In this document: positions 1 to 37,142 of the stretch, one piece after another
How positions within the stretch are numbered: position 1 is the first letter of the stretch
How the letters are laid out: every line of letters begins with the position of its first letter
DNA from: a virus
Lineage: Duplodnaviria; Heunggongvirae; Uroviricota; Caudoviricetes
Virus record (IMG/VR): IMGVR_UViG_2737471867_000005
Length of the DNA: 37,142 nucleotides
Direction: 5' to 3' (one strand)
Position numbers and translations under genes: made by a program
The notes under the pieces: model-generated
Told to the model about the DNA's origin: nothing
Seen by the model: the letters and a program-made list of their open reading frames with translations, nothing else
Databases searched by the model: none

Positions 1-258
1 ATGCAAACCGTTATTTTTGGTCGTTCGGGTTGCCCTTACTGTGTGCGTGCAAAAGATCTGGCTGAGAAATTGAGCAATGAACGCGATGATTTTCAGTATC
101 AGTATGTAGATATTCGTGCGGAAGGGATCACTAAAGAAGATCTACAACAAAAGGCAGGTAAACCCGTAGAAACCGTGCCGCAGATTTTTGTCGATCAGCA
201 ACATATCGGCGGCTATACCGATTTTGCTGCATGGGTGAAAGAAAATCTGGACGCCTGA
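1..258 (+). CDS. grxA: glutaredoxin 1
   Basis: 85-aa ORF starting MQTVIFGRSGCPYCVRAK with CPYC active site; recalled as E. coli GrxA full length. Confidence 0.93.
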   Translation: MQTVIFGRSGCPYCVRAKDLAEKLSNERDDFQYQYVDIRAEGITKEDLQQKAGKPVETVPQIFVDQQHIGGYTDFAAWVKENLDA

Positions 259-267
259 TCGTCTGAC

Positions 268-300
268 AAGCCCTCGCGTTGAGGGCTTTACTGATTTTTT
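268..300 (+). terminator. rho-independent terminator after grxA
   Basis: Hairpin AAGCCCTC-gcgtt-GAGGGCTT followed by a T-run; overlaps the 3' end of convergent ybjM. Confidence 0.6.
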
Positions 301-665
301 CTGTGCTGTGGTTTAAACAAACTACTGATAAATAAGAAACACAGTGCCCCCAGCGCACACCAGAACACCGCGCTTAGTAACCATGCCAGCTCTTGCCAGA
401 ATGAGCGCGTCGGTGAAAAAAACAGCCGCATAATGAGCATCGAACAGGGTGCCGCCAGCATTGCGCCAAACAGAGGTTTCAGGACTTCTCTACGCTGTGA
501 AAAGAAGCTGGCGACTGCTCCAGGAAGAATGAAAAATAGCAAGCCGATTTCAGGATGCCCGGCAGCCCGAAAAGCGCCTTTCATGTGCGTCGCCAGAAAA
601 AGGCACACCACAATGAAGAGGACAAAACAGCAGATTGCCCCCGCCCAACGTTGTTTATGTTTCAC
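288..665 (-). CDS. ybjM: inner membrane protein YbjM
   Basis: 125-aa hydrophobic ORF lying between grxA and ybjL, as in the E. coli K-12 gene order. Confidence 0.8.
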   Translation of the reverse strand: MKHKQRWAGAICCFVLFIVVCLFLATHMKGAFRAAGHPEIGLLFFILPGAVASFFSQRREVLKPLFGAMLAAPCSMLIMRLFFSPTRSFWQELAWLLSAVFWCALGALCFLFISSLFKPQHRKNQ

Positions 666-934
666 TCGTTCCTCCTGACACTGCGTCTATCGAACACATT
701 TTTCGCCAGTGTGGCGTTCAGTAAGATAAAGCCGCTTCGCATTCCATGCTAATATAGGCCAACGCAATTCATATAGCCGTTGATACCTAATGTGATTACA
801 CTAGTAAAATATATTGTTACTTTACTATCGTTTAGGTGCGCTGAATGAATCTGCGCCCTGAATTCTGGTAAAAAACATTATCGTAAATTACCATTTCTTT
901 CAACAGCTTACTAGTAAACAAGAAGTTAGCCTCC

Positions 935-2620
935 GTGAATATAAACGTCGCCGAATTGTTAAATGGGAATTACATTCTGTTATTATTTGTGGTCCTCGCG
1001 CTTGGGCTATGTCTCGGAAAGTTACGACTTGGTTCGATCCAACTGGGTAATTCCATTGGCGTTTTAGTCGTATCGCTGTTATTAGGCCAACAACATTTCA
1101 GCATTAACACCGATGCGCTTAATCTTGGCTTTATGCTGTTTATTTTCTGCGTCGGGGTCGAAGCCGGACCGAACTTTTTTTCCATTTTTTTTCGCGATGG
1201 GAAAAATTACCTAATGTTAGCACTGGTGATGGTTGGCAGTGCGCTGGTGATCGCCTTAGGGTTAGGTAAGCTGTTTGGCTGGGATATTGGCCTGACGGCC
1301 GGTATGTTAGCAGGCTCTATGACGTCGACACCGGTTCTGGTCGGTGCTGGCGATACACTGCGTCATTCCGGCATGGAAAGCAGGCAGCTCTCACTGGCAC
1401 TGGATAATCTGAGCCTCGGGTATGCCTTAACCTATTTAATCGGTCTGGTGAGTTTGATTGTTGGTGCGCGTTACTTGCCGAAATTGCAGCATCAGGACTT
1501 ACAGACCAGCGCCCAGCAAATCGCCCGCGAACGTGGCCTGGACACTGATGCCAACCGTAAGGTTTATTTACCGGTGATCCGCGCCTATCGCGTCGGCCCG
1601 GAGCTGGTGGCCTGGACCGACGGCAAAAATCTGCGTGAACTGGGTATTTATCGACAAACCGGCTGCTACATTGAACGTATTCGACGTAACGGGATTCTGG
1701 CAAATCCAGACGGTGATGCCGTGCTACAAATGGGCGATGAAATAGCGTTGGTAGGCTATCCCGACGCCCATGCCCGACTCGATCCCAGCTTCCGTAACGG
1801 TAAAGAAGTTTTCGATCGTGACCTTCTCGACATGCGTATCGTCACTGAAGAAGTGGTCGTTAAAAACCATAACGCTGTAGGTAAACGTCTCGCACAACTG
1901 AAGTTGACCGATCACGGTTGCTTCCTTAACCGCGTCATTCGTAGCCAGATTGAGATGCCGATAGATGACAACGTCGTGCTTAACAAAGGTGACGTTTTAC
2001 AAGTCAGCGGTGATGCCCGTCGCGTAAAAACCATCGCCGATCGCATCGGCTTTATCTCGATTCACAGCCAGGTCACTGACCTGCTGGCATTTTGCGCCTT
2101 CTTTGTTATTGGGCTGATGATCGGGATGATCACCTTCCAGTTCAGCACATTCAGTTTCGGCATGGGGAACGCTGCCGGGTTGTTATTCGCCGGAATTATG
2201 CTGGGCTTTATGCGTGCTAACCACCCGACCTTCGGTTACATTCCGCAAGGTGCATTAAGCATGGTGAAAGAGTTCGGCTTGATGGTGTTTATGGCAGGCG
2301 TTGGTCTGAGCGCCGGTAGCGGTATTAATAACGGCCTGGGCGCGATTGGCGGTCAGATGTTGATTGCCGGATTAATTGTCAGTCTTGTGCCCGTGGTTAT
2401 CTGTTTCTTGTTCGGTGCTTATGTATTGCGAATGAACCGCGCACTGTTGTTCGGCGCAATGATGGGCGCACGCACCTGCGCGCCGGCAATGGAGATCATC
2501 AGTGATACAGCTCGCAGTAACATCCCTGCGCTGGGCTATGCGGGCACCTACGCAATCGCCAACGTCCTGCTGACGCTGGCAGGGACAATCATCGTCATGG
2601 TATGGCCAGGATTAGGATAA
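935..2620 (+). CDS. ybjL: putative AAE-family transporter YbjL
   Basis: 561-aa polytopic membrane protein with a central cytoplasmic region; matches E. coli YbjL in length and synteny. Confidence 0.9.
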
Positions 2621-2732
2621 AACTGAAGTTGCCCTGAAAATGAAATTTTTTTGCACAACCGCAGAACTTTTCCGCAGGGCATCAGTCTTAATTAGTGCCA
2701 CTGCTTTTCTTTGATGTCCCCATTTTGTGGAG

Positions 2733-2776
2733 CCCATCAACCCCGCCATTTCGGTTCAAGGTTGATGGGTTTTTTG
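2733..2776 (+). terminator. rho-independent terminator downstream of ybjL
   Basis: Stem CCCATCAACC / GGTTGATGGG with a 17-nt loop, followed by TTTTTT. Confidence 0.6.
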
Positions 2777-2855
2777 TTGCCTGAAATTTATGCTGTTTAA
2801 AATCATGATGTTAGAAGCACTGTTTTTTAACGATGGCGACAAAATGGCGGCAGCG

Positions 2856-3074
2856 TCAAAGAGAGAGCGCCACCTGTCCTGATTTCATTGGATGCGGCTG
2901 AACCGGATTTGACTCTTTTGGCGTTGCAATCGAACGAACAAAAGTTTCATGGGTAACAAAAGTATGGCTGCAGTTAATGTTCTGGCACTGGTTGTAACGC
3001 TCTTTGGTCAATGAAGATACCTGAAAACTGCTGCGAGTATGGGCGGCACTTCCACACAGTGGGCAAATCATCAT
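2856..3074 (-). CDS. ogr: Ogr/Delta-type zinc-finger late transcription activator
   Basis: MMICPLCGSAAHTRSS...KERYNQCQNINCSHTF shows the C-x2-C...C-x4-C Ogr signature. The ORF track begins at an upstream GTG; ATG codons at 3074 or 3071 give about 72 aa. Confidence 0.85.
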   Translation of the reverse strand: MMICPLCGSAAHTRSSFQVSSLTKERYNQCQNINCSHTFVTHETFVRSIATPKESNPVQPHPMKSGQVALSL

Positions 3075-3164
3075 TTTTCGAGTTCTCACCATTTTTGCTA
3101 AATTCACAATAATGATACCGCATTATTCCATTTTGCAAACTTAAAAGTTCTCCATTGCGAAGAA

Positions 3165-4265
3165 TCATTCCATTTCGAAATCATCAATCCTCACTTCAAG
3201 CTCCAGACTGGTCGTAAAACCGTTATCCGGGCTGACGGTATGCGTCAGAGTCGTAATGCTCCATTCCGCATCATCTATCGGCTGTTTAAAGCCACTGACT
3301 TTCACTGGCATTTCCGTGTAGAGATCTGCCCGCCCTTCCGCCAGTTGTAGCGAGAATGACGCAACGCCGCGTTGCAGGCGTTCCCACTGCATTTTCGCTG
3401 CCCGTTCGGCGTTACTCCGATTAGCATAGGTGCGATTAAGTACCAGCACGTTTTCATCCGTCCCCACCAGGTAATCGCCCTGCTTAGCTTCCTGCTCTTT
3501 CTTCTGCTTCTTAGTCTTGCGCTTACGCTTCACCGTAGTGCTTTCTTTCTTCGCGGGTTCGCGGGTATGCAACCAGCTGGCAATTACGCCCGTATAGGCT
3601 TCGCGATCTGCCAGGGTAAAGCGGTGACTGTCGCCGTCCTTACGTGTGATAGTGATCACCGGCAGTGGTTTACCGCTGGCGCTTTTTCCCTGTCCCTGCC
3701 GGATGAATAACAGATTGCCATTTTTCACCGACGCAATAGCACCGTACTGGCGCGCCAGCCGCATCAGAAAACTGCCGTCACTCTCATTAGTCTGGTCTAT
3801 ATGCTCCACGGGCTTATCCGACAGGTCTTTACCCAGTGCCATCTTCAGCTTGTGACGTACGGCTATTTCCTTCACTACTTCCCCGACGGTGGTCTTGTGC
3901 CACGACTTTTCACGGCGGGTATTCAGCGTTTCACGAAAATCAGCACTTCGCGCCCGAATAGTCAGGCGGTCCGGTGCGCCAGTGTGTTCAATCTCGTCCA
4001 CCGTGAATGCCCCTTTCGGGAAAAGCGGCTGCCCCTTCCAGCCCAGCGCCAGCGTAATTATCGCACCACGGCGCGGCAGCACGATTTTTCCGTCGGCGTC
4101 GTCCAACTCCAGATCAAGCTGGTCCGCTTCAAAGCCCCGATTGTCCGTCAGCGTCAGACTCATCAGACGGTTATCCAGCACAGTGGTGATATCCCTGCCC
4201 TCAATACTGATACTGAATGCCGGAGTTTTGTTGCCTTTGTTAAGCAGTTCAGAGCTGAAATTCAT
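3165..4265 (-). CDS. D: tail protein D (late control D)
   Basis: 366-aa ORF in the P2 position between U and ogr. Confidence 0.85.
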   Translation of the reverse strand: MNFSSELLNKGNKTPAFSISIEGRDITTVLDNRLMSLTLTDNRGFEADQLDLELDDADGKIVLPRRGAIITLALGWKGQPLFPKGAFTVDEIEHTGAPDRLTIRARSADFRETLNTRREKSWHKTTVGEVVKEIAVRHKLKMALGKDLSDKPVEHIDQTNESDGSFLMRLARQYGAIASVKNGNLLFIRQGQGKSASGKPLPVITITRKDGDSHRFTLADREAYTGVIASWLHTREPAKKESTTVKRKRKTKKQKKEQEAKQGDYLVGTDENVLVLNRTYANRSNAERAAKMQWERLQRGVASFSLQLAEGRADLYTEMPVKVSGFKQPIDDAEWSITTLTHTVSPDNGFTTSLELEVRIDDFEME

Positions 4266-4747
4266 GACAGCAGCCCTCCCACCGTTTTACTGATATCGCT
4301 TAAGGCAGATGTTGCCATGTCCTGCAGATTATTCAGCTGCGCACTGAGATCACCAAACATATCGGACAGGGATTCATCCACCCGTTTGAGCGACAGGGTG
4401 AACTCAATCCGGCGCGGCATACCGTCGCGGAAAAACTCCGTTTTGGTCTGATTCAGTCCCTCAATCACATACATGCCATAAACCGTGCCGCTGCCTTCAA
4501 TCAGGGGCCATGCTTTCCCCTGTTCTGCCATCTGCTCCAGTGCCAGCAATGACAGCCTGCCGCCTGTTATCTCCGGCATAAGAACACCAGAAAGCGTCAG
4601 CATGTCGTTATCCGGTCCCAGAAACTGCGTGGATGGACGACGATTTACCCGACTGTTAGCCGCATGTCGCCAGCTGCGCTGATACTGCAGTTCCTGATAC
4701 GGCACGGTGCGCAGCATAAACACGTACAATCCCAGCACCATCATCAT
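4262..4747 (-). CDS. U: tail protein U
   Basis: 161-aa ORF overlapping the D start and T stop, P2 order. Confidence 0.85.
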   Translation of the reverse strand: MMMVLGLYVFMLRTVPYQELQYQRSWRHAANSRVNRRPSTQFLGPDNDMLTLSGVLMPEITGGRLSLLALEQMAEQGKAWPLIEGSGTVYGMYVIEGLNQTKTEFFRDGMPRRIEFTLSLKRVDESLSDMFGDLSAQLNNLQDMATSALSDISKTVGGLLS

Positions 4748-7700
4748 GCGTCGTATCCCCCCTGATCGCTGTAGTTACTCCTGGCTTTTGCCTTCAGCCT
4801 GCGTTCACGTTCATCAAGCTGGCGGGCCACCTCCCGTGCAATATCCTGCGCACTTTGTCCTGGCTGCGTCTGAATGATGATCTGCGTCGGTGCCTCAATC
4901 CGGTGAATGGGCGGCACAGTGGCTGCACGACTCACCATCGCTTCGCCGCCTTTCGCGGGAAGTGCCAAAGGATGCAACGGTGGAAGCTCTGCAGGCGCGG
5001 CAGCAACGCCCATCATTCCGGCAACAACGGCAGCCAGTGCAGCTGTATTTCTCCGGCTGGTCACATTTGCCGGGCCGTTAACAATTTCCGGCCCGTTTTC
5101 ACCGACGATGCCAAACTGCCCGCGCGGGATATAGCCGCCGCTGTCATACATCCCCGCAAAGCCATATCCCCATGACGGAAAACCACCCGATGGCATCATC
5201 ACTTTACCGTCTGCATTCACCGTCGCAGGTTGCTGACGCGTCACTCTTTCCGGCAGTTTCGCCTTTGCAGCCTCTTTACTGACAATGCCGAGTTTCTCCA
5301 GCAACCAGGAAACGCCGGATTTCAGGGAGTCCAGCGGATGCATGACCATATTTAGCCCTTCCGCCAGTGCCTCCCCGAATCGTCGCCCCATTGCCGCTGC
5401 GCTCTGCAGTTCGGCAGAGGTCGACTTAACGGGCGTCAGCAGATCAGTAAACCAGCCCCACAACGCCTGCACTTTGTCGCCAATCCACTGAAACACAGGC
5501 TTAAGCGGTTCGAATGCTGCACTGATGGGACCTGCCGCCGCGTTGAATCCTTCCACCACACCAGCGAGAAATGCGGTGATGGGTTGCCAGTATTTCCAGA
5601 CAACCAGCGCCACGCCCGCCAGTGCAGTAACCACAAGACCTATCGGACTGAGCAGAGCACCTAACAGACCAGATACGGCATACAGGGCAACGCGCAGCAT
5701 CGCCAGCGGACCGGATGCCAGTACTCGCAGCACCGCGCCTGCGGCAGCCAGTCCACCGCGTAGTGCTGCCAGTGGATTCATAAACATCACAGCAACAGCA
5801 CGTAAACCGGATAATCCAGACCGCAACAGTGCAACCGGCACACCTGCTACAGTTTTCAGGACATTCCCCGTCAGTGATGCCGTGCGGCGCAAAGACGACA
5901 ACGGCGCAGTAAGTAAACCCGCTGCGTTGCCCGATGAAGCAAGCCCGCGTCGCAGCAGTGCCAGTGGAGCGCCAGCCAGCCAGGACAACGCGCTGCTGGT
6001 TCGTGTTACTGCTGCCGTAACGGAAGGTAACGTTTTGATACCCAGCACAGAGAATCCCAGACGGATGACTGCCAGCGGCCCCAGCACTGCAGCCAGCGCC
6101 ACCGCTAAGGTGCCGAGGCCTACGGTAACCGCAGCCACAACAGCCGCTACTTTCATCAGTGTGCCTGTCAGTTCCGGGTTAGCTTCCACCCAGCGGCGCA
6201 ACGCCCCCGTGATGCTTTTTACCGTGTACAGAATATCCATCAGCGGCTGGCGCAGCGTTTCGCCCAGGCTGCTGAAGGTGTTCTGCGCTCCGGTTTTGAC
6301 CAGCAACCACTGCGCAGAAAGTGAGTCTTTGTTGATGTCGGATTCTTTCTGCATGGAACCGAGCGCATCATTGCCCGCAGTCAGTTTTAGCTGGCGCTGC
6401 AGTTCCGGAAGGTTGTTTGCCAGTTTCGCCGCGTCATCACCAAACTCTTTACCAAACAACATGGTCATGGCAGACAGACGCTTGTCCTGCGGCAGTGCGT
6501 TCACCTTCTCCAACACACGCTGGATAGTTCCCATCGCATCCTTCGTCATCTGCTTTTCAATCACTTCAGGATTGAGTTTCAGCAGATTCATCCCTTCAAA
6601 GAAACTCTTGCTTTGCATGGTGGCAATGGACAATTCACGCACCATCGCGTTTGCTGCACTGGCTGCAACCTCCGGCGCAGCGCCCAGTGTCAGAAAGGTG
6701 GAACCCAGTGCCGCCGCTTTACGATAATCCAGACGGTCAGCCACACCGCCCAGACGTTGCATCACATCAATGATGTCCGCCCCTTTCGACATGGCGTTAT
6801 CATCCAGATAGTTCAGCGCATCGCCGAGCTGTTCAATATTGCGGGTAGGTATTTTGTAGAGCTGGGCGATTTTCCCCAGACTTTCTGACAGTTCATCCGC
6901 TGGCAGCTCAAAGGCTGTTGCCGCCTTTGCTGCCGTACTGGCGAAGGCCAGCAGGTCACGTTTCTGGTCTTCCCAGCTGTCGTCAGGGTTTGCGACGTTC
7001 ATGCGCGCACCACCTTCAACCAGTGCAGCGAAGTCCACCGCACCGTTTTCCATCGGCAACTGTTCGCTGGCAGCCTTGATGGCATCCTGCATTTCATAAA
7101 AACGTGCAGTGCGGTTGCCATTATCGTCACGCAGACCATTGACCTGCTTTGCCACACCTTTCATGGCATCTTCCATGCTGGTATAGCTTTTTACTGCCGC
7201 CATCACTGGCGCACCCATTGCCAGCCCTGCAGCCGTGGTAGTGGCTCCGGCTCCTGCGATGCGATCGCGCACCTCCAGTGAACGGGCATAACTGGCACGC
7301 GCTGCATTCATCCGGCGCTGAGCTTCCCCCAGTCGCTTCAGCCGCGCCTCCTGTTTCGACAGTTCCTGGTTATAACGTGATGCTTCACGGGCTAAACGGG
7401 CAGTTGCTCCCGCATCATCTTTCGCAGAAATTCCCGCCCGGTACAGTTCTGCACGCACAAGCGCCGTTTGCTGCTGCAGCTTTTTCTGGCGTTCTTCCAG
7501 GCGCTGAACAGCCAGCCGTTGACGGCCCAGAGCAACAACCTGACGTTGCGAAGGCGGCCCCATCGCTCCCAGTTCCTGACTGAGCAAATTTGCACGCTGG
7601 CGGGCATAGTTCAGCCTGTCGCCTAATTTCTGATTTTCTGCCTGCAGCTTTCGGAAGCTGTCCAGACTGCTCCCGGCCTGATCAAGCTGCTTTATTGCAT

Positions 7701-7821
7701 CGCGGGATTTTTTGACAGCAGCAGCCAGTTCTCTTGAACTGGCCTGCGCAGATCGAAATGGGCGGGTGAGCTTGTCAACCGCATTAAGAATGACCTGCAG
7801 ACGCAGGTTGTTATCACTCAT
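4744..7821 (-). CDS. T: tail tape measure protein
   Basis: 1025-aa protein with a coiled-coil N-terminal half and a Gly/Ala-rich hydrophobic central region; sits after E/E'. Confidence 0.9.
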   Translation of the reverse strand: MSDNNLRLQVILNAVDKLTRPFRSAQASSRELAAAVKKSRDAIKQLDQAGSSLDSFRKLQAENQKLGDRLNYARQRANLLSQELGAMGPPSQRQVVALGRQRLAVQRLEERQKKLQQQTALVRAELYRAGISAKDDAGATARLAREASRYNQELSKQEARLKRLGEAQRRMNAARASYARSLEVRDRIAGAGATTTAAGLAMGAPVMAAVKSYTSMEDAMKGVAKQVNGLRDDNGNRTARFYEMQDAIKAASEQLPMENGAVDFAALVEGGARMNVANPDDSWEDQKRDLLAFASTAAKAATAFELPADELSESLGKIAQLYKIPTRNIEQLGDALNYLDDNAMSKGADIIDVMQRLGGVADRLDYRKAAALGSTFLTLGAAPEVAASAANAMVRELSIATMQSKSFFEGMNLLKLNPEVIEKQMTKDAMGTIQRVLEKVNALPQDKRLSAMTMLFGKEFGDDAAKLANNLPELQRQLKLTAGNDALGSMQKESDINKDSLSAQWLLVKTGAQNTFSSLGETLRQPLMDILYTVKSITGALRRWVEANPELTGTLMKVAAVVAAVTVGLGTLAVALAAVLGPLAVIRLGFSVLGIKTLPSVTAAVTRTSSALSWLAGAPLALLRRGLASSGNAAGLLTAPLSSLRRTASLTGNVLKTVAGVPVALLRSGLSGLRAVAVMFMNPLAALRGGLAAAGAVLRVLASGPLAMLRVALYAVSGLLGALLSPIGLVVTALAGVALVVWKYWQPITAFLAGVVEGFNAAAGPISAAFEPLKPVFQWIGDKVQALWGWFTDLLTPVKSTSAELQSAAAMGRRFGEALAEGLNMVMHPLDSLKSGVSWLLEKLGIVSKEAAKAKLPERVTRQQPATVNADGKVMMPSGGFPSWGYGFAGMYDSGGYIPRGQFGIVGENGPEIVNGPANVTSRRNTAALAAVVAGMMGVAAAPAELPPLHPLALPAKGGEAMVSRAATVPPIHRIEAPTQIIIQTQPGQSAQDIAREVARQLDERERRLKAKARSNYSDQGGYDA

Positions 7822-8250
7822 CGTTGGCCCCGCTTCTCTGAATCGCTTTATACCGCCATTCCAGCACTTCGGTCAGCGGCATAACGTCAGTAACGGATGG
7901 CGGCCAGTGAAAAATGGTGGCGATATCTGCCACCAGATCGTCAACCGTCAGGTTGTCGGTAAACCGGCAAGCACCGACTTCTTCAACAAAAAAGTGACAA
8001 CCTCAACCGACATGGCAGTGAGATCTGCCGGGTCCATCTCTGCAATTTCCTGTGCAGTCAGTGCCGGACTGGAGATGCGGGGGATCACGGTCATCATCGC
8101 GTTTACATCCATATCCATAATGGCCTGCAGGCGTGTACCGCGCAGCGCACCGGACTGCGGTTTACGCAGCACAATTTCGGTGATTTCTGTTTTACCGCGC
8201 TTGATGGGGGTATCCAGTTGAATGGTCTTTTCAGTCTGCTTATCGCTCAT
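7814..8250 (-). CDS. E': tail assembly chaperone E+E' (programmed -1 frameshift product)
   Basis: Slippery heptamer T_TTT_TTG on the minus strand (plus 7987..7993) near the end of E. The -1 frame stays open to a TGA at 7814..7816 that overlaps the T start codon. Confidence 0.75.
7948..8250 (-). CDS. E: tail assembly chaperone E
   Basis: 100-aa ORF immediately upstream of T; ends VVTFLLKKSVLAGLPTT. Confidence 0.85.
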   Translation of the reverse strand: MSDKQTEKTIQLDTPIKRGKTEITEIVLRKPQSGALRGTRLQAIMDMDVNAMMTVIPRISSPALTAQEIAEMDPADLTAMSVEVVTFLLKKSVLAGLPTT

Positions 8251-8304
8251 TTTGCTGTCCTGTCAATTGGGTTCTGGCGCAGTATCCCGCGCCGTTCAGA
8301 TATA

Positions 8305-8820
8305 TCAGAGGCCGAGGGCGTTGCGGTGCGCTTCCATCAGGTCCACACCGTCCACAATTTCCACCATGTTGATAAGGTCCACTTCATAGAGCACCTCACC
8401 ATTGATGGTCAGCTTCGCGTAGCTGTTGGTACTGGTCACTTTGGTGGTGTTGCTTTCGCCCGTCTTCCACTCGCCGGAATCCACTTCTTTGTGACGTCCA
8501 CGCACGACAAGCTCCACGGCCTGCACTTCCCCGGTATCGTCACGCTGAATAGAGCCGGTAAAGCGCAGCTGGATGCCATCCACCGTGGCTTTACCCATCT
8601 GTTTAAACAGCAGCAATTCAGTACCACCAATGGAAAATTCTGTGTCCAGCGCACTGTCATCAAGCCCCAGATCCACATCCACCGCACCCGGCATTCCGCC
8701 GCCGCGATACTTCTCATATTTGCGGGTAAATTTCGGCAGCGTCAGCGACTCAACGATCCCCTGCCAGTTGTTCCCGTCGTTAAACAGGTTCAGGTGTTTT
8801 AATTTGCGTGGTAAAGCCAT
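8305..8820 (-). CDS. FII: tail tube protein FII
   Basis: 171-aa ORF in P2 order downstream of FI. Confidence 0.88.
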   Translation of the reverse strand: MALPRKLKHLNLFNDGNNWQGIVESLTLPKFTRKYEKYRGGGMPGAVDVDLGLDDSALDTEFSIGGTELLLFKQMGKATVDGIQLRFTGSIQRDDTGEVQAVELVVRGRHKEVDSGEWKTGESNTTKVTSTNSYAKLTINGEVLYEVDLINMVEIVDGVDLMEAHRNALGL

Positions 8821-8829
8821 GTTGTCCCC

Positions 8830-10002
8830 TTACGCGCTGACCTGGCTGGCGAAATTCACCAGGTACTGATCGGTGATGCGCTGACGCAGCATCAGGTTTT
8901 CAAGTGGCGGCACTGGCGTGTAGTCGTAGTCGATGGTGAGTTTTCCGGCTTTCAGCGTGTCTTTGTCGTTCACCGACTCATCCAGCCAGCAATCACCACC
9001 AATGAGATAGCCCTGACTGACCAGGCTGCGCATTTTGGCGCGGATACCTTCGATAATGTCGCGGGCCAGCGACGGGTTAAGCGGTTTATCCACCGCCCAC
9101 ATGTGTGCTTCTGCCATCGTGTCCATCAGCACCTGCGCCGTGCGGGTGTAGTTTTCGAAGGCAAAGAGCGGGTCATCACTCAGGCAGCGGGAACCCCAGA
9201 AGCGGAAACCGTCTTTACGCACAAGCGTGGTGACGTCGTTCTGGTTCAGCAGACCTGCATCGGTTGCCGGGTCCTGCAGATCCCAGAACACATCTGCAGA
9301 AATTCCGGTGACACCGTTCACGCCCACGTTGGACAGGCTTTTGTGCCATCCGGTCTGCTCGTCAATTTTGGCGCGCAGACCAAGCGCACGGGCGGTGGCA
9401 TATGCCGTTGCTTCGGCATTCAGCACCGTGTCCCAGCCAGTAAAGTCAGGCCAGATCAGCATCCCTTCGCGCTGGCTGAAGTTTTCGCGGTAAGTGATCG
9501 CCTCCTGCACTGTCTTGCAGCCATACGCTGACAGGTAAGCAAATCCACGCAGGCTTTGCGCCACGCTCAGCAACTCAGTAGCTACCGCCTTGGTGTCGTG
9601 GCCTGGCACGCCGAGAATGCGCGGTTTAACGCCGAGCTGTGACTGGGCAGATAACAGGGCTTTCATACCTGTTTTTTTACCTTCAGCAGTCACTGCGCCG
9701 ATGATATTGGTCGTGGTTTCGTCTTCCGTTTCACCCTGCGGCACACGCACAACAATGGTCACGGGTTTTGCCTGGTCAGCGATGGCATCCAGCGAACGGG
9801 CCAGAGTACCTGACTCACCCGCTTTACCGCTGGCAGTCAGCACATCAGTGATCAGCACGGGTTTATTAAGAGGAAACATTTTTGCATCGGCATCATCGCC
9901 CGTGCAGACCATACCCACGATGGCGGTGCTCACCGTGGTAATAGATCGGGTGCCTTCGTTGACTTCAACAACGCGCACCCCGTGGTGGTAATCCTGAGCC
10001 AT
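8830..10002 (-). CDS. FI: contractile tail sheath protein FI
   Basis: 390-aa ORF, P2 order. Confidence 0.9.
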
Positions 10003-10078
10003 AGTGGCGAACCTCCTGATTGGATTAGGCTTCGCCCTATGTTGAAGTGATTGTGCCTGACAAACAGCTAAGCGCAGT

Positions 10079-10096
10079 TGTGTCGTTATTCACACA
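10079..10096 (-). promoter_or_regulatory. Ogr-type late promoter activator site (TGT-N12-ACA) upstream of FI
   Basis: TGTgtcgttattcacACA dyad lies 77 bp upstream of the FI start. Confidence 0.6.
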
Positions 10097-10144
10097 AAAT
10101 AACGGTATTTGTCTGCTTGCAGTGATAATCAACATAATGCTGAT

Positions 10145-10717
10145 TCAGGGGGATTCATTGATCTTATTTGCCGGAAATTTTCTATAAATGGTAGAAACGC
10201 CTACATCAAAAATCAGTGCAATACGCTGTCTTGATTCTCCGGCCTCGAGTAAACGCCCAATCTGTGCCCACTGTTCGGTGGTCAACTTAGGACGGCGTCC
10301 ACCTACTCTGCCTTTGGCACGAGCTGCAGCCAGCCCTGCCCTGGTACGTTCAACTATCAGTTCGCGTTCCATTTCAGCCATGGCACCCATGACATGAAAA
10401 AAGAAACGGCCCATTGGGGTACTGGTATCAATACTGTCAGTCAGGCTTCTGAAATTCACACCACGCTGGCGCAACTCTTCTATCAGCGTAACAAGATGCC
10501 GCATACTGCGCCCCAACCTGTCCAGCTTCCAGACAACCAGCGTGTCTCCTGCCGATAGTGTCCTGAGTAGTTTTTTCAGCCCCGGTCTGTCGGACTTAGT
10601 GCCACTGATTTTGTCCTCAAAAATCTGCTCACATCCCGCGCAGTTCAGTGCATTACGTTGCAAATCGGTGTTCTGGTCATTTGTTGACACGCGTACATAG
10701 CCAATAAGTATGATCAT
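10145..10717 (-). CDS. serine DNA invertase (Gin/Pin/Cin/Hin family)
   Basis: 190-aa protein with N-terminal IGYVRVSTNDQ catalytic-serine motif and a C-terminal HTH; adjacent to inverted tail-fibre segments. Confidence 0.9.
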   Translation of the reverse strand: MIILIGYVRVSTNDQNTDLQRNALNCAGCEQIFEDKISGTKSDRPGLKKLLRTLSAGDTLVVWKLDRLGRSMRHLVTLIEELRQRGVNFRSLTDSIDTSTPMGRFFFHVMGAMAEMERELIVERTRAGLAAARAKGRVGGRRPKLTTEQWAQIGRLLEAGESRQRIALIFDVGVSTIYRKFPANKINESP

Positions 10718-10738
10718 CCCCCTGAATAAAAACCGGAG

Positions 10739-11215
10739 ATGATGCCAGTTAGCTGTTACCTCTGCATTTTCTTAAACGTTCAATTGGGAGAAGCGGCAAA
10801 ACGGGATGTCGGAACCGGTAATAATCAACTCCCGGACATGTCCGCATTTGGTATGTCGCGAAACGGACAAACTGCCTGGGATATTCTCCCAAATGGTATG
10901 ATTCGACAGGCTGGCACTGTGACACTGACACCAGTTGGTAACTTCAACGCGCAGGTGCTTGGTGGGGTGACGTACTACACCCATTACTACAGGGTTAATT
11001 TCCCCAGACAATTCCCAAATGCACAAATAGCAACGCTGGCAACACTAGCGAGTTACAGCTATTCGACCCAGGCAACAATGGCCGGAAAATCACTGGCAAC
11101 GCATCGCGATACTGATTCTGGCACTGACGTATCAAGAACGCGATTCACTGTGACGTATACGACACCCAATCTCGGCGAAACACCGACACTGCATTTTGAA
11201 GCAATAGGATACTAA
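10739..11215 (+). CDS. alternative tail-fibre C-terminal segment (H variable part prime; no own start, expressed only after inversion)
   Basis: Shares the LGE...AA(K/T)RDVG junction motif with H but runs in the opposite direction; the ATG at 10739 is only an ORF-track start. Confidence 0.65.
   Translation: MMPVSCYLCIFLNVQLGEAAKRDVGTGNNQLPDMSAFGMSRNGQTAWDILPNGMIRQAGTVTLTPVGNFNAQVLGGVTYYTHYYRVNFPRQFPNAQIATLATLASYSYSTQATMAGKSLATHRDTDSGTDVSRTRFTVTYTTPNLGETPTLHFEAIGY
10767..10792. other. invertase recombination site (left, gix/cix-like)
   Basis: 26-bp quasi-palindrome TTTTCTTAAACG-TT-CAATTGGGAGAA with one half-site TTCTCCCAAttg. Confidence 0.55.
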
Positions 11216-11217
11216 AT

Positions 11218-11451
11218 ATGGAGAATATCTATTTCAGCCCGACGACCGTTGGTTTTTATGTTTCTGAACAAGAGCGACCTGATGATGCGGTTGAAGTCTC
11301 GCCAGAGGTGGAGGCATTTTTGAGGGAGTGTGTTATCTGGGGAGCGGATACATTTAACGTAGAGCGAGATGCAGCAACGGTGACATATCCAACAGAACTG
11401 CTTGAATATGTCACCACCTACAACGCCCCCGTTAAATATCCTGCGGATTGA
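11218..11451 (+). CDS. alternative tail fibre assembly protein (short, possibly truncated)
   Basis: 77-aa ORF directly after the alternative fibre end, converging on the active tfa gene. Confidence 0.5.
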   Translation: MENIYFSPTTVGFYVSEQERPDDAVEVSPEVEAFLRECVIWGADTFNVERDAATVTYPTELLEYVTTYNAPVKYPAD

Positions 11452-11842
11452 CAGGCCATACGGGTTTTGCTGTATCAACGCGCATCAGCAAGACCCGGTA
11501 TTTTTTCCATTCAGATAACGCGGCGGTTTCTTCTGCCGTCGCGATTTCCGCATCAAAAGCATCCTGTCTCCAGACTATTTCCTTATCAGCCATAGAACGC
11601 AATACCGTTCTTTTCTGTTCAGCCTGAATAATCTGTTGTTCAGCGGAGAGTGGCGGGATATCAATCCACGCAGGATTACCATTTTTATCAGCCCCCAGCG
11701 TTTTGCCTTGTGGCGCTACGCCTGTGTAAATTGCCATTGTTTCATCATCAACATCAACGCCATTTTCAGGCCATGAACCGGCGCTGATATATACCTCTTT
11801 TAGTGCTTTCGGATAGAAAGAGCCTTTATAAAATTTATTCAT
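11432..11842 (-). CDS. G: tail fibre assembly protein (P2 G-like)
   Basis: ATG 2 nt after the H stop (TAA-GA-ATG); the start is trimmed from the ORF-track 11872. Confidence 0.8.
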   Translation of the reverse strand: MNKFYKGSFYPKALKEVYISAGSWPENGVDVDDETMAIYTGVAPQGKTLGADKNGNPAWIDIPPLSAEQQIIQAEQKRTVLRSMADKEIVWRQDAFDAEIATAEETAALSEWKKYRVLLMRVDTAKPVWPVNPQDI

Positions 11843-11844
11843 TC

Positions 11845-13362
11845 TTAATACCCCAGCGCGATAAAACAACAATCTTCGGTGCCCTCTCCGGATGGCGACC
11901 AGTTCTGAATACTGATATGCGTTCTGCTGGCAATACGCACATTCATCGCGGCATTGTAGCCAGATGTTCCACGGTTTCCGGTCGCAAATAAGCCGGCATA
12001 GGGAAAAGCAAATGGTAAGGCATATCCAGCATCAGCTCCCTTTTGTGTTGCCACCGTTCCCCACTGCAACATAAGTTTCACCGGGTTTCCTGTCGTCGCA
12101 ATGCATGGAATGTAGATGTAGCCACTCCCTGACATCATTGACCTGAAGCTGTCTAAATCCAGTAACTTCGAGGCATTATCTGCTCCAACATCTCGTGTTG
12201 CGGCGGTCCCTAACTGGAGCGCATTTCGGAAGGCTGATACATCAGAAATATCAGCTCCATTAGCCGATTTCTGCATAGCTCCGGAGGCTTTATTTATCGT
12301 TTCTCCCAAACCAAGGTATGTGAGAAGACCAGCTACATCCTTTCCACTCAAATTGGTAAGCGTATTGTCCAGCGGTTGTTTACCTGCCAGCGCATTAAGC
12401 ATTGCCGTGGCAAAGTTCGGATCATTCCCCAGTGCCGCCGCCAGTTCGTTCAGTGTATCCAGTGCAGCAGGTGCAGAACCCACCATTCCTGCAATCGCCG
12501 ATTTCACAAAAGCCGTAGTGGCAATCTGTGTATTGTTGACCGACTGCGCCGCCGTGGGGGCTGTTGGCGTTCCGGTGAGTGCCGGACTCGACAACGGTGC
12601 TTTTAGTGCCAGCGCATTGTTAATGGTGGTACTGAAATTCGGATCATTGTTAATGGCTGCGGCTATTTCTTTCAGCGTGTCCAGCGTGGCTGGCGCACCA
12701 TTAATAAGGGCCGTCAGTGCCGCCTGTACAAACGCAGTGGTCGCAACCTGCGTGGTATTATTCCCCGCCGCTGGCGTTGGCGCTTTGGGGGTTCCGGTAA
12801 ATGTCGGGCTGGCTTTTGGCGCGTACTGTGAATGCGGGTCCGGTGCGGCAAGATGTTTTGCCATCTGATCATCCGCGTACACCTTCAGCTCCAGTGCCTT
12901 GTCATCCACATACTTGCGGGTTGCCAGCACTACAGCAGGGTCGATTTTCAGGGTGATATTGTCCGTGCTGCTGGTAATCAGCACCATGCGCACGGTCTGA
13001 GTGCGCCCGCTACCTTCAGCCAGTTGCGGCTTATAGCTTTCCGGGCAGTTGCCCACGGCAATCAATGCCCCGGACTCATCAAACAAGCCCACTTCACGTA
13101 TCCACCAACCGCCCTCGTTTTCAGGGATCACCTGTTCGGCAATAATCTGGCTGCTGTTCTGCGGGTCGATATAAAGCATATTCAGCGCAGCCCGGCGTTT
13201 CTCATTTACCAGTGCCGTCTGCTTTGCGTCCGGCGTTGGCAATACTCCACCGCCATCGCCCACCGCCATATGGGTAATTTTTAGCGGCACACCGAGCGCG
13301 GCGGCGCTGGCAAGTTTCGCCGCGCCAATATCCGTCAGCAGGGTATAAAATTTTGTGCTCAT
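11845..13362 (-). CDS. H: tail fibre protein H
   Basis: 505-aa protein with a P2 H-like N-terminus (MSTKFYTLLTDIGAAKLA...MAVGDGGG), internal repeats, and a variable C-terminus inside the invertible cassette. Confidence 0.9.
   Translation of the reverse strand: MSTKFYTLLTDIGAAKLASAAALGVPLKITHMAVGDGGGVLPTPDAKQTALVNEKRRAALNMLYIDPQNSSQIIAEQVIPENEGGWWIREVGLFDESGALIAVGNCPESYKPQLAEGSGRTQTVRMVLITSSTDNITLKIDPAVVLATRKYVDDKALELKVYADDQMAKHLAAPDPHSQYAPKASPTFTGTPKAPTPAAGNNTTQVATTAFVQAALTALINGAPATLDTLKEIAAAINNDPNFSTTINNALALKAPLSSPALTGTPTAPTAAQSVNNTQIATTAFVKSAIAGMVGSAPAALDTLNELAAALGNDPNFATAMLNALAGKQPLDNTLTNLSGKDVAGLLTYLGLGETINKASGAMQKSANGADISDVSAFRNALQLGTAATRDVGADNASKLLDLDSFRSMMSGSGYIYIPCIATTGNPVKLMLQWGTVATQKGADAGYALPFAFPYAGLFATGNRGTSGYNAAMNVRIASRTHISIQNWSPSGEGTEDCCFIALGY
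12301..12326. other. invertase recombination site (right, inside H coding sequence)
   Basis: TTCTCCCAAACC-AA-GGTATGTGAGAA; the first half-site resembles the hix/gix/cix half-sites as I recall them. Encodes LTYLGLGE of H. Confidence 0.65.
12361..12798 (-). repeat. tandem duplication (about 2 x 219 bp) within H
   Basis: Protein motifs TGTP.APT.A...NNTQ.ATTAFV and APA.LDTL.E.AAA..NDPNF occur twice in tandem. Confidence 0.55.
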
Positions 13363-13964
13363 GGATTCACTCTCATTGTGTCAATAACATGGACCGCCCC
13401 GCCTTCATGCGCGGTGCCACCGGAAATAATCGTTTCGTTGATATACGGATAGATCGTGATTTCTTCGCCAAGATAGCTGGCGGCTCCCACCCAATGCGGG
13501 CCGCTGGTCTGCAGATTGATGGACATGCCGATCATGTGGCGGCTACATGGTTTGGCATCGCTTATCAGTCGCTCAAGTTCCAGATAGGTATCTTCAGTGA
13601 TACCCTGGTCCTGCACGCCGATATCCAGGCGAAACGTGCCCGGTGTTTCTCCGGTCTGCCACCACTCAATAATGCGGATCAGGAATCCGAACGGCTCCAC
13701 CACCCGCCGCACGGCACTGGTGGTCCCTTTATGCTGATGAATATAAAAAGCATCCTTCACCACCTGGCGCTTGACGCTTTCTGTCCAGCCCTCGTCCCAG
13801 CGATCCACAGAGAACGCCCAGGCGAGATAAGGCAGGAAACTGACCGGACAGGTTGCCGGATTCCACAAGTCACGAAGCGGCACCTGCAGATCAGAAATCC
13901 CGCTGCAGGTTTGCGCCAGTCGGCGCTCCAGTGGTGTTGAACCCGGTGGCAGCAGACTATTCAT
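13359..13964 (-). CDS. I: baseplate protein I
   Basis: 201-aa ORF with a GGAGG RBS; P2 order between J and H. Confidence 0.85.
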   Translation of the reverse strand: MNSLLPPGSTPLERRLAQTCSGISDLQVPLRDLWNPATCPVSFLPYLAWAFSVDRWDEGWTESVKRQVVKDAFYIHQHKGTTSAVRRVVEPFGFLIRIIEWWQTGETPGTFRLDIGVQDQGITEDTYLELERLISDAKPCSRHMIGMSINLQTSGPHWVGAASYLGEEITIYPYINETIISGGTAHEGGAVHVIDTMRVNP

Positions 13965-14865
13965 CCGTTCCTCCGTTGGTTACGCTCCACTGCGTACATG
14001 ATGCCGCCTGTGTTTTGTTCAGGACCACATCCGCCAGAGGAGAAGCCAGCTCCACACGCTGCACCCCCTCAACATGCAGGGCGGCAAAGATGGCGCTACG
14101 GCGAATATCCCGACCAAGACGCGTCTGACTGGCGATGTACTTCTGCAGGCTGGCTTTTGCCGCTGCCATTACCGGCTCTGCTTCCGGTCCAGGATAGAGA
14201 AAAATGGTGGCTTCCACGCGATACGGGATGATTTCTGCGCTGCGAACCGTAAGACGGTCAGCCACCGGGCGGACGTTCTCACTGTTCAGAGCTTTTTCCA
14301 CCACGTCCAGCAGGTCTTTTTCTGCAGTTCCATCGCCTTCGCGGCTAAGGACAGTCAGCACCACCTCTGCAGGTGCCGGGCTGGTTGCACTGGCATCCGC
14401 CACCCGACCGTCGGCGCTTCGGGCATGAAATTCATAAGCTGCAGTTGGCCCCGCAACAGAAAGCCCTTCAAAGGCTGCAGGCACACGCAGGCGCAACGCT
14501 TCATCGCTTTCCATCACAGCTGCAACGGGCGGCACAGCATCATTATCAGCAGGCGTCACCGTCAGGCGTGTCACGTTGTAGTTGGCAGCGAGCTGGTCAA
14601 GATCGCCGCCCATCGCGTAAGCCACCATCACCGCCTGCGCGGCTTCGTTAATGCGCTGGCGCAGAAGCAACTCACGGTAAGCGTTCTCCTGCAACAATTT
14701 AGTGGCGGGTTCAGATTCCAGTTCCAGCGTGCGGATCACTGCTTCCTGCTCATCTTTCGGATGAAGCGCCACAAATTCTGCCTTGCGTTCGGCAAGCAGC
14801 GTCTCAAAGTCCGGCACATCCACAATCTGCGGTGCAGGCAACTGCGAAAGGTCAATCACTGCCAT
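13957..14865 (-). CDS. J: baseplate protein J
   Basis: Start trimmed to the ATG at 14865 (AGGAG RBS, 302 aa). Confidence 0.85.
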   Translation of the reverse strand: MAVIDLSQLPAPQIVDVPDFETLLAERKAEFVALHPKDEQEAVIRTLELESEPATKLLQENAYRELLLRQRINEAAQAVMVAYAMGGDLDQLAANYNVTRLTVTPADNDAVPPVAAVMESDEALRLRVPAAFEGLSVAGPTAAYEFHARSADGRVADASATSPAPAEVVLTVLSREGDGTAEKDLLDVVEKALNSENVRPVADRLTVRSAEIIPYRVEATIFLYPGPEAEPVMAAAKASLQKYIASQTRLGRDIRRSAIFAALHVEGVQRVELASPLADVVLNKTQAASCTQWSVTNGGTDE

Positions 14866-15211
14866 TCTCTGCTCCTGTTGATACGGAAAGGGACACAGGC
14901 ACACCGTTATTCCGCCGCCCGGTCAGCTCCACCACCATTGAACCGTCAAAATTGCTGTTGATGGTGATGGAATCCAGCGTCAACCGTGGCTCCCAGCGAC
15001 TCAGCGCCACATACACTGCCGACATGACCTGCAGGCGTAATGCCGGATTTTGTGGCTGATCTATCAGTGCCGACAGCAGGGAACCATATTCCCGGCGGGC
15101 AATACGGCTACCCTGCGGTGTCAGCAGAATGTCCCGCACCGACTGGCGCAGATGATCAATATCAGTAATGACTTTGCCGCTGGTATTGTTCATCCCGCTA
15201 TAAAGCGTCAT
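14852..15211 (-). CDS. W: baseplate wedge protein W
   Basis: 119-aa ORF between V and J. Confidence 0.85.
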   Translation of the reverse strand: MTLYSGMNNTSGKVITDIDHLRQSVRDILLTPQGSRIARREYGSLLSALIDQPQNPALRLQVMSAVYVALSRWEPRLTLDSITINSNFDGSMVVELTGRRNNGVPVSLSVSTGAENGSD

Positions 15212-15786
15212 ACCGGGCCTCCAGTTGTATCGCCGCCTTTCAGGACGCCAGTATGCTGATGCGCATCAACCACGATCCCGTTAGAACTCATCGCTCCGCC
15301 GCCCTGGGTAACGCCACCATTGATCACCACTTCGCTGTTAATGCGCGTGCGGTCAGCCTCCAGTACAAACTCACTGGTTTTCATGGTGATGTTGTCAGCA
15401 GCCTCAATGACCATTGATTTGATGCCCCTGACATACCAGCGCCCGGTGGCGGGTTCGTATTCAAACCAGCCACCGTCAGGATGTTCTGTCACGCAGGCGT
15501 CCGCCGACGTCGACGGTGGTGCGAACTGATTCGAATAGACAGCGGGCAGCGCAAAGGCGGTTTCCAGATTGCCGCCCAGACTCAGCAGCACCACCTGCTC
15601 ACCTTCCGATGGTCGCCACCATGTACGGGCATTCCCGGCACGCAGCGTCAGCCAGCTGATCCAGTTGGTTTCAAGCTCGCCCGTTTTCACCCGGCAAAGC
15701 CAGTTTTCCCTGTCCACTTCGGTGACTACCCCTGTGCGGATCAGGTTGGTGATAAGGCGCATGATTTCGGTTAATTGTGCGTTCAT
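15208..15786 (-). CDS. V: baseplate spike/hub protein V
   Basis: 192-aa ORF, first gene after a late promoter. Confidence 0.85.
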   Translation of the reverse strand: MNAQLTEIMRLITNLIRTGVVTEVDRENWLCRVKTGELETNWISWLTLRAGNARTWWRPSEGEQVVLLSLGGNLETAFALPAVYSNQFAPPSTSADACVTEHPDGGWFEYEPATGRWYVRGIKSMVIEAADNITMKTSEFVLEADRTRINSEVVINGGVTQGGGAMSSNGIVVDAHQHTGVLKGGDTTGGPV

Positions 15787-15832
15787 AGGGAAAGGTTGCC
15801 ATCAGGGGAAGAAAGGCGGCAGTGCTGCAACT

Positions 15833-15850
15833 TGTATCAGTGCTGATACA
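15833..15850 (-). promoter_or_regulatory. Ogr-type late promoter site (TGT-N12-ACA) upstream of V
   Basis: TGTatcagtgctgatACA in the S-V intergenic gap. Confidence 0.65.
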
Positions 15851-15854
15851 AAGA

Positions 15855-16301
15855 TCACCCCGCCAGCCATTGCAGAATCATGTCGCGGGTCATTGCCTCA
15901 ACATCATCATTTACACCCAGAAGGCGACGCTCTGCGTAACGCACCTCCGGTCCCTTACGACTGACGCGATCTCGCAGGCCGTAATGGTGAACGCGGGCAA
16001 TGCGCTGCACCTTGCCTTCAAACTGCACGCTGGCAGAGTCGGTGCTGGCGGCAGTTTTCAGGTATTTTGTGGTGCGCAGCTTTGCAAACATCTGACGTTT
16101 GATACGGCCTTTTTTACTGCGTGCTGTTACCCGTCGCGGTTCATAGCTGCTGCCGTCTGGGTTGCGCTGCATCCTGATATTCTGCTGCTGTGTCCGGCGA
16201 AGTTCCTGCGCCAGCTGGCGCATCATGCGGCTTCTCGAGGCTGGTTCCAGATTCGCCAGCAAGGCACTCAGCCAGTCGTCCACCTTCTGCAGTTCAGCCA
16301 C
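15855..16301 (-). CDS. S: tail completion protein S
   Basis: 148-aa ORF, P2 order. Confidence 0.82.
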   Translation of the reverse strand: MAELQKVDDWLSALLANLEPASRSRMMRQLAQELRRTQQQNIRMQRNPDGSSYEPRRVTARSKKGRIKRQMFAKLRTTKYLKTAASTDSASVQFEGKVQRIARVHHYGLRDRVSRKGPEVRYAERRLLGVNDDVEAMTRDMILQWLAG

Positions 16302-16725
16302 GTTTCACCGTCCACATTTCTTCAGGTGCATCAGGTTCCGCTATAGCTTCAACGCTCGACACACTGCCGTCAGTGCTGACCAGCACACGTTCCGTCAGTT
16401 GCAGGTTCAGGCTGATATCACAGACATCGTTGCGCAGAATATCCACCTCAAAGGTGAATAGCTTTTCCCGTAACGCCGGGTTATTGATGGCATCGGGCTG
16501 GTTATCCCTCAGCCACAGCAAAACCGGGGCCATCAGCAGATTCTGGTCGCCGCTGAAATCCTCAATCACCGCGTTCAGTGTGTAACGGTACTCCCACGAC
16601 ATGGAGCTGGCCCCCGTGGCAACCAGCGAACCGTTATCCACAAACAGATGCAGTTTGTCCGGGTTATTGCGGACATAAGGCACCGCTTTATTGAGGGCGT
16701 GGCGCAGGGATTGTGGTTTGTTCAC
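16294..16725 (-). CDS. R: tail completion protein R
   Basis: Probable GTG start at 16725 preceded by AGGAGC; N-terminus then reads NKPQSLRHAL as in P2 R. Confidence 0.8.
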   Translation of the reverse strand: MNKPQSLRHALNKAVPYVRNNPDKLHLFVDNGSLVATGASSMSWEYRYTLNAVIEDFSGDQNLLMAPVLLWLRDNQPDAINNPALREKLFTFEVDILRNDVCDISLNLQLTERVLVSTDGSVSSVEAIAEPDAPEEMWTVKRG

Positions 16726-16978
16726 TGTTTCGCTCCTGACACGCAATAATCATGTCCACTTTGTCTGCACAGACCGCCCAGGCGGCCTCCGTTTCATCCA
16801 GCAACGCGTTCAGATCACCGTTAGTGCGCGGCGTTGCCTGATCCAGCCGACACGGCGTCACTCGCGGACAACCACTGACGGTAAGCCATACCTCCGGTGA
16901 GTGCCGGACGTTTCCGCAGCCGGATAATGTCAGCAGGCAAAGGAGTATCAGCCCAGCGGCGTAAATCCTCGTTCTCAC
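16688..16978 (-). CDS. lysC: o-spanin lipoprotein (LysC/Rz1-like)
   Basis: Signal peptide with lipobox LTLSGC; embedded out of frame in lysB. Confidence 0.75.
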   Translation of the reverse strand: MRTRIYAAGLILLCLLTLSGCGNVRHSPEVWLTVSGCPRVTPCRLDQATPRTNGDLNALLDETEAAWAVCADKVDMIIACQERNSEQTTIPAPRPQ

Positions 16979-17249
16979 GTTTCAGTTCCTCGATCCGGTG
17001 TTGTCGTTGTCTCAGCAGCGTGCTGGTCTGTTCTGCTTCGGCATAGAGCCGCGCCTGCTCCCGGTTATTGGTTTCAGTCAGAATGGACAGGCTGATAAGC
17101 TGGCTATTGCTCTTTGCCAGTGCCTGGCTTTTGCTCTGCAGCTCGTCTGCCTGCGTGCTGATGGTCTGGCTGGCATCAGCCAGCCGCCACGTCTGCCAGC
17201 CCAGCGCCGCCAGTAATAACGTCAGCACAACCAGCAGCAACCGGTTCAT
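16821..17249 (-). CDS. lysB: i-spanin (LysB/Rz-like)
   Basis: N-terminal TM helix followed by a coiled-coil periplasmic domain. Confidence 0.8.
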   Translation of the reverse strand: MNRLLLVVLTLLLAALGWQTWRLADASQTISTQADELQSKSQALAKSNSQLISLSILTETNNREQARLYAEAEQTSTLLRQRQHRIEELKRENEDLRRWADTPLPADIIRLRKRPALTGGMAYRQWLSASDAVSAGSGNAAH

Positions 17250-17623
17250 GCTGCTACCTGTTGCGCCATCTGATTACGGGTGATCCAGAAGGCAATAACG
17301 GTCAGTAGATAAAAGACCAGGGTAATAGCCCACCCCGTCCAGGCGAGACTTACAACAATCAGCAATCGCATCACCCAACTGGTAAATACGTTTTCTTTTC
17401 GGGTAATTGTCTTCAGCAAAGATGCCCTTAACTCCTGCCAGAGCGGGCCATTCTTAATTAACGCAGCCAGTGCTACCGGAATTACCGCCCATGTCAGCAA
17501 ACAGGCTACCCAAACGCCGGACGCTGCCAGTACCGGAAAAATCCCCTGCGGATACACCATTGCTGCGATTAACAGCGCCATCCATAACATCAGAAACAGT
17601 CCGCTGATTAATTTCTTTTTCAT
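17246..17623 (-). CDS. lysA: lysis timing membrane protein LysA
   Basis: Polytopic membrane ORF; start trimmed to the ATG at 17623 (GGGAG RBS). Confidence 0.75.
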   Translation of the reverse strand: MKKKLISGLFLMLWMALLIAAMVYPQGIFPVLAASGVWVACLLTWAVIPVALAALIKNGPLWQELRASLLKTITRKENVFTSWVMRLLIVVSLAWTGWAITLVFYLLTVIAFWITRNQMAQQVAA

Positions 17624-17624
17624 T

Positions 17625-18137
17625 TCAGTTTGCTCCCTGTAAACACCAGGCCATCTCCCGCGCACGGCGGTTATCCAGCCCCTGATTAAAAACACCTTTC
17701 ACATAAACCCAGCGCGGCAACTGTCGGCATGCATCCGCCCAGCGCCGCTGATTGAGCAATTTCACCAGCGTGGAACTACAGGCATTGCCCGTCCCCACGT
17801 TGAAGGCAAACGACACCGTAGCGTCATACACCTTCTGCGGCGGCTGTTGCTTCACACACCTTTCCAGCGCCCGCTCCACTCGTAGCACGTTGGAGATCAG
17901 CCCTTCAGCTGCCTGTCGTTCCGTAATAATTTTGCCGGGAATGACGCCCGACGTATTACCAATGCCGTCGGTCCAGACACCCGCGCTGCACTGATACGGC
18001 TGCAGACGACAGCCTTCATAATCGGCGATCAGTTTCAGTCCCTCCTCGGAGGTGTGAAGCTGCTGAAACCCCGGCAGCGTGGCAGCAATAGCCAGCACGG
18101 CCCCGACAAGGCAGCGTTTAACGATTGATGGATTCAT
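17625..18137 (-). CDS. K: SAR endolysin (lysozyme-like muramidase)
   Basis: N-terminal signal-anchor (VKRCLVGAVLAIAATLPGF) followed by an E-x8-(D/C)-x5-T lysozyme catalytic motif. Confidence 0.8.
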   Translation of the reverse strand: MNPSIVKRCLVGAVLAIAATLPGFQQLHTSEEGLKLIADYEGCRLQPYQCSAGVWTDGIGNTSGVIPGKIITERQAAEGLISNVLRVERALERCVKQQPPQKVYDATVSFAFNVGTGNACSSTLVKLLNQRRWADACRQLPRWVYVKGVFNQGLDNRRAREMAWCLQGAN

Positions 18138-18333
18138 AGTCCTCCCGCGAGATCTGCCCGTCGCGCAGAAGCTGGTAGGCTTTGTGTTTGTAGTACCAGT
18201 TGATAGCCAGCATCAGCACACCGATCATCAGGCCGCCCAGCGTTGAGGCATCCTTGATGGACAAATCGCCCAGCCAGGCCAGCACGACGGCGATGCAATA
18301 CGTGATAAAGGCGCTGATTCGCTCAAGCGTCAT
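18118..18333 (-). CDS. holin (pinholin-like, two TM segments)
   Basis: 71-aa two-TM protein with a charged C-terminus, directly upstream of the SAR endolysin. Confidence 0.7.
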   Translation of the reverse strand: MTLERISAFITYCIAVVLAWLGDLSIKDASTLGGLMIGVLMLAINWYYKHKAYQLLRDGQISREDYESINR

Positions 18334-18336
18334 AAT

Positions 18337-18540
18337 TCAGTCCCATAGCTGGACGGTCTGCACGGTGGTGGTTGTCGGAATGTCCGGCAGCTCCACCTGC
18401 AGCCCGTGAGGTAAAAAGGGGCCGTATTCGGCAAGCCCCGGATTTGCCTTCAGTACCTGCTCCGTGACACCCTGCGTGCGCCCGTAATGACGCCAGCAAA
18501 GTGCGTCCACCGTGTCATACTGATGCGCACGCACTTTCAT
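18337..18540 (-). CDS. X: tail protein X
   Basis: 67-aa ORF between L and the holin, P2 order. Confidence 0.8.
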   Translation of the reverse strand: MKVRAHQYDTVDALCWRHYGRTQGVTEQVLKANPGLAEYGPFLPHGLQVELPDIPTTTTVQTVQLWD

Positions 18541-19004
18541 CAGATAAGCTCCACTGTGCAGTGCGGCGCATCCTGCACCCGGCTGATGGCCCAGCGGGCG
18601 TCACGCCATAAATCACCGCTTGCTTCCGCCAGTTCCTCGCCTCGCTTCGCACCGGATGCCGTGGCGTCATAGTCCTGGTAACGTTCGTTGAGCATGGCGC
18701 GTGCCCAGCAATAAACCGCGTTGAAATAGTGCTGAATGCGCTCGCTTTTGCCGTCCAGTTGTTCCGCCGGGACTTCTGCCAGCGAGGCATACCCCAGCAT
18801 CTGCTGGCGTCTGCGAAACTCATACAGCTCTGCGTTGACCTCCGAAATTGCCGACAGGGCAACCTGTTTTAAACGCGGCTGCGTCACCGTGCCGTCAGTG
18901 CGCATCACACTGCGAAACTCCGACAGGTCCACATCAGGCCAGAACGGCGTATTCCTGATGATTTCCGCCTGTTCCGGTGCCTGTTCTGGCGCAACAAACT
19001 TCAT
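18540..19004 (-). CDS. L: head completion protein L
   Basis: ATG at 19004 with an AGGAGA RBS; the ORF track extends to a GTG at 19067. Confidence 0.8.
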   Translation of the reverse strand: MKFVAPEQAPEQAEIIRNTPFWPDVDLSEFRSVMRTDGTVTQPRLKQVALSAISEVNAELYEFRRRQQMLGYASLAEVPAEQLDGKSERIQHYFNAVYCWARAMLNERYQDYDATASGAKRGEELAEASGDLWRDARWAISRVQDAPHCTVELI

Positions 19005-19099
19005 GCTGCTTTCTCCTGAAATAGAGGGCGGTGGACGGGGTTTTGATGTGGCAGTGCCTTTCGCCACCCCGTGCCGCCCGTGCGCGGGGGCACGTTCTG

Positions 19100-19750
19100 T
19101 CAGCGGCTGTCATTGCGCAGTCTGCGCTCCAGCTGCTGTTTGTCTTTTTTCACGCCACAGCGGGGATCGAGCTGTAACGCATGGTTGAGATGATTAAGGG
19201 CAGACGCCGGATTTCTTTCACTCAGGACAGCGCCAATCGCTTTATGCAGACGCGCCCGTGACTGGTCCGGCATATCCATACCGTCTGTCAGCTCCAGGGT
19301 CTGCAGCAACAGATCGACATCAAAGCCGGTGGCGGCAAGCATTGCGCTCTGGGCTGCATCTGCCATTTCCTCTGCCAGCACGGTCTGCACGTTGCGGTTA
19401 CCTAACGGCATCACCCAGCCATGACGCAGGGCGTGATGCCCGATCTCCAGCGCCCCGGCATAATCTCCGGCATCAATGCGCCACAGCATCACGTACATCA
19501 GCACGTCATCCTGTTGAGCGCCTCCGGCAGCCAGGACACCCTCCGCCCAGGCGGCGTACTTCGGCAGCAGCTCCACCTTGATTTCCGCTTTTTTGACCGT
19601 GGACTGAACGCCCTTGAGACGGCGGCGGTCTTCCGCCAGTTGCAGCAGCATCAGGTCATAGCCCGACGCGTGGCGAACGCTGCCGCCCTCGCGGGCGGCC
19701 TGTTCAGCCTGAACGCGCAGGCGATGCTGCCGTGCGGGACTCAGGCTCAT
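19100..19750 (-). CDS. M: terminase small/endonuclease subunit M
   Basis: 216-aa ORF after N, P2 order. Confidence 0.82.
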   Translation of the reverse strand: MSLSPARQHRLRVQAEQAAREGGSVRHASGYDLMLLQLAEDRRRLKGVQSTVKKAEIKVELLPKYAAWAEGVLAAGGAQQDDVLMYVMLWRIDAGDYAGALEIGHHALRHGWVMPLGNRNVQTVLAEEMADAAQSAMLAATGFDVDLLLQTLELTDGMDMPDQSRARLHKAIGAVLSERNPASALNHLNHALQLDPRCGVKKDKQQLERRLRNDSR

Positions 19751-19753
19751 GAA

Positions 19754-20812
19754 TTACGCTCCGGTTTCTGCTGCTGCGGCGCTGAAGTCGCCAATCTGGA
19801 TGTTTTCCACCAGTGCGGCGCAGCGGTAGTCCTCAACCACATAGGCTTCGTTAACGGATTCAAAGTTTTCAATCCGGTCACGTTTCGGGTTGTCGATAAC
19901 TGAGCGGCGGCGGGTGTCTTCCTGCCAGTAGATGGACAGGTTATCCAGACGGGTGATCAGCAGTGCATTCGGCGGGAAGAACGGCGCACGCACGGCCTGC
20001 AGGCCACCCATGCGTTTCTGACTGATGATCATATCGGCAGCCAGTTTTTCACTGTTTTCCTGCTCTTTGTTGACCAGCGGGAAATACTTGTCAGACAGCA
20101 GTTCACGACCGCAAATCACCACCAGATCGTCATCGTCCTGGTAGACCACATCGATAAGCTCATTGACGGCATCCATCACCACGGCGTCCAGGTTGGCATA
20201 TTCGCCACCTTTCCCGACTTTCACCGCACCCGATGTGGTTTCACCGCCCGTGGTGGTGCTGCCCATGACGTGATCCGGTGCATCTTCACGGATTTTCTGC
20301 AGCCAGCCTTTGTTCACATCCTGCAGCAGCGGGTTTTCGCTACGGTTGGAGGTTTTCGCACGCTTCACGCCGTTAAAGCCGATCATGATGCGGTCCAGTG
20401 CCTGACGTTTCACGATGGCGTCACGGATGCGCACCTGGAAATCCTGAAACTTCGCCCACAGGTCCAGCTTCGCGTAGGTCAGCACCGTGTCAAAGTTGGT
20501 CTGCTCGCATTTATATTCCACATCGACCATCAGCGTCGGATCGACAGGTTCACGCTCTTTCGCGGTGGTGTCAGTGGTTCCGGCAATGGTGCTGCCAACT
20601 CCCAGCCCCAGCAGCTGACCGGACTGCTCAGTCACTGGCGTGACGTTAATCAGCGTCAGGAAAGCGGCGGACTGCTGGATCTGGTCTTCCAGCGTCTGCT
20701 GTACAGACGGCTCCACGGTGAACTTGCTGGACAGTTCTTCAACTGCCACACCGTTCAGACGCGCCAGCTGCTGCAGGTAAGCGTTAAAAGCAAAGCGGGT
20801 ATTCTTCTTCAT
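19754..20812 (-). CDS. N: major capsid protein N
   Basis: 352-aa ORF. Confidence 0.9.
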   Translation of the reverse strand: MKKNTRFAFNAYLQQLARLNGVAVEELSSKFTVEPSVQQTLEDQIQQSAAFLTLINVTPVTEQSGQLLGLGVGSTIAGTTDTTAKEREPVDPTLMVDVEYKCEQTNFDTVLTYAKLDLWAKFQDFQVRIRDAIVKRQALDRIMIGFNGVKRAKTSNRSENPLLQDVNKGWLQKIREDAPDHVMGSTTTGGETTSGAVKVGKGGEYANLDAVVMDAVNELIDVVYQDDDDLVVICGRELLSDKYFPLVNKEQENSEKLAADMIISQKRMGGLQAVRAPFFPPNALLITRLDNLSIYWQEDTRRRSVIDNPKRDRIENFESVNEAYVVEDYRCAALVENIQIGDFSAAAAETGA

Positions 20813-20828
20813 CAGGTTTTGTGCTCCA

Positions 20829-21662
20829 TCAGCAATTGGTCAGAGTGTCAGCGGGGGCGTTACCGCCTGTTGCACGCTGGCGGTAGTCCTGGCGGCTGTC
20901 TTCATGACTCAGCTTGTCCACCAGTTCGTTAAAGGCGGTTTGCTGTGCCTGCAGGGCAGTCTCCAGCTCAGACAGGCGTTCTTCCTGCTCAGACAGGGAT
21001 TTTTCGGTGCGTGCGCTCAGGTTCTGCTGCTCAGTGGCGACCAGCTCCACGGCCTTATGCACATCAGAGAACCGGGCGTCATCGGACTGCTCTTTTTTGG
21101 TAAACAGCGCCGTGACGCGGGCAAACAGGGACGGTTTGTCGTCCTGGACTTCTTCCAGTTCGATCACCGTTTCCTCTGCGGCAGTAAAGAGATTGGCGGG
21201 ATTCTGCTTGCGGTTTGCCAGCGGGTTATGGGCTGCACTGGCGCTGAATGTCAGCATTTCAGTGCCCAGACTGGCAGGGTCATCAGTGGCAGCCAGGCCG
21301 ACCAGGTAGGCTTTGCCCGTATCAGCGAACTTCGGGCTGACTTCCATAGAGGTGAATAATTTCTGGCCTTTTTTCACCAGTTCCACCAGGGACTCCGTTG
21401 GCTCAACGTCAGCATACAGCGCCATCTTGCCTGCCAGCGGACCTTCCGTGATTTCTTCAGCAAACAGCGCCGTCACCTTGCCGTAGCGGTTAAAGGTGCT
21501 GTCCGGCAGATAAGACTTGATGTGCTCAAGGTTAATCAGCGCGGTATACACCGCCGGGTTATAGCTGGCTGCCATCTGTTCCAGCCATTCACGCTGGATT
21601 TCGCGTCCGTCGGTGGTGGCACCTTCCACCCCTATGCGAAAACGCTTTGCTTTCACTGTCAT
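20829..21662 (-). CDS. O: capsid scaffolding protein O
   Basis: 277-aa ORF with a coiled-coil C-terminal half. Confidence 0.88.
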   Translation of the reverse strand: MTVKAKRFRIGVEGATTDGREIQREWLEQMAASYNPAVYTALINLEHIKSYLPDSTFNRYGKVTALFAEEITEGPLAGKMALYADVEPTESLVELVKKGQKLFTSMEVSPKFADTGKAYLVGLAATDDPASLGTEMLTFSASAAHNPLANRKQNPANLFTAAEETVIELEEVQDDKPSLFARVTALFTKKEQSDDARFSDVHKAVELVATEQQNLSARTEKSLSEQEERLSELETALQAQQTAFNELVDKLSHEDSRQDYRQRATGGNAPADTLTNC

Positions 21663-21740
21663 GAGCCGTGCTCCGTTAGAAAAAACTTACTGGAGCCTTA
21701 TGGTTGCGGTGATGGGGGCAGTGAAACAATGCGCGGTATT

Positions 21741-21758
21741 TGTACCGACAACCACACA
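21741..21758. promoter_or_regulatory. Ogr-type late promoter site (TGT-N12-ACA) in the divergent O/P control region
   Basis: TGTaccgacaaccacACA, 47 bp upstream of the P start codon. Confidence 0.65.
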
Positions 21759-21804
21759 AACCGCAGGCGGGGAAAGCCTTCATTCAAGGCTGTAGGTTTG
21801 TGCC

Positions 21805-23571
21805 ATGAACACCACACTGACACCCGCAGATCTCGATCCCCGTCGGCAGGCCATGCTGCTGTACTTTCAGGGATACCGCGTAGCCCGCATTGCTGAAATG
21901 CTGGGCGAGAAAGTTGCAACCGTTCACAGCTGGAAAAAACGCGACAAGTGGGGTGACTATGGGCCGCTGGATCAGATGCAGCTCACCACCGCCGCACGCT
22001 ACTGCCAGCTCATTATGAAGGAGCACAAAGAAGGGAAAGATTTCAAAGAGATTGACCTGCTGGCGCGCCAGTCGGAGCGCCATGCGCGGATCGGCAAGTT
22101 TAACAATGGCGGCAACGAAGCCGACTTAAACCCTAACGTCGCCAACCGCAACAAAGGCCCACGCCGTCAGCCGGAAAAGAACGTTTTCACCGATGAACAG
22201 ATTGAGAAGCTGGAAGAAATTTTCCATTCCTCCATGTTCAACTACCAGCGCCACTGGTGGGAAGCCGGAAAAACCAACCGCATCCGCAACCTGCTGAAGT
22301 CACGCCAGATCGGCGCGACCTTTTACTTTGCCCGTGAAGCCCTGATTGACGCCCTGCTTACCGGACGTAACCAGATTTTCCTTTCCGCCAGTAAGGCACA
22401 GGCCCACGTCTTTAAACAGTACATCATCGACTTCGCCAAAGAAGTAGAGGTGGAGCTGAAAGGCGATCCGATGGTGCTTCCCAACGGGGCCACACTGTAT
22501 TTCCTCGGCACCAATGCCCGCACGGCCCAGAGTTATCACGGCAACCTGTATCTGGATGAATATTTCTGGATACCGAAATTTCAGGAGCTGCGCAAAGTGG
22601 CTTCCGGTATGGCTATTCACAAAAAATGGCGACAAACCTATTTTTCCACGCCATCCAGTCTGACACACAGTGCTTATCCGTTCTGGTCCGGTGCGCTGTT
22701 CAACCGTGGGCGCAACAAAGCCGATAAGGTGGACATCGACCTGTCCCACAGCAATCTGGCCCCCGGCCTGCTGTGCGCAGACGGGCAATACCGCCAGATA
22801 GTCACCGTGGAAGATGCGGTACGCGGCGGCTGTAACCTGTTCGACCTCGACCAGCTACGCATGGAGTACAGCCCGGATGAATACCAGAACCTGCTGATGT
22901 GCGAGTTTGTGGACGATCTCGCGTCCGTGTTTCCGCTCAGCGAGCTGCAGGCGTGCATGGTGGACAGTTGGGAAGTCTGGACCGACTTTCATGCACTGGC
23001 GCTGCGCCCGTTTGGCTGGCGCGAAGTGTGGATCGGTTATGACCCGGCAAAAGGCACGCAAAACGGCGACAGCGCCGGATGCGTGGTGGTGGCACCGCCA
23101 GCCGTGCCGGGTGGTAAGTTCCGCATTCTTGAGCGTCACCAGTGGCGCGGGATGGACTTCCGCGCCCAGGCTGACGCCATCAAAAAACTGACCGAACAGT
23201 ACAACGTGACCTATATCGGTATCGACTCAACCGGCGTTGGTCACGGGGTTTACGAGAACGTGAAAGCGTTTTTTCCTGCCGTCCGGGAGTTTGTCTACAA
23301 CCCCAACGTTAAAAACGCCCTGGTACTCAAGGCCTACGACATTATCAGCCACCGCCGTCTGGAGTTTGACGCCGGACACACCGACATAGCGCAGTCCTTT
23401 ATGGCAATCCGTCGCGCCACCACCGCCAGTGGCAACCGCCCGACCTATGAAGCCAGCCGCAGCGAAGAAGCCAGCCACGCCGATCTGGCCTGGGCAACGA
23501 TGCACGCACTGTTTAACGAACCGCTGCAGGGCGAATCCGCCAATACCAGCAATATTGTGGAGATTTTTTGA
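21805..23571 (+). CDS. P: terminase large (ATPase) subunit P
   Basis: 588-aa ORF. Confidence 0.9.
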   Translation: MNTTLTPADLDPRRQAMLLYFQGYRVARIAEMLGEKVATVHSWKKRDKWGDYGPLDQMQLTTAARYCQLIMKEHKEGKDFKEIDLLARQSERHARIGKFNNGGNEADLNPNVANRNKGPRRQPEKNVFTDEQIEKLEEIFHSSMFNYQRHWWEAGKTNRIRNLLKSRQIGATFYFAREALIDALLTGRNQIFLSASKAQAHVFKQYIIDFAKEVEVELKGDPMVLPNGATLYFLGTNARTAQSYHGNLYLDEYFWIPKFQELRKVASGMAIHKKWRQTYFSTPSSLTHSAYPFWSGALFNRGRNKADKVDIDLSHSNLAPGLLCADGQYRQIVTVEDAVRGGCNLFDLDQLRMEYSPDEYQNLLMCEFVDDLASVFPLSELQACMVDSWEVWTDFHALALRPFGWREVWIGYDPAKGTQNGDSAGCVVVAPPAVPGGKFRILERHQWRGMDFRAQADAIKKLTEQYNVTYIGIDSTGVGHGVYENVKAFFPAVREFVYNPNVKNALVLKAYDIISHRRLEFDAGHTDIAQSFMAIRRATTASGNRPTYEASRSEEASHADLAWATMHALFNEPLQGESANTSNIVEIF

Positions 23572-24599
23572 TGGGAAAGAGTAAGAAGAACCGCGCTGCG
23601 GCGACGAAACAGATCCAGCTTAAAAGTCAAACTACAGCCGAAGCATTCAGCTTCGGCGATCCCGTTCCTGTTCTGGACCGCCGAGAACTGCTGGATTATG
23701 TGGAATGCGTACAGATGGACCGCTGGTATGAGCCGCCCGTCAGCTTTGACGGACTGGCGCGCACCTTCCGCGCTGCCGTGCATCATAGTTCCCCGATTGC
23801 AGTAAAGTGCAACATTCTGACCAGCACCTACATCCCTCACCCGCTGCTCAGCCAGCAGGCTTTTTCGCGTTTTGTTCAGGACTATCTGGTATTTGGTAAC
23901 GCCTACCTGGAGAAACGCACGAACCGCTTCGGTGAAGTTATCGCCCTTGAACCTGCCCTGGCAAAATACACCCGACGCGGGTTAGACCTGGATACCTACT
24001 GGTTTGTGCAATACGGTATGACCACGCAGCCATATCAGTTCACGAAAGGCAGCATCTTTCATCTGATGGAACCGGACATCAACCAGGAGATCTACGGCCT
24101 GCCCGGTTATCTTTCTGCCATTCCGTCAGCCCTGCTCAACGAGTCCGCCACGCTGTTCCGCCGAAAGTATTACATTAACGGCAGTCATGCTGGCTTCATC
24201 ATGTACATGACCGATGCCGCGCAGAACCAGGAGGACGTGAACAACCTCCGCAATGCGATGAAAAGCGCCAAAGGCCCTGGCAACTTCCGCAACCTGTTTA
24301 TGTACTCGCCTAACGGCAAAAAGGACGGGCTTCAGATTATTCCTCTGTCAGAAGTCGCGGCAAAGGATGAATTTTTGAATATCAAGAACGTGAGCCGGGA
24401 TGACATGATGGCAGCACACCGAGTGCCGCCGCAAATGATGGGGATAATACCGAATAATGTTGGGGGATTTGGGGATGTGGAGAAGGCTAGTAAGGTTTTT
24501 ATGCGTAATGAATTGATACCGCTACAAAACAGAATAGAAGAACTCAATAAATGGCTCAAAGATGACATAATAAAATTCATGCCATACAGTTTCATATAA
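23568..24599 (+). CDS. Q: portal protein Q
   Basis: 343-aa ORF; the last ~50 codons change to AT-rich codon usage. Confidence 0.88.
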   Translation: MMGKSKKNRAAATKQIQLKSQTTAEAFSFGDPVPVLDRRELLDYVECVQMDRWYEPPVSFDGLARTFRAAVHHSSPIAVKCNILTSTYIPHPLLSQQAFSRFVQDYLVFGNAYLEKRTNRFGEVIALEPALAKYTRRGLDLDTYWFVQYGMTTQPYQFTKGSIFHLMEPDINQEIYGLPGYLSAIPSALLNESATLFRRKYYINGSHAGFIMYMTDAAQNQEDVNNLRNAMKSAKGPGNFRNLFMYSPNGKKDGLQIIPLSEVAAKDEFLNIKNVSRDDMMAAHRVPPQMMGIIPNNVGGFGDVEKASKVFMRNELIPLQNRIEELNKWLKDDIIKFMPYSFI

Positions 24600-24605
24600 A
24601 ACTAA

Positions 24606-24624
24606 GGGCCGAATACCTCGGCCC
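24606..24624. terminator. GC hairpin between convergent Q and the accessory gene
   Basis: GGGCCGA-atacc-TCGGCCC; weak T-tract on either side. Confidence 0.4.
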
Positions 24625-24630
24625 TCTACA

Positions 24631-26304
24631 TTAAGATTTATGGCTAAAGAGTATACCTGTAACAGAACGTTGATAGGCATCAAGCTTCTCTTGCCTCTGC
24701 TTAAATTTAGATTTGATATCACTAATACTCGGAATACCTATTACTCCAAGGCCTGCACTTAACGCCGCTAAAGTAGTATTGCCAGTCAGCGCTCCAGCAA
24801 TTGCTATAGCACCATTTGCGATACATGGTAGGACATCCAGTCCGTAAATTCTCAATTTCTCTTTTTGGGCTTTTGCAAGAATCCTTTGATGTTCAATAAA
24901 AGCCCGGTCTACATTATCAATTACTTTTTGCGTTGTCCTCGAAAAGCTCTCTGCCGAAGAATTGATTAAAGAGTCAACACCATTTGATAAGATGGATCTT
25001 ACATCCTCCATCAATTTGTTACGTCTCAACTCAATTATTTTATTGACCGGTACATTTCCTAACCATGAAAAACCATCTTGCATACCAGCAGATAACGCAT
25101 GAACCATATGCAAATTTTTTAGTTCAATATCATTGACATCAAAATTAAGAGATTCGTACTCAATAAGCCAAGTATAATAGAGCCAAGATGTGTCTGCATT
25201 TATATATGGAGTACTACCAAGTTCTTGTGCATTACATTTTGCTGAATAGGCTTGCGGCATTCTTCCAATGCAGGAAAGGAAAACCTCCATTCCAGCATAA
25301 TCACCAACAACATTACGTGATATTCTTTTTTTATCAGATAGTAGTTTTTCTAATTGAGTTTTTGGATTTAGCCCCCATGCTGTATCAAAAATAAGTCTAT
25401 CTGCTCTCTTAATATTTTTAAGAACAGCATCAATATCATTCATCGAATAACTAAAATCTTGAAATTCATCGTAGCTTTCGAACCGTCGATCATAGAGATA
25501 TTGCGCATGAGTCAGAGCATAAGGCTCACAAAAACTCATCAAATTTTTTTTGCTCTCAGTTTCAAAATCTCTTCTATCCGGCAAAATTAATACTATTGCT
25601 GGCTCTATATCTTCAAGCGCTACTTCTTTATATGTCATACATGTTAGGACATGCTTCAGAAGTATCCTTGTAAACTCAGCCTTATCTGACTTTTCATAGA
25701 GACGACCGACTCTTAATATAGGACATGGAAGTGAAATAGTATCAACATACAACCCTGCAATAGAGACAGCATTCTCATCAAATGCAGGAAATAAGTCACC
25801 AGAAAAATTAGCTTTAAACTGAGAACCATCCTGCAAATGTATTACACCAATATCGGATGTTACCTGCCAAAACTCTATTACCTGATTATATAACTCAGGA
25901 AAAATACCTTCTATTTGCTTAACATATTCTTCTTGTTGAGAAAAAAAACTTGATGCTTTATGTGGCGTTGCATTAGTTTTTTTCATCAGATAAAACAACT
26001 CGCCAAAATTACTAAAAAGAATATTAAAGTAAGAACTTTGCAAGTCCTGAATAGAGTATTTGTTTTTTATATCTTCTCTTTCTAAAAAGTGATTAACCGC
26101 TGCTCCCATAGCCCTTATTCTGCCATCAACAGTAGAAGGGTCAACTTTACCATCCTGTCGCAGACTTATTCTTTTAAAACTTTCAATAAAACCTTCTACA
26201 AGATGATGAGCTATTTTTAGTTTTCCCGCTTCCAGTTGTTGCTTAATGAGAAAAACACGCTCAGTTAAATCGTCTACATATTCCTCATCTTGATATTTTT
26301 CCAT
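24631..26304 (-). CDS. uncharacterised 557-aa accessory protein with C-terminal glycine-zipper membrane segment
   Basis: Long AT-rich ORF with a GGAG RBS. C-terminal GAIAIAGALTG...LSAGLGVIGIP is hydrophobic and Gly-rich; no motif I can assign. Confidence 0.75.
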   Translation of the reverse strand: MEKYQDEEYVDDLTERVFLIKQQLEAGKLKIAHHLVEGFIESFKRISLRQDGKVDPSTVDGRIRAMGAAVNHFLEREDIKNKYSIQDLQSSYFNILFSNFGELFYLMKKTNATPHKASSFFSQQEEYVKQIEGIFPELYNQVIEFWQVTSDIGVIHLQDGSQFKANFSGDLFPAFDENAVSIAGLYVDTISLPCPILRVGRLYEKSDKAEFTRILLKHVLTCMTYKEVALEDIEPAIVLILPDRRDFETESKKNLMSFCEPYALTHAQYLYDRRFESYDEFQDFSYSMNDIDAVLKNIKRADRLIFDTAWGLNPKTQLEKLLSDKKRISRNVVGDYAGMEVFLSCIGRMPQAYSAKCNAQELGSTPYINADTSWLYYTWLIEYESLNFDVNDIELKNLHMVHALSAGMQDGFSWLGNVPVNKIIELRRNKLMEDVRSILSNGVDSLINSSAESFSRTTQKVIDNVDRAFIEHQRILAKAQKEKLRIYGLDVLPCIANGAIAIAGALTGNTTLAALSAGLGVIGIPSISDIKSKFKQRQEKLDAYQRSVTGILFSHKS

Positions 26305-26405
26305 AAACGCTCCATTAAAATATTTAATAATGCATATAAGAATAATTAATAATATTTACAGTAACTATATCACATTAGATCCAGATTGTTACACTGTTGC
26401 GCGCG

Positions 26406-26424
26406 CTCGTATCCCCGCCACGCC
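26406..26424. other. cos-like site (cohesive-end core)
   Basis: Minus-strand GGCGTGGCGGGGATACGAG matches the first 13 nt of the P2/186 cohesive end as I recall it (GGCGTGGCGGGGAAAGCAT), followed by GCGCGC. Confidence 0.55.
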
Positions 26425-26624
26425 TGCCCACTTTATGTAGTGGTTTTCATGCACCTGCATGACATAAGCAAAAGCACGCCAGTTCTGGCTGGCATCAGCG
26501 AAAACGATCGTCATACTATCATGCGATCTCATGCGCCATATGAAGTTTTCCTGACACAGCCTTGGGTTGGGATAACACCTAACTCAGGAAGATTTTTTGT
26601 GTGTTTGTAACCCACACCTAGAGT

Positions 26625-27794
26625 TTACCAATCCATGTTTGCGGCATTATCCATCTCACGAGTTAAGTAATTAACAAATAAGTCCATATTCCTTTCTGAT
26701 TTCATCGCCTCCGCATAGGTTCCATTAGTTACGTAAGATAGTATTAAAGGACATCCAGATTCAATATAAATTTTTGCTGGGGACAGTTCTCCCTGCCACA
26801 AATTTTCAAGGAAATCGTTAATTAATTGCATTGCTTCAGGTGCCAAAAAATGCACACCATTTCCAAACTTGAAACGTTCTTTATTTTCTCGATGAGGCAG
26901 CAATAGTGGCACAGCCCCTACACTTGAGTGAAATTCCAATGCTTGCCCATCCTTACCGAAGGCGCCATGGGCTACAAAATTACGCACCTGTTTTCTGAGT
27001 ATAAGTAAACGATCATAGAACAATTTTAGGCTGGAAGAGTTAATATCAATGGCTAATTTGAATTTCTCCCCCCATTCTTTTCCAACTTTATCAGCCACAT
27101 CATTCCCATTTTTTATCTCACCCTTCAAGATTGCAATAAGAATGAAAACATGCTCGGTCCAATTGAAAAATGACTCAATTGCAGACGTTGCTAACCACAT
27201 AGCCTCTCTTCGGAGTTCAATTATCTTATTTGATTGTTCAAAAGTGGATTGTAACAGGCTGAAAAAATTATCAGACTTAAACTCACTATCAACTTCCAGT
27301 TTAGACTCTTGGCCAGCAGCAACTTCATCAAGCTTCTGTTTATATAGCTCTAAAAAATAGCAAAACCTATCATAAAGAGAATTAGCATTGTTATTAACAT
27401 TTAGATTTGAAGTCTTTGCTGCATTGTCTGCAAGCGAATCAAAAAAATTCGTAGCAGCTTTAACCCCTGCGCAAATATGTCTCAAAACAGTTTTAGCTTG
27501 CTCTATATCATCATCACTCTTGATAAATATATCTAAACCAAGTTTACGATGTTCTATAATTACGACAGTCCCATCAATCCGGACTGGGATAGAAAAAGAA
27601 ATCTTCTCATCAACCCCACGATTTTTAAATTTCAGTAAATCTACCAAAAGAAAATAAACGAGATAATACGGAGGTAATGAGTCTCCCAAACCCGAGCGCT
27701 TACCCCAAAAATATTCATCAAGCTCGGCAGACTCCATTGTCCCTATGACTCTTCGGACGCGTTCTTCAACTTTAGCCAGATCCATTCCCCACAC
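26625..27794 (-). CDS. uncharacterised 389-aa accessory protein with HEPN-like R-x4-H motif
   Basis: AT-rich ORF; RNFVAH motif at plus 26967..26984. Start uncertain (GTG at 27794 or ATG at 27785). Confidence 0.7.
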   Translation of the reverse strand: MWGMDLAKVEERVRRVIGTMESAELDEYFWGKRSGLGDSLPPYYLVYFLLVDLLKFKNRGVDEKISFSIPVRIDGTVVIIEHRKLGLDIFIKSDDDIEQAKTVLRHICAGVKAATNFFDSLADNAAKTSNLNVNNNANSLYDRFCYFLELYKQKLDEVAAGQESKLEVDSEFKSDNFFSLLQSTFEQSNKIIELRREAMWLATSAIESFFNWTEHVFILIAILKGEIKNGNDVADKVGKEWGEKFKLAIDINSSSLKLFYDRLLILRKQVRNFVAHGAFGKDGQALEFHSSVGAVPLLLPHRENKERFKFGNGVHFLAPEAMQLINDFLENLWQGELSPAKIYIESGCPLILSYVTNGTYAEAMKSERNMDLFVNYLTREMDNAANMDW

Positions 27795-27955
27795 CGCCTT
27801 TCAATATCACTTAAGGTATTACAGCCAATGACATCGATTAAATACAGCGTAGATAATAGGCAACTTGCTACTGTTTTCAAGGGCTTTCTGTTTCAATCCT
27901 TAGTTGACCTTGCTGACGCGAGAATCTAGTTCTCACGCCAGCAACGCCCCTGCTG

Positions 27956-28144
27956 CTAACCGAGAAGATCCATTACACGGTTATATTCATGGGCACGAAT
28001 TTTCGCCATCAACTCATCAGTCAGCTCTGAAACCCACTGCAGAGCCAGCCCCTTCTCTTCATCACTACACTCACTAGCCGCTACAAGCTTAAGAAAAAAA
28101 TCAATGCGCTGGAGCTTCAAAGACTCCAAAAAATAGTCCTGCAT
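27956..28144 (-). CDS. small hypothetical protein (62 aa)
   Basis: ATG at 28144 preceded by a perfect AGGAGG-aaaa spacer; AT-rich. Confidence 0.55.
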   Translation of the reverse strand: MQDYFLESLKLQRIDFFLKLVAASECSDEEKGLALQWVSELTDELMAKIRAHEYNRVMDLLG

Positions 28145-28297
28145 TTTTCCTCCTATGACACCACAAGCAATACTGTATGCATAACCACTGTTTATATTTA
28201 CAGTATATAATAATCTTACTGATGTAAAACGTTTTTTTACGTTCATCAGCCTGATATGCCTGGTATTATTAAGAGCACGAATTGTTAATCCGCGTAA

Positions 28298-30712
28298 TTA
28301 ATACAGGTTCCGCCACTTATCATCTTCCCACAAACGCTGGTTCCGATAGAAGATACGCAAGCCTGCTCCTGACGGAATACTGCCGCCGCGAAGGAGTAAA
28401 TCGACCTCTTTCTCGCTGCCATCAAATCCTCTGGACTTCAGCTCATAGACGAGCTGCAGTCGCTGATGGTCTGTAATTCGCTGTTTGTAGTCTTTACGCC
28501 GTTTCGGTTTAACCAGGCGTAACCTTGCTGCCAGATCCCGGCGCTCTTTTTTGCTCATACTGTGCAGGTAATCGTGCAACTCCTTGTCATCCATGCGGGT
28601 AATGTCCGTTCTGGTGTCCCCATCAGCTGATTTATCTTTCTCCTGTTGGTTCAAATTTTCAGCAAGGGGACAGTTATTGCCACGAGTCCAAGGGGCGCAA
28701 GCGCCCTGGTCGGCTGCCGCCTCCTGAACGTCAACGGCTTTACGAACCATTTTCCACTTCACTGCATGAGTGCAGATCTTGCCCTCTGCAATGGGTGACC
28801 AGATGCCATAAATACGAATGCCGTGATCGCCATAGGCGGTCGGCTCTTCGTTGATTTCATAAGCGGTTCTGATGAGGTGATATTTACGGGGAACCAGTAC
28901 GCCGCCCTGCTTCATGATGTAGGTGGCAAAACAACCAGCATCAGCAGCAGCCAAGATGGCATCAAGGCGCGGGTTATCCAGTACCGGCGCACCTGCTTTT
29001 TTGTCCCCCTGTTGCCTTGCCGCCTGACCAGCCAGCAATCGCAGTTCACGGTAAGCCTGACGCCCCGGAATGCCAAAGAAGCGGAATTGCTGAACACGAT
29101 GCAAAGACGCCCAGGCGTTCACGTATTCAGCGTTATCACGCAGAGATTTACCCGTTTCCTTGCTGATCTCGCCAGCCAGACCACGCCCGTCAATGTTCTT
29201 ACTGATGTATTTCGCTATGTAGCTTGTCGGCGTTCCTTTGCGCGGGTTAATCAGCTCAGACTTAAAGCGCGGCCCCGTGTTATTGCCCAGCTCCTCGCGG
29301 TCTTCACGGATAGCAAACTTACGCAACAATGCAGTAATGGCGCGGCGGTCTTTTTTGCGCATGAAACACAACAGGTGCCAGTGAACTGTGCCGTCGTGAT
29401 GCGGCTCAGCCACCCGCACGCCATACCAGCGCAACCCGGCTTTGTGCATCGCCTTACGAAATGCAGCAAACATACCGACCAGATAATCGCTGCTTTGTCT
29501 TACCGTCGCATTTGTCCAGGTCGGGTTGGGCCTGCCGTTATTTAGCGTGGAATGGAAACGTGACGGACAGGTGATGGTGTAGAAAACGGCGCAGTCACCG
29601 CGCATTTCCGCGATAAGCTCCAGACCTTTAACACAGGCCATCATCTCATTGCGGCGATGCGCAGGGTTGCTGCTGCTGGCGTTTACCACATCCTCCATGT
29701 CCAGCGTGTCGCCGTCTTCGTTCACCAGTTCATGAGAACGGAAAAACTCCAGCGACTTACGGTGCTGCTCACGTTTATGCAACACGGCTTCATAGCTGAC
29801 ATAGGGAGATGCTTTTTTGCTGACAAGGCAGACAGCACGCAACTGCTCTTCCCGCCATTCGCAACGCATCTTCCATAATTTCCGATACCACCAGTCGGCG
29901 CACAACATACGCGCCAGCGAACCCGGAATGAGTTCATAGGGCACGGGTTTACGGCGGTTTCTTTTCCGACGGAGTTGCTCAAACGCAGGCGGGATGACAT
30001 CCAGACGCAGGGTTTCCGCTGCCACCCTTTCCCATGTATTGCGGATTTCTTCTGGCTTAACGTCATCGGTGGCATACAAATCGCCACAAGCGGCATCAAG
30101 GCACATACTCATATGCGCAGCTACCAGGGTGGACAGGCGTTTCACCTGATCCTGACTCATTTCAGGCAGGATCAGCAGGCCGTCCAGCCCTTCATGGCTT
30201 GCCATAAAGCGAAAAGATGCAGATAGCTGACTGTCGCGTACATGCTCCAGTCGTTCCAGACATGGCTTAATCGTCTCACGTAAATAGCGGGAATAAGCCT
30301 TTGGCCTGCCCAGGCTGCTGAAGTATTCAATACGTTGCATCAGCGGCTTGCTGATATGGGAAGGCTGGGCGTTGACGTCCGCCAGAATGACCATATCCGG
30401 ATTAAAACGCTGCTGCTCATGCGCCAGCTTTGCCCGACTAATGAGCTTATCCTGTTCCATTTCGCGCTGGACAGGATCACGGGATTCATTAAAGAAATAA
30501 CGCTCCCAGACCTGATCACTCAGCGCCTCACGGCGCAGCTGTTCCTGCTCGTTATCGGCAGCGTACAGAGTGATCAGGTTTGAAAGCGTAGAAACCGGCG
30601 CAACTTCCACCGTGTCCAGATAAGGGTTAATGGCCTTTTTCGGGCTGTTCCATGAGAACGATGCGGCGACCTCGTTAAAGCCGCTGCAGTTGTTCATATC
30701 AGCATGGCTCAT
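28298..30712 (-). CDS. A: rolling-circle replication initiator A
   Basis: 804-aa ORF in the P2 gene A position. Confidence 0.85.
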
Positions 30713-31566
30713 GCACGCACTCCGTACACGGCAGAACTATCCACGCCACGCGAAGGATCAAATCCCACCCAGCAGCGCGGCCCGGAAACAGCGATGATTT
30801 CTGTTGCAGATTTACTCTCACCAGCTGCCACACCGATGCTGCGTTTTGCCTTGATGTAGTGGTGAGTAAAATTGCGATATAGCGAACGGATCAGGGATGT
30901 GTCACTGTTAGAAACAATGACCGGATGTCCTTCTGATGACCGATGTTCAAGAACGGATGCCAGGTGATACTGGTCATCTTCAGTGAAACCATCAGTGTGA
31001 TAGCCGGAAAACGTACCCTCATACGGCGGATCGCAATACACCACATCCCCCACCTGCAGCATCGCCAGCGTTTCATCAAAGCTTGCGCAGATAAACGTTG
31101 CCCGCTGGGCTTTCTCTGCAAATGCGCGGATTTCTTTTTCAGGGAAATACGGATTTTTATAATTACCGTACGGAATGTTGAAATGCCCGCTCTTGTTATA
31201 GCGACATAAACCACGGTAACCGTGACGATTGAGATACAGGAAATATACCGCTTTCATGAAATCAGTAATTTCAGTTGAGTAATTAAACTCCTGCCTTATG
31301 TTGTAATAAGCCACCTCCCTGTTTGCTTCCTTAAATAAAACTCTGGCGCGAGATATAAACGATTCACAATCAGCGGCAACCTTTTTATAGAGGTTGATTA
31401 AATCAGGATTAATATCCGCAACCAGATAGCTTGGATAATCCGTCGCCATCATCACTGCACAGGAACCCGCGAAAGGTTCAACCAGTCGCGGGCCAGCAGG
31501 AAGGTGTTTTTTCAGTTCGGACATAATTGCGGTTTTATTTCCCGCCCATTTCAGGATGGTGCTCAT
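30709..31566 (-). CDS. dam: DNA adenine methyltransferase (Dam-like)
   Basis: N-terminal KWAGNK SAM-binding motif and DPPY catalytic motif; start at 31566 overlaps the upstream stop (ATGA). Confidence 0.85.
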
Positions 31567-31790
31567 ACAGCACCTCCGTTGTAATGTTTGCCTTTCAGCT
31601 CTGCGATTTCCTGACAGGTAATGCAAAGCTGCACACCTGGAATGGCGCGGCGGCGTGCTGGCGGAATTGGCGCTTCACACTCAATACAAAGCACGCGGGA
31701 CACGCCCGGCGTTTTGGCACGGGCAGCACGGATATGGCGCTGGCGTTCTTCTTCAACGCGCTGCTGTACGAGATCCATTGCATCAGCCAT
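31563..31790 (-). CDS. TraR/DksA-type C4 zinc-finger protein
   Basis: CIEC...x17...CITC spacing in a 75-aa ORF. Confidence 0.7.
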   Translation of the reverse strand: MADAMDLVQQRVEEERQRHIRAARAKTPGVSRVLCIECEAPIPPARRRAIPGVQLCITCQEIAELKGKHYNGGAV

Positions 31791-32029
31791 TAGTGGATCT
31801 CCTGCGCTTCGTTCTGGATTGCTTCAGCAGTTACACGCAGTAGTTCTGCTGCTTCGACGTGGTTTAGCTGGCGGGATGTGATATGACACGCCAGGCTATC
31901 AAGGCGAGCTGCCATTGCTTCAGCCCTTGCCCGGCGTTCTTCCAGACGAGCCTCTGTCAGTAAAATATTAAGCCCTGCATCATCCGGTCCGGTTTTAGTC
32001 GTGAGGGTTTCAATATTACGCATAATCAA
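31790..32029 (-). CDS. hypothetical early protein (79 aa)
   Basis: ORF translationally coupled to the downstream gene. Confidence 0.5.
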   Translation of the reverse strand: MIMRNIETLTTKTGPDDAGLNILLTEARLEERRARAEAMAARLDSLACHITSRQLNHVEAAELLRVTAEAIQNEAQEIH

Positions 32030-32090
32030 TTCTCCTGAATTTAGATAAAGGGATACCCGGCGGGTTTACGCCATTAATTTCATTAGTTGG

Positions 32091-32432
32091 TTAATTCGGC
32101 ATGGTTAGCCGTCTGGGAAATAAGCTCACCACTGCACGAAAATGATTCATTGCTTTAATCAACTCCCGCTTTTCGTCAGTGGTCAGCTCATTAATGCTGA
32201 TGCTATGACGTTCAGCTGGAATTTTTGCCATAAAGAATATAGCAGCCAGTGCCCGTTTATTTTGTTCGTTATTGATATCCCGTGGATCACGCATATCTTT
32301 AATAAACCGCTCAAGCTCTGACTCAATATTCAGGCCAAAAACTTTCGCCCTTAGCTCCGCAATGTGATTAAGTCCATTCAGGCGTTCACCGGGGCTTAAT
32401 GGAACAGTCGCCGCAGCGCCATTAATTGCCAT
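32091..32432 (-). CDS. hypothetical early protein (113 aa)
   Basis: ORF in the early operon. Confidence 0.5.
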   Translation of the reverse strand: MAINGAAATVPLSPGERLNGLNHIAELRAKVFGLNIESELERFIKDMRDPRDINNEQNKRALAAIFFMAKIPAERHSISINELTTDEKRELIKAMNHFRAVVSLFPRRLTMPN

Positions 32433-32454
32433 AATTCATATCCCCAAAACGCAA

Positions 32455-32679
32455 CTATCGTTGTTTGTTATTACGGTAACGTTCAAGAGGAGATACATTT
32501 TTTCGTATCGTCTCTTTAACCTGCTCTCCCCGTAAAAACGTCCCATCTTTTAGCGTGAAAAAGTAACTGCCATCGCCCGACAACGACGGATAACAACAGA
32601 GCAAATCATCTTCAGGTACTGAATAACTCTCCCCTCTGTAACGAAACTGATAAACCACTTCACTTTCCGCTGCATACAT
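32455..32679 (-). CDS. hypothetical early protein (74 aa)
   Basis: ORF with a GGAG RBS; overlaps another ORF (32550..32846) in a different frame. Confidence 0.45.
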   Translation of the reverse strand: MYAAESEVVYQFRYRGESYSVPEDDLLCCYPSLSGDGSYFFTLKDGTFLRGEQVKETIRKNVSPLERYRNNKQR

Positions 32680-32853
32680 TTTGACTTTCTCCGTTTCCTC
32701 GTGGTCAATTCAGACAGCAATTCATCTTGTGAATGACATGGATGCCAGCGTTTTCCATCCTCACCCATGATCCAGCCGTGACCGTAGTGCATTGCCGGGC
32801 TTTGCTTTACCAGCAGCGATGCAAATGATGGTTCTTTCGTCAGCATAAGTACC

Positions 32854-33363
32854 TCACAGCAAACCGAATGAAGCACCGAGGCCAGTCACGGTATCAACTG
32901 CACTCGCCATCGCAGGGTTAGCCTGTAAACGGGCCTGCAATGAAACAGCAGCCAACGCCATCAGTCGTGTTACAGAGTTAATGCTGCTGATAGCATCACG
33001 ACGACCAGCACTGGTTTTTACATCGCCAGATACCGCACCTGCAGCAACACGCCCGATCTCTGCGGTTGCACTCATGACGTAATGTGGCAGTTTCTCTTTT
33101 GCCACCTCATTAATCGGTACACATGGCAGACAATGAATCTGTGCCAGAAAACCGTCTACCAGCGTTGAATCTTCAGTCAGATCGGTAAGTAGCCAGATAT
33201 CTGGTGCGGTTAATAAATGAGGTTGAGCTGGGTTCAGCTTGTTCCGCAGAATCTGCACATTCATGCCTGCACGTTCTGCCAGTTGCACCAGGTTGTGGCG
33301 CAGTGCGAATGCACGACAGGCTTCATCAAAATGTGGATGTTTGGAAACTTGGTAATCAAACAT
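32854..33363 (-). CDS. cII: CII-like transcriptional activator (phage 186 type)
   Basis: 169 aa from [20 protein letters not shown]...; close to 186 CII as I recall it. Confidence 0.85.
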
Positions 33364-33395
33364 GGTCGACACCCCTGATGTATCCCAAAATGGAA

Positions 33396-33617
33396 CTAGT
33401 TGAATACAACATTGCAATCAGTAAGTGCATCAACGGTAAGAGCAGCAAGGTTGATCATCACCTTTTCTCTTTTCTTGTCTTTCCGAAGGCGATGCCGAGG
33501 GATGCGACCGTCAGCCAGCATATCGTTAATTGTGTCGATTGAAAGACCAGTAAGTTCGCTATAACGCTCAATTGTGACATGTGGCGTATTCAGAGTTATT
33601 GAAATGTTAGGGGTCAT
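33396..33617 (-). CDS. apl: Apl-like excisionase/repressor (HTH)
   Basis: ATG at 33617 with a GGAG RBS; [26 protein letters not shown]... Confidence 0.8.
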
Positions 33618-33712
33618 GATGCAACATCTCCTATTGGCTTGTGGTGAGCCTGTAGTAATCGTGACAAGTACCCAAATGGGGACAAAACTGATACTAGGAT
33701 CGCAAAAGAGAT
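33618..33712. promoter_or_regulatory. lysis/lysogeny switch region (186-type pR/pL promoters and operators)
   Basis: 95-bp gap between divergent apl and cI start codons. Confidence 0.5.
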
Positions 33713-34309
33713 ATGTCAACATCAAAGTACCCAAGTGAGATCAAAATAAATCCCAATAAAGGTGGTAAGGCTGCGATTGAGCGATTAGTCGAAGCTTATG
33801 GCTTTACGACACGACAGGCTTTAGCTGATCACTTGGAAGTATCAAAAAGCACTCTGGCGAACAGGTATTTGCGGGATACGTTTCCTGCAGACTGGATAAT
33901 CCAATGTGCTCTTGAAACAGGAACCTCACTGAAATGGTTAACCACCGGGCAAGGACTTAAGCAAAGCTCGCTGACAGTAGCCACAGAAGAGCTTCCCAAG
34001 TTTCGCCTTACCGCAGGCAAAATGATTGAAGATGGTTCATATGTCTTCGATTCATCATTTCTTCCTGCAAATCTTTCATCACCAATTGTTATTCTGGATG
34101 GGCTTGTCACATACATTTGTGATCAAAAATTTTCTGAAGTACTTGATGGGCACTGGTTAATCAACATCGACGGAACCTATTCCATTCGAAAAATCACAAA
34201 GCTTCCAAAAGGTATGATTAAAATTACAACTACAGAGAATAGCTTTGAATGTGCATTTTCTGATATTGAAGTGGTTGCTTGTATAAGAAGTACAATAGTT
34301 TCAAATTGA
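33713..34309 (+). CDS. cI: CI immunity repressor (phage 186 type)
   Basis: 198-aa protein with an N-terminal HTH; position and sequence are 186 CI-like. Confidence 0.85.
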   Translation: MSTSKYPSEIKINPNKGGKAAIERLVEAYGFTTRQALADHLEVSKSTLANRYLRDTFPADWIIQCALETGTSLKWLTTGQGLKQSSLTVATEELPKFRLTAGKMIEDGSYVFDSSFLPANLSSPIVILDGLVTYICDQKFSEVLDGHWLINIDGTYSIRKITKLPKGMIKITTTENSFECAFSDIEVVACIRSTIVSN

Positions 34310-34329
34310 TATAGTAAAAGGATTTAAAA

Positions 34330-36006
34330 ATGAATTCATTTTCCATCGTTATATTCTTATTAGCATTTCTCGCCCCTGTTCTAGCTATAATATTATTTAA
34401 GCAAAGTAAAGAACACAAAACCGCCATAGATAACCTGACGGCTAACAACATAGCTCTTTCCAGCCAACTGAAAGAAAATCAAGAAGAATTAGCACAGACT
34501 GTACGAGATCTATCAGAGCTTGAAGGACGAGCTGCACCATTATGGCAATACGTAGAATTGCACAGCGCAGTGATGGAAGCAGAGAATAAGATAAAAAATG
34601 CAGACTCAATAGCCAGGCAAAAAATAGAAGAAGCCCAAATAAAGGCTGCTAAGACAGTAAACGAAGCAAATTATCAAGCTCAGATAACAATAAGCAACGC
34701 TAATAGCGAAGCTATAGCAATCACCAAAGACGCTCGCGATGCACGCCTGAAAGCCAAAGAACGTCTTGATAATGCCAACAGTAAAGCAAATGAGCTGATC
34801 TCAAATGCTAATGACAACGCAGTAAAAATTATTTCCGATGCAGAAGAAAGAGCAAAAGAGATTGCTGGTTCAGCATATGAAGCTAAAGAGTTTGCAGAAA
34901 AATATGAAGCAGTTGCCAAATCAATGAAAAATAAAATTGAAGGTTATGGCGATGAATGGATCATCCCTAACCGTAGTGTACTTGATGAATTGGCAGAAAA
35001 TTATGAGTTTACAGATGCAGGCAAGGAATTACAAAAAGCCAGGGAGTTAACAAAATCATTAATAAAAACTAATAAAGCAGCTTCGTGTGATTATGTTGAG
35101 CCAAACAGGCGTAATACTGCTATCAACTTTGTTTTGGATGCCTTCAATGGAAGAGTTGACAGTATTTTATCAAAAGTCAAACACAACAATTTTGGAAAAC
35201 TTTCCCAAGAAATAAAAGATGCATTTCAACTTGTAAATTATAATGGCTCTGCTTTTAAATCCGCAAAAATAAGTGACATCTATCTTCAGGCACGACTCAA
35301 CGAGCTAAAATGGGGAGTTGCAGTTAATGAAATTATGCTCAAAGAAAAAGAGGAGCAAAGAAGGATTAAAGAACAGCTTCGTGAAGAGGAAAGAGCTCGT
35401 AGAGAGTATGAAAAAGCGATAAAAGAAGCCGAAAAAGAAGAGAAAGCTATTCAGCAAGCTATAAATAAAGCGACGAAAGAGCTTATGCTTGCAAATGAAG
35501 AACAACGCTTAGCTTTAGAGCAAAAAATAGCTGAACTACAGTTAAAATATGAAGAAGCTGAAGCTAAAAACCAACGAGCTATTTCTATGGCTCAACAAAC
35601 TAGATCAGGCCATGTTTATATAATTAGCAATATTGGCTCATTTGGCGAAGATGTATATAAAATTGGAATGACACGCCGCCTTGAACCACTTGATCGTGTT
35701 CGTGAACTTGGGGATGCTAGTGTTCCTTTTTCGTTCGATGTTCATGCGATGATTTATAGTGATGATGCACCGTCATTAGAAAATCATCTGCATAAAGTCT
35801 TCAACGAAAAGCAGGTCAATAAAATTAACTCACGAAAAGAGTTTTTTAACGTAAATATTAAAGAAATTAAATCGGTTATTGAAGATATGAACATCAATGC
35901 CCACTGGACAATGTTTGCAGAGGCGAAAGAATATAGAGAGTCACTAGCTATTGAGCAGGAACGCAAAGCAGCCACTTCCGCCAACGATGAACTACATGTT
36001 GCTTAG
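34330..36006 (+). CDS. membrane-anchored coiled-coil protein with C-terminal T5orf172/GIY-YIG-like domain
   Basis: N-terminal TM helix (FSIVIFLLAFLAPVLAIILF), a long K/E/A-rich coiled coil, and a C-terminal GHVYIISN...YKIGMT motif from about 35608. AT-rich; inserted between cI and int. Confidence 0.8.
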   Translation: MNSFSIVIFLLAFLAPVLAIILFKQSKEHKTAIDNLTANNIALSSQLKENQEELAQTVRDLSELEGRAAPLWQYVELHSAVMEAENKIKNADSIARQKIEEAQIKAAKTVNEANYQAQITISNANSEAIAITKDARDARLKAKERLDNANSKANELISNANDNAVKIISDAEERAKEIAGSAYEAKEFAEKYEAVAKSMKNKIEGYGDEWIIPNRSVLDELAENYEFTDAGKELQKARELTKSLIKTNKAASCDYVEPNRRNTAINFVLDAFNGRVDSILSKVKHNNFGKLSQEIKDAFQLVNYNGSAFKSAKISDIYLQARLNELKWGVAVNEIMLKEKEEQRRIKEQLREEERARREYEKAIKEAEKEEKAIQQAINKATKELMLANEEQRLALEQKIAELQLKYEEAEAKNQRAISMAQQTRSGHVYIISNIGSFGEDVYKIGMTRRLEPLDRVRELGDASVPFSFDVHAMIYSDDAPSLENHLHKVFNEKQVNKINSRKEFFNVNIKEIKSVIEDMNINAHWTMFAEAKEYRESLAIEQERKAATSANDELHVA

Positions 36007-36064
36007 CAATGTATGTTTCATAGCAATCACACATTGATTACTGGTTGTATATACAGTTAAATTT

Positions 36065-36089
36065 AGCCCTCTGATATGAGGGCTTTTTT
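36065..36089 (+). terminator. hairpin plus T-run immediately upstream of the int start codon
   Basis: AGCCCTC-tgatat-GAGGGCT followed by TTTTT then ATG; the 3' stem arm contains the likely int Shine-Dalgarno (GAGG). Confidence 0.6.
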
Positions 36090-37142
36090 ATGGCAGTACG
36101 AAAACTCACCACAGGAAAATGGCTGTGCGAATGTTATCCCGCCGGACGTAGTGGACGTCGTGTGCGTAAACAATTCGCCACCAAAGGCGAAGCTCTGGCT
36201 TTTGAGCGTCACACGATGGAAGAAACCGAAGCAAAGCCCTGGCTAGGTGAATCAGTGGATCGTCGAACACTGAAAGATGTGGTTGAGCTATGGTTCAAAC
36301 TACATGGTAAATCACTGACTGCTGGGCAGCATGTCTATGACAAATTGCTGCTGATGGTTGACGCTCTGGGCAATCCCCTTGCAACTGATCTAACCTCTAA
36401 AATGTTTGCCCACTATCGAGATAAACGCCTGACAGGCGAGATCTACTTCAGCGAGAAATGGAAGAAAGGAGCAAGCCCGGTCACCATTAACCTGGAGCAA
36501 AGCTATCTAAGTAGTGTTTTTAGCGAACTATCCCGTCTGGGCGAATGGTCGTATCCGAACCCACTGGAGAACATGCGAAAATTCACCATCGCAGAAAAAG
36601 AGATGGCATGGCTTACCCATGAGCAGATTGTTGAATTGCTGGCTGATTGCAAACGTCAGGACCCAATTCTGGCACTGGTAGTTAAGATATGCTTAAGCAC
36701 AGGCGCACGCTGGCGTGAAGCCGTAAATCTTACCCGCTCACAGGTGACCAAATACCGAATTACCTTTGTCAGAACGAAGGGGAAGAAAAACAGAAGCATC
36801 CCTATCAGTAAAGAGCTTTACGAAGAGATCATGGCGCTCGATGGGTTCAATTTCTTCACAGACTGCTATTTTCAATTTTTATCCGTGATGGAAAAAACGT
36901 CTATCGTGCTCCCTCGCGGTCAACTCACACACGTTCTGCGCCATACGTTTGCAGCGCACTTCATGATGTCGGGTGGAAACATTCTGGCCTTACAAAAAAT
37001 TCTCGGACACCACGATATAAAAATGACTATGCGTTACGCACATCTGGCACCGGATCATCTGGAAACGGCGCTCCGTTTCAATCCTCTGGCAACGCTGCCA
37101 AGTGGCGACAAAGTGGCGGCAGCGGTTGGCATTACCCCGTAA
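36090..37142 (+). CDS. int: tyrosine integrase (P2 Int family)
   Basis: 350-aa ORF with C-terminal HxLRHT and MRYAHL catalytic tyrosine region; its stop codon is the last 3 nt of the window. Confidence 0.9.
   Translation: MAVRKLTTGKWLCECYPAGRSGRRVRKQFATKGEALAFERHTMEETEAKPWLGESVDRRTLKDVVELWFKLHGKSLTAGQHVYDKLLLMVDALGNPLATDLTSKMFAHYRDKRLTGEIYFSEKWKKGASPVTINLEQSYLSSVFSELSRLGEWSYPNPLENMRKFTIAEKEMAWLTHEQIVELLADCKRQDPILALVVKICLSTGARWREAVNLTRSQVTKYRITFVRTKGKKNRSIPISKELYEEIMALDGFNFFTDCYFQFLSVMEKTSIVLPRGQLTHVLRHTFAAHFMMSGGNILALQKILGHHDIKMTMRYAHLAPDHLETALRFNPLATLPSGDKVAAAVGITP

Follow-up and report, generated by a model that had tools for sequence, protein, structure and literature searches.

An invertible tail-fibre segment beside a Gin/Pin-type serine invertase in a P2/186-like prophage of Escherichia coli

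We analysed a viral sequence of 37,142 nucleotides (IMG/VR record IMGVR_UViG_2737471867_000005; the whole stretch is referred to below as the window), in which a serine invertase gene is adjacent to the tail-fibre gene H and to two oppositely oriented fibre cassettes (Table 1). An identical sequence is present in E. coli strain 1283, for which a single assembly shows a single orientation, that of the window. The minus strand carries, in this order, V W J I H tfa / invertase / FI FII E T. The prophage, a P2/186-like element of E. coli of the myovirus type, is intact, with a full gene set that contains no pseudogenes. As the initial annotation had proposed, the invertase occupies the Z/fun position of P2, between the fibre and fibre-assembly genes and the sheath gene FI. 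This position has been described as a variable hotspot, in which invertases are frequent cargo (bioRxiv 10.1101/2024.10.15.618418).

Table 1. Features of the invertase and tail-fibre region, with positions in the window
Feature	Position	Strand	Remarks
Pin/Gin-family serine DNA invertase, 190 aa	10145..10717	-	Pfam, PDB, identity, residues
Putative recombinational enhancer (64 bp, with a Fis-like 15-mer at either end)	10627..10690	-	In 5' coding part of invertase gene
Invertase-proximal 26-bp site	10767..10792		Core TT 10779-10780; 49 bp upstream of invertase ATG
Invertible segment, 1534 bp	10780..12313		Exact flip between natural genome pairs
Silent alternative C-terminus Hv', 144 aa + stop	10781..11215	+	Pfam Gp53-like_C
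77-aa partner of alternative tip, probable short fibre-assembly protein	11218..11451	+	PHROG 188, position
Tfa of expressed tip, 136 aa	11432..11842	-	Pfam Caudo_TAP E 1e-30; PHROG 188 E 1.4e-41; PGAP
Expressed variable C-terminus Hv, 155 aa + stop	11845..12312	-	Pfam Gp53-like_C residues 430-505
Distal 26-bp site within gene H	12301..12326		Core AA 12313-12314 (+ strand)
Constant N-terminal part of tail fibre H, through ...LTYL	12313..13362	-	Pfam Phage_tail_fib residues 1-150

The assignment of the enzyme to the Gin/Pin type was borne out by homology: Pfam Resolvase (E 1.5e-53) was matched by the N-terminal catalytic part and HTH_7 (E 1.5e-15) by the C-terminal part, the Gin structures 3uj3/4m6f were retrieved from the PDB with E 1e-92, and full-length identities were 85% with PinE of e14 and 73% with Gin of Mu. 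The start chosen by PGAP is 10711. Using a Hin residue register taken from an alignment with 1hcr, we located the nucleophile Ser11 (Hin S10) and Arg44 (Hin R43), along with all of the Fis/enhancer-contact residues, namely K48, K49, R52, Q152, R155 and L156 (Hin K47, K48, R51, Q151, R154 and L155). Basic residues at Hin positions 47, 48 and 51, together with Gln151, Arg154 and Leu155, set Fis/enhancer-dependent invertases apart from resolvases (PMC3798978). The gene is intact with all key residues kept, and an active enzyme is predicted. A promoter scan returned no sigma-70-like promoter for the invertase. A terminator-like hairpin at 10750-10731, in the interval that separates the proximal site from the start of the invertase, was discarded as no better than shuffled sequence (z = 0.23). 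A 12-bp perfect inverted repeat is present on both sides of the invertase gene and is probably due to chance, as by our estimate about 0.5 such pairs are expected per 4 kb.

The two inverted 26-bp sites of the initial annotation were confirmed together with their coordinates and TT/AA core. The proximal site reads TTTTCTTAAACGTTCAATTGGGAGAA and the distal site, as its reverse complement, TTCTCACATACCTTGGTTTGGGAGAA; they lie in inverted orientation and match at 18 of the 26 positions, with TT/AA at the centre. A repeat search seeded with 9 nt missed the pair because the longest run common to both sites is 9 nt (TTGGGAGAA). The whole 37-kb window was therefore better judged by a scan with the Gin-family palindromic consensus TTCTCNNAAACCNNGGTTTNNGAGAA, with 200 shuffles providing the expectation: at five or fewer mismatches only these two sites were found (five mismatches for the proximal, one for the distal), where 0.115 would be expected. 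As a control, the same consensus recovered the annotated boundaries of the Mu G segment and the ends of the e14 P segment. There is no third site in the 37-kb window, as would be required for a multi-state shufflon, and the consensus scan revealed three or four sites in some relatives. An Rci-type shufflon, with its tyrosine recombinase and several 19-bp sfx repeats, was rejected given the serine recombinase and just two sites found here. The proximal site, which aligns with Mu gixR, owes its five mismatches to an atypical inner half (CAATTGGGAGAA), in which CAATTG stands where GGTTTG is usual; this might lower the rate of switching. The outer halves of both sites are common to dozens of related loci, the proximal one (CGTTTAAGAAAA) being identical across 14 and the distal one (TTCTCACATACC) across 18 of them.

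Within the 5' part of the invertase gene, two 15-mers matching a loose Fis consensus, GTGTCAACAAATGAC (10690-10676) and GCGCGGGATGTGAGC (10641-10627), are spaced 48-49 bp centre to centre, the nearer one lying about 97 bp from the proximal site. A typical enhancer measures about 65 bp, carries a Fis site at each end and is located within the invertase gene about 100 bp from one recombination site; the Hin enhancer, as described in PMC3798978, has the arrangement of the putative enhancer here. A 17-nt stretch, TCAACAAATGACCAGAA (10687-10671), is unchanged in gin, pin and divergent relatives, synonymous positions included. Across 71 invertase genes synonymous diversity reaches its minimum at codons 6-15, a moderate signal in a set dominated by close relatives. 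The Fis sites are thus best described as candidates, suggested by conservation and by the loose consensus.

The current H reading frame spans 11845-13362, and inversion in silico yields an H' that is in frame and ends in ...EAIGY. Genomes in the flipped state carry H' as an annotated phage tail protein of 494 aa, and the constant part of H is unchanged in both natural isomers. The fusion to the alternative C-terminus proposed in the initial annotation therefore holds as to frame, although the constant part ends at ...LTYL rather than at LTYLGLGE: inversion changes the residue following LTYL from G to Q, and the codons for LGE are present in either inner half-site. The similarity between Hv and Hv' is limited to a short motif of 24 residues (QLGxAAxRDVG), and this low likeness is consistent with tips that recognise different receptors.

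As to the cassettes, the minus-strand tip with its tfa and the plus-strand tip had been correctly recognised; the plus-strand gene taken for a second tfa encodes a 77-aa protein without any Pfam match, Caudo_TAP included. A Caudo_TAP Tfa of its own behind each tip is accordingly not what is found here, as only one of the two partners belongs to that family. Residues 1-31 of the 77-aa protein match PHROG 188 (tail fibre assembly) with E 9e-5, and the gene is convergent with that of Tfa, with an overlap of 20 nt. Its 34 homologues come from several enterobacterial genera, with identities down to 59%, and are mostly 77-80 aa long, some being shorter or partial. In P2-like phages that have no invertase, the 77-aa gene stands alone between H and FI, in the position of the P2 gene G/chaperone. 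BLASTP gave no meaningful similarity between the 77-aa protein and the neighbouring Tfa. Its AlphaFold model has a pLDDT of 93; a Foldseek search of this model against the PDB yielded no match (best E 2.4), and in a viral structure library its matches were weak and confined to small 'tail fiber assembly' models (E 0.016-0.04). As a whole, the alternative cassette is complete, with a partner conserved in length; since this partner is not recognisable as Caudo_TAP, that the alternative fibre functions is an assumption.

Both isomers occur in nature, so that the outcome named in the initial annotation as speaking against the switch, a single orientation throughout, is not what is found. The orientation of the window is present at full length in approximately 11 complete E. 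coli genomes, and the flipped one in approximately 25. In each of two independent genome pairs, the members show 100% identity across 13,401 bp save for the exact flip of 10780-12313, and flipping this segment in silico converts one member of each pair into the other over these 13,401 bp (L095 into L094, and L097 into L096). In a comparison with p10A the breakpoints fall between 10778 and 10781 and between 12312 and 12315, that is, at the 2-bp core; strand exchange takes place inside the central TT at both sites. The DNA that flips is accordingly 1534 bp long, and the approximately 1.56 kb originally given for the segment, whose existence is not in question, is the outer-to-outer distance between the sites. 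Its description as compact is apt relative to Mu and P1, but not within the related clade, where segments of 1.5-1.9 kb are normal. In the lambdoid phage phi458 the match to the window is limited to 10776-12314. Both orientations are also found among prophage variants with 97-99.5% identity which, together with the pairs differing by the flip only, points to recent and repeated switching.

The anatomy of the locus, the preserved reading frame of the fusion, a natural inversion that is exact at the core and an intact invertase lead us to regard the region, with a probability of roughly 0.9, as a functional site-specific inversion switch of the Gin/Cin/Pin type that serves the tail fibre of this intact P2/186-like prophage. 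Invertase dimers would bind both 26-bp sites and, by analogy with the family, join a Fis-bound enhancer in the first approximately 90 bp of the invertase gene; 2-bp staggered cuts at the central TT/AA and rotation of the half-sites would then turn over the 1534-bp segment delimited by the cores. The constant part of H would always be transcribed by the late operon, fused in the window orientation to Hv and followed by the classical Tfa chaperone, and in the flipped orientation fused in frame to Hv' and followed by the conserved 77-aa partner, so a lysogen culture should yield two kinds of virions with different receptor-binding tips. We infer that the flip is catalysed by the cis-encoded invertase and changes the host range, and dependence of the switch on Fis and the enhancer appears likely from the family.

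The best-placed alternative, improbable in our judgement, accepts the inversion as real and sees its selected role in a benefit to the lysogenic host, the silent or chimeric tip protein masking a surface receptor against other phages. A precedent exists in the closely related e14 P segment, whose PinQ-driven flip creates StfE2 and leads to receptor masking against other phages (PMC12529663), and the invertase described here is 85% identical to PinE. PGAP moreover annotates the silent tip as a stand-alone gene starting at ATG 10739, outside the segment, and in either orientation the reading frame from this ATG runs across the proximal site into the silent tip. The promoter scan, however, gave no plus-strand promoter ahead of 10739, and the GGAG preceding this ATG is separated from it by just 0-3 nt. 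As the prophage is complete, unlike e14, a function in the virion is the simpler reading.

Less probable still is that a different Pin-family invertase of the host (PinE, PinQ, PinR etc.) acts in trans to produce the natural flips, with a minor part left to the cis enzyme. Pin-family invertases cross-complement, and both sites conform to the general family consensus; PinQ, for instance, acts on e14 (PMC12529663). Against this stand the intact cis invertase with its full set of key residues and the constant pairing of the gene with the proximal site, found 75 bp upstream of the gene start in 80 of 80 relatives. Megablast, too, gave a single matching place for the query in strain 1283.

That the locus is a frozen relic, in which sites and gene persist without inversion and the orientations in databases are old, separately inherited alleles, we consider very improbable. 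The degenerate proximal site and the presence of one orientation per assembly would fit such a history, but two independent genome pairs without a single difference beyond the flip in 13.4 kb, and the distribution of both orientations over the 97-99.5% identical variants, argue against it. General RecA-mediated recombination between the short inverted repeats, for which the shared 9-bp run could be invoked, can practically be dismissed, as RecA requires homology far above 9 bp and the crossover lies outside that run, in a TT core mismatched on both sides (G|TT|C vs C|TT|G).

The host-range switch is the preferred reading, and the element is a clean and fully documented, if ordinary, natural example of the serine-invertase kind, with both isomers in otherwise identical genomes and the change of host range inferred. 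Earlier publications already describe both invertases in the P2 Z/fun hotspot and the inversion of tail-fibre genes in P2-like prophages, and current understanding is unchanged, since mechanism, family and presence in P2-like prophages have all been reported. The novelties are minor, namely the short non-Pfam partner protein and the atypical inner half-site CAATTG. One could speculate, rather doubtfully, that the 77-aa protein, with its confident fold and neither a Pfam family nor a PDB match, represents an undescribed minimal class of fibre partners that takes the place of the classical Tfa with one kind of gp53-like tip. Separately, the CAATTG half-site would show that three changes right next to the crossover are tolerated by Pin-type invertases. 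In a bolder version, the silent reading frame from 10739 would be expressed in the lysogen as a free, receptor-masking tip protein, like StfE2. In practical terms, the result is of use for annotation, as RefSeq lists the genes of the silent cassette separately and gives no sign that the segment can invert, and for the engineering of phage host range on P2-like scaffolds.

Among known systems, the e14 P segment with PinE shares, besides the closely similar invertase, 26-bp sites with a TT/AA core, a nearly identical inner half (GGTTTGGGAGAA) and proximal outer half, convergent overlapping partner genes and tip-plus-tfa cassettes. Its size is similar, with 1827 bp between site starts (1797 bp according to PMC12529663) compared to 1534 bp here. 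It should be noted that e14, with its stfE pseudogene, is a defective prophage whose fibre context is of the lambdoid side-fibre type, whereas here it is the main fibre gene H that is switched, in a P2/186-like myovirus prophage that is intact, and one of the cassettes has a 77-aa non-Caudo_TAP partner. The Mu G segment with Gin and the P1 C segment with Cin have the same layout: Sv-U and Sv'-U' lie inside the segment, while the constant Sc and the immediately neighbouring invertase lie outside it. In Mu the proximal site is equally distant from the invertase gene, whose product is the 73% identical Gin and whose 5' coding sequence is conserved at the enhancer region, but the segment is larger (approximately 3.06 kb, with sites at 1455 and 4513 of the Mu locus L011); the tips of Mu and P1 belong to other families, and both of their chaperones are full-length Tfa. 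Phage type, fibre-to-FI location and alternative fibre C-termini are shared with published P2-like prophage loci (PMC4272514; bioRxiv 10.1101/2024.10.15.618418), among them the invertible tail-fibre loci of P2-like prophages in EPEC E2348/69, for which coexisting orientations were demonstrated in cultures (Goldberg et al. 2014, PMC4272514). Compared by description, the cassette pair of the EPEC loci is probably different, and one of them is a four-state shufflon with three repeats, unlike the two sites of the window. Salmonella Hin is a recombinase of the same subfamily; its sites are 26 bp long with a core of 2 bp, and its gene contains an enhancer, a putative feature here, at about 100 bp from one of them (PMC3798978). 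Its Fis/enhancer-contact residues are all conserved in the present enzyme. Hin, however, is located inside its own segment and flips a promoter for flagellin genes, whereas here coding ends are exchanged.

The window holds a complete P2/186-like prophage, extending from ogr (2856) to the integrase gene (35794) and inserted between ybjL and rcdA; E. coli strain 1283 (NZ_CP023371) has the 10000-13400 stretch at 100% identity. Near the switch, the minus strand carries V, W, J, I, H (tail fibre protein), tfa (tail-fibre assembly chaperone), recombinase, FI, FII, E and T, in this order. Since the recombinase gene follows tfa and precedes FI, it occupies the P2 Z/fun place as cargo between the fibre genes and FI, a hotspot frequently found with a DNA invertase and inversion of neighbouring genes (2024 preprint, bioRxiv 10.1101/2024.10.15.618418). 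At the P2 old/tin hotspot position (24631-27785, with portal and replication genes on either side), two genes encode large hypothetical proteins, one of 557 and one of 386 aa; the former gave a weak PADLOC match to DitB (E 1.6e-10), the latter no PADLOC match, and both may be anti-phage defence cargo.

Genes in and around the invertible segment
Feature	Position	Strand
I	13359-13964	-
H	11845-13362	-
tfa	11432-11842	-
Recombinase, 190 aa	10145-10717	-
FI sheath	8830-10002	-

The recombinase contains the Pfam domains Resolvase (E 1.5e-53) and HTH_7, matches solved structures of Mu Gin at E 1e-92 and shares 85% identity with e14 PinE and 73% with Mu Gin, which, together with the gene order, bears out the initial annotation of a Gin/Pin-type serine invertase at this place. 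With the residue register set by alignment to the Hin DNA-binding domain, the nucleophilic serine (Hin S10) and R43 are retained, as are all residues specific to Fis/enhancer-dependent invertases (K47, K/R48, K/R51, Q151, R154 and L155 in Hin numbering; McLean et al. 2013, PMC3798978). Two Fis-like 15-mers (10690-10676 and 10641-10627) lie within the first ~90 bp of the gene, spanning 64 bp with centres 48-49 bp apart, the nearer one ~97 bp from the proximal recombination site; this layout agrees with the Hin enhancer, which is 65 bp long with a Fis site at either end, ~100 bp from hix (PMC3798978). The 17-mer TCAACAAATGACCAGAA is unchanged even at its synonymous positions when gin, pin and divergent relatives are compared, and synonymous diversity of the invertase gene reaches its minimum at codons 6-15; taken together, these sequence features are consistent with a candidate enhancer. 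A perfect 12-bp inverted repeat, ATTCAGGGGGAT / ATCCCCCTGAAT (10143-10154 and 10716-10727), exactly brackets the gene, its arms overlapping the stop codon and the Shine-Dalgarno/start region. It is probably a coincidence, because about 0.5 such perfect pairs are expected by chance per 4 kb.

Recombination sites were scanned for with the Gin-family consensus TTCTCNNAAACCNNGGTTTNNGAGAA. Validation on Mu (comparison locus L011) gave sites at 1455 and 4513, in exact agreement with the G-segment boundaries annotated at 1467 and 4526, and on e14 the consensus recovered the P-segment ends. Only two sites in the 37 kb had ≤5 mismatches (0.115 expected from shuffles), the proximal site at 10767-10792 (TTTTCTTAAACG TT CAATTGGGAGAA) and the distal site at 12301-12326 (in reverse complement, TTCTCACATACC TT GGTTTGGGAGAA), which agree at 18/26 positions. 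Mu gixR, at an equal distance from its invertase gene, aligns with the proximal site. Among 80 related IMG/VR loci the start of the proximal site precedes the invertase ATG by 75 bp without exception, and the cores are AA/TT. Both outer half-sites of the window and the inner half GGTTTGGGAGAA are the commonest in this set; the inner half CAATTGGGAGAA is absent from it. Four IMG/VR relatives (L035, L040, L050, L078) possess more consensus sites, three or four each, and some of these lie downstream of the invertase gene, which suggests multi-state shufflon-like variants comparable to the three-repeat locus reported in EPEC.

The DNA between the cores (10780-12313, 1534 bp) encodes on its minus strand the variable end that H has at present (Gp53-like_C, 155 aa), followed by a Caudo_TAP chaperone of 136 aa. 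Its plus strand has the alternative end, also Gp53-like_C but 144 aa long, together with an ORF of 77 aa; the two tips resemble one another in a 24-residue QLGxAAxRDVG motif only. In silico inversion joins ...LTYL in frame to QLGEAAKRDVG...EAIGY, and genomes in the flipped state annotate the fused product as a 494-aa phage tail protein. Among 5,426 complete E. coli genomes, the window arrangement gave ~11 full-length single-piece matches and the flipped one ~25 at 97-99.5% identity. Relative to strain p10A, the breakpoints fall within the 2-bp core, and the p10A proximal site combines the outer half of the window's site with the window's other inner half. The decisive result came from two pairs of strains, EM06-18-14 with H32 and CE12-1 with ECCRA-119: after flipping 10780-12313 each pair had 0 mismatches over 13,401 bp, versus 1118 unflipped, none of them outside the segment. 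These are two independent, recent, base-precise inversions; with mismatches flanking the core on both sides, homologous recombination cannot credibly account for the flips. The initial annotation, which had the two inverted 26-bp sites flanking the tip cassettes, the constant part of H passing to the alternative C-terminus on inversion, and both orientations to be looked for, was correct in observation and interpretation, and the element belongs, as a working example, to a well-known kind.

Several other features of the segment were observed. In the active tip the junction motif recurs as NALQLGTAATRDVGA (12119-12217, H residues ~383-415), ~32 residues past the crossover; this second copy resembles the QLGEAAKRDVG opening of the alternative tip and was not scored as a recombination site by the consensus scan. 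A strong stem-loop (11379-11415, stem 14-15 bp) lies at the centre of the segment, where it falls towards the 3' end of the 77-aa gene and begins 16 nt past the tfa stop. It is stable on both strands (-24.8 and -16.5 kcal/mol, z -3.6 and -4.05), and no U-run comes after it; a role in 3'-end formation or mRNA stabilisation is possible. The 3' ends of the convergent partner genes always overlap, by 20 nt here (11432-11451) and by 29 nt in relatives with two full-length tfa genes (L003 2144-2172, L004 1940-1968, L005 1850-1878), and this overlap may be the junction where half-segments, each a tip with its partner, are exchanged. Database matches at 81% coverage have just one of the two cassettes in common. 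In RefSeq/PGAP the silent cassette has a gene of its own, named 'gp53-like domain-containing protein' (10739-11215; same position in L001 and L003-L005). Its ATG at 10739 lies outside the segment and serves both orientations, so that the gene crosses the recombination site; it is likely an annotation artefact, but it parallels the stfE/StfE2 situation of e14.

The 77-aa protein has no Pfam family, and its first 31 residues, not the rest, match PHROG 188 (tail fibre assembly). Its 34 homologues are mostly 77-80 aa, some shorter or partial, with identities falling to 59% in Citrobacter, Enterobacter and Phytobacter; in invertase-less P2-like phages the gene stands alone in the position of gene G, flanked by FI and by an H whose tip is gp53-like. 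The AlphaFold model is confident (pLDDT 93), with no PDB match and weak matches to models of small phage Tfa proteins. We conclude that the product is a short fibre-partner protein, whose function we infer, and that the alternative cassette is complete.

At 1.53 kb, the segment is at the short end of its clade (median 1836 bp) and not unusual, others measuring 1100, 1455, 1514 and 1530 bp. The same 1.5-kb cassette pair, ending exactly at the sites, is found in the lambdoid phage phi458 (L098, OP434518, 3501-5897), which shows that lambdoid and P2-like phages have exchanged this module; relatives of the prophage have different pairs behind the same invertase and constant part of H, and the cassettes are therefore exchangeable modules. 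Lom and the tail-tip gene J neighbour the phi458 cassettes, where IS1 is inserted and pin truncated to a 279-nt remnant.

In architecture, the switch is the same as Mu G/Gin, P1 C/Cin and especially e14 P/PinE, and experiments in EPEC have demonstrated that P2-like prophages invert their tail-fibre ends (PMC4272514). By analogy with e14, in which flipping of the P segment reportedly yields a protein blocking T2 adsorption (PMC12529663), the flip may serve the lysogen in another way, instead of or besides the fibre switch.

Follow-up and report, generated by a model that had tools for sequence, protein, structure and literature searches.

The gpA-gpQ locus of P2-like phages is an experimentally supported defence hotspot (Rousset 2022, PMC9122126) from which several validated defence systems have already come, and it is likewise recognised as a hotspot in a report where about one fifth of P2-like elements hold only unannotated genes at this place (PMC13586616). 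In P2 itself the A side of cos alone carries old and tin, the end of Q lies 167 bp from cos and the Q-to-cos space holds no gene. Described systems that resemble the cargo analysed here are Aditi, which consists of DitA and DitB (Millman et al. 2022, bioRxiv 10.1101/2022.05.11.491447), and the single-protein HEPN nucleases of defence and abortive infection (for example ApeA, AbiD/F, HEC-08, PrrC/RloC, Hypoth_Ymh).

We analysed a DNA window of 37,142 nucleotides (the whole stretch of virus record IMGVR_UViG_2737471867_000005, Caudoviricetes) from a P2-like prophage of E. coli strain 1283, in which the A-Q interval carries two large genes, ORF557 and ORF389. The locus is like the described hotspot in its place beside cos between A and Q, in its AT-rich and highly variable cargo, and in that known systems (retron, TIR) fill the same slot in sister phages. 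It differs from the literature, where everything between A and Q counts as a single locus (PMC9122126; PMC13586616), as a conserved cos block splits it into two slots; Table S5 of Rousset lumps the ORF389 protein with unrelated neighbours as 'hypothetical + hypothetical ...' (PMC9122126). ORF557 and ORF389 are two plausible new candidates for single-gene defence within an established hotspot.

The interval between Q and A is AT-rich

The interval and its flanks comprise the following genes.

21805-23571, plus strand: terminase gene P (ORF and annotation), left flank
23568-24599, plus strand: portal gene Q (ORF and annotation), left flank of slot L
24631-26304, minus strand: ORF557 (WP_032248695), 557 aa, gene between Q and cos
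26625-27785, minus strand: ORF389 (WP_032248694), 386 aa with the ATG at 27785 as start or 389 aa with the GTG at 27794, located between cos and the 62-aa ORF
27956-28144, minus strand: 62-aa ORF with a GGAGG Shine-Dalgarno sequence, matching phrog_698 (E = 4e-36)
28298-30712, minus strand: replication gene A (ORF and annotation), right flank

Between the end of Q and gene A the G+C content is down to 0.35-0.38 from about 0.53, the interval 24440-28297 having a value of 0.376. Within Q the last 54 codons have a G+C content of 0.352 versus 0.534 in the remaining codons, in agreement with the sequence-only reading, which had placed the drop between the last ~50 codons of Q and gene A. Compared with 1.5-kb windows elsewhere in the window (mean G+C 0.525, sd 0.055), ORF557 (0.354) and ORF389 (0.376) give z = -3.1 and z = -2.7, respectively. 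The only other equally AT-rich stretch, 34000-36000, codes for a known defence gene. PD-Lambda-1 (Vassallo et al. 2022, PMC9519451), at 34330-36006 in another hotspot of the same prophage, is a similarly AT-rich single-gene cargo, but it is a recognised system outside the interval and its protein (DUF4041 + T5orf172) is unrelated.

The three ORFs of 557, 389 and 62 aa named in that reading exist; the start of the second is better placed at the ATG, which is also the start in its homologues and in RefSeq, making a true length of 386 aa the more likely one.

A conserved cos block separates two cargo slots

The two large genes are parted by a cos site that is collinear with the P2 cosL/cosR junction (44/58 identities, E = 5e-8).

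26396-26540, no strand: conserved cos block, 145 bp, G+C 0.531, common to every arrangement, parting both cassettes
26406-26424, no strand: equivalent of the 19-nt cohesive end by P2 alignment, CTCGTATCCCCGCCACGCC (reverse complement GGCGTGGCGGGGATACGAG)
26476-26495, minus strand: terminator-like hairpin (consensus match only) downstream of ORF389, within the cos block
24540-26395, no strand: slot L cassette (Q-to-cos), G+C 0.348, containing ORF557 and a promoter-like site for it, left edge approximate
26541-27906, no strand: slot R cassette (cos-to-orf62, on the same side of cos as old/tin), G+C 0.381, containing ORF389 and a promoter-like site for it
26364-26392, minus strand: sigma-70 promoter-like site for ORF557 (GTAACA, 17 nt, TG-TATAGT; consensus match only)
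27853-27880, minus strand: sigma-70 promoter-like site for ORF389 (TTGAAA, 16 nt, TATTAT; 10/12 matches, consensus match only)
24604-24626, no strand: G+C-rich, terminator-like hairpin where Q and ORF557 converge, between their stop codons (10-bp stem with 6 G-C pairs, T-rich tail)

The 19-mer recurs in seven related loci with at most one mismatch, and the core CCCCGCC[A/T]CGCC, again allowing one mismatch, is present in 16 of 24 loci scanned (23 viral contigs and Serratia L019). The earlier reading had overlooked this site (26406-26424), which separates the two large genes.

In pairwise BLAST comparisons with six other arrangements, homology breaks at ~24512-24577, 26396, 26540 and 27907-27968, the left breakpoints of slot L (24512, 24529, 24536 or 24577) sitting in the AT-rich 3' end of Q. 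The hairpin at 24604-24626, whose place is equivalent to that of tQ in P2, is terminator-like and probably bidirectional. Promoter-like and terminator-like sites were found separately for ORF557 and ORF389. The interval is almost certainly built of two adjacent cargo slots flanking cos, and each holds a self-contained, probably horizontally acquired single-gene cassette. As old and tin of P2 occur only on the A side of cos, ORF389 alone is in the old/tin position; the earlier assignment of the interval to this position therefore stands for ORF389 and fails for the Q-to-cos side, which is empty in P2.

The 62-aa ORF, initially counted as cargo, adjoins gene A in all arrangements examined, whatever the cargo, and, as its phrog_698 match also indicates, is part of the conserved P2-like backbone.

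The two cassettes assort independently

We surveyed 5,426 complete E. coli genomes, 1,261 of which match the Q/A flanks. ORF557 was found in 17 and ORF389 in 10 of the 5,426, and strain 1283 is the only one with both (one of the 26 genomes having either). The expectation of conserved flanks around variable content was borne out, as a single one of the 1,261 flank-matching genomes has this content; the counter-finding that had been sought, the same content in all P2-like phages, did not appear.

Among related prophages slot L has at least five alternatives, which include a retron, a TIR gene, a HEPN-class Hypoth_Ymh gene and a STAS three-gene cassette, and four states were seen in slot R, most relatives carrying dinI on the slot R side of cos. 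The identical ORF389 protein is paired with a slot L TIR gene in strain S43 and with the STAS-like three-gene cassette in OkiPb01682, while ORF557 is paired in slot R with DinI, or with DUF2971 plus DinI. The interval is therefore not one island of three proteins, as first proposed, but two independently assorting cassettes split by the conserved cos block.

Gene order was compared in other phages. Of the 17 ORF557 loci on IMG/VR contigs 15 are P2-like, and 11 of these 15 show the order A..cos-557-Q with homologues down to 55% identity; the same order is found in Serratia L019, which is not an IMG/VR contig, with a 46%-identical homologue. All four P2-like IMG/VR loci of ORF389 show the order A-orf62-389-cos-(slot L)-Q. 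Distant homologues of either gene occur alone, and both families are large and spread across Proteobacteria, also outside phages.

ORF557 remotely matches DitB

ORF557, whose ATG is preceded by a GGAG Shine-Dalgarno sequence, belongs to a family of 760 clusters at 50% identity. Neither ORF557 nor ORF389 has a PHROG or NCBIfam match or a significant Pfam match, and the homologues of morphogenesis or replication genes sought in these three collections as a refutation of the defence reading were found for neither. Both proteins are dissimilar to the OLD ATPase-TOPRIM nuclease and to Tin of P2, as anticipated, with no OLD-type, AAA or TOPRIM match in PADLOC, Pfam or NCBIfam.

The protein comprises a helical N-terminal domain, an alpha/beta core (~195-452) and, in its C-terminal part, two Gly/Ala-rich hydrophobic helices (residues 488-507 and 512-530), the character of which is conserved across the family. 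Residues 195-452 match positions 95-344 of the 361 of PADLOC DitB (E = 1.6e-10, a remote match over partial length), and 23 of 39 family members match DitB, this being the best E value among them. 'Dit' is the Aditi protein name in DefenseFinder/PADLOC naming. The verdict that no system could be named was nearly right: ORF389 matches no PADLOC model, and ORF557 departs from it by its remote DitB match. ORF557 and Aditi are alike in this match and in that both proteins are without a recognisable domain. In contrast to Aditi, the ORF557 cassette consists of a single gene without DitA, and the protein adds to DitB a ~190-aa helical N-terminal domain and a ~100-aa C-terminal part with the hydrophobic hairpin. 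No DitA match was obtained with PADLOC at E <= 0.1 in ORF557 or ten long variants, nor at E <= 0.01 among the 39 aligned family members, and neither a DitA gene nor a DitA-like region was found in ORF557 or 48 other family proteins scanned.

The hydropathy of the hairpin (1.6) is just at the transmembrane threshold, and pLDDT there is 51-58. Residues 430-540 weakly match positions 392-509 of the dynamin-like LeoBC (PADLOC, E = 0.003), but ORF557 differs from Eleos (LeoA/LeoBC) as Pfam detects no dynamin GTPase domain in it. The C-terminal region also weakly matches the transmembrane end of influenza haemagglutinin, and no solved structural relative was found. The DitB-like cytoplasmic core might sense infection, and the hairpin might target the inner membrane, which it would either permeabilise, leading to abortive infection, or use simply to anchor the protein. 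We regard this membrane-effector mechanism as tentative and rather doubtful.

ORF389 carries an invariant R-N-x3-H motif

ORF389 has a small N-terminal alpha/beta domain, a long helical hairpin (~85 residues) and a helical C-terminal half ending in an invariant ...NMDW. It contains the sequence R268-N-F-V-A-H273, of which R, N and H are invariant across 39 sequences and which agrees with the HEPN Rx4-6H motif. An R-N-x3-H motif is typical of HEPN RNases, and its occurrence in a helical domain is what ORF389 has in common with the single-protein HEPN nucleases. It is distinct from the named families in scoring below every HMM threshold, no curated HEPN family being matched above it: Csx1_HEPN reaches 14.5 bits (cut-off 23) with the ORF389 family and matches one of 39 members, and hhalign gives 0.3% probability for a relation to a Hypoth_Ymh protein. 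We know of no named HEPN family that has such an alpha/beta domain at its N-terminus, a helical hairpin of ~85 residues or a C-terminal NMDW. A Foldseek search of the PDB returned nothing at E <= 0.001, the family profile found nothing among PDB sequences, and the match to HI0074 ranks 23rd, amid generic helical bundles. The slot R cassette is a single gene, with neither an MNT nor another antitoxin gene beside ORF389. ORF389 may be a HEPN-type ribonuclease whose N-terminal half, long helical hairpin or invariant C-terminal tail keeps it inactive; on infection it would cleave cellular or phage RNA so that infection is aborted. We consider the chances of this mechanism to be even.

Homologues of both genes lie in islands with restriction-modification, HNH, toxin-antitoxin or reverse-transcriptase genes. 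A K. pneumoniae homologue of ORF389 (61% identity) starts 13 nt after hsdM-hsdS-hsdR on an integrase island that also holds a ScoMcrA-like HNH gene, and thus lies, like PrrC, inside a type I restriction-modification island, both being stand-alone genes in defence islands. Another directly follows hipBA in an integrative conjugative element, and others adjoin an HNH gene.

Discussion

The context of both genes is of a defence type, with the retron, TIR and Hypoth_Ymh alternatives of slot L, the island neighbours of the homologues and an ORF557 homologue that has stayed intact in a decayed P2 remnant of Enterobacter kobei. From this context ORF557 is probably an anti-phage defence gene, and the same holds with equal strength for ORF389; the cassettes most likely protect the lysogen against other phages. 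We found no published test of either gene against phage in the literature. DinI, the usual occupant of slot R, is not a defence gene, so position by itself is no proof of defence. The best explanation overall, which we favour on balance, is that of two independent cargo slots with single-gene defence cassettes acting by the mechanisms proposed above.

The adjacency of ORF557 and ORF389 on the same strand, with similar AT-richness, could instead reflect one multi-gene defence system, perhaps including the 62-aa ORF, for instance a HEPN nuclease plus a membrane effector, a pairing frequent among defence systems. This is very unlikely given the near absence of co-occurrence (one of 26 genomes), the unrelated partners of each gene, the cos block and terminator-like hairpin between them, the distant homologues that stand alone and a 62-aa ORF that is there whatever the cargo. 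Even less can be said for a packaging or replication role, which the position of the genes close to cos and at a fixed distance from it might suggest, the ORF557 start being ~120 bp from the cos core in nine of 11 IMG/VR contigs in which cos was found. In E. coli only 17 and 10 of the ~1,261 genomes harbouring a prophage of this type have the genes, P2 does without a gene between Q and cos, neither gene has a PHROG family and homologues reside in non-phage islands; this role is scarcely credible and effectively refuted by the distribution of both genes.

More weight, though still an unlikely reading, falls to one or both being lysogenic-conversion (moron) genes unrelated to abortive defence, with ORF557 as an inner-membrane superinfection exclusion protein blocking DNA entry, or either one serving fitness, virulence or counter-defence. 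The usual presence of the SOS modulator gene dinI in slot R, the lack of a known catalytic domain and the membrane-type C-terminus of ORF557, a feature common among exclusion proteins, speak for it. Against it stand the core that ORF557 has in common with the validated defence family DitB, the RNase-type motif kept in ORF389 and the wide spread of both families outside phages in the islands described above, which fits general defence better than phage-specific exclusion. HEPN proteins are also common toxins, and the genes might be addiction modules stabilising the prophage or island, with ORF389 as the toxin and any anti-phage effect secondary. The homologue directly following hipBA and the intact ORF557 homologue persisting in the decayed prophage of E. 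kobei would suit such modules, but neither cassette has an antitoxin-sized partner (MNT or other), homologues occur alone and the boundaries of the single-gene cassettes are conserved in many phages, making this quite improbable.

Beyond the preferred reading of two single-gene defence cassettes, a bolder one, which we hold to be rather unlikely, would take ORF557 to represent a large and so far unnamed family, whose members are single-chain immune proteins that have long occupied the Q-to-cos slot. Fusion of a DitB-type core to a membrane-inserting hairpin would here let one polypeptide do the job for which Aditi uses two genes. ORF389 would stand for another new family, that of a HEPN-like nuclease marked by its distinctive N-terminal domain and its NMDW tail. 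If true, ORF557 would found a new defence family and offer a first tractable way into Aditi-type phage sensing and killing; if validated, it would tie the mechanistically unknown Aditi to a membrane-associated protein encoded by a single gene. Two hotspot genes now have exact cassette boundaries, native promoter candidates and candidate catalytic or functional residues. The breakpoints of the cassettes directly adjoin the conserved cos block to its left and right, and cargo exchange may accordingly be driven by the linear genome through its recombinogenic ends. A hotspot of two slots parted by cos bears on how systems are delimited in surveys, where independent cassettes get lumped as one multi-gene 'system'.

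The interval between Q and A is divided by cos

With 100% identity to E. coli strain 1283 (NZ_CP023371.1), the window represents a P2-like prophage of that strain, inserted beside ybjL and the RybB sRNA. A host ybjL-like permease gene (935-2620, +) and the RybB sRNA (2700-2778, +; Rfam, 105 bits) form the chromosomal edge and are the probable site of integration. Between Q and A the G+C content drops to 0.31-0.44, with 0.376 for 24440-28297 as compared to 0.525 ± 0.055 in 1.5-kb windows elsewhere, and the drop sets in within the last 54 codons of Q (0.352), confirming the sharp change in composition that the sequence-only reading had described. The three ORFs it had listed were all found, the start of the second being revised to the ATG used in homologues and RefSeq. 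No Rfam family, i.e. no retron-type or other known RNA, and no meaningful flanking repeats were detected in this island.

Features of the Q-to-A interval
23568-24599, +, portal gene Q
24631-26304, -, ORF557, 557 aa
26406-26424, cos
26625-27794, -, ORF389, 389 aa from a GTG start; 386 aa from the ATG at 27785
27956-28144, -, orf62, 62 aa, with a strong Shine-Dalgarno sequence
28298-30712, -, replication gene A

The cos site (reverse complement GGCGTGGCGGGGATACGAG) was first spotted by eye. It is collinear with the joined P2 ends (44/58 identities, E = 5e-8), and its 19-mer recurs with at most one mismatch in 7/7 related loci examined; a direct search with the P2 cos 19-mer, allowing up to three mismatches, gave no match. 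In phage P2 the end of Q and cos are 167 bp apart, with old and tin on the other side of cos, towards A. ORF557 occupies the position between Q and cos (slot L) and ORF389 that between cos and orf62 (slot R), the old/tin side, so that the proposed correspondence of the interval to the old/tin place of P2 holds for slot R and fails for slot L.

Pairwise BLAST comparison with six other arrangements located homology breakpoints at 24512-24577 in the 3' end of Q, at 26396, at 26540 and at 27907-27968. The cassettes in slots L and R have a G+C content of 0.348 and 0.381, respectively, and the conserved 145-bp cos block between them one of 0.531. ORF557 and ORF389 each come with a sigma-70-like promoter site of their own and, downstream, a hairpin resembling a terminator, as judged from consensus matches only. 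The earlier view of a single three-protein island had overlooked the cos block, which divides the interval into two cassettes, and had counted orf62 as cargo; orf62 corresponds to phrog_698 (E = 4e-36) and adjoins gene A in every arrangement, demonstrating that it belongs to the backbone.

RefSeq annotates a 41-aa hypothetical protein across cos (WP_265327973; 26389-26514, -), a call that is probably spurious. dinI is absent from ORF389-bearing phages. In a comparison of 27907-27967 with 5287-5586 of the E. coli 13P477T phage record L001, a 40-bp segment found just downstream of dinI in other phages is still present here beside the orf62 stop codon, indicating that the ORF389 arrangement differs by an insertion together with a dinI deletion of ~260 bp and is not a clean swap.

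ORF557 and ORF389 assort independently

Variable content across P2-like prophages, as had been predicted, was borne out by 5,426 complete E. coli genomes: the flanks match in 1,261 of them, ORF557 is present in 17 and ORF389 in 10, and the two occur together in strain 1283 alone. With the identical ORF389 protein (WP_032248694), slot L is occupied by a TIR gene in strain S43 and by a three-gene STAS-like/HATPase-like cassette in OkiPb01682; sister phages have a Hypoth_Ymh gene or a retron there. ORF557, in turn, is accompanied in slot R by DinI or by DUF2971 plus DinI. This separate assortment with differing slot partners shows that the interval consists of two independent single-gene cassettes and is not one three-gene locus.

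The positions themselves are conserved. Fifteen of 17 IMG/VR loci of the ORF557 family are P2-like, and 11 of these 15 have the gene order A..cos-557-Q-P, with homologues down to 55% identity; the cos core lies ~120 bp upstream of the ORF557-family gene in 9/11 contigs in which cos was found. Outside the IMG/VR contigs, a Serratia prophage shares this gene order around a homologue of 46% identity. The P2-like ORF389 loci read A-orf62-389-cos-(other cargo)-Q in 4/4 cases.

In the Serratia marcescens P2-like prophage, where this 46% identical homologue fills slot L, the slot R side (L019, 5805-7734) carries an AAA_15/AAA_21 ATPase (443 aa) and a 202-aa protein, an OLD/PARIS/Gabija-like two-gene cassette. 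E. coli 13P477T has an ORF557-bearing phage in its chromosome and, in addition, as circular 'plasmid' records, among them p13P477T-2 (L001; CP019275.1, 37,446 bp). These records are probably excised phage genomes, implying that the phage is not disabled by having a 1.8-kb insert in the stretch from Q to cos. GenBank marks the ORF557 copy in p13P477T-2 as frameshifted, possibly owing to a sequencing error.

ORF557 contains a DitB-like core

The ORF557 family is large, with 212 relatives when clustered at 90% and 760 clusters at 50% identity, mostly 545-560 aa long, from hosts including Enterobacterales, Aeromonas, Aquitalea and a Candidatus Electronema species. ORF557 gave no significant Pfam match and no match in NCBIfam and PHROG searches. 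Residues 195-452, however, match positions 95-344 of the 361 positions of the PADLOC DitB profile (E = 1.6e-10), as do 23/39 family members and 3/10 distant long variants. DitB belongs to Aditi, whose proteins bear the name 'Dit'. Aditi is a validated two-gene system without recognisable domains or known mechanism (bioRxiv 10.1101/2022.05.11.491447). ORF557 shares its core with this one component, whereas no DitA-like gene or region was found in ORF557 or the family proteins scanned, and thus ORF557 is not an Aditi system.

Relatives of 704-843 aa (P0279, P0336, P0345, P0354, P0357 and others) carry an extra N-terminal extension of 200-300 aa without Pfam or PADLOC domain, except for a faint HTH match in one. 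The idea that these are fused Aditi proteins was rejected, as there was neither a Pfam domain nor a DitA match. The small PADLOC profile 'Avs1c' matches weakly in 10/39 standard-length members and also in one long variant, where the match lies in the N-terminal helices of the family.

The C-terminus contains a pair of hydrophobic helices rich in Gly and Ala (488-507 and 512-530; Kyte-Doolittle about 1.6), with a basic amphipathic helix after them; the hydrophobic helices are conserved in character family-wide. Weak matches of this region were to the LeoBC (dynamin-like) profile of PADLOC and to a viral transmembrane segment. The many polar residues that are invariant in the alignment (H156, D159, D170, D188, K217, H218, H266, R348, E382 and H399) suggest a core that is enzymatic or ligand-binding. 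Elsewhere, an Aeromonas homologue stands alone in an integrase/AlpA island, and a metagenomic contig has a homologue beside PAAR and HTH-reverse-transcriptase genes. In Enterobacter kobei (L010, FKGF01000001.1, 5367-8319) a decayed P2-like remnant at the same ybjL-side site as in the window has been reduced to pieces of int/att, orf62, cos and the 3' end of Q. The ORF557 homologue within it (58% identity) is intact at 557 aa, suggesting that the host has retained it. Our best guess is that ORF557 would be a membrane-associated DitB-type sensor-effector acting via abortive infection, the main alternative being a role in superinfection exclusion.

ORF389 may be a HEPN protein

ORF389 has more than 1,000 relatives, found in Klebsiella, Aeromonas, Thalassospira, Bacterioplanes and many metagenomes, with no precomputed Pfam domain for the family. 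Its structure model, which is confident (pLDDT 87.2, pTM 0.80), has a small alpha/beta domain at the N-terminus, a helical hairpin of ~85 residues and a C-terminal half that is helical. Invariant residues are T210/E211, R268, N269 and H273 (RNFVAH), H286/S287 and M384-D385; the last position is mostly W, with F in a few members. R-N-x3-H is the signature of HEPN RNases, and the sole, weak Pfam match of ORF389, Csx1_HEPN, is centred on this motif. Speaking against it, a Pfam scan of 39 family members returned no more than one weak Csx1_HEPN match, Foldseek against the PDB gave nothing significant, the family profile matched no PDB sequence, and no relation to the Hypoth_Ymh protein of phage 813R9 emerged from hhalign. 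The HEPN identity is therefore an inference, which we hold to be at most slightly favoured.

The tail A-N-M-D-W/F (about 26628-26642) is almost invariant in 39 sequences down to 43% identity, which is unusual for a protein C-terminus; it may be an autoinhibitory or trigger-recognition element.

The genomic context of ORF389 is strongly defence-like. A K. pneumoniae homologue (61% identity) begins 13 nt downstream of the hsdR gene in a type I restriction-modification operon, and the island around it has an integrase and a ScoMcrA-like HNH gene. Another homologue comes after hipBA in an integrative conjugative element, with QueC-like and M78/HTH genes nearby, and a further one is paired with an HNH gene. 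The cassette contains no antitoxin-like partner, so any toxicity of ORF389 must be self-restrained.

Further cargo of the prophage

Between the CI repressor gene (33713-34309) and the integrase gene (36090-37142) lies a 558-aa gene (34330-36006, +) that is a clear PD-Lambda-1 homologue (PADLOC E = 2e-119; Pfam DUF4041 and T5orf172/MUG113) and, with a G+C content of 0.373, as AT-rich as the island. Together with slots L and R, the prophage hence has three cargo sites. The gene immediately upstream of A encodes a Dam-like D12-class orphan N6-adenine methyltransferase (30709-31626, -; Pfam E = 1e-76; PADLOC oMTase), which may have a counter-restriction function. A Hin/Gin-type serine invertase (10145-10717, -; Resolvase and HTH_7) adjoins the tail-fibre region, suggesting invertible host-range switching at the Z/fun-side hotspot.

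Two candidate systems in a known hotspot

The location coincides with the published gpA-gpQ hotspot (PMC9122126; PMC13586616), in agreement with the prior proposal of a variable defence hotspot of P2-like prophages. The cargo that Rousset et al. validated there comprises old/tin, a DUF4238 protein, a three-gene system and DprA-PRTase, whereas in their Table S5 the ORF389 protein is entered simply as 'hypothetical' and grouped with the cargo beside it (PMC9122126). The accessions of the ORF557 and ORF389 proteins appear in no searchable paper. That the proteins resemble no nameable system applies to ORF389, for which PADLOC v2 (2023) has no model, and not to ORF557, with its remote DitB match there. 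New here is the refinement of the hotspot into two slots flanking cos, which in this prophage hold two candidate single-gene systems. Unannotated cargo is to be expected at the gpA-gpQ hotspot, and in P4-like satellites such cargo was often defensive (6/8 tested; PMC13586616). Both ORF557 and ORF389 represent large families, and the DitB link provides a useful lead.

Follow-up and report, generated by a model that had tools for sequence, protein, structure and literature searches.

The interval between the replication gene A and the portal gene Q of P2-family phages, next to cos, is a known hotspot (the gpA-gpQ or old/tin locus; Rousset et al. 2022, PMC9122126; Moura de Sousa et al. 2026, PMC13586616; iLund4u, 10.1101/2024.10.15.618418), a major reservoir of anti-phage systems with very fast turnover of cassettes. 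These studies treated the hotspot at the gene level as a single locus between gpA and gpQ and called the mechanism of exchange unknown (PMC9122126; PMC13586616; 10.1101/2024.10.15.618418), and Rousset et al. speculated that the cos end, together with a second homologous recombination event, mediates it (PMC9122126). The locus examined here shares with this hotspot both its site (Q-cos-A) and an AT-rich cargo that is highly variable among near-identical phages, and its block boundaries fit the speculation on the cos end. It differs in that the Q-side boundary falls within the portal coding sequence, the portal tail being a cargo-linked allele, and in that the locus is split at cos into two independently assorting slots, of which the Q-side one is empty in P2 itself. 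The region is thus an ordinary member of a known hotspot and no new kind of element, to which it adds a boundary detail that is apparently undescribed. In the openly searchable literature, older subscription papers on P2 tin/old aside, neither a variable portal C-terminus nor a junction inside Q was found.

Parts of this arrangement resemble other described systems. The morons of lambdoid phages, reportedly defined by Hendrix and colleagues as extra transcription units lying between genes and bounded at gene borders, have in common with the cargo studied here a deviant composition, a terminator of their own and an insertion point where genes otherwise adjoin, as Q and cos do in P2, 186 and the locus L025; unlike them, the boundary of shared ancestry lies here about 270 nt into an essential structural gene. 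The hitch-hiking of flanking genes is said to have been described in 1994 by Nelson and Selander for gnd, beside the O-antigen rfb cluster of E. coli. There, as here, the diversity of a conserved gene rises towards a non-homologous, strongly selected cassette from which the nearest flank is inseparable, but here the host is a phage, the flank is the C-terminus of one essential protein, the gradient climbs from 0.05 to 0.6 within 300 nt and a shift in composition accompanies it. Finally, recombination at lambda cos, reportedly worked out by Stahl, Kobayashi and Feiss, is said to involve terminase-made double-strand ends and the cohesive-end joining of co-infecting genomes. The likeness lies in one junction of each exchanged block coinciding with the cohesive end; the difference is that in P2-like phages such a mechanism is only a candidate, and that a crossover in a 30-nt invariant core would give the same pattern in the sequence.

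The window, that is, the whole stretch of 37,142 nucleotides that was analysed, is a P2/186-like (Peduoviridae) prophage of E. coli, and an identical sequence occurs in strain 1283 (NZ_CP023371.1). Its features around Q are listed in Table 1; beside the terminase and Phage_GPA matches given there, other P2-type Pfam matches in the window were GPO and P2 capsid, and a small ORF lies between the slot-2 gene and gene A. We located cos by aligning the window with the cohesive ends annotated in P2 and 186 and with the cos of phage Cartapus. The locus has the marks of the hotspot, in that it lies between Q and gene A, adjoins cos, belongs to a P2-like phage and varies in gene content among loci whose Q is 93-99% identical. 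Given the arrangement Q-cos-gene A, the AT-rich tail of Q is the Q-side edge of the known cos-proximal hotspot, and the slot between Q and cos (slot 1) is one half of it. Because the genomes of P2 and 186 are numbered from the cos end, slot 1 corresponds to the left terminal ~2 kb of the packaged chromosome.

Table 1. Features of the region from the terminase gene to replication gene A (positions in the window)
Feature	Positions	Strand	Remarks
Terminase large subunit gene P	21805-23571	+	Pfam Terminase_5, Terminase_6N, Terminase_6C; upstream core gene
Portal gene Q, whole ORF	23571 (ATG)-24599	+	Pfam Phage_portal, E 3.3e-17; intact, 342 aa
Q body, codons 1-251	23571-24323	+	Core-type sequence, GC3 0.665; freely recombining between relatives
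Recombination breakpoint interval	24324-24337	+	Left edge of cargo-linked block; max-chi-square
Q segment inside cargo-linked block	24338-24440	+	Protein conserved, synonymous differences, near-normal composition
AT-rich cargo-linked tail allele, codons 291-342 + stop	24441-24599	+	GC3 0.385, codon LLR +22.2
Terminator hairpin of convergent cargo gene	24604-24626	-	Terminator-like match, 10-pair stem
Slot-1 cargo gene, 557 aa, converging on Q	24631-26304	-	GC3 0.247
Cargo leader, AT-rich, non-coding	26305-26397		Right end of cargo-specific (heterologous) DNA
Invariant cos core	26398-26429		Right edge of slot-1 block; 19-nt cohesive end 26406-26424 inside
cos-right flank	26430-26540		Homologous among phages; travels with slot 2
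Slot-2 cargo gene, 389 aa	26625-27794	-	AT-rich; assorts independently of slot 1 and Q tail
Replication gene A	28298-30712	-	Pfam Phage_GPA, E 1e-126; far border of gpA-gpQ hotspot

A preliminary description of the window had noted that the last ~50 codons of Q (24440-24599) switch abruptly to an AT-rich codon usage matching that of the downstream cargo, and both observations held when composition and codon usage were tested. GC content is 0.534 in the Q body but 0.356 in 24440-24599, close to the 0.367 of the following 1 kb. Between the GC3 values of body and tail (Table 1), codons 252-290 have a GC3 of 0.59, and the maximum-likelihood change point lies at codon 292 (position 24444), where GC3 drops from 0.66 to 0.37. 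The shift is far beyond chance (Fisher p = 3e-4 for GC3 and 6e-5 for all positions), and none of 2112 overlapping 160-nt windows of the phage core (3165-24439) has a GC content of 0.356 or less, the minimum being 0.369. To compare codon usage we used a synonymous-codon log-likelihood ratio (LLR) of a cargo model over a core model, conditional on the amino acid. The last 52 codons of Q score +22.2, compared with 22.8 +/- 6.6 in cargo windows and -23.8 +/- 10.1 in core windows, of which 0 of 755 attain the value of the tail. The amino-acid content of the tail is shifted as well, towards K, N and I.

The same description had located a recombination breakpoint at this compositional shift. There is indeed a breakpoint inside Q, but it lies ~110 nt upstream of the shift. 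A max-chi-square test on informative sites with permutation p values, applied to the best trio of same-cargo and other-cargo loci, detected a switch of parent between 24323 and 24338 (chi2 ~84, permutation p <= 0.0005): left of 24323, the window agrees with the other-cargo locus at 40 informative sites and with the same-cargo locus at 4-5, whereas right of 24338 the counts are 0 and 56-58, respectively. Q is a mosaic gene with an intragenic junction, its nearest relatives on the two sides differing beyond chance. The segment of Q that lies within the block ahead of the shift (24324-24440) has the near-normal GC3 of 0.59 already given and a codon LLR of -7.6, a core-like usage; the AT shift itself is therefore not the junction.

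The junction was delimited from both directions. In nine loci that carry the 557-aa gene and whose Q bodies are 3-9% different from that of the window, there are 20-70 mismatches over the Q body (23571-24323), 0-1 over 24324-24599 and 3-12 over the cargo gene, with the last mismatch of the body at 24317 or 24323. This co-inherited block bears out the idea that the accessory DNA was acquired jointly with the 3' end of Q. The Q body is, in turn, 92-100% identical to the Q of phages with other cargo, Cartapus being 100% identical over the first 300 nt, and in these phages the first block-specific difference appears at 24338. From there on they diverge, at synonymous sites first and then in the protein, as seen in Cartapus, which past 24338 has 14 synonymous differences from the window in ~100 nt with the protein identical. 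Across cargo clusters the left boundary is not the same (24323, 24428, 24461-24488 or 24512), which points to homologous crossovers at many sites and to no fixed site of the kind used in site-specific recombination, while the E. coli loci with the 557-aa cargo have nearly one common left boundary (24317-24323), the edge of a single ancestral crossover for that cargo. The swapped segment of Q is homologous and keeps the reading frame and the conserved residues. Twelve tail positions (V309, F310, N313, E314, L315, P317, L318, Q319, N326, W328, F336 and Y339) are invariant across 30 alleles, which indicates that the replacement tails are functional variants. The C-terminus of the portal was thus replaced, as proposed, not by foreign sequence but by a homologous, intact allele that keeps its invariant residues.

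Only the Q-side edge of the block had been recognized previously; its other edge is cos. From 26430 on, the nine same-cargo loci differ from the window by 13-24 mismatches in ~110 nt (12-20% diverged), homology stops at 26540, and beyond this point the E. coli loci with the same slot-1 cargo carry other genes, e.g. DUF2971, DinI-like and hypothetical ones. Copies of the slot-2 gene with 99% identity were found in the IMG/VR loci L033 and L051, whose slot-1 cargo and Q tails are both unlike those of the window. In the comparison with L033, nothing aligns within 24513-26397, homology resumes exactly at 26398 and continues at 99.4% identity to 29000, and the 26430-26540 flank is 99.4% identical to that of this locus, which shares slot 2. 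The same boundary was found in 14 other cargo clusters, whose members share the slot-1 cargo and are different beyond cos: they are identical as far as the cohesive end, and their first differences, at +26 to +54 nt in the cos alignment, fall on the first polymorphic sites past that end. All block right boundaries fall within 26398-26430, which holds the cohesive end and is the sole invariant homology available, the invariant core limiting their resolution to ~30 nt. With a slot-2 gene shared across different slot-1 cargo and with boundaries at cos, the hotspot consists of two independently assorting slots split at cos, and the Q tail follows the Q-side slot.

To see how general this pattern is, we sampled loci with a Q protein 93-99% identical, 80 from IMG/VR and three from phage records, clustering 81 loci, and a further 80 loci from one-genome-per-species data, ~160 related loci overall. 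On clustering, the 81 loci yielded 51 alleles of the tail for 53 types of cargo, in a nearly one-to-one pairing (ARI 0.93) with few exceptions: one cargo comes with two tails, and one tail is found in two cargo clusters. Where the cargo is shared, tail identity is 0.99 even if the Q bodies are <95% identical, whereas among loci with different cargo the tail identity is 0.61 despite a body identity of 0.94, so that, as the preliminary description anticipated, the identity of the portal C-terminus is far from uniform. The relation holds at all levels of Q divergence and, in the 80 further loci, across genera. The proposal in that description that an accessory island had been acquired by recombination stands as to the junction, but what was read as a single event in one genome is a lineage-wide regularity of a known hotspot.

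Along Q, variation across the lineage is concentrated in the last ~35 residues, which are hypervariable, the remainder being almost invariant. Nucleotide diversity is 0.02-0.1 in the body, ~0.1 in 24320-24440 and 0.2-0.6 in the last 40 codons, climbing steadily towards the stop codon from a point where the protein does not vary, and GC3 falls family-wide from ~0.65 to 0.25-0.4. Cargo-linked tails are all AT-rich: 99 distinct tails beside AT-rich DNA have a GC3 of 0.27-0.44, dropping from about codon 296 whatever the breakpoint, and the GC content of the tail correlates with that of the cargo (r = 0.63, p = 6.5e-7, n = 52 cargo types). The distance from the Q stop codon to cos ranges from 155 to 3491 nt in the sampled loci. 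Where the Q-cos slot is empty, the tail GC3 is 0.71 in P2 (167-nt spacer) and 0.86 in 186 (176 nt), and L025, with an empty slot and a 155-nt spacer, has a tail GC of 0.50. Six loci with GC-normal downstream DNA have tails with a GC3 of 0.58-0.81. From these empty-slot and GC-normal-neighbour controls it follows that an AT-rich, variable tail is not intrinsic to Q but accompanies AT-rich cargo between Q and cos. More distantly, the portal tails of Pseudomonas and Stutzerimonas P2-like phages are conserved, and distant Pseudomonas-type tails are GC-normal.

The association extends beyond E. coli. Homologues of the 557-aa protein adjoin P2-like portals in Citrobacter, Klebsiella and Yersinia, and others sit outside phages. 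In Citrobacter freundii the cargo protein is 78% identical and the tail agrees at 33/35 residues; in Klebsiella aerogenes the cargo protein is 75% identical and the diverged tail keeps the rare signature QNRIEELNEWL, of which QNRIEELN is common to the Citrobacter and Klebsiella tails. In Yersinia enterocolitica (cargo protein 67% identical) the tail has diverged further, with a GC3 of 0.51 vs 0.57 in the body. The signature tails kept beside the Citrobacter and Klebsiella homologues suggest that the linkage between tail and cargo is old. Between Q and the cargo gene lies a hairpin with a fold energy of -15.4 kcal/mol (z -3.3), whose U-tract overlaps the end of Q (final codon and stop codon). 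The terminator of the Citrobacter relative is identical to it, and P2, 186 and L025 have a different, native terminator at this position.

We consider it probable (roughly 0.8) that 24440-24599 is a cargo-linked tail allele, the innermost left homology arm of the Q-cos slot, placed there by a crossover in Q and a junction at cos. The unit of exchange runs from ~24324 to the cos core and comprises the last ~90 codons of Q, the terminator, the 557-aa gene and its leader. One crossover would have taken place in Q at 24324-24337, probably by ordinary homologous recombination, and the other junction lies at cos, the physical left end of the packaged chromosome; either cohesive ends were joined there, or a crossover may have fallen in the 30-nt invariant core. 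As cassettes are exchanged between related phages, Q upstream of the tail would be homogenised, and the last ~90-280 nt of the gene would remain inseparable from the cassette and diverge with it. Since no homologous DNA lies between the Q tail and the cargo, recombination could not separate them, and each cargo type would in consequence keep its own diverged, functional portal tail.

Because the composition shift (24444) and the breakpoint lie apart, linkage alone leaves the AT-richness of the tail without an explanation. For this we prefer a regional process, which may be a bias towards AT among the changes in a flank cold for recombination or else selection favouring AT-rich DNA beside the cargo, and which we favour over import from low-GC donors. 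Such an import, the model implicit in the preliminary description, in which a P2-like phage of a low-GC host would have supplied tail and cargo at once and the shift would mark the edge of the imported DNA, is in our view rather unlikely. It would account for a tail with the codon usage of the cargo, for the correlation of tail GC with cargo GC across 52 cargo types and for the shift of tail amino acids towards K, N and I. The left edge of the block, however, is at 24324-24337, and over the first ~39 codons of the block GC3 is near normal and codon usage core-like, meaning that the Q of the donor was not AT-rich overall; the 99 distinct tails share the codon at which GC3 drops irrespective of their breakpoints; and the tail of the Yersinia relative of the module has a GC3 of 0.51 against 0.57 in its body, as given above. 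An onset of AT-richness at the same codon in all cargo-linked alleles, downstream of a GC-normal part of the block, fits poorly with simple low-GC import. Nor was a low-GC donor found: an exact search with 38 nt of the tail across 185,579 species, each represented by one genome, gave no match, and the best matches of a distant DNA search of phage records were 73-87% identical, except for one close E. coli record of the same module.

The distribution of the tails also bears on whether cargo is involved at all. That relaxed constraint or diversifying selection on the portal C-terminus makes the tail hypervariable and AT-rich by itself, independently of cargo acquisition, is scarcely credible. 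Only ~12 of the last 35 positions are invariant, so the tail does tolerate many substitutions, but P2, 186, L025 and the loci with GC-normal downstream DNA keep GC-normal tails, the tails of Pseudomonas and Stutzerimonas P2-like portals are conserved, tail identity tracks cargo identity and not that of the Q body, and the excess divergence reaches codons where the protein is invariant, of which selection on the protein cannot be the source. We also see little prospect, if slightly more, for a functional co-adaptation of tail and cargo, in which each accessory (defence) gene would require or put up with no portal tail but its own, e.g. so that the packaging of the resident phage is spared, and selection beyond mere adjacency would keep the pair together. 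Each Q-cos cassette would then bring a portal C-terminal helix matched to its cargo, with selection maintaining both the pairing and the strong conservation of tail and terminator. Some defence systems are known to respond to portals (Avs4), the pairing is almost one to one, and between the window and the Citrobacter relative the tail and terminator are 95% identical, against ~82% for the Q body and ~76% for the cargo, an excess that plain co-inheritance does not predict. If this were true, the matched helix might hide the phage's own packaging from the carried defence gene or make it resistant to that gene, or it might mark self versus rival P2-like phages and P4 satellites. Adjacency without intervening homology nevertheless accounts for the pairing with no functional tie; a separate coupling would have to exist for every one of more than 50 unrelated cargo types; and the pairing has the exceptions noted above. 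In decayed prophage remnants, moreover, the cargo is intact beside a pseudogenised Q 3' end, which indicates that it does not need the portal.

The exchange of cargo-linked tail alleles through Q and cos has practical consequences. In ~160 loci the Q-side unit of exchange extends from within the portal gene to the cohesive end. The portal C-terminus is a reliable tag of the Q-side cassette, and we suggest the tail allele as a marker for typing and finding cassettes. The edges of the blocks give concrete, testable predictions on the positions of crossovers. They also call for caution in annotation and phylogeny, as trees of P2-like portals are chimeric in the last ~90 codons.

As for the cargo itself, neither the 557-aa nor the 389-aa protein has a Pfam or NCBIfam match, and the cargo-protein accessions WP_024235280, WP_064770590, WP_097335535 and WP_088748150 are not mentioned in the searchable literature. 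PADLOC gave a weak match of the 557-aa protein to DitB (1.6e-10); its one other match for the cargo was to LeoBC (0.003). The 557-aa gene is present in 17/5426 E. coli genomes. A promoter-like match on the - strand at 26392-26364 agrees with the consensus at 9/12 positions, the number of such matches being no better than chance.

On the protein side, a sequence search of the PDB aimed at the structure of the tail returned no match, and a single-sequence prediction was unusable (pLDDT 32). A profile of 24 diverse Q proteins matched the HK97 portal 8cez weakly (E 7.5e-4) and places the start of the tail at HK97 residues ~320-341, directly after the conserved VPP...G stretch, which we read as a putative helix leading from the tunnel-loop region towards the crown. 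An antisense ORF of 87 aa (24332-24595), which spans almost exactly the Q segment of the block, was not accepted as a gene: in 73% of the alleles this antisense frame stays open over at least 80 codons, it extends into the conserved Q body, and its product is of low complexity.

In the comparison of the window with the corresponding locus of Citrobacter freundii (L171), the Q tail and the terminator of the 557-aa cargo gene (24480-24660) are 95% identical across two genera, whereas the flanks are far more diverged, the Q body being about 82% and the cargo gene about 76% identical; the fall in identity on the cargo side lies approximately 30 nt inside the 3' end of the gene. An antisense open reading frame of 87 codons overlaps the cargo-linked part of Q almost exactly, but it was judged not to be a gene because most alleles likewise have that frame open, as does the conserved Q body.

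In two prophage remnants, from E. coli PE15 (L169) and E. coli ECCNB20-2 (L170), a deletion fuses truncated tail genes straight to an N-terminally truncated Q, and the Q tail, the 557-aa cargo gene, cos and gene A are still present. Intact chromosomal homologues of the cargo occur in Enterobacter kobei (L175), Klebsiella quasipneumoniae (L180) and Pseudescherichia vulneris (L181), in each case adjoined by an Asp-Al_Ex permease gene, a type of gene that likewise flanks the window prophage, and by a pseudogenised 3' remnant of Q, which is interrupted by stop codons while its tail is still recognisable; an Ogr/Delta gene is also found beside the homologue in K. quasipneumoniae. These three loci appear to be P2-like prophages that have decayed and kept the cargo alone. 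In two Yersinia enterocolitica loci (L173 and L174), a homologue 72% identical to the cargo adjoins a gene for a giant LPD5/LPD1/MuF_C protein and the portal gene is absent from its vicinity; the cargo gene family therefore travels on a further kind of mobile element as well.

A circular 'plasmid' of 37,446 bp deposited for a pig E. coli strain (p13P477T-2, CP019275.1; L001) is a complete P2-like phage genome whose Q tail and cargo are those of the window. Further matches were identified in the chromosome and in a third replicon of that strain, which points to a phage that had excised or was replicating, or to multiple copies within one strain.

The interval between repressor and integrase, a position described in the literature as a minor hotspot, is a further accessory slot of the prophage, occupied by the 558-aa DUF4041 gene. 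A stretch of lower GC inside the tail genes (10145-11872), which comprises a resolvase/invertase, a Gp53-like tail-fibre C-terminal fragment and a tail-fibre assembly gene, looks like an invertible tail-fibre switch.

Coordinates of features in the window
Feature	Position	Strand	Remarks
Asp-Al_Ex permease-type gene	935-2620		
Resolvase/invertase	10145-10717		
Gp53-like tail-fibre C-terminal fragment	10739-11215	opposite	
Tail-fibre assembly gene	11432-11872		
Antisense frame, 87 aa	24332-24595	-	
CI repressor	33713-34309		
558-aa gene	34330-36006	+	DUF4041 and T5orf172/MUG113 (GIY-YIG-like) domains; AT-rich, GC about 0.37
Integrase	36090-37142

What the first reader, a model, noticed from the sequence alone, without database searches (positions are those of the whole stretch)
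24631..26304. 557-aa unknown protein with a C-terminal glycine-zipper membrane segment, placed between Q and cos
The large soluble N-terminal region has no motif I can recognise (no P-loop, no obvious nuclease signature). The C-terminal ~60 residues form a Gly/Ala-rich hydrophobic stretch (GAIAIAGALTG...LSAGLGVIGIP) typical of membrane-inserting or pore-forming effectors. That architecture fits a single-protein abortive-infection effector and may be a previously undescribed family. Its position between the portal gene and cos is also atypical.
Basis: inference. Interest (0 to 1): 0.8.

Follow-up and report, generated by a model that had tools for sequence, protein, structure and literature searches.

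The report
Untested defence-candidate gene beside P2 cos
This is an intact accessory gene in the known variable "defence hotspot" of a P2-like prophage; its 557-residue protein is uncharacterised, distantly resembles one protein of the Aditi anti-phage system and ends in a weakly hydrophobic helical hairpin, so it is a reasonable but unproven and already catalogued candidate anti-phage gene.

Summary
A 557-aa ORF lies on the minus strand at 24631-26304, between portal gene Q and the cos core (26412-26424). It has its own promoter-like site and terminator, 34-39% GC against about 55% in the phage backbone, and a conserved Ala/Gly-rich hairpin at residues 489-527.

The interpretation needs correcting in three ways.
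- **Position.** It is not atypical: the gpQ-gpA interval is the published P2 defence hotspot.
- **Prior description.** Rousset et al. 2022 list this protein in Table S5B as untested "System #79" (no Pfam, 49 occurrences, "2 TM").
- **Orphan status.** It matches the PADLOC DitB model (Aditi) at E = 1.6e-10, as do 28 of 79 diverse relatives. 29 of 79 match Avs1c at the N-terminus. No DitA partner exists, so it is not an Aditi system.

No Pfam, NCBIfam, PHROG, PDB or viral-structure match was found. The family is large (761 clusters), always standalone, and sits among known defence systems, in P2-like prophages and in loci with P4-like satellite genes.

The hairpin is only marginally hydrophobic and its GxxxG motif is not conserved. 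Pore formation is therefore conjecture.

Best reading: a single-gene, membrane-associated, DitB-like anti-phage candidate. Interest is moderate.

The parts
24631..26304 (-). CDS of the 557-aa protein (WP_040082409.1), the finding itself
   Evidence: Full-length conservation in 212 homologues and 761 cluster representatives.
26080..26277 (-). N-terminal helical segment (about residues 10-75), equivalent to the region that matches the PADLOC Avs1c model in relatives
   Evidence: 29 of 79 family members hit Avs1c, best E = 5.3e-7. The query itself does not reach E <= 1, so the coordinates are inferred from the family alignment.
24949..25722 (-). DitB-like core (residues 195-452), holding most near-invariant residues: H266, R348, P366, S373, W374, R427, R436 (D188 and T189 lie just upstream of it)
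   Evidence: PADLOC DitB E = 1.6e-10, profile positions 95-344 of 361. 28 of 79 relatives also hit DitB. Conservation.
24724..24840 (-). Ala/Gly-rich, marginally hydrophobic helical hairpin (residues 489-527) with a conserved G-x-P turn
   Evidence: AF2 places helices at 454-507 and 510-521. Phobius '2 TM' in Rousset Table S5B.
24604..24626 (-). GC-rich hairpin plus T-run, a terminator-like site in the 31-bp gap between the convergent Q and ORF557
26364..26392 (-). Sigma-70-like promoter (GTAACA-17-TATAGT with TG extension), 60-88 bp upstream of the ATG
   Evidence: This is a consensus match only.
26396..26540 (.). Conserved cos region; core GGCGTGGCGGGGA at 26412-26424 on the minus strand
23568..24599 (+). 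Portal gene Q, which bounds the hotspot
28298..30712 (-). Replication gene A, the other hotspot boundary

Best explanation
ORF557 is a self-contained cargo gene of the cos-proximal gpQ-gpA hotspot of a P2-like prophage. It is probably expressed in the lysogen from its own promoter.

The protein has three parts:
- an N-terminal helical region that is Avs1c-like in relatives;
- an alpha/beta core distantly homologous to DitB of the two-gene Aditi defence system;
- a long helix leading into a small-residue-rich helical hairpin, then an amphipathic helix with a conserved P-x-G-L-L-F tail.

Its most likely role is single-gene anti-phage defence. In this model the cytoplasmic DitB-like body senses infection or carries the activity, and the hairpin tethers the protein to, or conditionally inserts it into, the inner membrane.

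Shown: the gene is intact, conserved, mobile and standalone; it has DitB and Avs1c homology; its neighbours are defence genes; the hairpin is conserved.

Inferred: the defence phenotype, membrane association, and whether the outcome is abortive infection or exclusion.
For: Location and origin
- It sits in the published P2 defence hotspot. GC is 34-39% against about 55% in the backbone.
- Occupancy is variable. It is in 17 of 5426 complete E. coli genomes, while 1260 carry matches to the 3.9-kb locus query, mostly its Q/A flanks.
- It has its own promoter-like site and terminator.

Standalone status
- Neighbours differ between genomes: DinI only, DUF2971, or ORF389.
- No conserved partner appears in any of 26 loci examined.

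Homology
- It is homologous to a validated defence protein, DitB, at E = 1.6e-10; 28 of 79 relatives also match. 29 of 79 match Avs1c.

Genomic company
- Among 106 ORFs within three ORFs of the gene in 20 GTDB genomes there are strong hits to MADS, PARIS AriA, HEC-01, Lamassu, AbiL, Septu, type IIG RM, DpdF, ThsA, Old and RT-TIR.
- The same loci give the P4-satellite-type domains Psu and DUF927 primase.
- In Aquitalea it is Tn7-like cargo next to a Gabija-like gene pair.

Structure
- The family keeps full length and a hairpin in 761 clusters.
- The AF2 model is confident, with pLDDT 83.9.
Against: - There is no experimental phenotype. Rousset catalogued this protein but did not test it.
- Aditi's own mechanism is unknown, so the homology gives no mechanism.
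- No DitA partner is present.
- The hairpin is only marginally hydrophobic. It could be a buried hairpin in a soluble protein.
- The neighbour enrichment was not compared with a matched background, and ORFs were called crudely.
- The fold matches nothing informative.
Confidence: 0.5

Rival explanations
1. It is a superinfection-exclusion protein. It is constitutively anchored in the inner membrane and blocks genome entry of incoming phages without killing the cell. This is still defence, but not abortive infection.
For: - It is prophage-encoded with its own promoter.
- Both hairpin flanks carry net positive charge, which fits an N-in/C-in anchor.
- Phobius TM.
Against: - The cytoplasmic body is large (about 490 aa) and highly conserved, with near-invariant polar residues. 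That looks more like an enzyme or sensor than a plug.
- Homologues sit on transposons and chromosomal islands beside abortive-type systems.
- Hydrophobicity is too low for a classical anchor.
Confidence: 0.15
2. It is a non-defence moron. Examples would be a host-fitness or envelope factor, a counter-defence gene, or selfish cargo with no role in phage resistance.
For: - All database names are 'hypothetical protein'.
- The hotspot also carries non-defence genes such as DinI and StbA/plasmid-stability genes.
- A 2026 survey's machine-learning methods flagged only 15-32% of unknown P2 proteins as defence-associated.
Against: - It shows homology to DitB and Avs1c models.
- It is repeatedly adjacent to many unrelated defence systems in distant taxa.
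Confidence: 0.22
3. It forms a two-gene system with the neighbouring 389-aa HEPN-like protein (26625-27794).
For: - The two genes are adjacent, on the same strand, and both low in GC.
- ORF389 has an invariant R-N-x3-H motif.
Against: - The pair occurs in only 1 of the 17 E. coli genomes that carry ORF557.
- ORF389 occurs with other partners in Rousset Table S5A.
- The two genes are separated by the cos site and a terminator-like hairpin at 26476-26495.
- No ORF389 homologue is a conserved neighbour elsewhere.
Confidence: 0.04
4. It is a phage packaging or structural accessory linked to cos or the portal.
For: The cos core lies 70-155 bp upstream of the gene in three divergent elements.
Against: - It is absent from about 99% of E. 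coli genomes that match this locus's P2-like flanks.
- It has no PHROG, Pfam or BFVD match.
- Homologues occur where no cos or phage is present.
Confidence: 0.03

Closest known systems
Aditi defence system, protein DitB (Millman et al. 2022)
   Same: Significant profile similarity over about 70% of the DitB model: residues 195-452 against profile positions 95-344 of 361, E = 1.6e-10. This is reproduced in 28 of 79 diverse relatives. Both proteins lack any known domain.
   Different: - Aditi needs two genes, and no DitA is present or fused here.
- This protein is about 200 aa longer, with an extra N-terminal helical region and a C-terminal long helix plus hydrophobic hairpin.
- It is found here mainly in Proteobacteria and on P2-like and other mobile elements. 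The validated Aditi system comes, from my memory, from a Firmicute.
Rousset et al. 2022, P2-hotspot 'System #79'
   Same: It is the same protein at about 99% identity: single gene, no Pfam, '2 TM', 49 occurrences between gpA and gpQ.
   Different: Nothing differs. That catalogue entry carries no name, no test and no homology statement. The DitB and Avs1c links, the family size and the extra-phage contexts are added here.
Avs1c, the small third gene of type 1 AVAST in PADLOC
   Same: The N-terminal ~65 residues of 29 of 79 family members match the 86-position Avs1c model, best E = 5.3e-7.
   Different: - The query itself does not reach significance.
- No STAND NTPase/protease (Avs1b) or MBL nuclease (Avs1a) is nearby.
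- The role of Avs1c is unknown.
Membrane-acting abortive-infection effectors with TM hairpins (the 2-TM and 3-TM partners in Rousset's systems; RexB and CBASS/Pycsar TM effectors from general knowledge)
   Same: It has a helical hairpin flanked by positive charge, sits in a defence hotspot, and has a plausible membrane end-point.
   Different: - Here the hairpin is a small part of a large conserved protein.
- The hairpin is far less hydrophobic than real TM helices.
- There is no separate sensor gene.

Membership tests
Aditi (DitA + DitB) | Protein homologous to DitB | tested here: met
   PADLOC DitB E = 1.6e-10, 38 bits, covering 250 of 361 profile positions. 28 of 79 relatives also match.
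Aditi (DitA + DitB) | Adjacent DitA gene (two-gene system) | tested here: not met
   Neither ORF389, nor the small ORF at 27956-28246, nor the N- and C-terminal segments of ORF557 hit DitA, even at E <= 10. No conserved neighbour appears in 26 loci.
Aditi (DitA + DitB) | DitB-sized protein (about 360 aa) without membrane segment | tested here: not met
   The protein is 557 aa. About 100 extra residues lie N-terminal of the aligned region and about 105 C-terminal of it, the latter including the hairpin.
Aditi (DitA + DitB) | Anti-phage phenotype | not testable with these tools
   Needs plaque assays.
Cargo of the P2 cos-proximal gpA-gpQ hotspot (Rousset 2022) | Located between portal gpQ and replication gpA, next to cos | tested here: met
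   Q at 23568-24599, cos core at 26412-26424, A at 28298-30712.
Cargo of the P2 cos-proximal gpA-gpQ hotspot (Rousset 2022) | Variable content between otherwise syntenic prophages; foreign composition | tested here: met
   Different gene sets lie between the same Q and A genes. GC is 34-39% against about 55%. The protein is listed as System #79.
Transmembrane pore-forming / abortive-infection effector | Bona fide transmembrane helices | tested here: inconclusive
   Kyte-Doolittle maximum of 1.62 is borderline. Phobius reports '2 TM'. Hessa-type sums are +7.2 and +4.6, with a family median of +4.8, against -3.15 for a permease helix.
Transmembrane pore-forming / abortive-infection effector | Conserved glycine zipper (GxxxG repeats) | tested here: not met
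   G504 is Ala in 73% of the family. Only G498 (71%), the turn Gly (G508) and P525 (71%; most relatives also have Pro at the turn, where the query has T510) recur.
Transmembrane pore-forming / abortive-infection effector | Toxicity or membrane depolarisation on activation | not testable with these tools
   Needs expression and dye assays.
AVAST type 1 | STAND NTPase-protease (Avs1b) and MBL nuclease (Avs1a) in the locus | tested here: not met
   No such hits for any ORF in the hotspot. Only the N-termini of relatives resemble Avs1c.
Eleos / dynamin-like LeoBC | Dynamin GTPase domain; reproducible LeoBC similarity | tested here: not met
   LeoBC scores E = 0.003 in the query only, 1 of 79 members. 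There is no GTPase domain in Pfam.
Phage structural or packaging protein | Homology to a known virion or packaging family | tested here: not met
   PHROGs none. Pfam none. BFVD best E = 0.37. PDB none.

The most novel reading that the evidence does not exclude
ORF557 would found a widespread single-gene immune family (at least 761 clusters at 50% identity). In it, a DitB-type core and an Avs1c-type N-terminus are fused to a conditionally inserting membrane hairpin. The fold has no solved relative. Working out its trigger and activity would also give the first mechanistic handle on the so far unexplained Aditi system and on the orphan Avs1c gene of type 1 AVAST.
Probability: 0.35. Interest if true: 0.6.

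Novelty: new variant of a known kind. Interest (0 to 1): 0.42.

Why it matters
If the gene protects against phages, it would turn an anonymous catalogue entry into a tractable one-gene model. The entry is System #79 of the P2 hotspot. The model would serve a family found across Proteobacteria and some other phyla.

It would also link that family to Aditi, a validated defence system whose two proteins have no recognisable domains and no known mechanism. The near-invariant residues (D188, T189, R348, S373, W374, R427, R436) and the hairpin give immediate mutational targets.

If it does nothing against phages, it is one more unexplained moron of P2-like prophages.

Either way, the finding does not reveal a new genomic principle. 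The hotspot and the 'unknown protein with TM' pattern are already well documented.

Tried and rejected
- **Standard P2 cos search.** The 19-mer recalled from memory gave no match with up to 3 mismatches. The cos core was found later by reading the sequence and comparing it with cos sequences printed in Rousset Table S2A.
- **Core-only structure.** An AF2 model of residues 150-455 reached only pLDDT 60.8. The core is not an independent domain, and the model was not used for fold search.
- **afdb50 Foldseek.** The library was unavailable.
- **Foldseek against PDB and BFVD.** Nothing scored below E = 0.37.
- **LeoBC (Eleos) similarity.** Rejected as spurious, since only 1 of 79 members matches.
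- **N-terminal extensions.** The ~200-aa extensions in a subgroup have no Pfam hits, and the one extension scanned on its own (P0226) gave no informative PADLOC hit.
- **A wrong guess of mine.** I supposed that WP_000952962 in Rousset's table was this protein. It is a 394-aa protein.
- **Literature by accession.** A search of full texts found nothing. The accessions are also absent from the held parts of the DefensePredictor supplements. The 2026 NAR paper has no held supplements.
- **First paper search.** The terms 'Aditi/DitB' were too loose and the search was wasted.
- **Real DitA/DitB sequences.** I could not obtain them. The Aditi link therefore rests on the PADLOC profile alone.

Full report
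**1. What is there**

The window is a P2-like prophage of E. coli. It is 99.9% identical to strain 1283 across the 3.9-kb locus compared (24400-28300).

The layout around the finding is as follows:
- Terminase P (21805-23571) and portal Q (23568-24599) read rightwards.
- The 557-aa ORF (24631-26304) reads leftwards and converges on Q.
- A 320-bp non-coding stretch follows.
- Next comes a 389-aa ORF (26625-27794, minus strand) and a small ORF.
- Replication gene A lies at 28298-30712 on the minus strand.

GC falls to 34-39% between 25 and 28 kb, against 55-58% in the structural genes.

The 31-bp gap between Q and ORF557 holds a GC-rich hairpin followed by a T-run (24604-24626). A sigma-70-like promoter with an extended -10 lies 60-88 bp upstream of the ATG. 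The gene therefore looks like its own transcription unit.

**2. cos**

The core GGCGTGGCGGGGA occurs once in the window, at 26412-26424 on the minus strand. None is expected by chance.

Three further observations identify it as cos:
- It lies in a 145-bp block (26396-26540) that is non-coding and 85-92% identical in Fels-2, SopEPhi and P2-like phages of Yersinia and Klebsiella.
- Its extended form, GGGCAGGCGTGGCGGGGATACGAGCGCGCGC, matches the cos cores in the P4-like sequences printed in Rousset Table S2A.

The same cos core sits 70-155 bp upstream of the homologous gene in three elements:
- the E. coli prophages;
- a Serratia P2-like prophage, where the protein is 46% identical;
- a small island carrying an integrase and an Ogr/Delta gene, where the protein is 47% identical.

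**3. Is the position unusual?**

No. Rousset et al. 2022 defined the gpA-gpQ interval around cos as a hotspot. They report 1,650 gene arrangements in 18,150 E. coli loci, many of them defence systems. A 2026 survey confirms this.

Their Table S5B lists this very protein (MEKYQDEEYVDDL...). It is 'System #79': no Pfam, 49 occurrences, single protein, '2 TM'. Its sequence is absent from their table of tested systems. It is therefore catalogued but untested.

I found no later paper that cites its accessions.

**4. Distribution**

In complete E. coli genomes the gene is rare. It is in 17 of 5426, all at least 99% identical. By contrast, 1260 genomes match the 3.9-kb locus query, mostly through its Q/A flanks.

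Its neighbours differ between genomes: DinI alone, a DUF2971 protein, or the 389-aa ORF. The exact pair seen in this window occurs in only one complete genome. ORF557 is therefore an independent cassette.

Beyond E. coli:
- 212 homologues were found by word-seeded search. All are about 555-560 aa, all are 'hypothetical', and none has a Pfam domain.
- An exhaustive profile search found 761 cluster representatives at E <= 1e-3, and 265 at E <= 1e-30.
- A subgroup carries an unannotated N-terminal extension of about 200 aa.

**5. Homology**

Pfam, NCBIfam and PHROGs give nothing significant.

PADLOC gives DitB of the Aditi system at E = 1.6e-10. The match covers residues 195-452 against profile positions 95-344 of 361.

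I scanned 79 mutually diverse family members individually:
- 28 hit DitB, best E = 1.1e-10.
- 29 hit Avs1c, best E = 5.3e-7, through their N-terminal ~65 residues.
- The weak LeoBC hit is unique to the query, so I discard it.

No part of the protein and no neighbour hits DitA.

Aditi is described as two proteins with no detectable domains. It was still unclassified in 2024. The homology therefore supports a defence role but supplies no mechanism.

**6. Structure**

AlphaFold2 with a 30-sequence alignment gives a confident model, with mean pLDDT 83.9 and pTM 0.75. Its elements are:
- a helical N-terminal region (7-158);
- an alpha/beta part with four short strands (164-167, 189-192, 238-240, 365-367), which carry the conserved loops;
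- further helices, then a 54-residue helix (454-507) that runs into the first hydrophobic segment;
- a turn, helix 510-521, an amphipathic helix (527-545) and a short terminal helix.

The fold searches gave nothing informative:
- Foldseek against PDB and against viral models gives nothing below E = 0.37.
- Profile search of PDB sequences gives nothing.

The core alone does not fold confidently. It therefore depends on the N-terminal helices.

Residues conserved in at least 85% of the 98 aligned sequences (query plus 97 representatives), given in query numbering, include W146, H156, G169, P173, Y186, D188, T189, P195, position 236 (Pro in 99%; Ala in the query), H266, R348, P366, S373, W374, R427, R436 and N464. 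This pattern suggests a binding or catalytic site, but I cannot name it.

**7. The 'membrane' segment**

The hairpin is conserved across the family. Median length is 38 residues, 46% of residues are G/A/S/T, most members have three or fewer charges, there is a G-x-P turn, and the flanks are positively charged.

It is only marginally hydrophobic:
- The Kyte-Doolittle maximum is 1.62.
- A crude Hessa-type sum gives +7.2 and +4.6 for the two halves, with a family median of +4.8.
- The best helix of the permease encoded at 935-2620 in the same window scores -3.15.

The single GxxxG motif is not conserved. Phobius called 2 TM.

I therefore treat membrane association as plausible. It could be a short N-in/C-in hairpin, a monotopic wedge, or a hairpin that inserts only on activation. 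A constitutive pore-former is not supported.

**8. Genomic company**

The individual contexts examined are:

| Host or source | Context of the homologue |
|---|---|
| Aquitalea | Tn7-like cargo beside a Gabija-like OLD-TOPRIM ATPase/UvrD-helicase pair and an HNH protein |
| Aeromonas | Integrase island next to mutS |
| JGI metagenome contigs | Near a reverse-transcriptase-like gene, DUF5677 and a PAAR module |
| Serratia | Same Q-proximal slot of a P2-like prophage, beside an AAA_15/21 ATPase |

I also took the three nearest ORFs on each side in 20 GTDB genomes, giving 106 proteins.
- These include strong PADLOC hits to MADS, AriA, HEC-01, LmuB, AbiL, PtuA, a type IIG RM enzyme, DpdF, ThsA, Old and RT-TIR.
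- Pfam shows the P4-type domains Psu and DUF927 primase, plus integrases.
- This is qualitative. ORFs were called crudely and no background was computed.

**9. Conclusion**

The most likely reading (about 0.5) is a standalone, DitB-like anti-phage gene that acts at or from the inner membrane.

Lesser alternatives are:
- an exclusion protein;
- a non-defence moron;
- a pair with the HEPN-like neighbour;
- a packaging role.

It is not an Aditi system, because the defining DitA partner is absent and the architecture differs. I rate it a new variant of a known kind.

Interest is moderate. The family is large, its fold has no solved relative, and it may open up Aditi. However, the locus type, the '2 TM unknown protein' pattern and this very protein are already in the literature as an untested candidate.

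Noticed in passing
window 34330-36006 (+): A 558-aa low-GC ORF lies between the CI repressor (33713-34309) and the integrase (36090-37142). It is a strong PD-Lambda-1 match (PADLOC E = 2e-119) with DUF4041 and T5orf172/MUG113 domains. This is a second, known defence gene at another P2 hotspot of the same prophage.
   Followed up: partly
window 26625-27794 (-): The neighbouring 389-aa ORF (WP_032248694) belongs to a separate large uncharacterised family: 1041 homologues, no Pfam, no PADLOC hit. It has an invariant R271-N272-x3-H276 motif, which is HEPN-like, plus invariant T213-E214-H215. It appears with other partners in Rousset Table S5A. It is a candidate RNase-type defence gene on the A side of cos.
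   Followed up: partly
window 26412-26424; L001-L003 3513-3525; L010/L011 6919-6931; L008 7833-7845: The cos core lies 70-155 bp upstream of the ORF557 homologue, in the same relative orientation, in three divergent elements: E. coli P2-like, Serratia P2-like, and an integrase + Ogr/Delta island. The gene seems to travel as a 'cos-gene' unit at the extreme left end of the packaged genome.
   Followed up: partly
family members such as P0150 residues 3-68 and P0217 residues 309-374: The N-terminal ~65 residues of 29 of 79 relatives match the PADLOC Avs1c model, the small third gene of type 1 AVAST. One possibility is that Avs1c is a fragment or relative of this family's N-terminus. This was not tested.
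   Followed up: no
P0226, P0233, P0238, P0245, P0249 and others (about 735-750 aa); L012: A subgroup carries a conserved N-terminal extension of about 200 aa with no Pfam hit. The one locus examined (P0226, L012) lies next to mutS with no detected mobile-element genes.
   Followed up: partly
CP019275.1 / NZ_CP019275.1 8489-10163: A 37.4-kb extrachromosomal record of E. coli 13P477T is a P2-like phage genome carrying this gene. It has a 1-bp length difference and the gene is annotated as two CDSs, so the copy is probably frameshifted.
   Followed up: no
L001 3490-3615 (about window 26389-26514): RefSeq annotates a 41-aa 'hypothetical protein' (WP_265327973.1) that overlaps the cos core. It is probably a spurious gene call.
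   Followed up: no
window 10145-10717 (-) and 10739-11215 (+): A resolvase/invertase gene lies next to an ORF matching a tail-fibre C-terminal domain (Gp53-like_C). This would fit an invertible tail-fibre switch, but no inverted repeats were sought.
   Followed up: no
window 935-2620 (+): A host Asp-Al_Ex/TrkA_C permease gene lies to the left of the phage genes. The left prophage boundary therefore lies between about 2620 and 3165.
   Followed up: no

Follow-up and report, generated by a model that had tools for sequence, protein, structure and literature searches.

A very probable Fels-2/E. coli HS-type cos packaging site between two accessory genes of a P2-family prophage

The window analysed here, a stretch of 37,142 nucleotides from a virus of the Caudoviricetes (IMG/VR record IMGVR_UViG_2737471867_000005), carries a P2-family prophage with an estimated size of ~34.5 kb, which lies within the range of packaged relatives, from 33.6 kb in P2 to 35.2 kb in SEN8. 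The host gene ybjL is found at 935-2620, and a candidate att core, ATGGGTTTTTTGTT, at 2765-2778 recurs 75 bp past the integrase stop codon in the closely related prophage of E. coli 1283. Integration was between ybjL and rcdA, and the prophage belongs to the Fels-2/E. coli HS type. Its gene order is A, a 62-aa ORF, a 389-aa gene, cos, a 557-aa gene, Q and P, with gpM also present (Table 1). As in the P2 family generally, cos thus lies between the A side and the portal gene Q, and the cognate terminase genes are there. This order bears out what an earlier note on the same DNA had described: the A-to-cos slot holds the 389-aa gene, the 557-aa gene separates cos from Q, and accessory genes thus stand on both sides of cos. 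The cos-to-Q slot is bounded on the right by Q, whose stop codon is 1806 bp from the cos core, and the A-to-cos slot is bounded on the left by gene A, with 1873 bp from the core to its stop codon.

Table 1. Features of the cos region and of the neighbouring prophage genes in the window
Feature	Position	Strand	Remarks
gpM, terminase endonuclease/small subunit	19100..19750	-	212/216 identical to E. coli HS gpM, 202/216 to SEN8 gpM
gpP, large terminase	21805..23571	+	588/588 identical to E. coli HS prophage gpP
Portal gene Q	23568..24599	+	Pfam Phage_portal; 325/343 identical to E. coli HS portal
Hairpin terminator belonging to the cargo cassette, between the 557-aa and Q stop codons	24604..24626	-	Hairpin differs with each right-hand cargo
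557-aa cargo gene	24631..26304	-	cos-to-Q slot; weak partial PADLOC DitB match
Entire intergenic space, 557-aa ORF to 389-aa ORF	26305..26624
AT-rich leader of the right-hand cargo cassette	26305..26398	-	Promoter-like site GTAACA-17-TGnTATAGT, 26364-26392, directed away from cos
CGCGCGC (C plus GCGCGC), directly right of the cohesive end	26399..26405	-	Five-way alignment
19-nt cohesive-end core GGCGTGGCGGGGATACGAG, Fels-2/E. coli HS type	26406..26424	-	Exact single match
Left arm, positions -120 to -1	26425..26544	-	Mostly 80-100% per-position identity, ungapped, over 118 distinct IMG/VR flanks
Inverted pair TCATGCA / TGCATGA, proximal TGCAT-type repeat copies	26447..26462		Kept in the five-way alignment
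Terminator-like hairpin and T-run in the left arm	26476..26495	-	Same position as 186 terminator t95b (186 annotation)
Two direct TCATGCG copies 10 nt apart, distal TGCAT-type repeats	26519..26535		Aligned with GTGCATGAGATTGCAT of P2
Last 80 bp of the left-hand cargo cassette, from the 389-aa stop codon to the cos module	26545..26624	-	Not conserved in relatives; hairpin 26561-26588
389-aa cargo gene	26625..27794	-	A-to-cos slot; RefSeq start 27785
62-aa ORF, conserved, after gene A in the lineage	27956..28144	-	92% identical to E. coli HS ORF
Replication gene A	28298..30712	-	Pfam Phage_GPA, E 1e-126

In searches against Pfam, NCBIfam and PADLOC, the 557-aa protein gave only a weak and partial match to DitB, and the 389-aa protein only a sub-threshold match to Csx1_HEPN. 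We take DitB to be the B gene of the Aditi system; a literature search on the name 'DitB' returned no relevant paper. Both protein families are widespread and are annotated solely as hypothetical proteins, and that of the 389-aa protein is large, extending from Enterobacterales to Alphaproteobacteria. The R-N-x3-H motif of the HEPN-like 389-aa protein is invariant, and the model of the protein resembles the AbiA/HEPN fold; we regard its gene as a candidate new HEPN defence gene. The same protein (WP_032248694) is listed as a hypothetical protein in the catalogue of the P2 hotspot (Rousset et al. 2022, PMC9122126). Each cargo gene has a promoter-like site of its own, that of the 389-aa gene at 27853-27880 and that of the 557-aa gene within the leader next to cos. 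Both genes may have a defence function and are reasonable candidates for anti-phage testing.

The 389-aa gene takes the place of a DinI/Tum-like gene that relatives carry at this point. In Fels-2, E. coli HS, SEN8 and MLG42 this gene follows the 62-aa ORF, and here the corresponding stretch is 27795-28297; no match to a DinI/Tum-like gene was found anywhere in the window. Tum is an SOS-dependent antirepressor according to the annotation of the 186 record. Since the DinI/Tum-like gene is missing, the prophage may not be SOS-inducible, and the loss could affect induction, though not packaging.

In the intergenic space between the two cargo genes we identified the 19-nt core on the minus strand, at exactly the place where the earlier note had seen it, although the next letters are a C and then GCGCGC and not GCGCGC directly. 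The 26-mer formed by the core and CGCGCGC occurs once in the window and in none of 100 shuffled sequences. It follows the core form of the P2 family, GGCG(A/T)GGCGGGGA...... and then.GCGCGC, on the minus strand of 26399-26424; the annotated cohesive ends of P2, 186 and PSP3 align to the core, as does the beginning of the P4 record. The sequence that the earlier note had given as the P2/186 core, GGCGTGGCGGGGAAAGCAT, is the true cohesive end of 186 and PSP3, whereas that of P2 is GGCGAGGCGGGGAAAGCAC. Compared with 186, the core differs at 4/19 positions, all of them among the last six, and the 186 core itself had no match in the window at up to 3 mismatches. A search of the whole window with the pattern GGCGWGGCGGGGAN7GCGCGC at up to 3 mismatches returned nothing beyond 26399-26424, and loose-pattern searches of the window found no better cos candidate, an outcome on which the earlier note had made its identification depend. 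The core ending ATACGAG, the exact 26-mer and the module from -120 to +26 place the site in the Fels-2/E. coli HS subtype, and Fels-2 and Yersinia phage MLG42 have this core, followed by GCGCGC, without any change.

The core is part of a conserved asymmetric module of ~146 bp (26399-26544), made up of a 120-bp left arm, the 19-nt core and CGCGCGC. We aligned the window with the joined ends of P2, 186, P4 and SEN8, and found five stretches to be invariant in all five sequences, or nearly so: TGCAT..TTGCAT as a distal pair (about -112 to -95), TGCAT.AAAACC (-32 to -19), AAG.GGGC (-9 to -2), the 13 nt that open the core, save for A/T at position 5, and GCGCGC (+21 to +26). Family-wide recognition sequences flanking cos have been described as the '55-bp core' (Ziermann & Calendar 1990, as cited in PMC5694545), and conserved flanking sequences of this kind are present in our own alignment of the four phages and the window. 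From their conservation we infer that the left-arm motifs are elements recognised by the terminase; that the TGCAT repeats in particular have this role is speculative.

The extent of the module was read from 118 distinct flanks, drawn from 120 IMG/VR contigs with the exact 26-mer, among the matches listed. Across these flanks the sequence is conserved from -120 to +26, and identity falls to random directly beyond +26. Similarity to relatives ends 7 nt right of the cohesive end, homology with relatives bearing other cargo stops at 26397/26398, and the module block matches 77 phage records at 80-95% identity. Because conservation is confined to -120 to +26, the ~146-bp asymmetric module appears to be the functional unit. 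P4 is packaged by the terminase of P2, and the sequence common to P2 and P4 is therefore the best available guide to what the terminase reads. P4 departs from P2 directly after GCGCGC, at the same point where the window departs from its relatives.

The left arm contains a terminator-like hairpin, which would halt transcription arriving from the side of A and the 389-aa gene ahead of cos. Its fold energy is -11.2 kcal/mol in the window vs -23.1 kcal/mol in the family consensus, so that substitutions have roughly halved its predicted stability, and the weakened hairpin might permit read-through from the 389-aa gene across cos. The same hairpin variant is found in contigs L082 and L041. Overall, the left arm is identical to the family consensus at 106/120 positions (median 110 over 120 IMG/VR loci, among the matches listed), which leaves 14 differences, and at least 15 family members are further from the consensus than the window. 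We also considered the private substitutions of the left arm as a sign of decay and rejected this, because they lie within the divergence range of the family and all the family-wide motifs are kept.

On the whole, it is very probable from the comparison of sequences that 26305-26624 holds the cos packaging site of a ~34.5-kb P2-family prophage of the Fels-2/E. coli HS type, inserted between ybjL and rcdA. The cos-like site proposed in the earlier note is upheld by its alignment with the joined ends of P2, 186, P4 and SEN8 and by the invariant motifs that it shares with them. We think it very unlikely that the site is instead a decayed relic, with a core or left arm that has drifted until the prophage could no longer be packaged. 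Such a reading can draw on the four of the last six core positions that differ from 186, which the earlier note had taken as possible degradation, but read-start analysis and PhageTerm placed the cos of the E. coli HS prophage, induced with mitomycin, at the identical 19-mer (Zund et al. 2021, PMC8008629, Suppl. Table 4). This 19-mer is also annotated as the putative cos of SEN8, a plaque-forming phage purified from plaques and by CsCl (PMC5427200), and with GCGCGC it is unchanged in all of E. coli HS, SEN8, Fels-2 and MLG42. The recurrence of the 19-mer in these four indicates that the ATACGAG ending marks a lineage subtype and not decay. The 14 left-arm substitutions and the weakened hairpin could likewise be taken for drift, and strain S43, which has the same left arm, carries a prophage with large deletions; against this, the motifs common to P2, 186 and P4 are all intact, and members of the family more divergent from the consensus number at least 15. 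Moreover, neither terminase gene is truncated, and both are 98-100% identical to their E. coli HS counterparts, and in the prophage of strain 1283, with a cos region (24500-28400) that is 99.9% identical, no pseudogenes are flagged among the structural and replication genes.

A different kind of damage would have left the core intact: by inserting only 7 nt away from it, the 557-aa cassette could have removed right-hand sequence needed by the terminase and so impaired packaging. P2 and 186 have ~160 bp of conserved DNA right of cos, including the terminator tQ/tW, and relatives with an empty slot keep a P2/186-like conserved flank (GCGCGCAACGGGGTGAAATGGTGAAAAT...) that the window does not have. 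We nevertheless hold this to be very unlikely, since E. coli HS, with mapped ends, and the plaque-forming SEN8 also have unrelated cargo directly after GCGCGCA, P4 diverges from P2 at the same point while being packaged by the P2 terminase, and the ancestral right flank is missing in 86% of the contigs with a Fels-2-type cos, among the matches listed. It is hardly credible that the match is a chance GC-rich resemblance or belongs to an element with no part in packaging, such as a small gene or an RNA. A short hypothetical ORF is indeed annotated over the site in RefSeq and in one phage record, but the shuffled sequences gave no match, the ~146 bp are conserved without gaps at the nucleotide level and are syntenic between A and Q in the records examined, and the site aligns to the annotated cohesive ends of P2, 186 and PSP3. 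An Rfam search of 24500-28400 with E values up to 1 returned no RNA family.

The short ORF calls over the module are the 41-aa hypothetical protein WP_265327973.1 of RefSeq, which overlies it in E. coli 1283 (window 26389-26514, minus strand), and a similar 47-aa call in the MLG42 record. Both calls probably reflect spurious ORFs that happen to cover a conserved DNA element. For annotation, it is of some value to note that the RefSeq 'hypothetical protein' covers a conserved non-coding element and is probably no real gene.

Given a functional cos, established P2 biology suggests how the site would work. The terminase, consisting of gpM and gpP, would recognise the module and nick the two strands 19 nt apart. 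Judging by the identity of its sequence, gpP is the enzyme expected to cut cos at 26406-26424, and the core is expected to be nicked in a staggered fashion at its two ends. Cleavage of the window copy would thus yield 19-nt 5' cohesive ends, and the virion DNA would have 5' overhangs of GGCGTGGCGGGGATACGAG. It would start with the core and then the 557-aa gene, and end with the 389-aa gene and then the left arm; because cos would be cut between the cargo genes, the two would lie at opposite ends of the linear virion genome. The DNA from 7 nt right of the core to the Q stop codon can be regarded as a free slot, as all conserved sequence ends there, and this slot is filled by the 557-aa gene with its own outward promoter-like site and terminator. 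A second free slot, from the A operon to the left arm, is filled by the 389-aa HEPN-like gene.

Among known systems, the E. coli HS prophage is similar in its identical 19-nt cohesive end plus CGCGCGCA, its identical gpP and 98% identical gpM, and its gene order of A, orf62, left cargo, cos, right cargo and Q. Its module is identical to that of the window at 124/146 positions, with all differences between -120 and -40. However, the cargo differs on both sides, since in E. coli HS cos is flanked by a 225-aa gene on the left and one of 463 aa on the right, and DinI is kept there. The Salmonella phages SEN8 and Fels-2 (Felsduovirus) have the same cos core and also carry genes in the cos-to-portal and DinI-to-cos intervals: of the three such genes of SEN8, two separate cos from the portal gene and the third lies on the opposite side, and Fels-2 has a 565-aa gene between Q and cos. 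They differ in host genus and cargo, and gpQ of the window is identical to that of SEN8 at only 285/344 positions. With 186/PSP3, P2 and P4 the site shares the architecture of 19-nt 5' cohesive ends, the left-arm motifs, GCGCGC and the position between the A side and Q, and with 186 also the first 13 nt of the core. In P2, 186 and PSP3, unlike the window, Q follows ~170-180 bp after cos with only a terminator between.

Insertions between cos and Q have long been noted. This interval was proposed as an insertion hotspot in P2-like phages by Dodd & Egan 1996 and Nakayama 1999, as both are cited in PMC5694545; by the same account, the former described the retrons Ec67 and Ec86 as replacing DNA between cos and a terminator of a 186-related prophage, and the latter concerned phiCTX. 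ORF1-4 of phiRSY1 are another such case (PMC5694545). The window resembles these phages in that foreign genes stand between cos and the portal gene, where phage functions are described as undisturbed (in the account of the hotspot in PMC5694545), but its cargo is an uncharacterised 557-aa gene and not a retron, toxin or Vgr-like gene. In Rousset et al. 2022 (PMC9122126), the cos-proximal stretch from A to Q, which in P2 is the old/tin 'TO region', also appears as a P2 defence hotspot with 1,650 arrangements, and a 2026 NAR paper uses the same A-to-Q definition. The whole interval described here corresponds to this published hotspot, whose catalogue includes the 389-aa protein; the difference is that both papers treat one locus, whereas here cos splits it into two slots that assort independently.

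We compared slot occupancy in IMG/VR contigs taken from the matches listed, up to 120 per cos type (loci L012-L375), in which related contigs were not collapsed and proportions are therefore indicative only. Contigs with a Q homologue right of cos were counted, and the slot was taken as filled when more than 500 bp lay between cos and Q. Among the matches listed, the slot was filled in 75/87 contigs with a Fels-2-type cos (median 1662 bp, maximum 3537 bp), the other 12/87 having a P2-like spacing of 162-188 bp, and cargo was present on both sides of cos in 34/58. The corresponding numbers, likewise among the matches listed, were 7/98 for the P2-type cos and 24/104 for the 186-type cos, the latter with another 14 contigs at 251-500 bp. 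Occupancy of the cos-to-Q slot depends on cos subtype, to the extent that these indicative counts can be read. The earlier note had implied that cargo between cos and Q is unusual, but in the Fels-2-type contigs of the matches listed it is found in the majority.

The two slots also differ in the direction of their genes. The longest ORF of the right slot runs from cos toward Q in 74/75 loci (IMG/VR L012-L131, among the matches listed) and in 40/41 unrelated protein families, whereas cargo orientation in the left slot is mixed (36 vs 17, among the matches listed). Cargo of the P4 hotspot is found in either orientation (Rousset et al. 2022, PMC9122126), and neither that study nor the 2026 NAR paper contains a discussion of cargo orientation in P2-like phages.

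Left and right cassettes have been exchanged independently among related prophages. The complete E. coli genomes H50-H55 share 26398-28400 with the window at 99.7-99.8% identity and have other right-hand cargo (a TIR gene in strain S43), while the complete genomes H32-H47 and H49 share the 557-aa gene and cos up to 26540 but differ in their left-hand cargo, which is DinI or other genes. Overlap between these two tracts of homology is confined to the cos module, a pattern that fits cassette swapping by homologous recombination with cos as one shared anchor. Every right-hand cassette brings a terminator hairpin of its own, and with it the final codons of Q vary (24590-24630 and the same stretch in relatives). 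Since both vary by cassette, the right recombination joint would lie inside the 3' end of Q and not at the conserved tQ terminator.

Based on these observations, we tentatively suggest, as a possibility that we rate below even chances, that the cos module is not only a cut site but also an insulated recombination anchor, on either side of which the P2 hotspot forms a cassette slot with rules of its own. The right slot begins 7 nt after the cohesive end, and the left slot is set apart from cos by the terminator built into the module. This arrangement could mean that transcription coming from either side has to be kept away from cos; that the polarity of the right cargo and the built-in left terminator keep transcription out of cos is speculative.

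An arrangement with cargo on both sides of cos is usual in the Fels-2/E. coli HS lineage and had been known before, as follows from the cos-to-Q hotspot (Dodd & Egan 1996, Nakayama 1999) together with the A-to-Q hotspot (Rousset et al. 2022). The analysis therefore adds little that is new: the position at which the DNA of this prophage would be cut for packaging is confirmed, and two uncharacterised accessory genes are placed in well-known variable slots. Catalogues of the A-to-Q interval would nevertheless gain in accuracy if they were split at cos, because the two halves assort independently.

Two further observations concern cargo elsewhere in the prophage and in a relative. A third cargo slot is occupied by a 558-aa gene (34330-36006, plus strand) between the CI repressor (33713-34309) and the integrase (36090-37142); its product has DUF4041 and T5orf172 domains and matches PD-Lambda-1 of PADLOC with an E value of 2e-119, and the gene is not present in the prophage of E. 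coli 1283, whose stretch corresponding to 24500-28400 matches the window at 99.9%. In addition, the circular 'plasmid' CP019275.1 of E. coli 13P477T (37,446 bp) consists of an entire P2-like phage genome with the same 557-aa gene adjoining cos. The chromosome of this strain also has a copy of the phage, and CP019275.1 looks like an excised and circularised phage captured in the assembly.

Follow-up and report, generated by a model that had tools for sequence, protein, structure and literature searches.

Two systems come closest as working precedents for the protein described here: HepS of the Salmonella prophage Gifsy-1 (PMC13043305) and Tha, from prophages of S. aureus (PMC11087260). HepS is presumed to stay latent until it is triggered by a phage structural protein, after which it cleaves the anticodon loops of tRNA (PMC13043305). 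The HEPN-MNT toxins (SO_3166, 5yep; HI0074, 1jog; 8xdj; and 7ae2) are proteins of ∼130–140 residues that are neutralized by an adjacent MNT nucleotidyltransferase, and the lactococcal AbiA carries a polymerase domain. ApeA, from the 2020 work of Gao and colleagues, is reportedly a single-gene defense protein with a HEPN domain. In phage P2, the lysogenic-conversion genes old and tin, which exclude other phages, lie between gpA and cos; of their two distinct products, Old carries the annotation of an AAA-family ATPase and exonuclease. The gpA-to-gpQ interval of P2 is a hotspot for anti-phage cargo (PMC9122126).

Here, we describe a gene from the corresponding slot of a P2/186-like Escherichia coli prophage (IMG/VR record IMGVR_UViG_2737471867_000005; the window, i.e., the whole stretch of DNA analyzed, is 37,142 nt long). 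Its 386-aa product is probably a self-contained, single-protein HEPN ribonuclease of the abortive-infection type, carried as anti-phage cargo of the prophage, and most likely represents a new family of this known kind. Like HepS, it is prophage cargo without a partner, immunity gene, or conserved neighbors, and in both proteins an R-x4-H motif lies ∼100 residues into the HEPN domain. The HepS motif (R100–H105), however, is ∼100 residues from that protein's own N-terminus, whereas the present protein adds a conserved alpha/beta domain of 125 residues, a linker of helical structure, a conserved insert of 37 residues behind the motif, and a C-terminal extension ending in NMDW; furthermore, the HepS carrier is lambdoid and the present one P2/186-like.

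The differences from the other systems are greater. The protein is three times longer than the HEPN-MNT toxins, with no such nucleotidyltransferase partner found, and it lacks the polymerase domain of AbiA. The ApeA model of PADLOC and HEPN_Apea of Pfam (PF18739) gave no match, at E-values of up to 1 or 10, to the window protein or to the relatives P0056 and P0299; the UniRef name of P0299 looks automatic, as no profile search reproduces the label. Old and Tin share the position between gpA and cos but are unrelated to the 386-aa protein, which has no PADLOC match (the Old models included) and no ATPase or TOPRIM domain in Pfam. Membership of ApeA, the HEPN-MNT pairs, Aditi, and Old/Tin was ruled out, a defining feature of each having been looked for and found absent.

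The protein (WP_032248694.1) is not named in the text of any paper that we found, but exactly this accession is listed in Table S10 of DefensePredictor ("uncharacterized_clusters") as a "Predicted novel defense gene" (PMC13092281). Its mean log-odds of defense there is 10.6, against a strict cut-off of 4, and its best HHblits match is a Csm6/Csx1 protein (3.6% of the query, probability 56%), with no Foldseek match (PMC13092281). It is absent from the other supplementary tables searched, including the table of 94 tested units. Given the Table S10 entry, the defense prediction itself is not new; what is new here is the domain assignment, the description of the family, and the genomic dissection.

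The cargo gene and its slot in the prophage

The initial annotation had placed a 389-aa protein at positions 26625–27794. An open reading frame of that extent is present, on the minus strand (which the annotation left unsaid), and encodes 389 aa if the GTG start at 27794 is used. In E. coli strain 1283, which carries the same DNA, the identical gene starts in RefSeq at the ATG at 27785, giving a 386-aa "hypothetical protein", and M-D-L is the N-terminus shared by the aligned homologs. Because both the RefSeq start and this shared N-terminus favor the ATG, the 386-aa form and its numbering replace the longer one here. The features of the region are as follows.

23568..24599, plus strand, portal gene
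24631..26304, minus strand, 557-aa cargo gene between cos and the portal gene (PADLOC DitB, E 1.6e-10, residues 195–452; LeoBC weaker)
about 26392..26467, minus strand, cos region (alignment to the P2 cosR/cosL junction, 80% identity over 45 nt, E 7e-6)
26476..26495, minus strand, terminator-like hairpin downstream of the gene, adjoining cos (consensus scan; weak evidence)
26541..27906, no strand assigned, mobile cassette of 1,366 bp unique to the 386-aa cargo gene (blastn against the related loci L002 and L003; annotations)
26625..27785, minus strand, CDS of the 386-aa protein, stop included (ORF list, RefSeq, and 1,245 homologs of matching length)
27853..27880, minus strand, promoter-like site ∼70 nt upstream of the ATG (TTGAAA, 16-nt spacer, TATTAT; 10 of 12 matches; consensus scan)
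28298..30712, minus strand, replication endonuclease gpA
30709..31626, minus strand, Dam methylase
32854..33417, minus strand, CII/CP76-type regulator
33713..34309, plus strand, CI repressor
34330..36006, plus strand, 558-aa protein matching PD-Lambda-1 (PADLOC, E 2e-119; Pfam DUF4041 and T5orf172/MUG113)
36090..37142, plus strand, integrase

An exact or near-exact search for the 19-mer of P2 cos gave no match, and cos was found only by alignment of the whole junction; the sequence that corresponds to the cohesive end of P2, GGCGAGGCGGGGAAAGCAC, reads GGCGTGGCGGGGATACGAG here (∼26424..26406). The position of cos puts the 386-aa gene on the gpA side, where P2 has old and tin, and the assignment to the old/tin slot was thus correct, although the gene shares its direction of transcription with A, and the P2 genes run the opposite way. 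A RefSeq "hypothetical protein" of 41 aa (∼26389..26514, minus strand) spans cos and is probably spurious.

As in cargo of the P2-type hotspot, the gene forms a variable cassette that lies within the gpA–gpQ interval and adjoins cos. In related prophages the same junctions are empty or enclose a DUF2971 gene, and GC content is 35–41% across the cargo versus 52–56% in the phage core genes. The cassette occurs at ≥99.5% identity in 10 of 5,426 complete E. coli genomes; in all four that were inspected it occupies the same slot, while the cargo across cos varies, consisting of the DitB-like 557-aa gene in the window and strain 1283, a TIR-domain protein in strain S43, and a three-gene cassette with a STAS-like protein in strains 2014C-3097 and OkiPb01682. 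Promoter-like sites are no commoner in the region than in shuffled sequence, so that the site listed above is weak evidence. Taken together, the GC content, the swapping of cassettes, and the gene's own promoter- and terminator-like sites indicate a single-gene unit rather than half of a pair with its neighbor.

These comparisons bear on the notion that the gene and the adjacent 557-aa gene form a two-gene, Aditi-like system (we take the Dit of PADLOC DitB to denote Aditi). The DitB match of the neighbor would fit, as would the arrangement of the two genes on the same strand, 320 bp apart. Yet cos separates them, which places them at opposite ends of the packaged linear genome, and they travel independently: elsewhere in E. 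coli prophages the 557-aa gene stands by itself or is accompanied by a DUF2971 gene, the 386-aa gene is found with the TIR protein or the STAS cassette, and the two occur together in only one of the ten cassette-bearing genomes. Additionally, the 386-aa protein matches no PADLOC model, DitA included, and a survey of 69 other loci revealed no conserved partner. The two-gene reading is highly improbable and is effectively refuted by these comparisons of gene content.

On the gpA side of the cassette, a DinI-like gene that relatives carry between a small phrog_698 ORF and the cargo slot has been deleted (27947..27967, versus 5026..5285 in L002), leaving no more than 40 bp of the flank downstream of it (27907..27946). 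The small, conserved phage ORF itself (27956..28246, minus strand; 62 aa in RefSeq, WP_001154428.1) lies next to gpA and matches phrog_698 (E 1.6e-35); a match to a MafI immunity protein was not significant (E 0.12).

Conserved residues and predicted fold

Pfam, NCBIfam, PADLOC v2, and PHROGs hold no significant match to the 386-aa protein, in agreement with the initial annotation, which had assigned it to no specific family. In the comparison with HEPN and Abi models that it had proposed, the best curated HEPN match, Csx1_HEPN of Pfam, does lie across the motif, but it scores 14.4 bits (E 0.05) where the cut-off is 23 and was seen in only one of 34 members; no curated HEPN profile reached threshold, NCBIfam and PADLOC gave no match, and the Abi models of Pfam and PADLOC show no relation at the sequence level. 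Neither a consistent family nor a real domain fusion emerged when Pfam was run on the 34 members and on ten relatives that are divergent or longer, and profile searches of PDB sequences matched no chain significantly. The sole PDB sequence match, to phycobilisome linker proteins (35 residues, E 0.1–2, around the stretch EEKVAWSIPI), was rejected as probably due to chance; it pairs LLVDLLGF..G..EKVAWSIPI (residues ∼46–84, window ∼27534..27650, minus strand) with RLLGR..Y.EEEKIAWSIVI of CpcL and CpcG.

The motif RNFVAH, to which the initial annotation had drawn attention, is exactly where it was placed, read on the minus strand, and is the only R-x4-6-H in the protein. With 18 arginines and seven histidines, 0.32 R-x4-H and 0.96 R-x4-6-H are expected by chance against the one observed, and RNFVAH by itself therefore proves nothing. 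It is raised above chance by the conservation of R268, N269, H273, and G274 across homologs: in an alignment of 34 diverse members (A1) these four are among 47 invariant columns, and RNxxxHG is present in 195 of the 216 roughly full-length members fetched. When a subfamily at 20–25% identity is added (A3), invariance in the first sequence shrinks, besides M1, to just 14 residues, namely G83, N132, E211, W238, K241, L260, R268, N269, H273, G274, P293, Y357, M384, and D385. The conserved and structural elements of the protein are given below.

27411..27785, minus strand, N-terminal alpha/beta domain, residues 1–125, helix-helix-three strands-helix-helix (AlphaFold, pLDDT >90 there)
27288..27386, minus strand, long helix, residues 134–166, running straight into the first HEPN helix, residues 171–220 (model)
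26628..27284, minus strand, C-terminal half, residues 168–386, comprising a HEPN-like helical domain and, after it, a helical extension (model)
27150..27161, minus strand, W-T-E-H stretch, residues 209–212, in the first HEPN helix, with E211 invariant in every subfamily (A1, A3)
26967..26984, minus strand, RNFVAH, the R-x4-H motif, residues 268–273 (reverse complement of those positions)
26856..26966, minus strand, insert directly after the motif, residues 274–310, HG-x-FGK-x-G...FHS-x-GAVP...P (conserved in A1; low-confidence beta-hairpin loop)
26628..26639, minus strand, C-terminal tail N-M-D-W, the last four residues, with M384 and D385 invariant in every subfamily (A1, A3)

An asparagine after the arginine of R-x4-H is seen in many HEPN RNases. 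The family shows the superfamily feature of a conserved R-x4-6-H in which a polar residue (N, H, or D) usually comes after the arginine (here R268-N269-x3-H273), and the conserved sequence suggests E211 as a candidate third catalytic residue. From a HEPN-type active site one would expect just this persistence of R-N-x3-H-G and of an acidic residue on the long helix before it. The proposal of a HEPN-like RNase motif thus holds at the computational level, with R268, N269, H273, G274, and E211 invariant down to ∼20% identity. Two further conserved features are unusual: the post-motif insert, in which G274, F276, G277, H286, S287, G290, A291, V292, P293, and P297 are invariant in A1, and the NMDW tail.

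The AlphaFold model of the full-length protein has a pLDDT of 85 and a pTM of 0.77. The N-terminal domain carries the invariant residues R30, P38, Y40, Y41, E60, K61, R80, K81, and G83, has no Pfam and no significant PDB sequence match, and is presumed to be a sensor or regulatory part. In the model, the helices of residues 134–166 and 171–220 can be read as a hairpin that joins the two halves, while the post-motif loop has a pLDDT below 50 in both models. A Foldseek search of the full-length model against the PDB returned nothing at E <0.1 and only coiled-coil noise. The motif-bearing half, an all-alpha, up-and-down helical bundle of the HEPN type in the predicted structure, was compared with a library of 48,164 chains; leading matches are listed here with the value obtained for each.

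1wwp, hypothetical protein TTHA0636, 6.8
9fcv, Cas nuclease-crRNA complex, 6.8
8oz7, AbiA, 6.7
1jog, HI0074, 6.4
8xdj, HEPN toxin, 6.3
5yep, SO_3166 HEPN toxin, 6.3
7vti, Cas13bt3, 6.2
6aay, Cas13b, 6.1
7ae2, HEPN toxin, 6.0

MtlR, YutE, the AF0298 HEPN protein, and PspCas13b follow lower in the list. The HEPN fold of this half is supported mainly by this enrichment of HEPN proteins among the matches, and the absence of such a fold from structure prediction, which the initial annotation had named as grounds for abandoning its reading, was not what we found.

Two alternatives concern the nature of this domain. In the first, the HEPN resemblance would be due to chance, and the conserved glutamate and histidine would form some other site, such as that of a metal-dependent hydrolase with DNA, nucleotides, or something else as its substrate; we assign this a small chance of being right. 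In the second, the fold is HEPN-like but the protein is no nuclease. Some HEPN-fold proteins, e.g., MtlR, are not nucleases, and the protein could be a regulator or a binder of ligands or nucleic acids, like MtlR or the substrate-binding subunits of nucleotidyltransferases, with a role perhaps unrelated to the killing of infected cells. This is unlikely: the arginine, asparagine, histidine, and acidic residue are invariant even in very divergent members, which is not expected of an inactivated HEPN domain, and the gene's location in a defense hotspot and in defense islands, as well as its DefensePredictor score, speak for a role in defense.

Distribution and genomic neighborhoods

A word-indexed search yielded the 1,245 relatives; in an exhaustive profile search of 1.84 billion, 997 cluster representatives reached E ≤0.001. 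With one genome considered per species, the gene is present in 171 of 185,579 species, and occurs in Proteobacteria, Nitrospirota, Acidobacteriota, Chloroflexota, Cyanobacteria, Bacteroidota, Chlorobiota, Actinomycetota, and Saccharimonadales. Nearly all members are 375–400 aa long and align end to end at 38–67% identity; a few longer or truncated ones (P0124, P0188) look like products of mis-called starts or frameshifts. A branch that is 61% identical has members in Klebsiella, Enterobacter, Citrobacter, Morganella, and Serratia, and five plasmids of alpha- and beta-proteobacteria carry a homolog. By tblastn, the gene was found in none of 50,697 deposited phage genomes.

For 69 loci from other species, ORFs were called and the three genes on each side were clustered. 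No neighbor of at least 80 aa is conserved (the largest cluster comprises four loci, at varying positions), small ORFs (25–110 aa, within 450 bp) are not conserved beyond close relatives, and neither tandem repeats nor Rfam families that would suggest an RNA antitoxin occur near the gene; no antitoxin or immunity partner is thus apparent. The neighbors are heterogeneous yet rich in defense, toxin, and mobile-element genes, including RES (four loci), reverse transcriptases (three, DRT type 8), Apea-type HEPN proteins (three), UvrD/GajB (two), and Old/AriA-like ATPases (two), as well as a Mokosh MkoA-like helicase, PemK, resolvases, and integrases. In Thalassospira, the homolog comes after hipBA. 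Several homologs lie among ordinary housekeeping genes, which, like the absence from the deposited phage genomes, counts against a defense reading. The earlier suggestion of a single-gene defense protein is supported at the computational level by the absence of a conserved neighbor in the 69 loci, the independent cassette in the P2 hotspot, and the defense genes nearby in other genomes.

Among the loci examined, the Klebsiella homolog (61% identical) belongs to an integrase-bearing island, where it comes 13 bp after the hsdR of an hsdM-hsdS-hsdR operon. In this Type I R-M island of Klebsiella and relatives (L004–L009; 6001..7185, 7368..8690), the family member is followed by an unannotated gene of 332 or 440 aa and, further on, by an HNH_2/ScoMcrA-like gene and then an integrase gene, and the whole looks like a compact defense island.

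The same neighborhoods would also suit a toxin or addiction module with a role in stabilizing the island or prophage, or else a toxin with an antitoxin that escaped detection, rather than a sensor of phage: homologs lie beside hipBA, RES, and PemK toxin genes on mobile elements, and HEPN-MNT toxins are among the best structural matches. We regard this as quite unlikely, however, because no adjacent ORF of at least 25 aa is conserved, there is no repeat or known RNA nearby, and no MNT-type partner was seen, with no nucleotidyltransferase among the 25 most frequent neighbor families. A free toxin without an antidote, moreover, would not persist at 38–67% full-length identity across many phyla.

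Proposed mode of action and the other cargo

The working model is taken from HepS. As a single-protein HEPN nuclease of abortive infection, serving the prophage and, in other genomes, defense islands, the protein would be produced in the lysogen at all times, driven by its own promoter, but kept inactive, with the parts outside the HEPN domain acting as sensor or autoinhibitor. A cue from an infecting phage might then be sensed by the N-terminal domain, by the post-motif insert, or through release of the NMDW tail. E211 and R268-N269-x3-H273-G274 may constitute a metal-independent ribonuclease site, which, by analogy with other HEPN enzymes, would be completed by dimerization. Once switched on, this site would cleave RNA, with tRNA or mRNA as the likeliest targets, which would halt translation and keep the competing phage from propagating.

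A bolder version of this scheme, in which the nuclease guards itself by a previously unseen sensing module, is conceivable, although the odds are clearly against it. The N-terminal domain, the post-motif insert, and the NMDW tail, the latter two conserved but unusual, would together make up a new device for autoinhibition and trigger recognition, and the Klebsiella branch, from its place behind hsdR, would back up Type I R-M as PrrC does EcoprrI.

If the assignment to single-protein HEPN abortive-infection nucleases is confirmed, the protein would represent a widespread defense family missed by PADLOC v2, Pfam, NCBIfam, and PHROGs (∼1,000 clusters at 50% identity), and would be a further case among the few HEPN immune nucleases that act as single proteins. 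The E. coli gene, on its 1.4-kb cassette with a promoter-like site, offers a tractable case of how a HEPN enzyme without a partner stays latent and what switches it on. The gain is incremental, given that systems of this kind are well known and that the protein had already been flagged by a machine-learning screen.

The prophage holds further cargo. The 557-aa protein across cos has no match in Pfam, NCBIfam, or PHROGs. Table S10 of DefensePredictor lists a hypothetical protein of the same length (WP_000026497.1; 557 aa, 1,674 nt) with a log-odds of 14.7 and an HHblits match to Shango SngB at probability 92 (PMC13092281), which may belong to the same family. The 558-aa gene lies between the CI repressor and the integrase, and thus marks a second cargo site in the prophage. 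PD-Lambda-1, which its product matches, is a validated single-gene defense, and the prophage carries in total one known and two candidate defense genes. At the left end of the window, a host gene (935..2620, plus strand) encodes an Asp-Al_Ex family permease with TrkA_C domains, which places the left boundary of the prophage inside the window, near 2.7–3.1 kb.

Follow-up and report, generated by a model that had tools for sequence, protein, structure and literature searches.

PD-λ-1 was found by functional selection in Escherichia coli (ECOR26, RCP76574.1; Vassallo et al. 2022 Nat Microbiol, PMC9519451) and later received the name SNIPE in a study of its mechanism (bioRxiv 2025, then Saxton et al. 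Nature 2026;653:861, PMC13190303). According to that study, the prototype SNIPE cleaves λ DNA during injection and not once it is inside the cell, and it associates with ManYZ and with the tape-measure protein. Its DUF4041 domain binds both DNA and the tape-measure protein, and defense is lost with E414A or with deletion of DUF4041. When the transmembrane (TM) helix is removed, the protein cuts the chromosome and is highly toxic. Self and non-self are discriminated by location, as DNA is cut only while crossing the membrane, and the system is a direct defense in which infected cells survive. The prototype has a single TM helix, as do 59% of homologues. Across the family, the nuclease is conserved, DUF4041 is moderately conserved, and the N-terminal "adapter" is hypervariable. 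The substitution W257R raised defense of the prototype against Bas14 (all PMC13190303).

Like SNIPE, HK97 gp15, Zorya, and Kiwa act at the inner membrane and at the genome-entry step, and HK97 gp15 is also prophage-encoded and tape-measure dependent. However, these systems have no sequence kinship with SNIPE, and they work by blocking entry or by sensing perturbation of the envelope; SNIPE, in contrast, brings its own nuclease domain, which cleaves the incoming DNA. Concerning the position of such genes in prophages, a hotspot between cI and int is known in the P2-related, K139-like prophages of Vibrio (Rousset et al. 2022, PMC9122126), and a minor "integrase-primase" hotspot has been described in P2-like prophages (NAR 2026, PMC13586616). 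A study of P2-like virus diversity (Commun Biol 2026) contains nothing on hotspots or defense. For phage 186 (NC_001317), the two genes abut with no gap (cI 22433-23011, int 21423-22433) and belong to a single annotated lysogenic operon with pL and pE as its promoters, in agreement with the adjacency that the initial annotation of our locus had assumed.

Here, we analyzed the corresponding region of a 186-like myovirus prophage in a 37,142-nucleotide stretch of viral DNA (IMG/VR record IMGVR_UViG_2737471867_000005), referred to as the window. The AT-rich gene noticed earlier between the repressor and integrase genes was recovered as described (Table 1). The ORF begins with ATG, its Shine-Dalgarno sequence lies 8 nt 5' of the start, and its GC content is 0.373, compared with 0.509 for the prophage, 0.486 for int, and 0.400 for cI.

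Table 1. Features of the cI-int region, in positions of the window.
Feature	Position	Strand	Evidence
186-type CI immunity repressor, 198 aa	33713..34309	+	Pfam Phage_CI_repr 8.4e-32, Phage_CI_C 2.9e-27
cI-SNIPE spacer, 20 nt, with ribosome-binding site (RBS) AAAGGA	34310..34329	+	sequence
SNIPE/PD-λ-1 family gene, 558 aa	34330..36006	+	PADLOC PD-Lambda-1 2.2e-119, PHROG 1847 3e-132
Predicted N-terminal TM anchor, residues 4-23, FSIVIFLLAFLAPVLAIILF	34339..34398	+	Kyte-Doolittle 19-residue mean 2.99; helical in the AlphaFold2 (AF2) model
Long N-terminal helix (stalk), residues 24-203	34399..34938	+	AF2 helix 2-203; periodicity p<0.001 (residues 95-203)
Globular helical DUF4041/"SNIPE" domain, residues ~204-315 (Pfam core 267-322)	34939..35274	+	PF13250, AF2
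Second long helix, residues 316-422, from DUF4041 to the nuclease domain	35275..35595	+	AF2; 46% mean family identity
Putative GIY-YIG/T5orf172 nuclease domain, residues 427-526	35608..35907	+	invariant Y430, G446, T448, E459, E484, N497
Codon GAA of E484, equivalent of catalytic E414 of prototype SNIPE	35779..35781	+	alignments; codon verified
Conserved backbone block at the right edge of the cargo slot, 83 bp	36007..36089	+	common to all cargo classes
Tyrosine integrase, 350 aa; the window ends with its stop codon	36090..37142	+	Pfam Int_N 3e-32, Phage_integrase 7e-22

For the encoded protein, both ends of the architecture proposed in the initial annotation were borne out. The N-terminal TM helix is predicted from hydropathy, is helical in the AF2 model, and has a counterpart hydrophobic segment in 62 of 68 diverse homologues; it is this hydropathy profile that suggests the membrane topology. 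At the C terminus, Pfam detected T5orf172 (residues 427-520, 1e-16) and MUG113 (residues 443-520, 2e-19), both above their gathering thresholds, as was DUF4041 (PF13250, 3.1e-12, 46.6 bits against a gathering cutoff of 27). The AF2 model, for which a 70-sequence alignment served as the input, had a mean pLDDT of 82.6 (85-94 in the DUF4041 domain) and consisted of the long N-terminal helix, the globular helical domain (residues ~217-306 in the model), the second long helix, an α/β domain at residues 427-526 in keeping with a nuclease-like fold, and a C-terminal helix. The α/β domain has a three-stranded sheet and the Tyr (GIY), Tyr/Gly (YIG), Arg, Glu, and Asn residues conserved in the GIY-YIG superfamily. 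Among the homologues, G436, G439, F469, and F506 are invariant in addition to the residues listed in Table 1, and R449, R450, R456, and H472 are at least 90% conserved. By alignment, this set of conserved residues corresponds to the GIY...YIG...R...E...N motifs.

The middle of the protein, which had been described as about 350 residues of coiled coil, was borne out only in part. Long helices are indeed predicted, but they amount to ~290 residues in two pieces around the globular DUF4041 domain, and a simple heptad analysis gave no significant support for a canonical coiled coil in residues 26-203 or 316-422. A period scan detected an amphipathic, hendecad-like periodicity of ~3.6 residues (p<0.001) only in residues 95-203, which resemble ATPase-stalk or DivIVA helices. 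A match to NCBIfam DivIVA_Wag31 (1.8e-5) and a similarity to ATP synthase b also fall in the stalk. The NCBIfam coiled-coil matches (DivIVA, SMC, and V-ATPase E) were all sub-threshold and were rejected as evidence of family membership. In a profile search against PDB sequences, no solved relative was found; the matches, ATP synthase b among them, were look-alikes with helical or TM segments.

The protein was matched to the PD-λ-1 family by PADLOC model PDLC03976 over most of its length (residues 103-550 against model positions 33-481 of 491) and by PDLC03977 (3.6e-116), in addition to PHROG 1847. As the reference for the prototype, the 500-aa E. coli MP1 protein (L161:4984-6486) was used, because all nine residues named in the SNIPE paper are present in it; in RCP76574.1 itself, also 500 aa, DUF4041 spans residues 197-252 and T5orf172 spans residues 357-448. 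The window protein was 50% identical to the prototype over residues 265-555 (E 1e-76; the C-terminal 293 residues), with a nearly identical nuclease core (GHVYIISNIGSFGE.VYKIGMTRRL...DAPSLE) in which E484 aligns with E414. Overall identity in the multiple alignment was 35%, and no similarity between residues 1 to ~260 and the prototype was detected by BLASTP. Against the 68 diverse homologues, identity to the window protein fell from 63% in the nuclease to 45% in DUF4041 and 15-22% in the N-terminal region. This gradient matches the published pattern of the SNIPE family, with its conserved nuclease, moderately conserved DUF4041, and variable N terminus.

The ECOR26 SNIPE and the window protein share the order of TM anchor, helical stalk, DUF4041, long helix, and GIY-YIG domain; both are single genes and both are prophage-borne. 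They differ in length, as the window protein is 58 residues longer at 558 aa against 500 aa, with a stalk ~70 residues longer. They also differ at several of the DUF4041 positions that tune prototype specificity, where E223, N250, W257, K305, and T319 of the prototype are replaced by S292, Q320, K327, Q375, and N389, respectively. In addition, the window gene occupies the cI-int slot, whereas the prototype-like copy in MP1 is in a lambdoid prophage, between nin-region genes and ren and adjoining an HD-domain gene. Compared with Slx1, I-TevI, the UvrC N-terminal domain, R.Eco29kI, and PD-T4-3, the window nuclease domain belongs to the T5orf172/MUG113 sub-branch, with only 13-14% sequence identity to Slx1. 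Unlike those proteins, it is part of a fusion with a membrane anchor and DUF4041, the defining combination of SNIPE.

Thus, the sequence and structure features of the family that could be checked here (profile match, DUF4041, GIY-YIG with its Glu, membrane element, and single gene) were all found. We therefore regard the gene with good confidence as a divergent prophage-borne SNIPE (PD-λ-1), a putative membrane-anchored entry nuclease that would directly defend the lysogen. The system itself is already discovered, named, mechanistically explained, and caught by standard annotation tools; some RefSeq copies are already labeled "SNIPE associated domain-containing protein." Close homologues occur in bacteria of many lineages (3,369 representative clusters). 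A 477-aa form lacking the TM segment (P0112) was considered as a natural ΔTM variant and was rejected as a contig-end artifact, since the gene starts ~200 nt from the contig start.

By analogy with the prototype, the window SNIPE would be anchored in the lysogen's inner membrane, and both DUF4041 and the nuclease would lie in the cytoplasm, held at a distance from the chromosome. Upon genome injection by a superinfecting phage with a long tail, probably a siphovirus, DUF4041 would engage the tape-measure protein and DNA at the point of entry, and the nuclease would cut the incoming DNA. The cell would survive, as in direct defense rather than abortive infection. Because the N-terminal ~260 residues are unrelated to those of the prototype, the membrane partner and the phage range may differ, and the link to ManYZ is not transferable.

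The alternative in which the nuclease acts through abortive infection or toxicity, being released or activated upon sensing infection and then degrading host and phage DNA and thereby killing the cell, is in our judgment unlikely. The high toxicity and chromosome cutting of the prototype without its TM anchor are in line with such a role, and regulation could differ, given that the N-terminal region is unrelated. However, the intact prototype is a direct defense with survival and has no action on phage DNA already inside (PMC13190303), and both the window protein and 62 of 68 homologues retain the TM anchor and the general architecture.

To place the gene among related prophages, an integrase-anchored survey was carried out on 77 loci from GTDB species genomes and 80 from IMG/VR, with CI, SNIPE, and int located by tblastn. 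Among the 82 loci with an at least 99% identical int, SNIPE was present in 13 (CI-int distance ~1,780 bp). At 42 of the 82, the CI-int distance was ~410-420 bp, and at the remaining loci it ranged from 1,090 to 2,670 bp. In distant relatives with 50-55% identical int, the gap was 32-34 bp, which corresponds to the adjacent state of 186. Thus, the gene is accessory and not core, as it is present at only a minority of same-int loci and absent from phage 186. Where SNIPE was found, it was the sole cargo between cI and int at 18 of 20 loci, and an unrelated 309-aa gene was added at the other 2.

The ORFs in the gap between CI and an at least 99% identical int formed more than 20 unrelated cargo clusters, all co-directional with cI and int. 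Seven cargo representatives matched PADLOC defense models at E≤1e-30. The cargo found in relatives included P2 Old (9e-235), PDC-S20 KAP NTPases (1e-171 and 9e-83), PDC-M11A (7e-136), PDC-M18A/B, HEC-01 (2e-208), AbiU/AIPR (6e-127), an AriA/OLD-like ATPase, and a Swt1-type HEPN protein. For several other cargo families, no match of any kind was obtained. Cargo without annotation comprised the c2 and c1 pair of Klebsiella phage 4LV2017, the c4, c29, c56, and c67 genes, and a 63-aa lipoprotein-like ORF. The flanks are conserved, the cargo is diverse, mutually exclusive, and enriched in defense genes, and the slot is empty in some relatives; it is therefore a defense hotspot, of which SNIPE is one alternative occupant. 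The predicted lysogen-protective role against superinfecting phage that had been proposed for the gene is supported by its match to the SNIPE family, its accessory distribution, and its place in this slot.

Among 186-like prophages, SNIPE is a common cargo gene in E. coli, Klebsiella, Citrobacter, Salmonella, and Enterobacter. The full-length gene was present in 165 of 5,426 complete E. coli genomes (about 3%), at 90-99.9% nucleotide identity. The closest genome was that of E. coli J3 (99.9%), in which the prophage adjoins rcdA/ybjJ, and the closest phage records were those of Klebsiella phage KP12 and Escherichia phage vB_EcoM-813R9. The close homologue in the lambdoid prophage of E. coli MP1 is at an unrelated position.

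One CI type (type 1, a cluster at ≥80% identity) was found at 20 of 20 SNIPE loci, with integrases 78% to 100% identical, and conversely SNIPE was present at every one of the 20 loci with this CI type. When the window was compared with relatives carrying the same int and other cargo, nucleotide homology stopped at ~33,720-33,954, that is, at the start or in the 5' part of cI, and resumed at 36,007-36,031, directly past the SNIPE stop codon. Therefore, the exchanged unit is most of cI plus the cargo, and the 83-bp block before int is kept across all cargo classes. Like the Vibrio K139-like hotspot, the slot holds variable cargo between repressor and integrase, including known and candidate defense systems; it differs in being enterobacterial and 186-like, in the exchange of cargo together with most of cI, and in the 83-bp block at its right edge. 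SNIPE in the cI-int slot, the co-exchange of cI and cargo, and the hairpin before int described below are absent from both hotspot papers (PMC9122126 and PMC13586616) and from the SNIPE paper (PMC13190303).

These observations also bear on another possibility, a selfish GIY-YIG/T5orf172 endonuclease of the homing type that invaded the cI-int gap through its own nuclease action and brings the lysogen no benefit, which we consider very improbable. A TM anchor and DUF4041 are present, Pfam revealed no homing-endonuclease DNA-binding module and no NUMOD/IENR-type domain, and the PD-Lambda-1 model was matched over 449 positions. Furthermore, the gene always occurs with one cI type, the breakpoints in cI and in the block before int indicate module recombination rather than site-specific homing, and many unrelated non-nuclease defense genes occupy the same slot. 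There is equally little likelihood that the gene has a phage-intrinsic role, such as int control, prophage maintenance, or envelope remodeling. Its position inside what is the lysogenic operon in 186 is compatible with such a role, but it is missing from most prophages with an at least 99% identical int and from 186, and its close homologues reside elsewhere in a lambdoid prophage and in the many bacterial lineages noted above.

Directly before the ATG of int, at the end of the 83-bp block, a hairpin was found at 36065-36084 (AGCCCTC-TGATAT-GAGGGCT), followed by a T6 run, with a folding energy of -13.3 kcal/mol (z -3.0). Sequence variants in relatives preserve the stem, with compensatory exchanges (C-G to U-A) and changes to G·U pairs. 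The hairpin was folded for each sequence separately, since the alignment shifts two stem variants by one base relative to each other, which made the RNAalifold consensus poor. GAGGG, in the 3' arm, is positioned as expected for the Shine-Dalgarno sequence of int and probably serves as such.

A promoter and terminator scan detected no promoter-like or terminator-like site in the cI-SNIPE spacer. Neither cI nor SNIPE had a + strand promoter in the consensus scan, which thus lent no support either way to a transcript model. The most economical reading is that SNIPE would be co-transcribed with cI from the lysogenic promoter(s). We infer this from the 20-nt spacer, the RBS of its own, the lack of an intervening terminator, the hairpin and U-run after the gene, and the pL/pE paradigm of 186. 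With co-transcription, SNIPE would be expressed constitutively in lysogens. Together, cI and SNIPE may form a co-transcribed and co-exchanged module of immunity plus entry nuclease. In Klebsiella pneumoniae, the remnant of a decayed prophage at the same site of the chromosome has a fragmented int but still retains an 82%-identical orthologue together with its cI, which fits host selection for the pair.

It is also conceivable, although we hold it only tentatively, that the gene represents a functionally distinct SNIPE subfamily, hard-wired to one cI allele, in an under-described hotspot of enterobacterial 186-like prophages whose unannotated cargo, listed above, would hold new defense systems. 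Judging from the sequence, the TM-plus-stalk adapter (residues 1-260) and the altered DUF4041 positions could adapt the protein to entry machinery or a phage range other than those of the ManYZ/λ prototype.

Some databases name the protein "chromosome segregation ATPase" or "V-type ATPase subunit H," but the structural role that this suggests can practically be dismissed. The names do appear in OM835953, ON470620, and JGI, and there is weak coiled-coil similarity to SMC, V-ATPase E, and ATP synthase b. However, all these matches fell far short of the curated cutoffs and lay within the helical stalk; SMC_prok_A, for example, scored 15.5 bits against a cutoff of 729 and only in helical segment 319-431. 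Pfam showed no P-loop, Walker A/B, or ATPase domain, and a helical stalk that is amphipathic like the stalk subunits of ATPases explains the misleading names. For host-range prediction in phage therapy of Klebsiella and E. coli, it matters that the gene is still mislabeled "chromosome segregation ATPase" in records.

In this study, the SNIPE defense family was recovered independently from sequence, with its mechanism already reported in Nature 2026; the location in the cI-int slot, the co-exchange of cI and cargo, and the hairpin before int are incremental points. The carrier prophage is a myovirus, a class not targeted by the prototype SNIPE. In addition, an N-terminal adapter wholly unlike that of the tested prototype offers a natural comparison for the determinants of SNIPE specificity. 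With SNIPE directly downstream of cI, the lysogen would be immune to its own phage type through the repressor and would, in addition, meet others with an entry nuclease.

Comparison of the window with six relatives (loci L003, L115, L135, L139, L109, and L150) demonstrated that most of the immunity repressor gene cI was swapped along with the cargo of the cI-int slot (window positions 33720-36031). The left homology breakpoint was located at the cI start or inside its 5' part, which encodes the helix-turn-helix, and the right breakpoint lay just 3' of the cargo stop codon. SNIPE, the membrane-anchored GIY-YIG nuclease gene carried there by the window, was present in all 20 of the 20 loci with CI type 1 (a CI cluster at ≥80% identity), and int identity across these loci ranged from 78% to 100%.

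An 83-bp block upstream of int was conserved whatever the cargo class. Within it, directly 3' of the cargo stop, lies the inverted repeat ATGTATG-N14-CATACAT, and the relatives' version of the block carries the near-palindrome TTGAC(C)ACTGGTCAA. A hairpin and a U6 run directly abut the int ATG, and GAGGG in the 3' arm of the hairpin is likely the int Shine-Dalgarno sequence. The stem is preserved among relatives through compensatory and G·U changes, and the hairpin could serve as the terminator of the cI-cargo transcript, mask int translation, or do both. Phage 186 has no equivalent of this block because its cI and int abut. On the other side of the slot, the region's best match to a σ70-like promoter is directed leftward from the cI start and faces the apl/cII side, the expected location of the pR-equivalent lytic promoter. 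The last position of the window is exactly the int stop codon, and its left end (1-2700) is host chromosome. On the int side of the prophage in Escherichia coli J3, a small hypothetical gene is followed by rcdA/ybjJ.

Coordinates of features in the window and in relative loci (positions local to each locus)
Feature	Locus	Position	Strand	Details
ybjM	window	288-665	-	
ybjL-type Asp-Al_Ex/TrkA_C permease	window	935-2620	+	
Portal Q	window	23568-24599		
AT-rich gene	window	24631-26304	-	557 aa, GC 0.35; between Q and A
AT-rich gene	window	26625-27794	-	389 aa, GC 0.38; between Q and A
Replication endonuclease A	window	28298-30712		
σ70-like promoter match	window	33691-33719	-	TTGACA-17-TAGTAT, 10/12
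Conserved block upstream of int	window	36007-36089		83 bp
SNIPE orthologue	L165-L168	5001-6677		K. pneumoniae; 82% identical
First SNIPE	L008	4266-5963		Enterobacteriaceae; 565 aa
Unknown gene	L008	5981-6910		309 aa
Second SNIPE	L008	8536-10212		558 aa
Prototype-like SNIPE with the HD-domain gene after it	L161	4984-8393 region		E. coli MP1, lambdoid prophage; SNIPE 500 aa, HD-domain protein 515 aa
SNIPE without TM (P0112)	L163; L164	215-1648; 189-1622		477 aa
Cargo without Pfam or PADLOC match, cI-int slot	L002 (Klebsiella phage 4LV2017); L154; L016; L046; L040	2268-4000; 4094-5161; 5448-6929; 5739-6926; 4970-6376		
Small ORF in seemingly empty cI-int gap	L003	6621-6812	+	63 aa

In Klebsiella pneumoniae, the same chromosomal site bears a decayed prophage, adjoining TetR (rcdA-like) and MFS genes, in which a SNIPE orthologue and its cI survive. 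The integrase of this remnant is broken into fragments, PIN_12 and unknown genes stand in place of the lytic genes, and the opposite strand carries a DUF559/MTES_1575 gene. The protein of this orthologue is indexed in 105 blocks of the collection. One Enterobacteriaceae genome carries two SNIPE genes, one on each side of the integrase: the first occupies the cI-int slot and is followed by the unknown gene, and the second, just past int, probably belongs to an older remnant that occupies the same attachment site. In E. coli MP1, the prototype-like SNIPE lies on the opposite strand, flanked by nin-region genes and ren/P; the gene directly after it encodes a 515-aa HD-domain protein, possibly a second defence gene in a lambdoid moron slot.

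The form lacking the TM helix (P0112), which starts at M82 and belongs to a 164-member database cluster, was ruled out as a natural ΔTM variant; it is artefactual, because the contigs carrying it start within the gene. Phage records OM835953.1 and ON470620.1 and JGI names wrongly label SNIPE a "chromosome segregation ATPase" or a "vacuolar-type H+-ATPase subunit H" because its helical stalk is compositionally similar. Phage KP12 is filed under Vequintavirinae, yet this clone is a P2/186-like sequence.

The interval between portal Q and replication endonuclease A is a classic P2 defence hotspot. The two AT-rich genes that it holds in the window had no Pfam match, and the sole PADLOC match was DitB-like and weak (1.6e-10), on the longer gene; both are candidates for uncharacterised defence cargo. 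Within the cI-int slot, the cargo clusters c2+c1 (a pair of 350 and 226 aa), c4 (355 aa, coiled-coil-like), c29 (493 aa), c56 (395 aa), and c67 (468 aa) likewise matched neither Pfam nor PADLOC and, judged by position, are candidate new defence genes. The c1 ORF is unannotated in Klebsiella phage 4LV2017. Even the 410- to 420-bp gap of the commonest relatives (L003 and approximately 42 other loci) encodes a small ORF with a strong ribosome binding site (GGGAGG) and an N terminus resembling a signal peptide or lipobox (MLGKVFFVVLSCSLLL...). This ORF had no Pfam or PADLOC match and may encode a small envelope or superinfection-exclusion protein.

The same cargo also accompanies several different CI types, for example c4 and the cargo matching the PADLOC models PDC-S20 and PDC-M11A. 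Thus, the linkage between cI and its cargo is broken over longer timescales.
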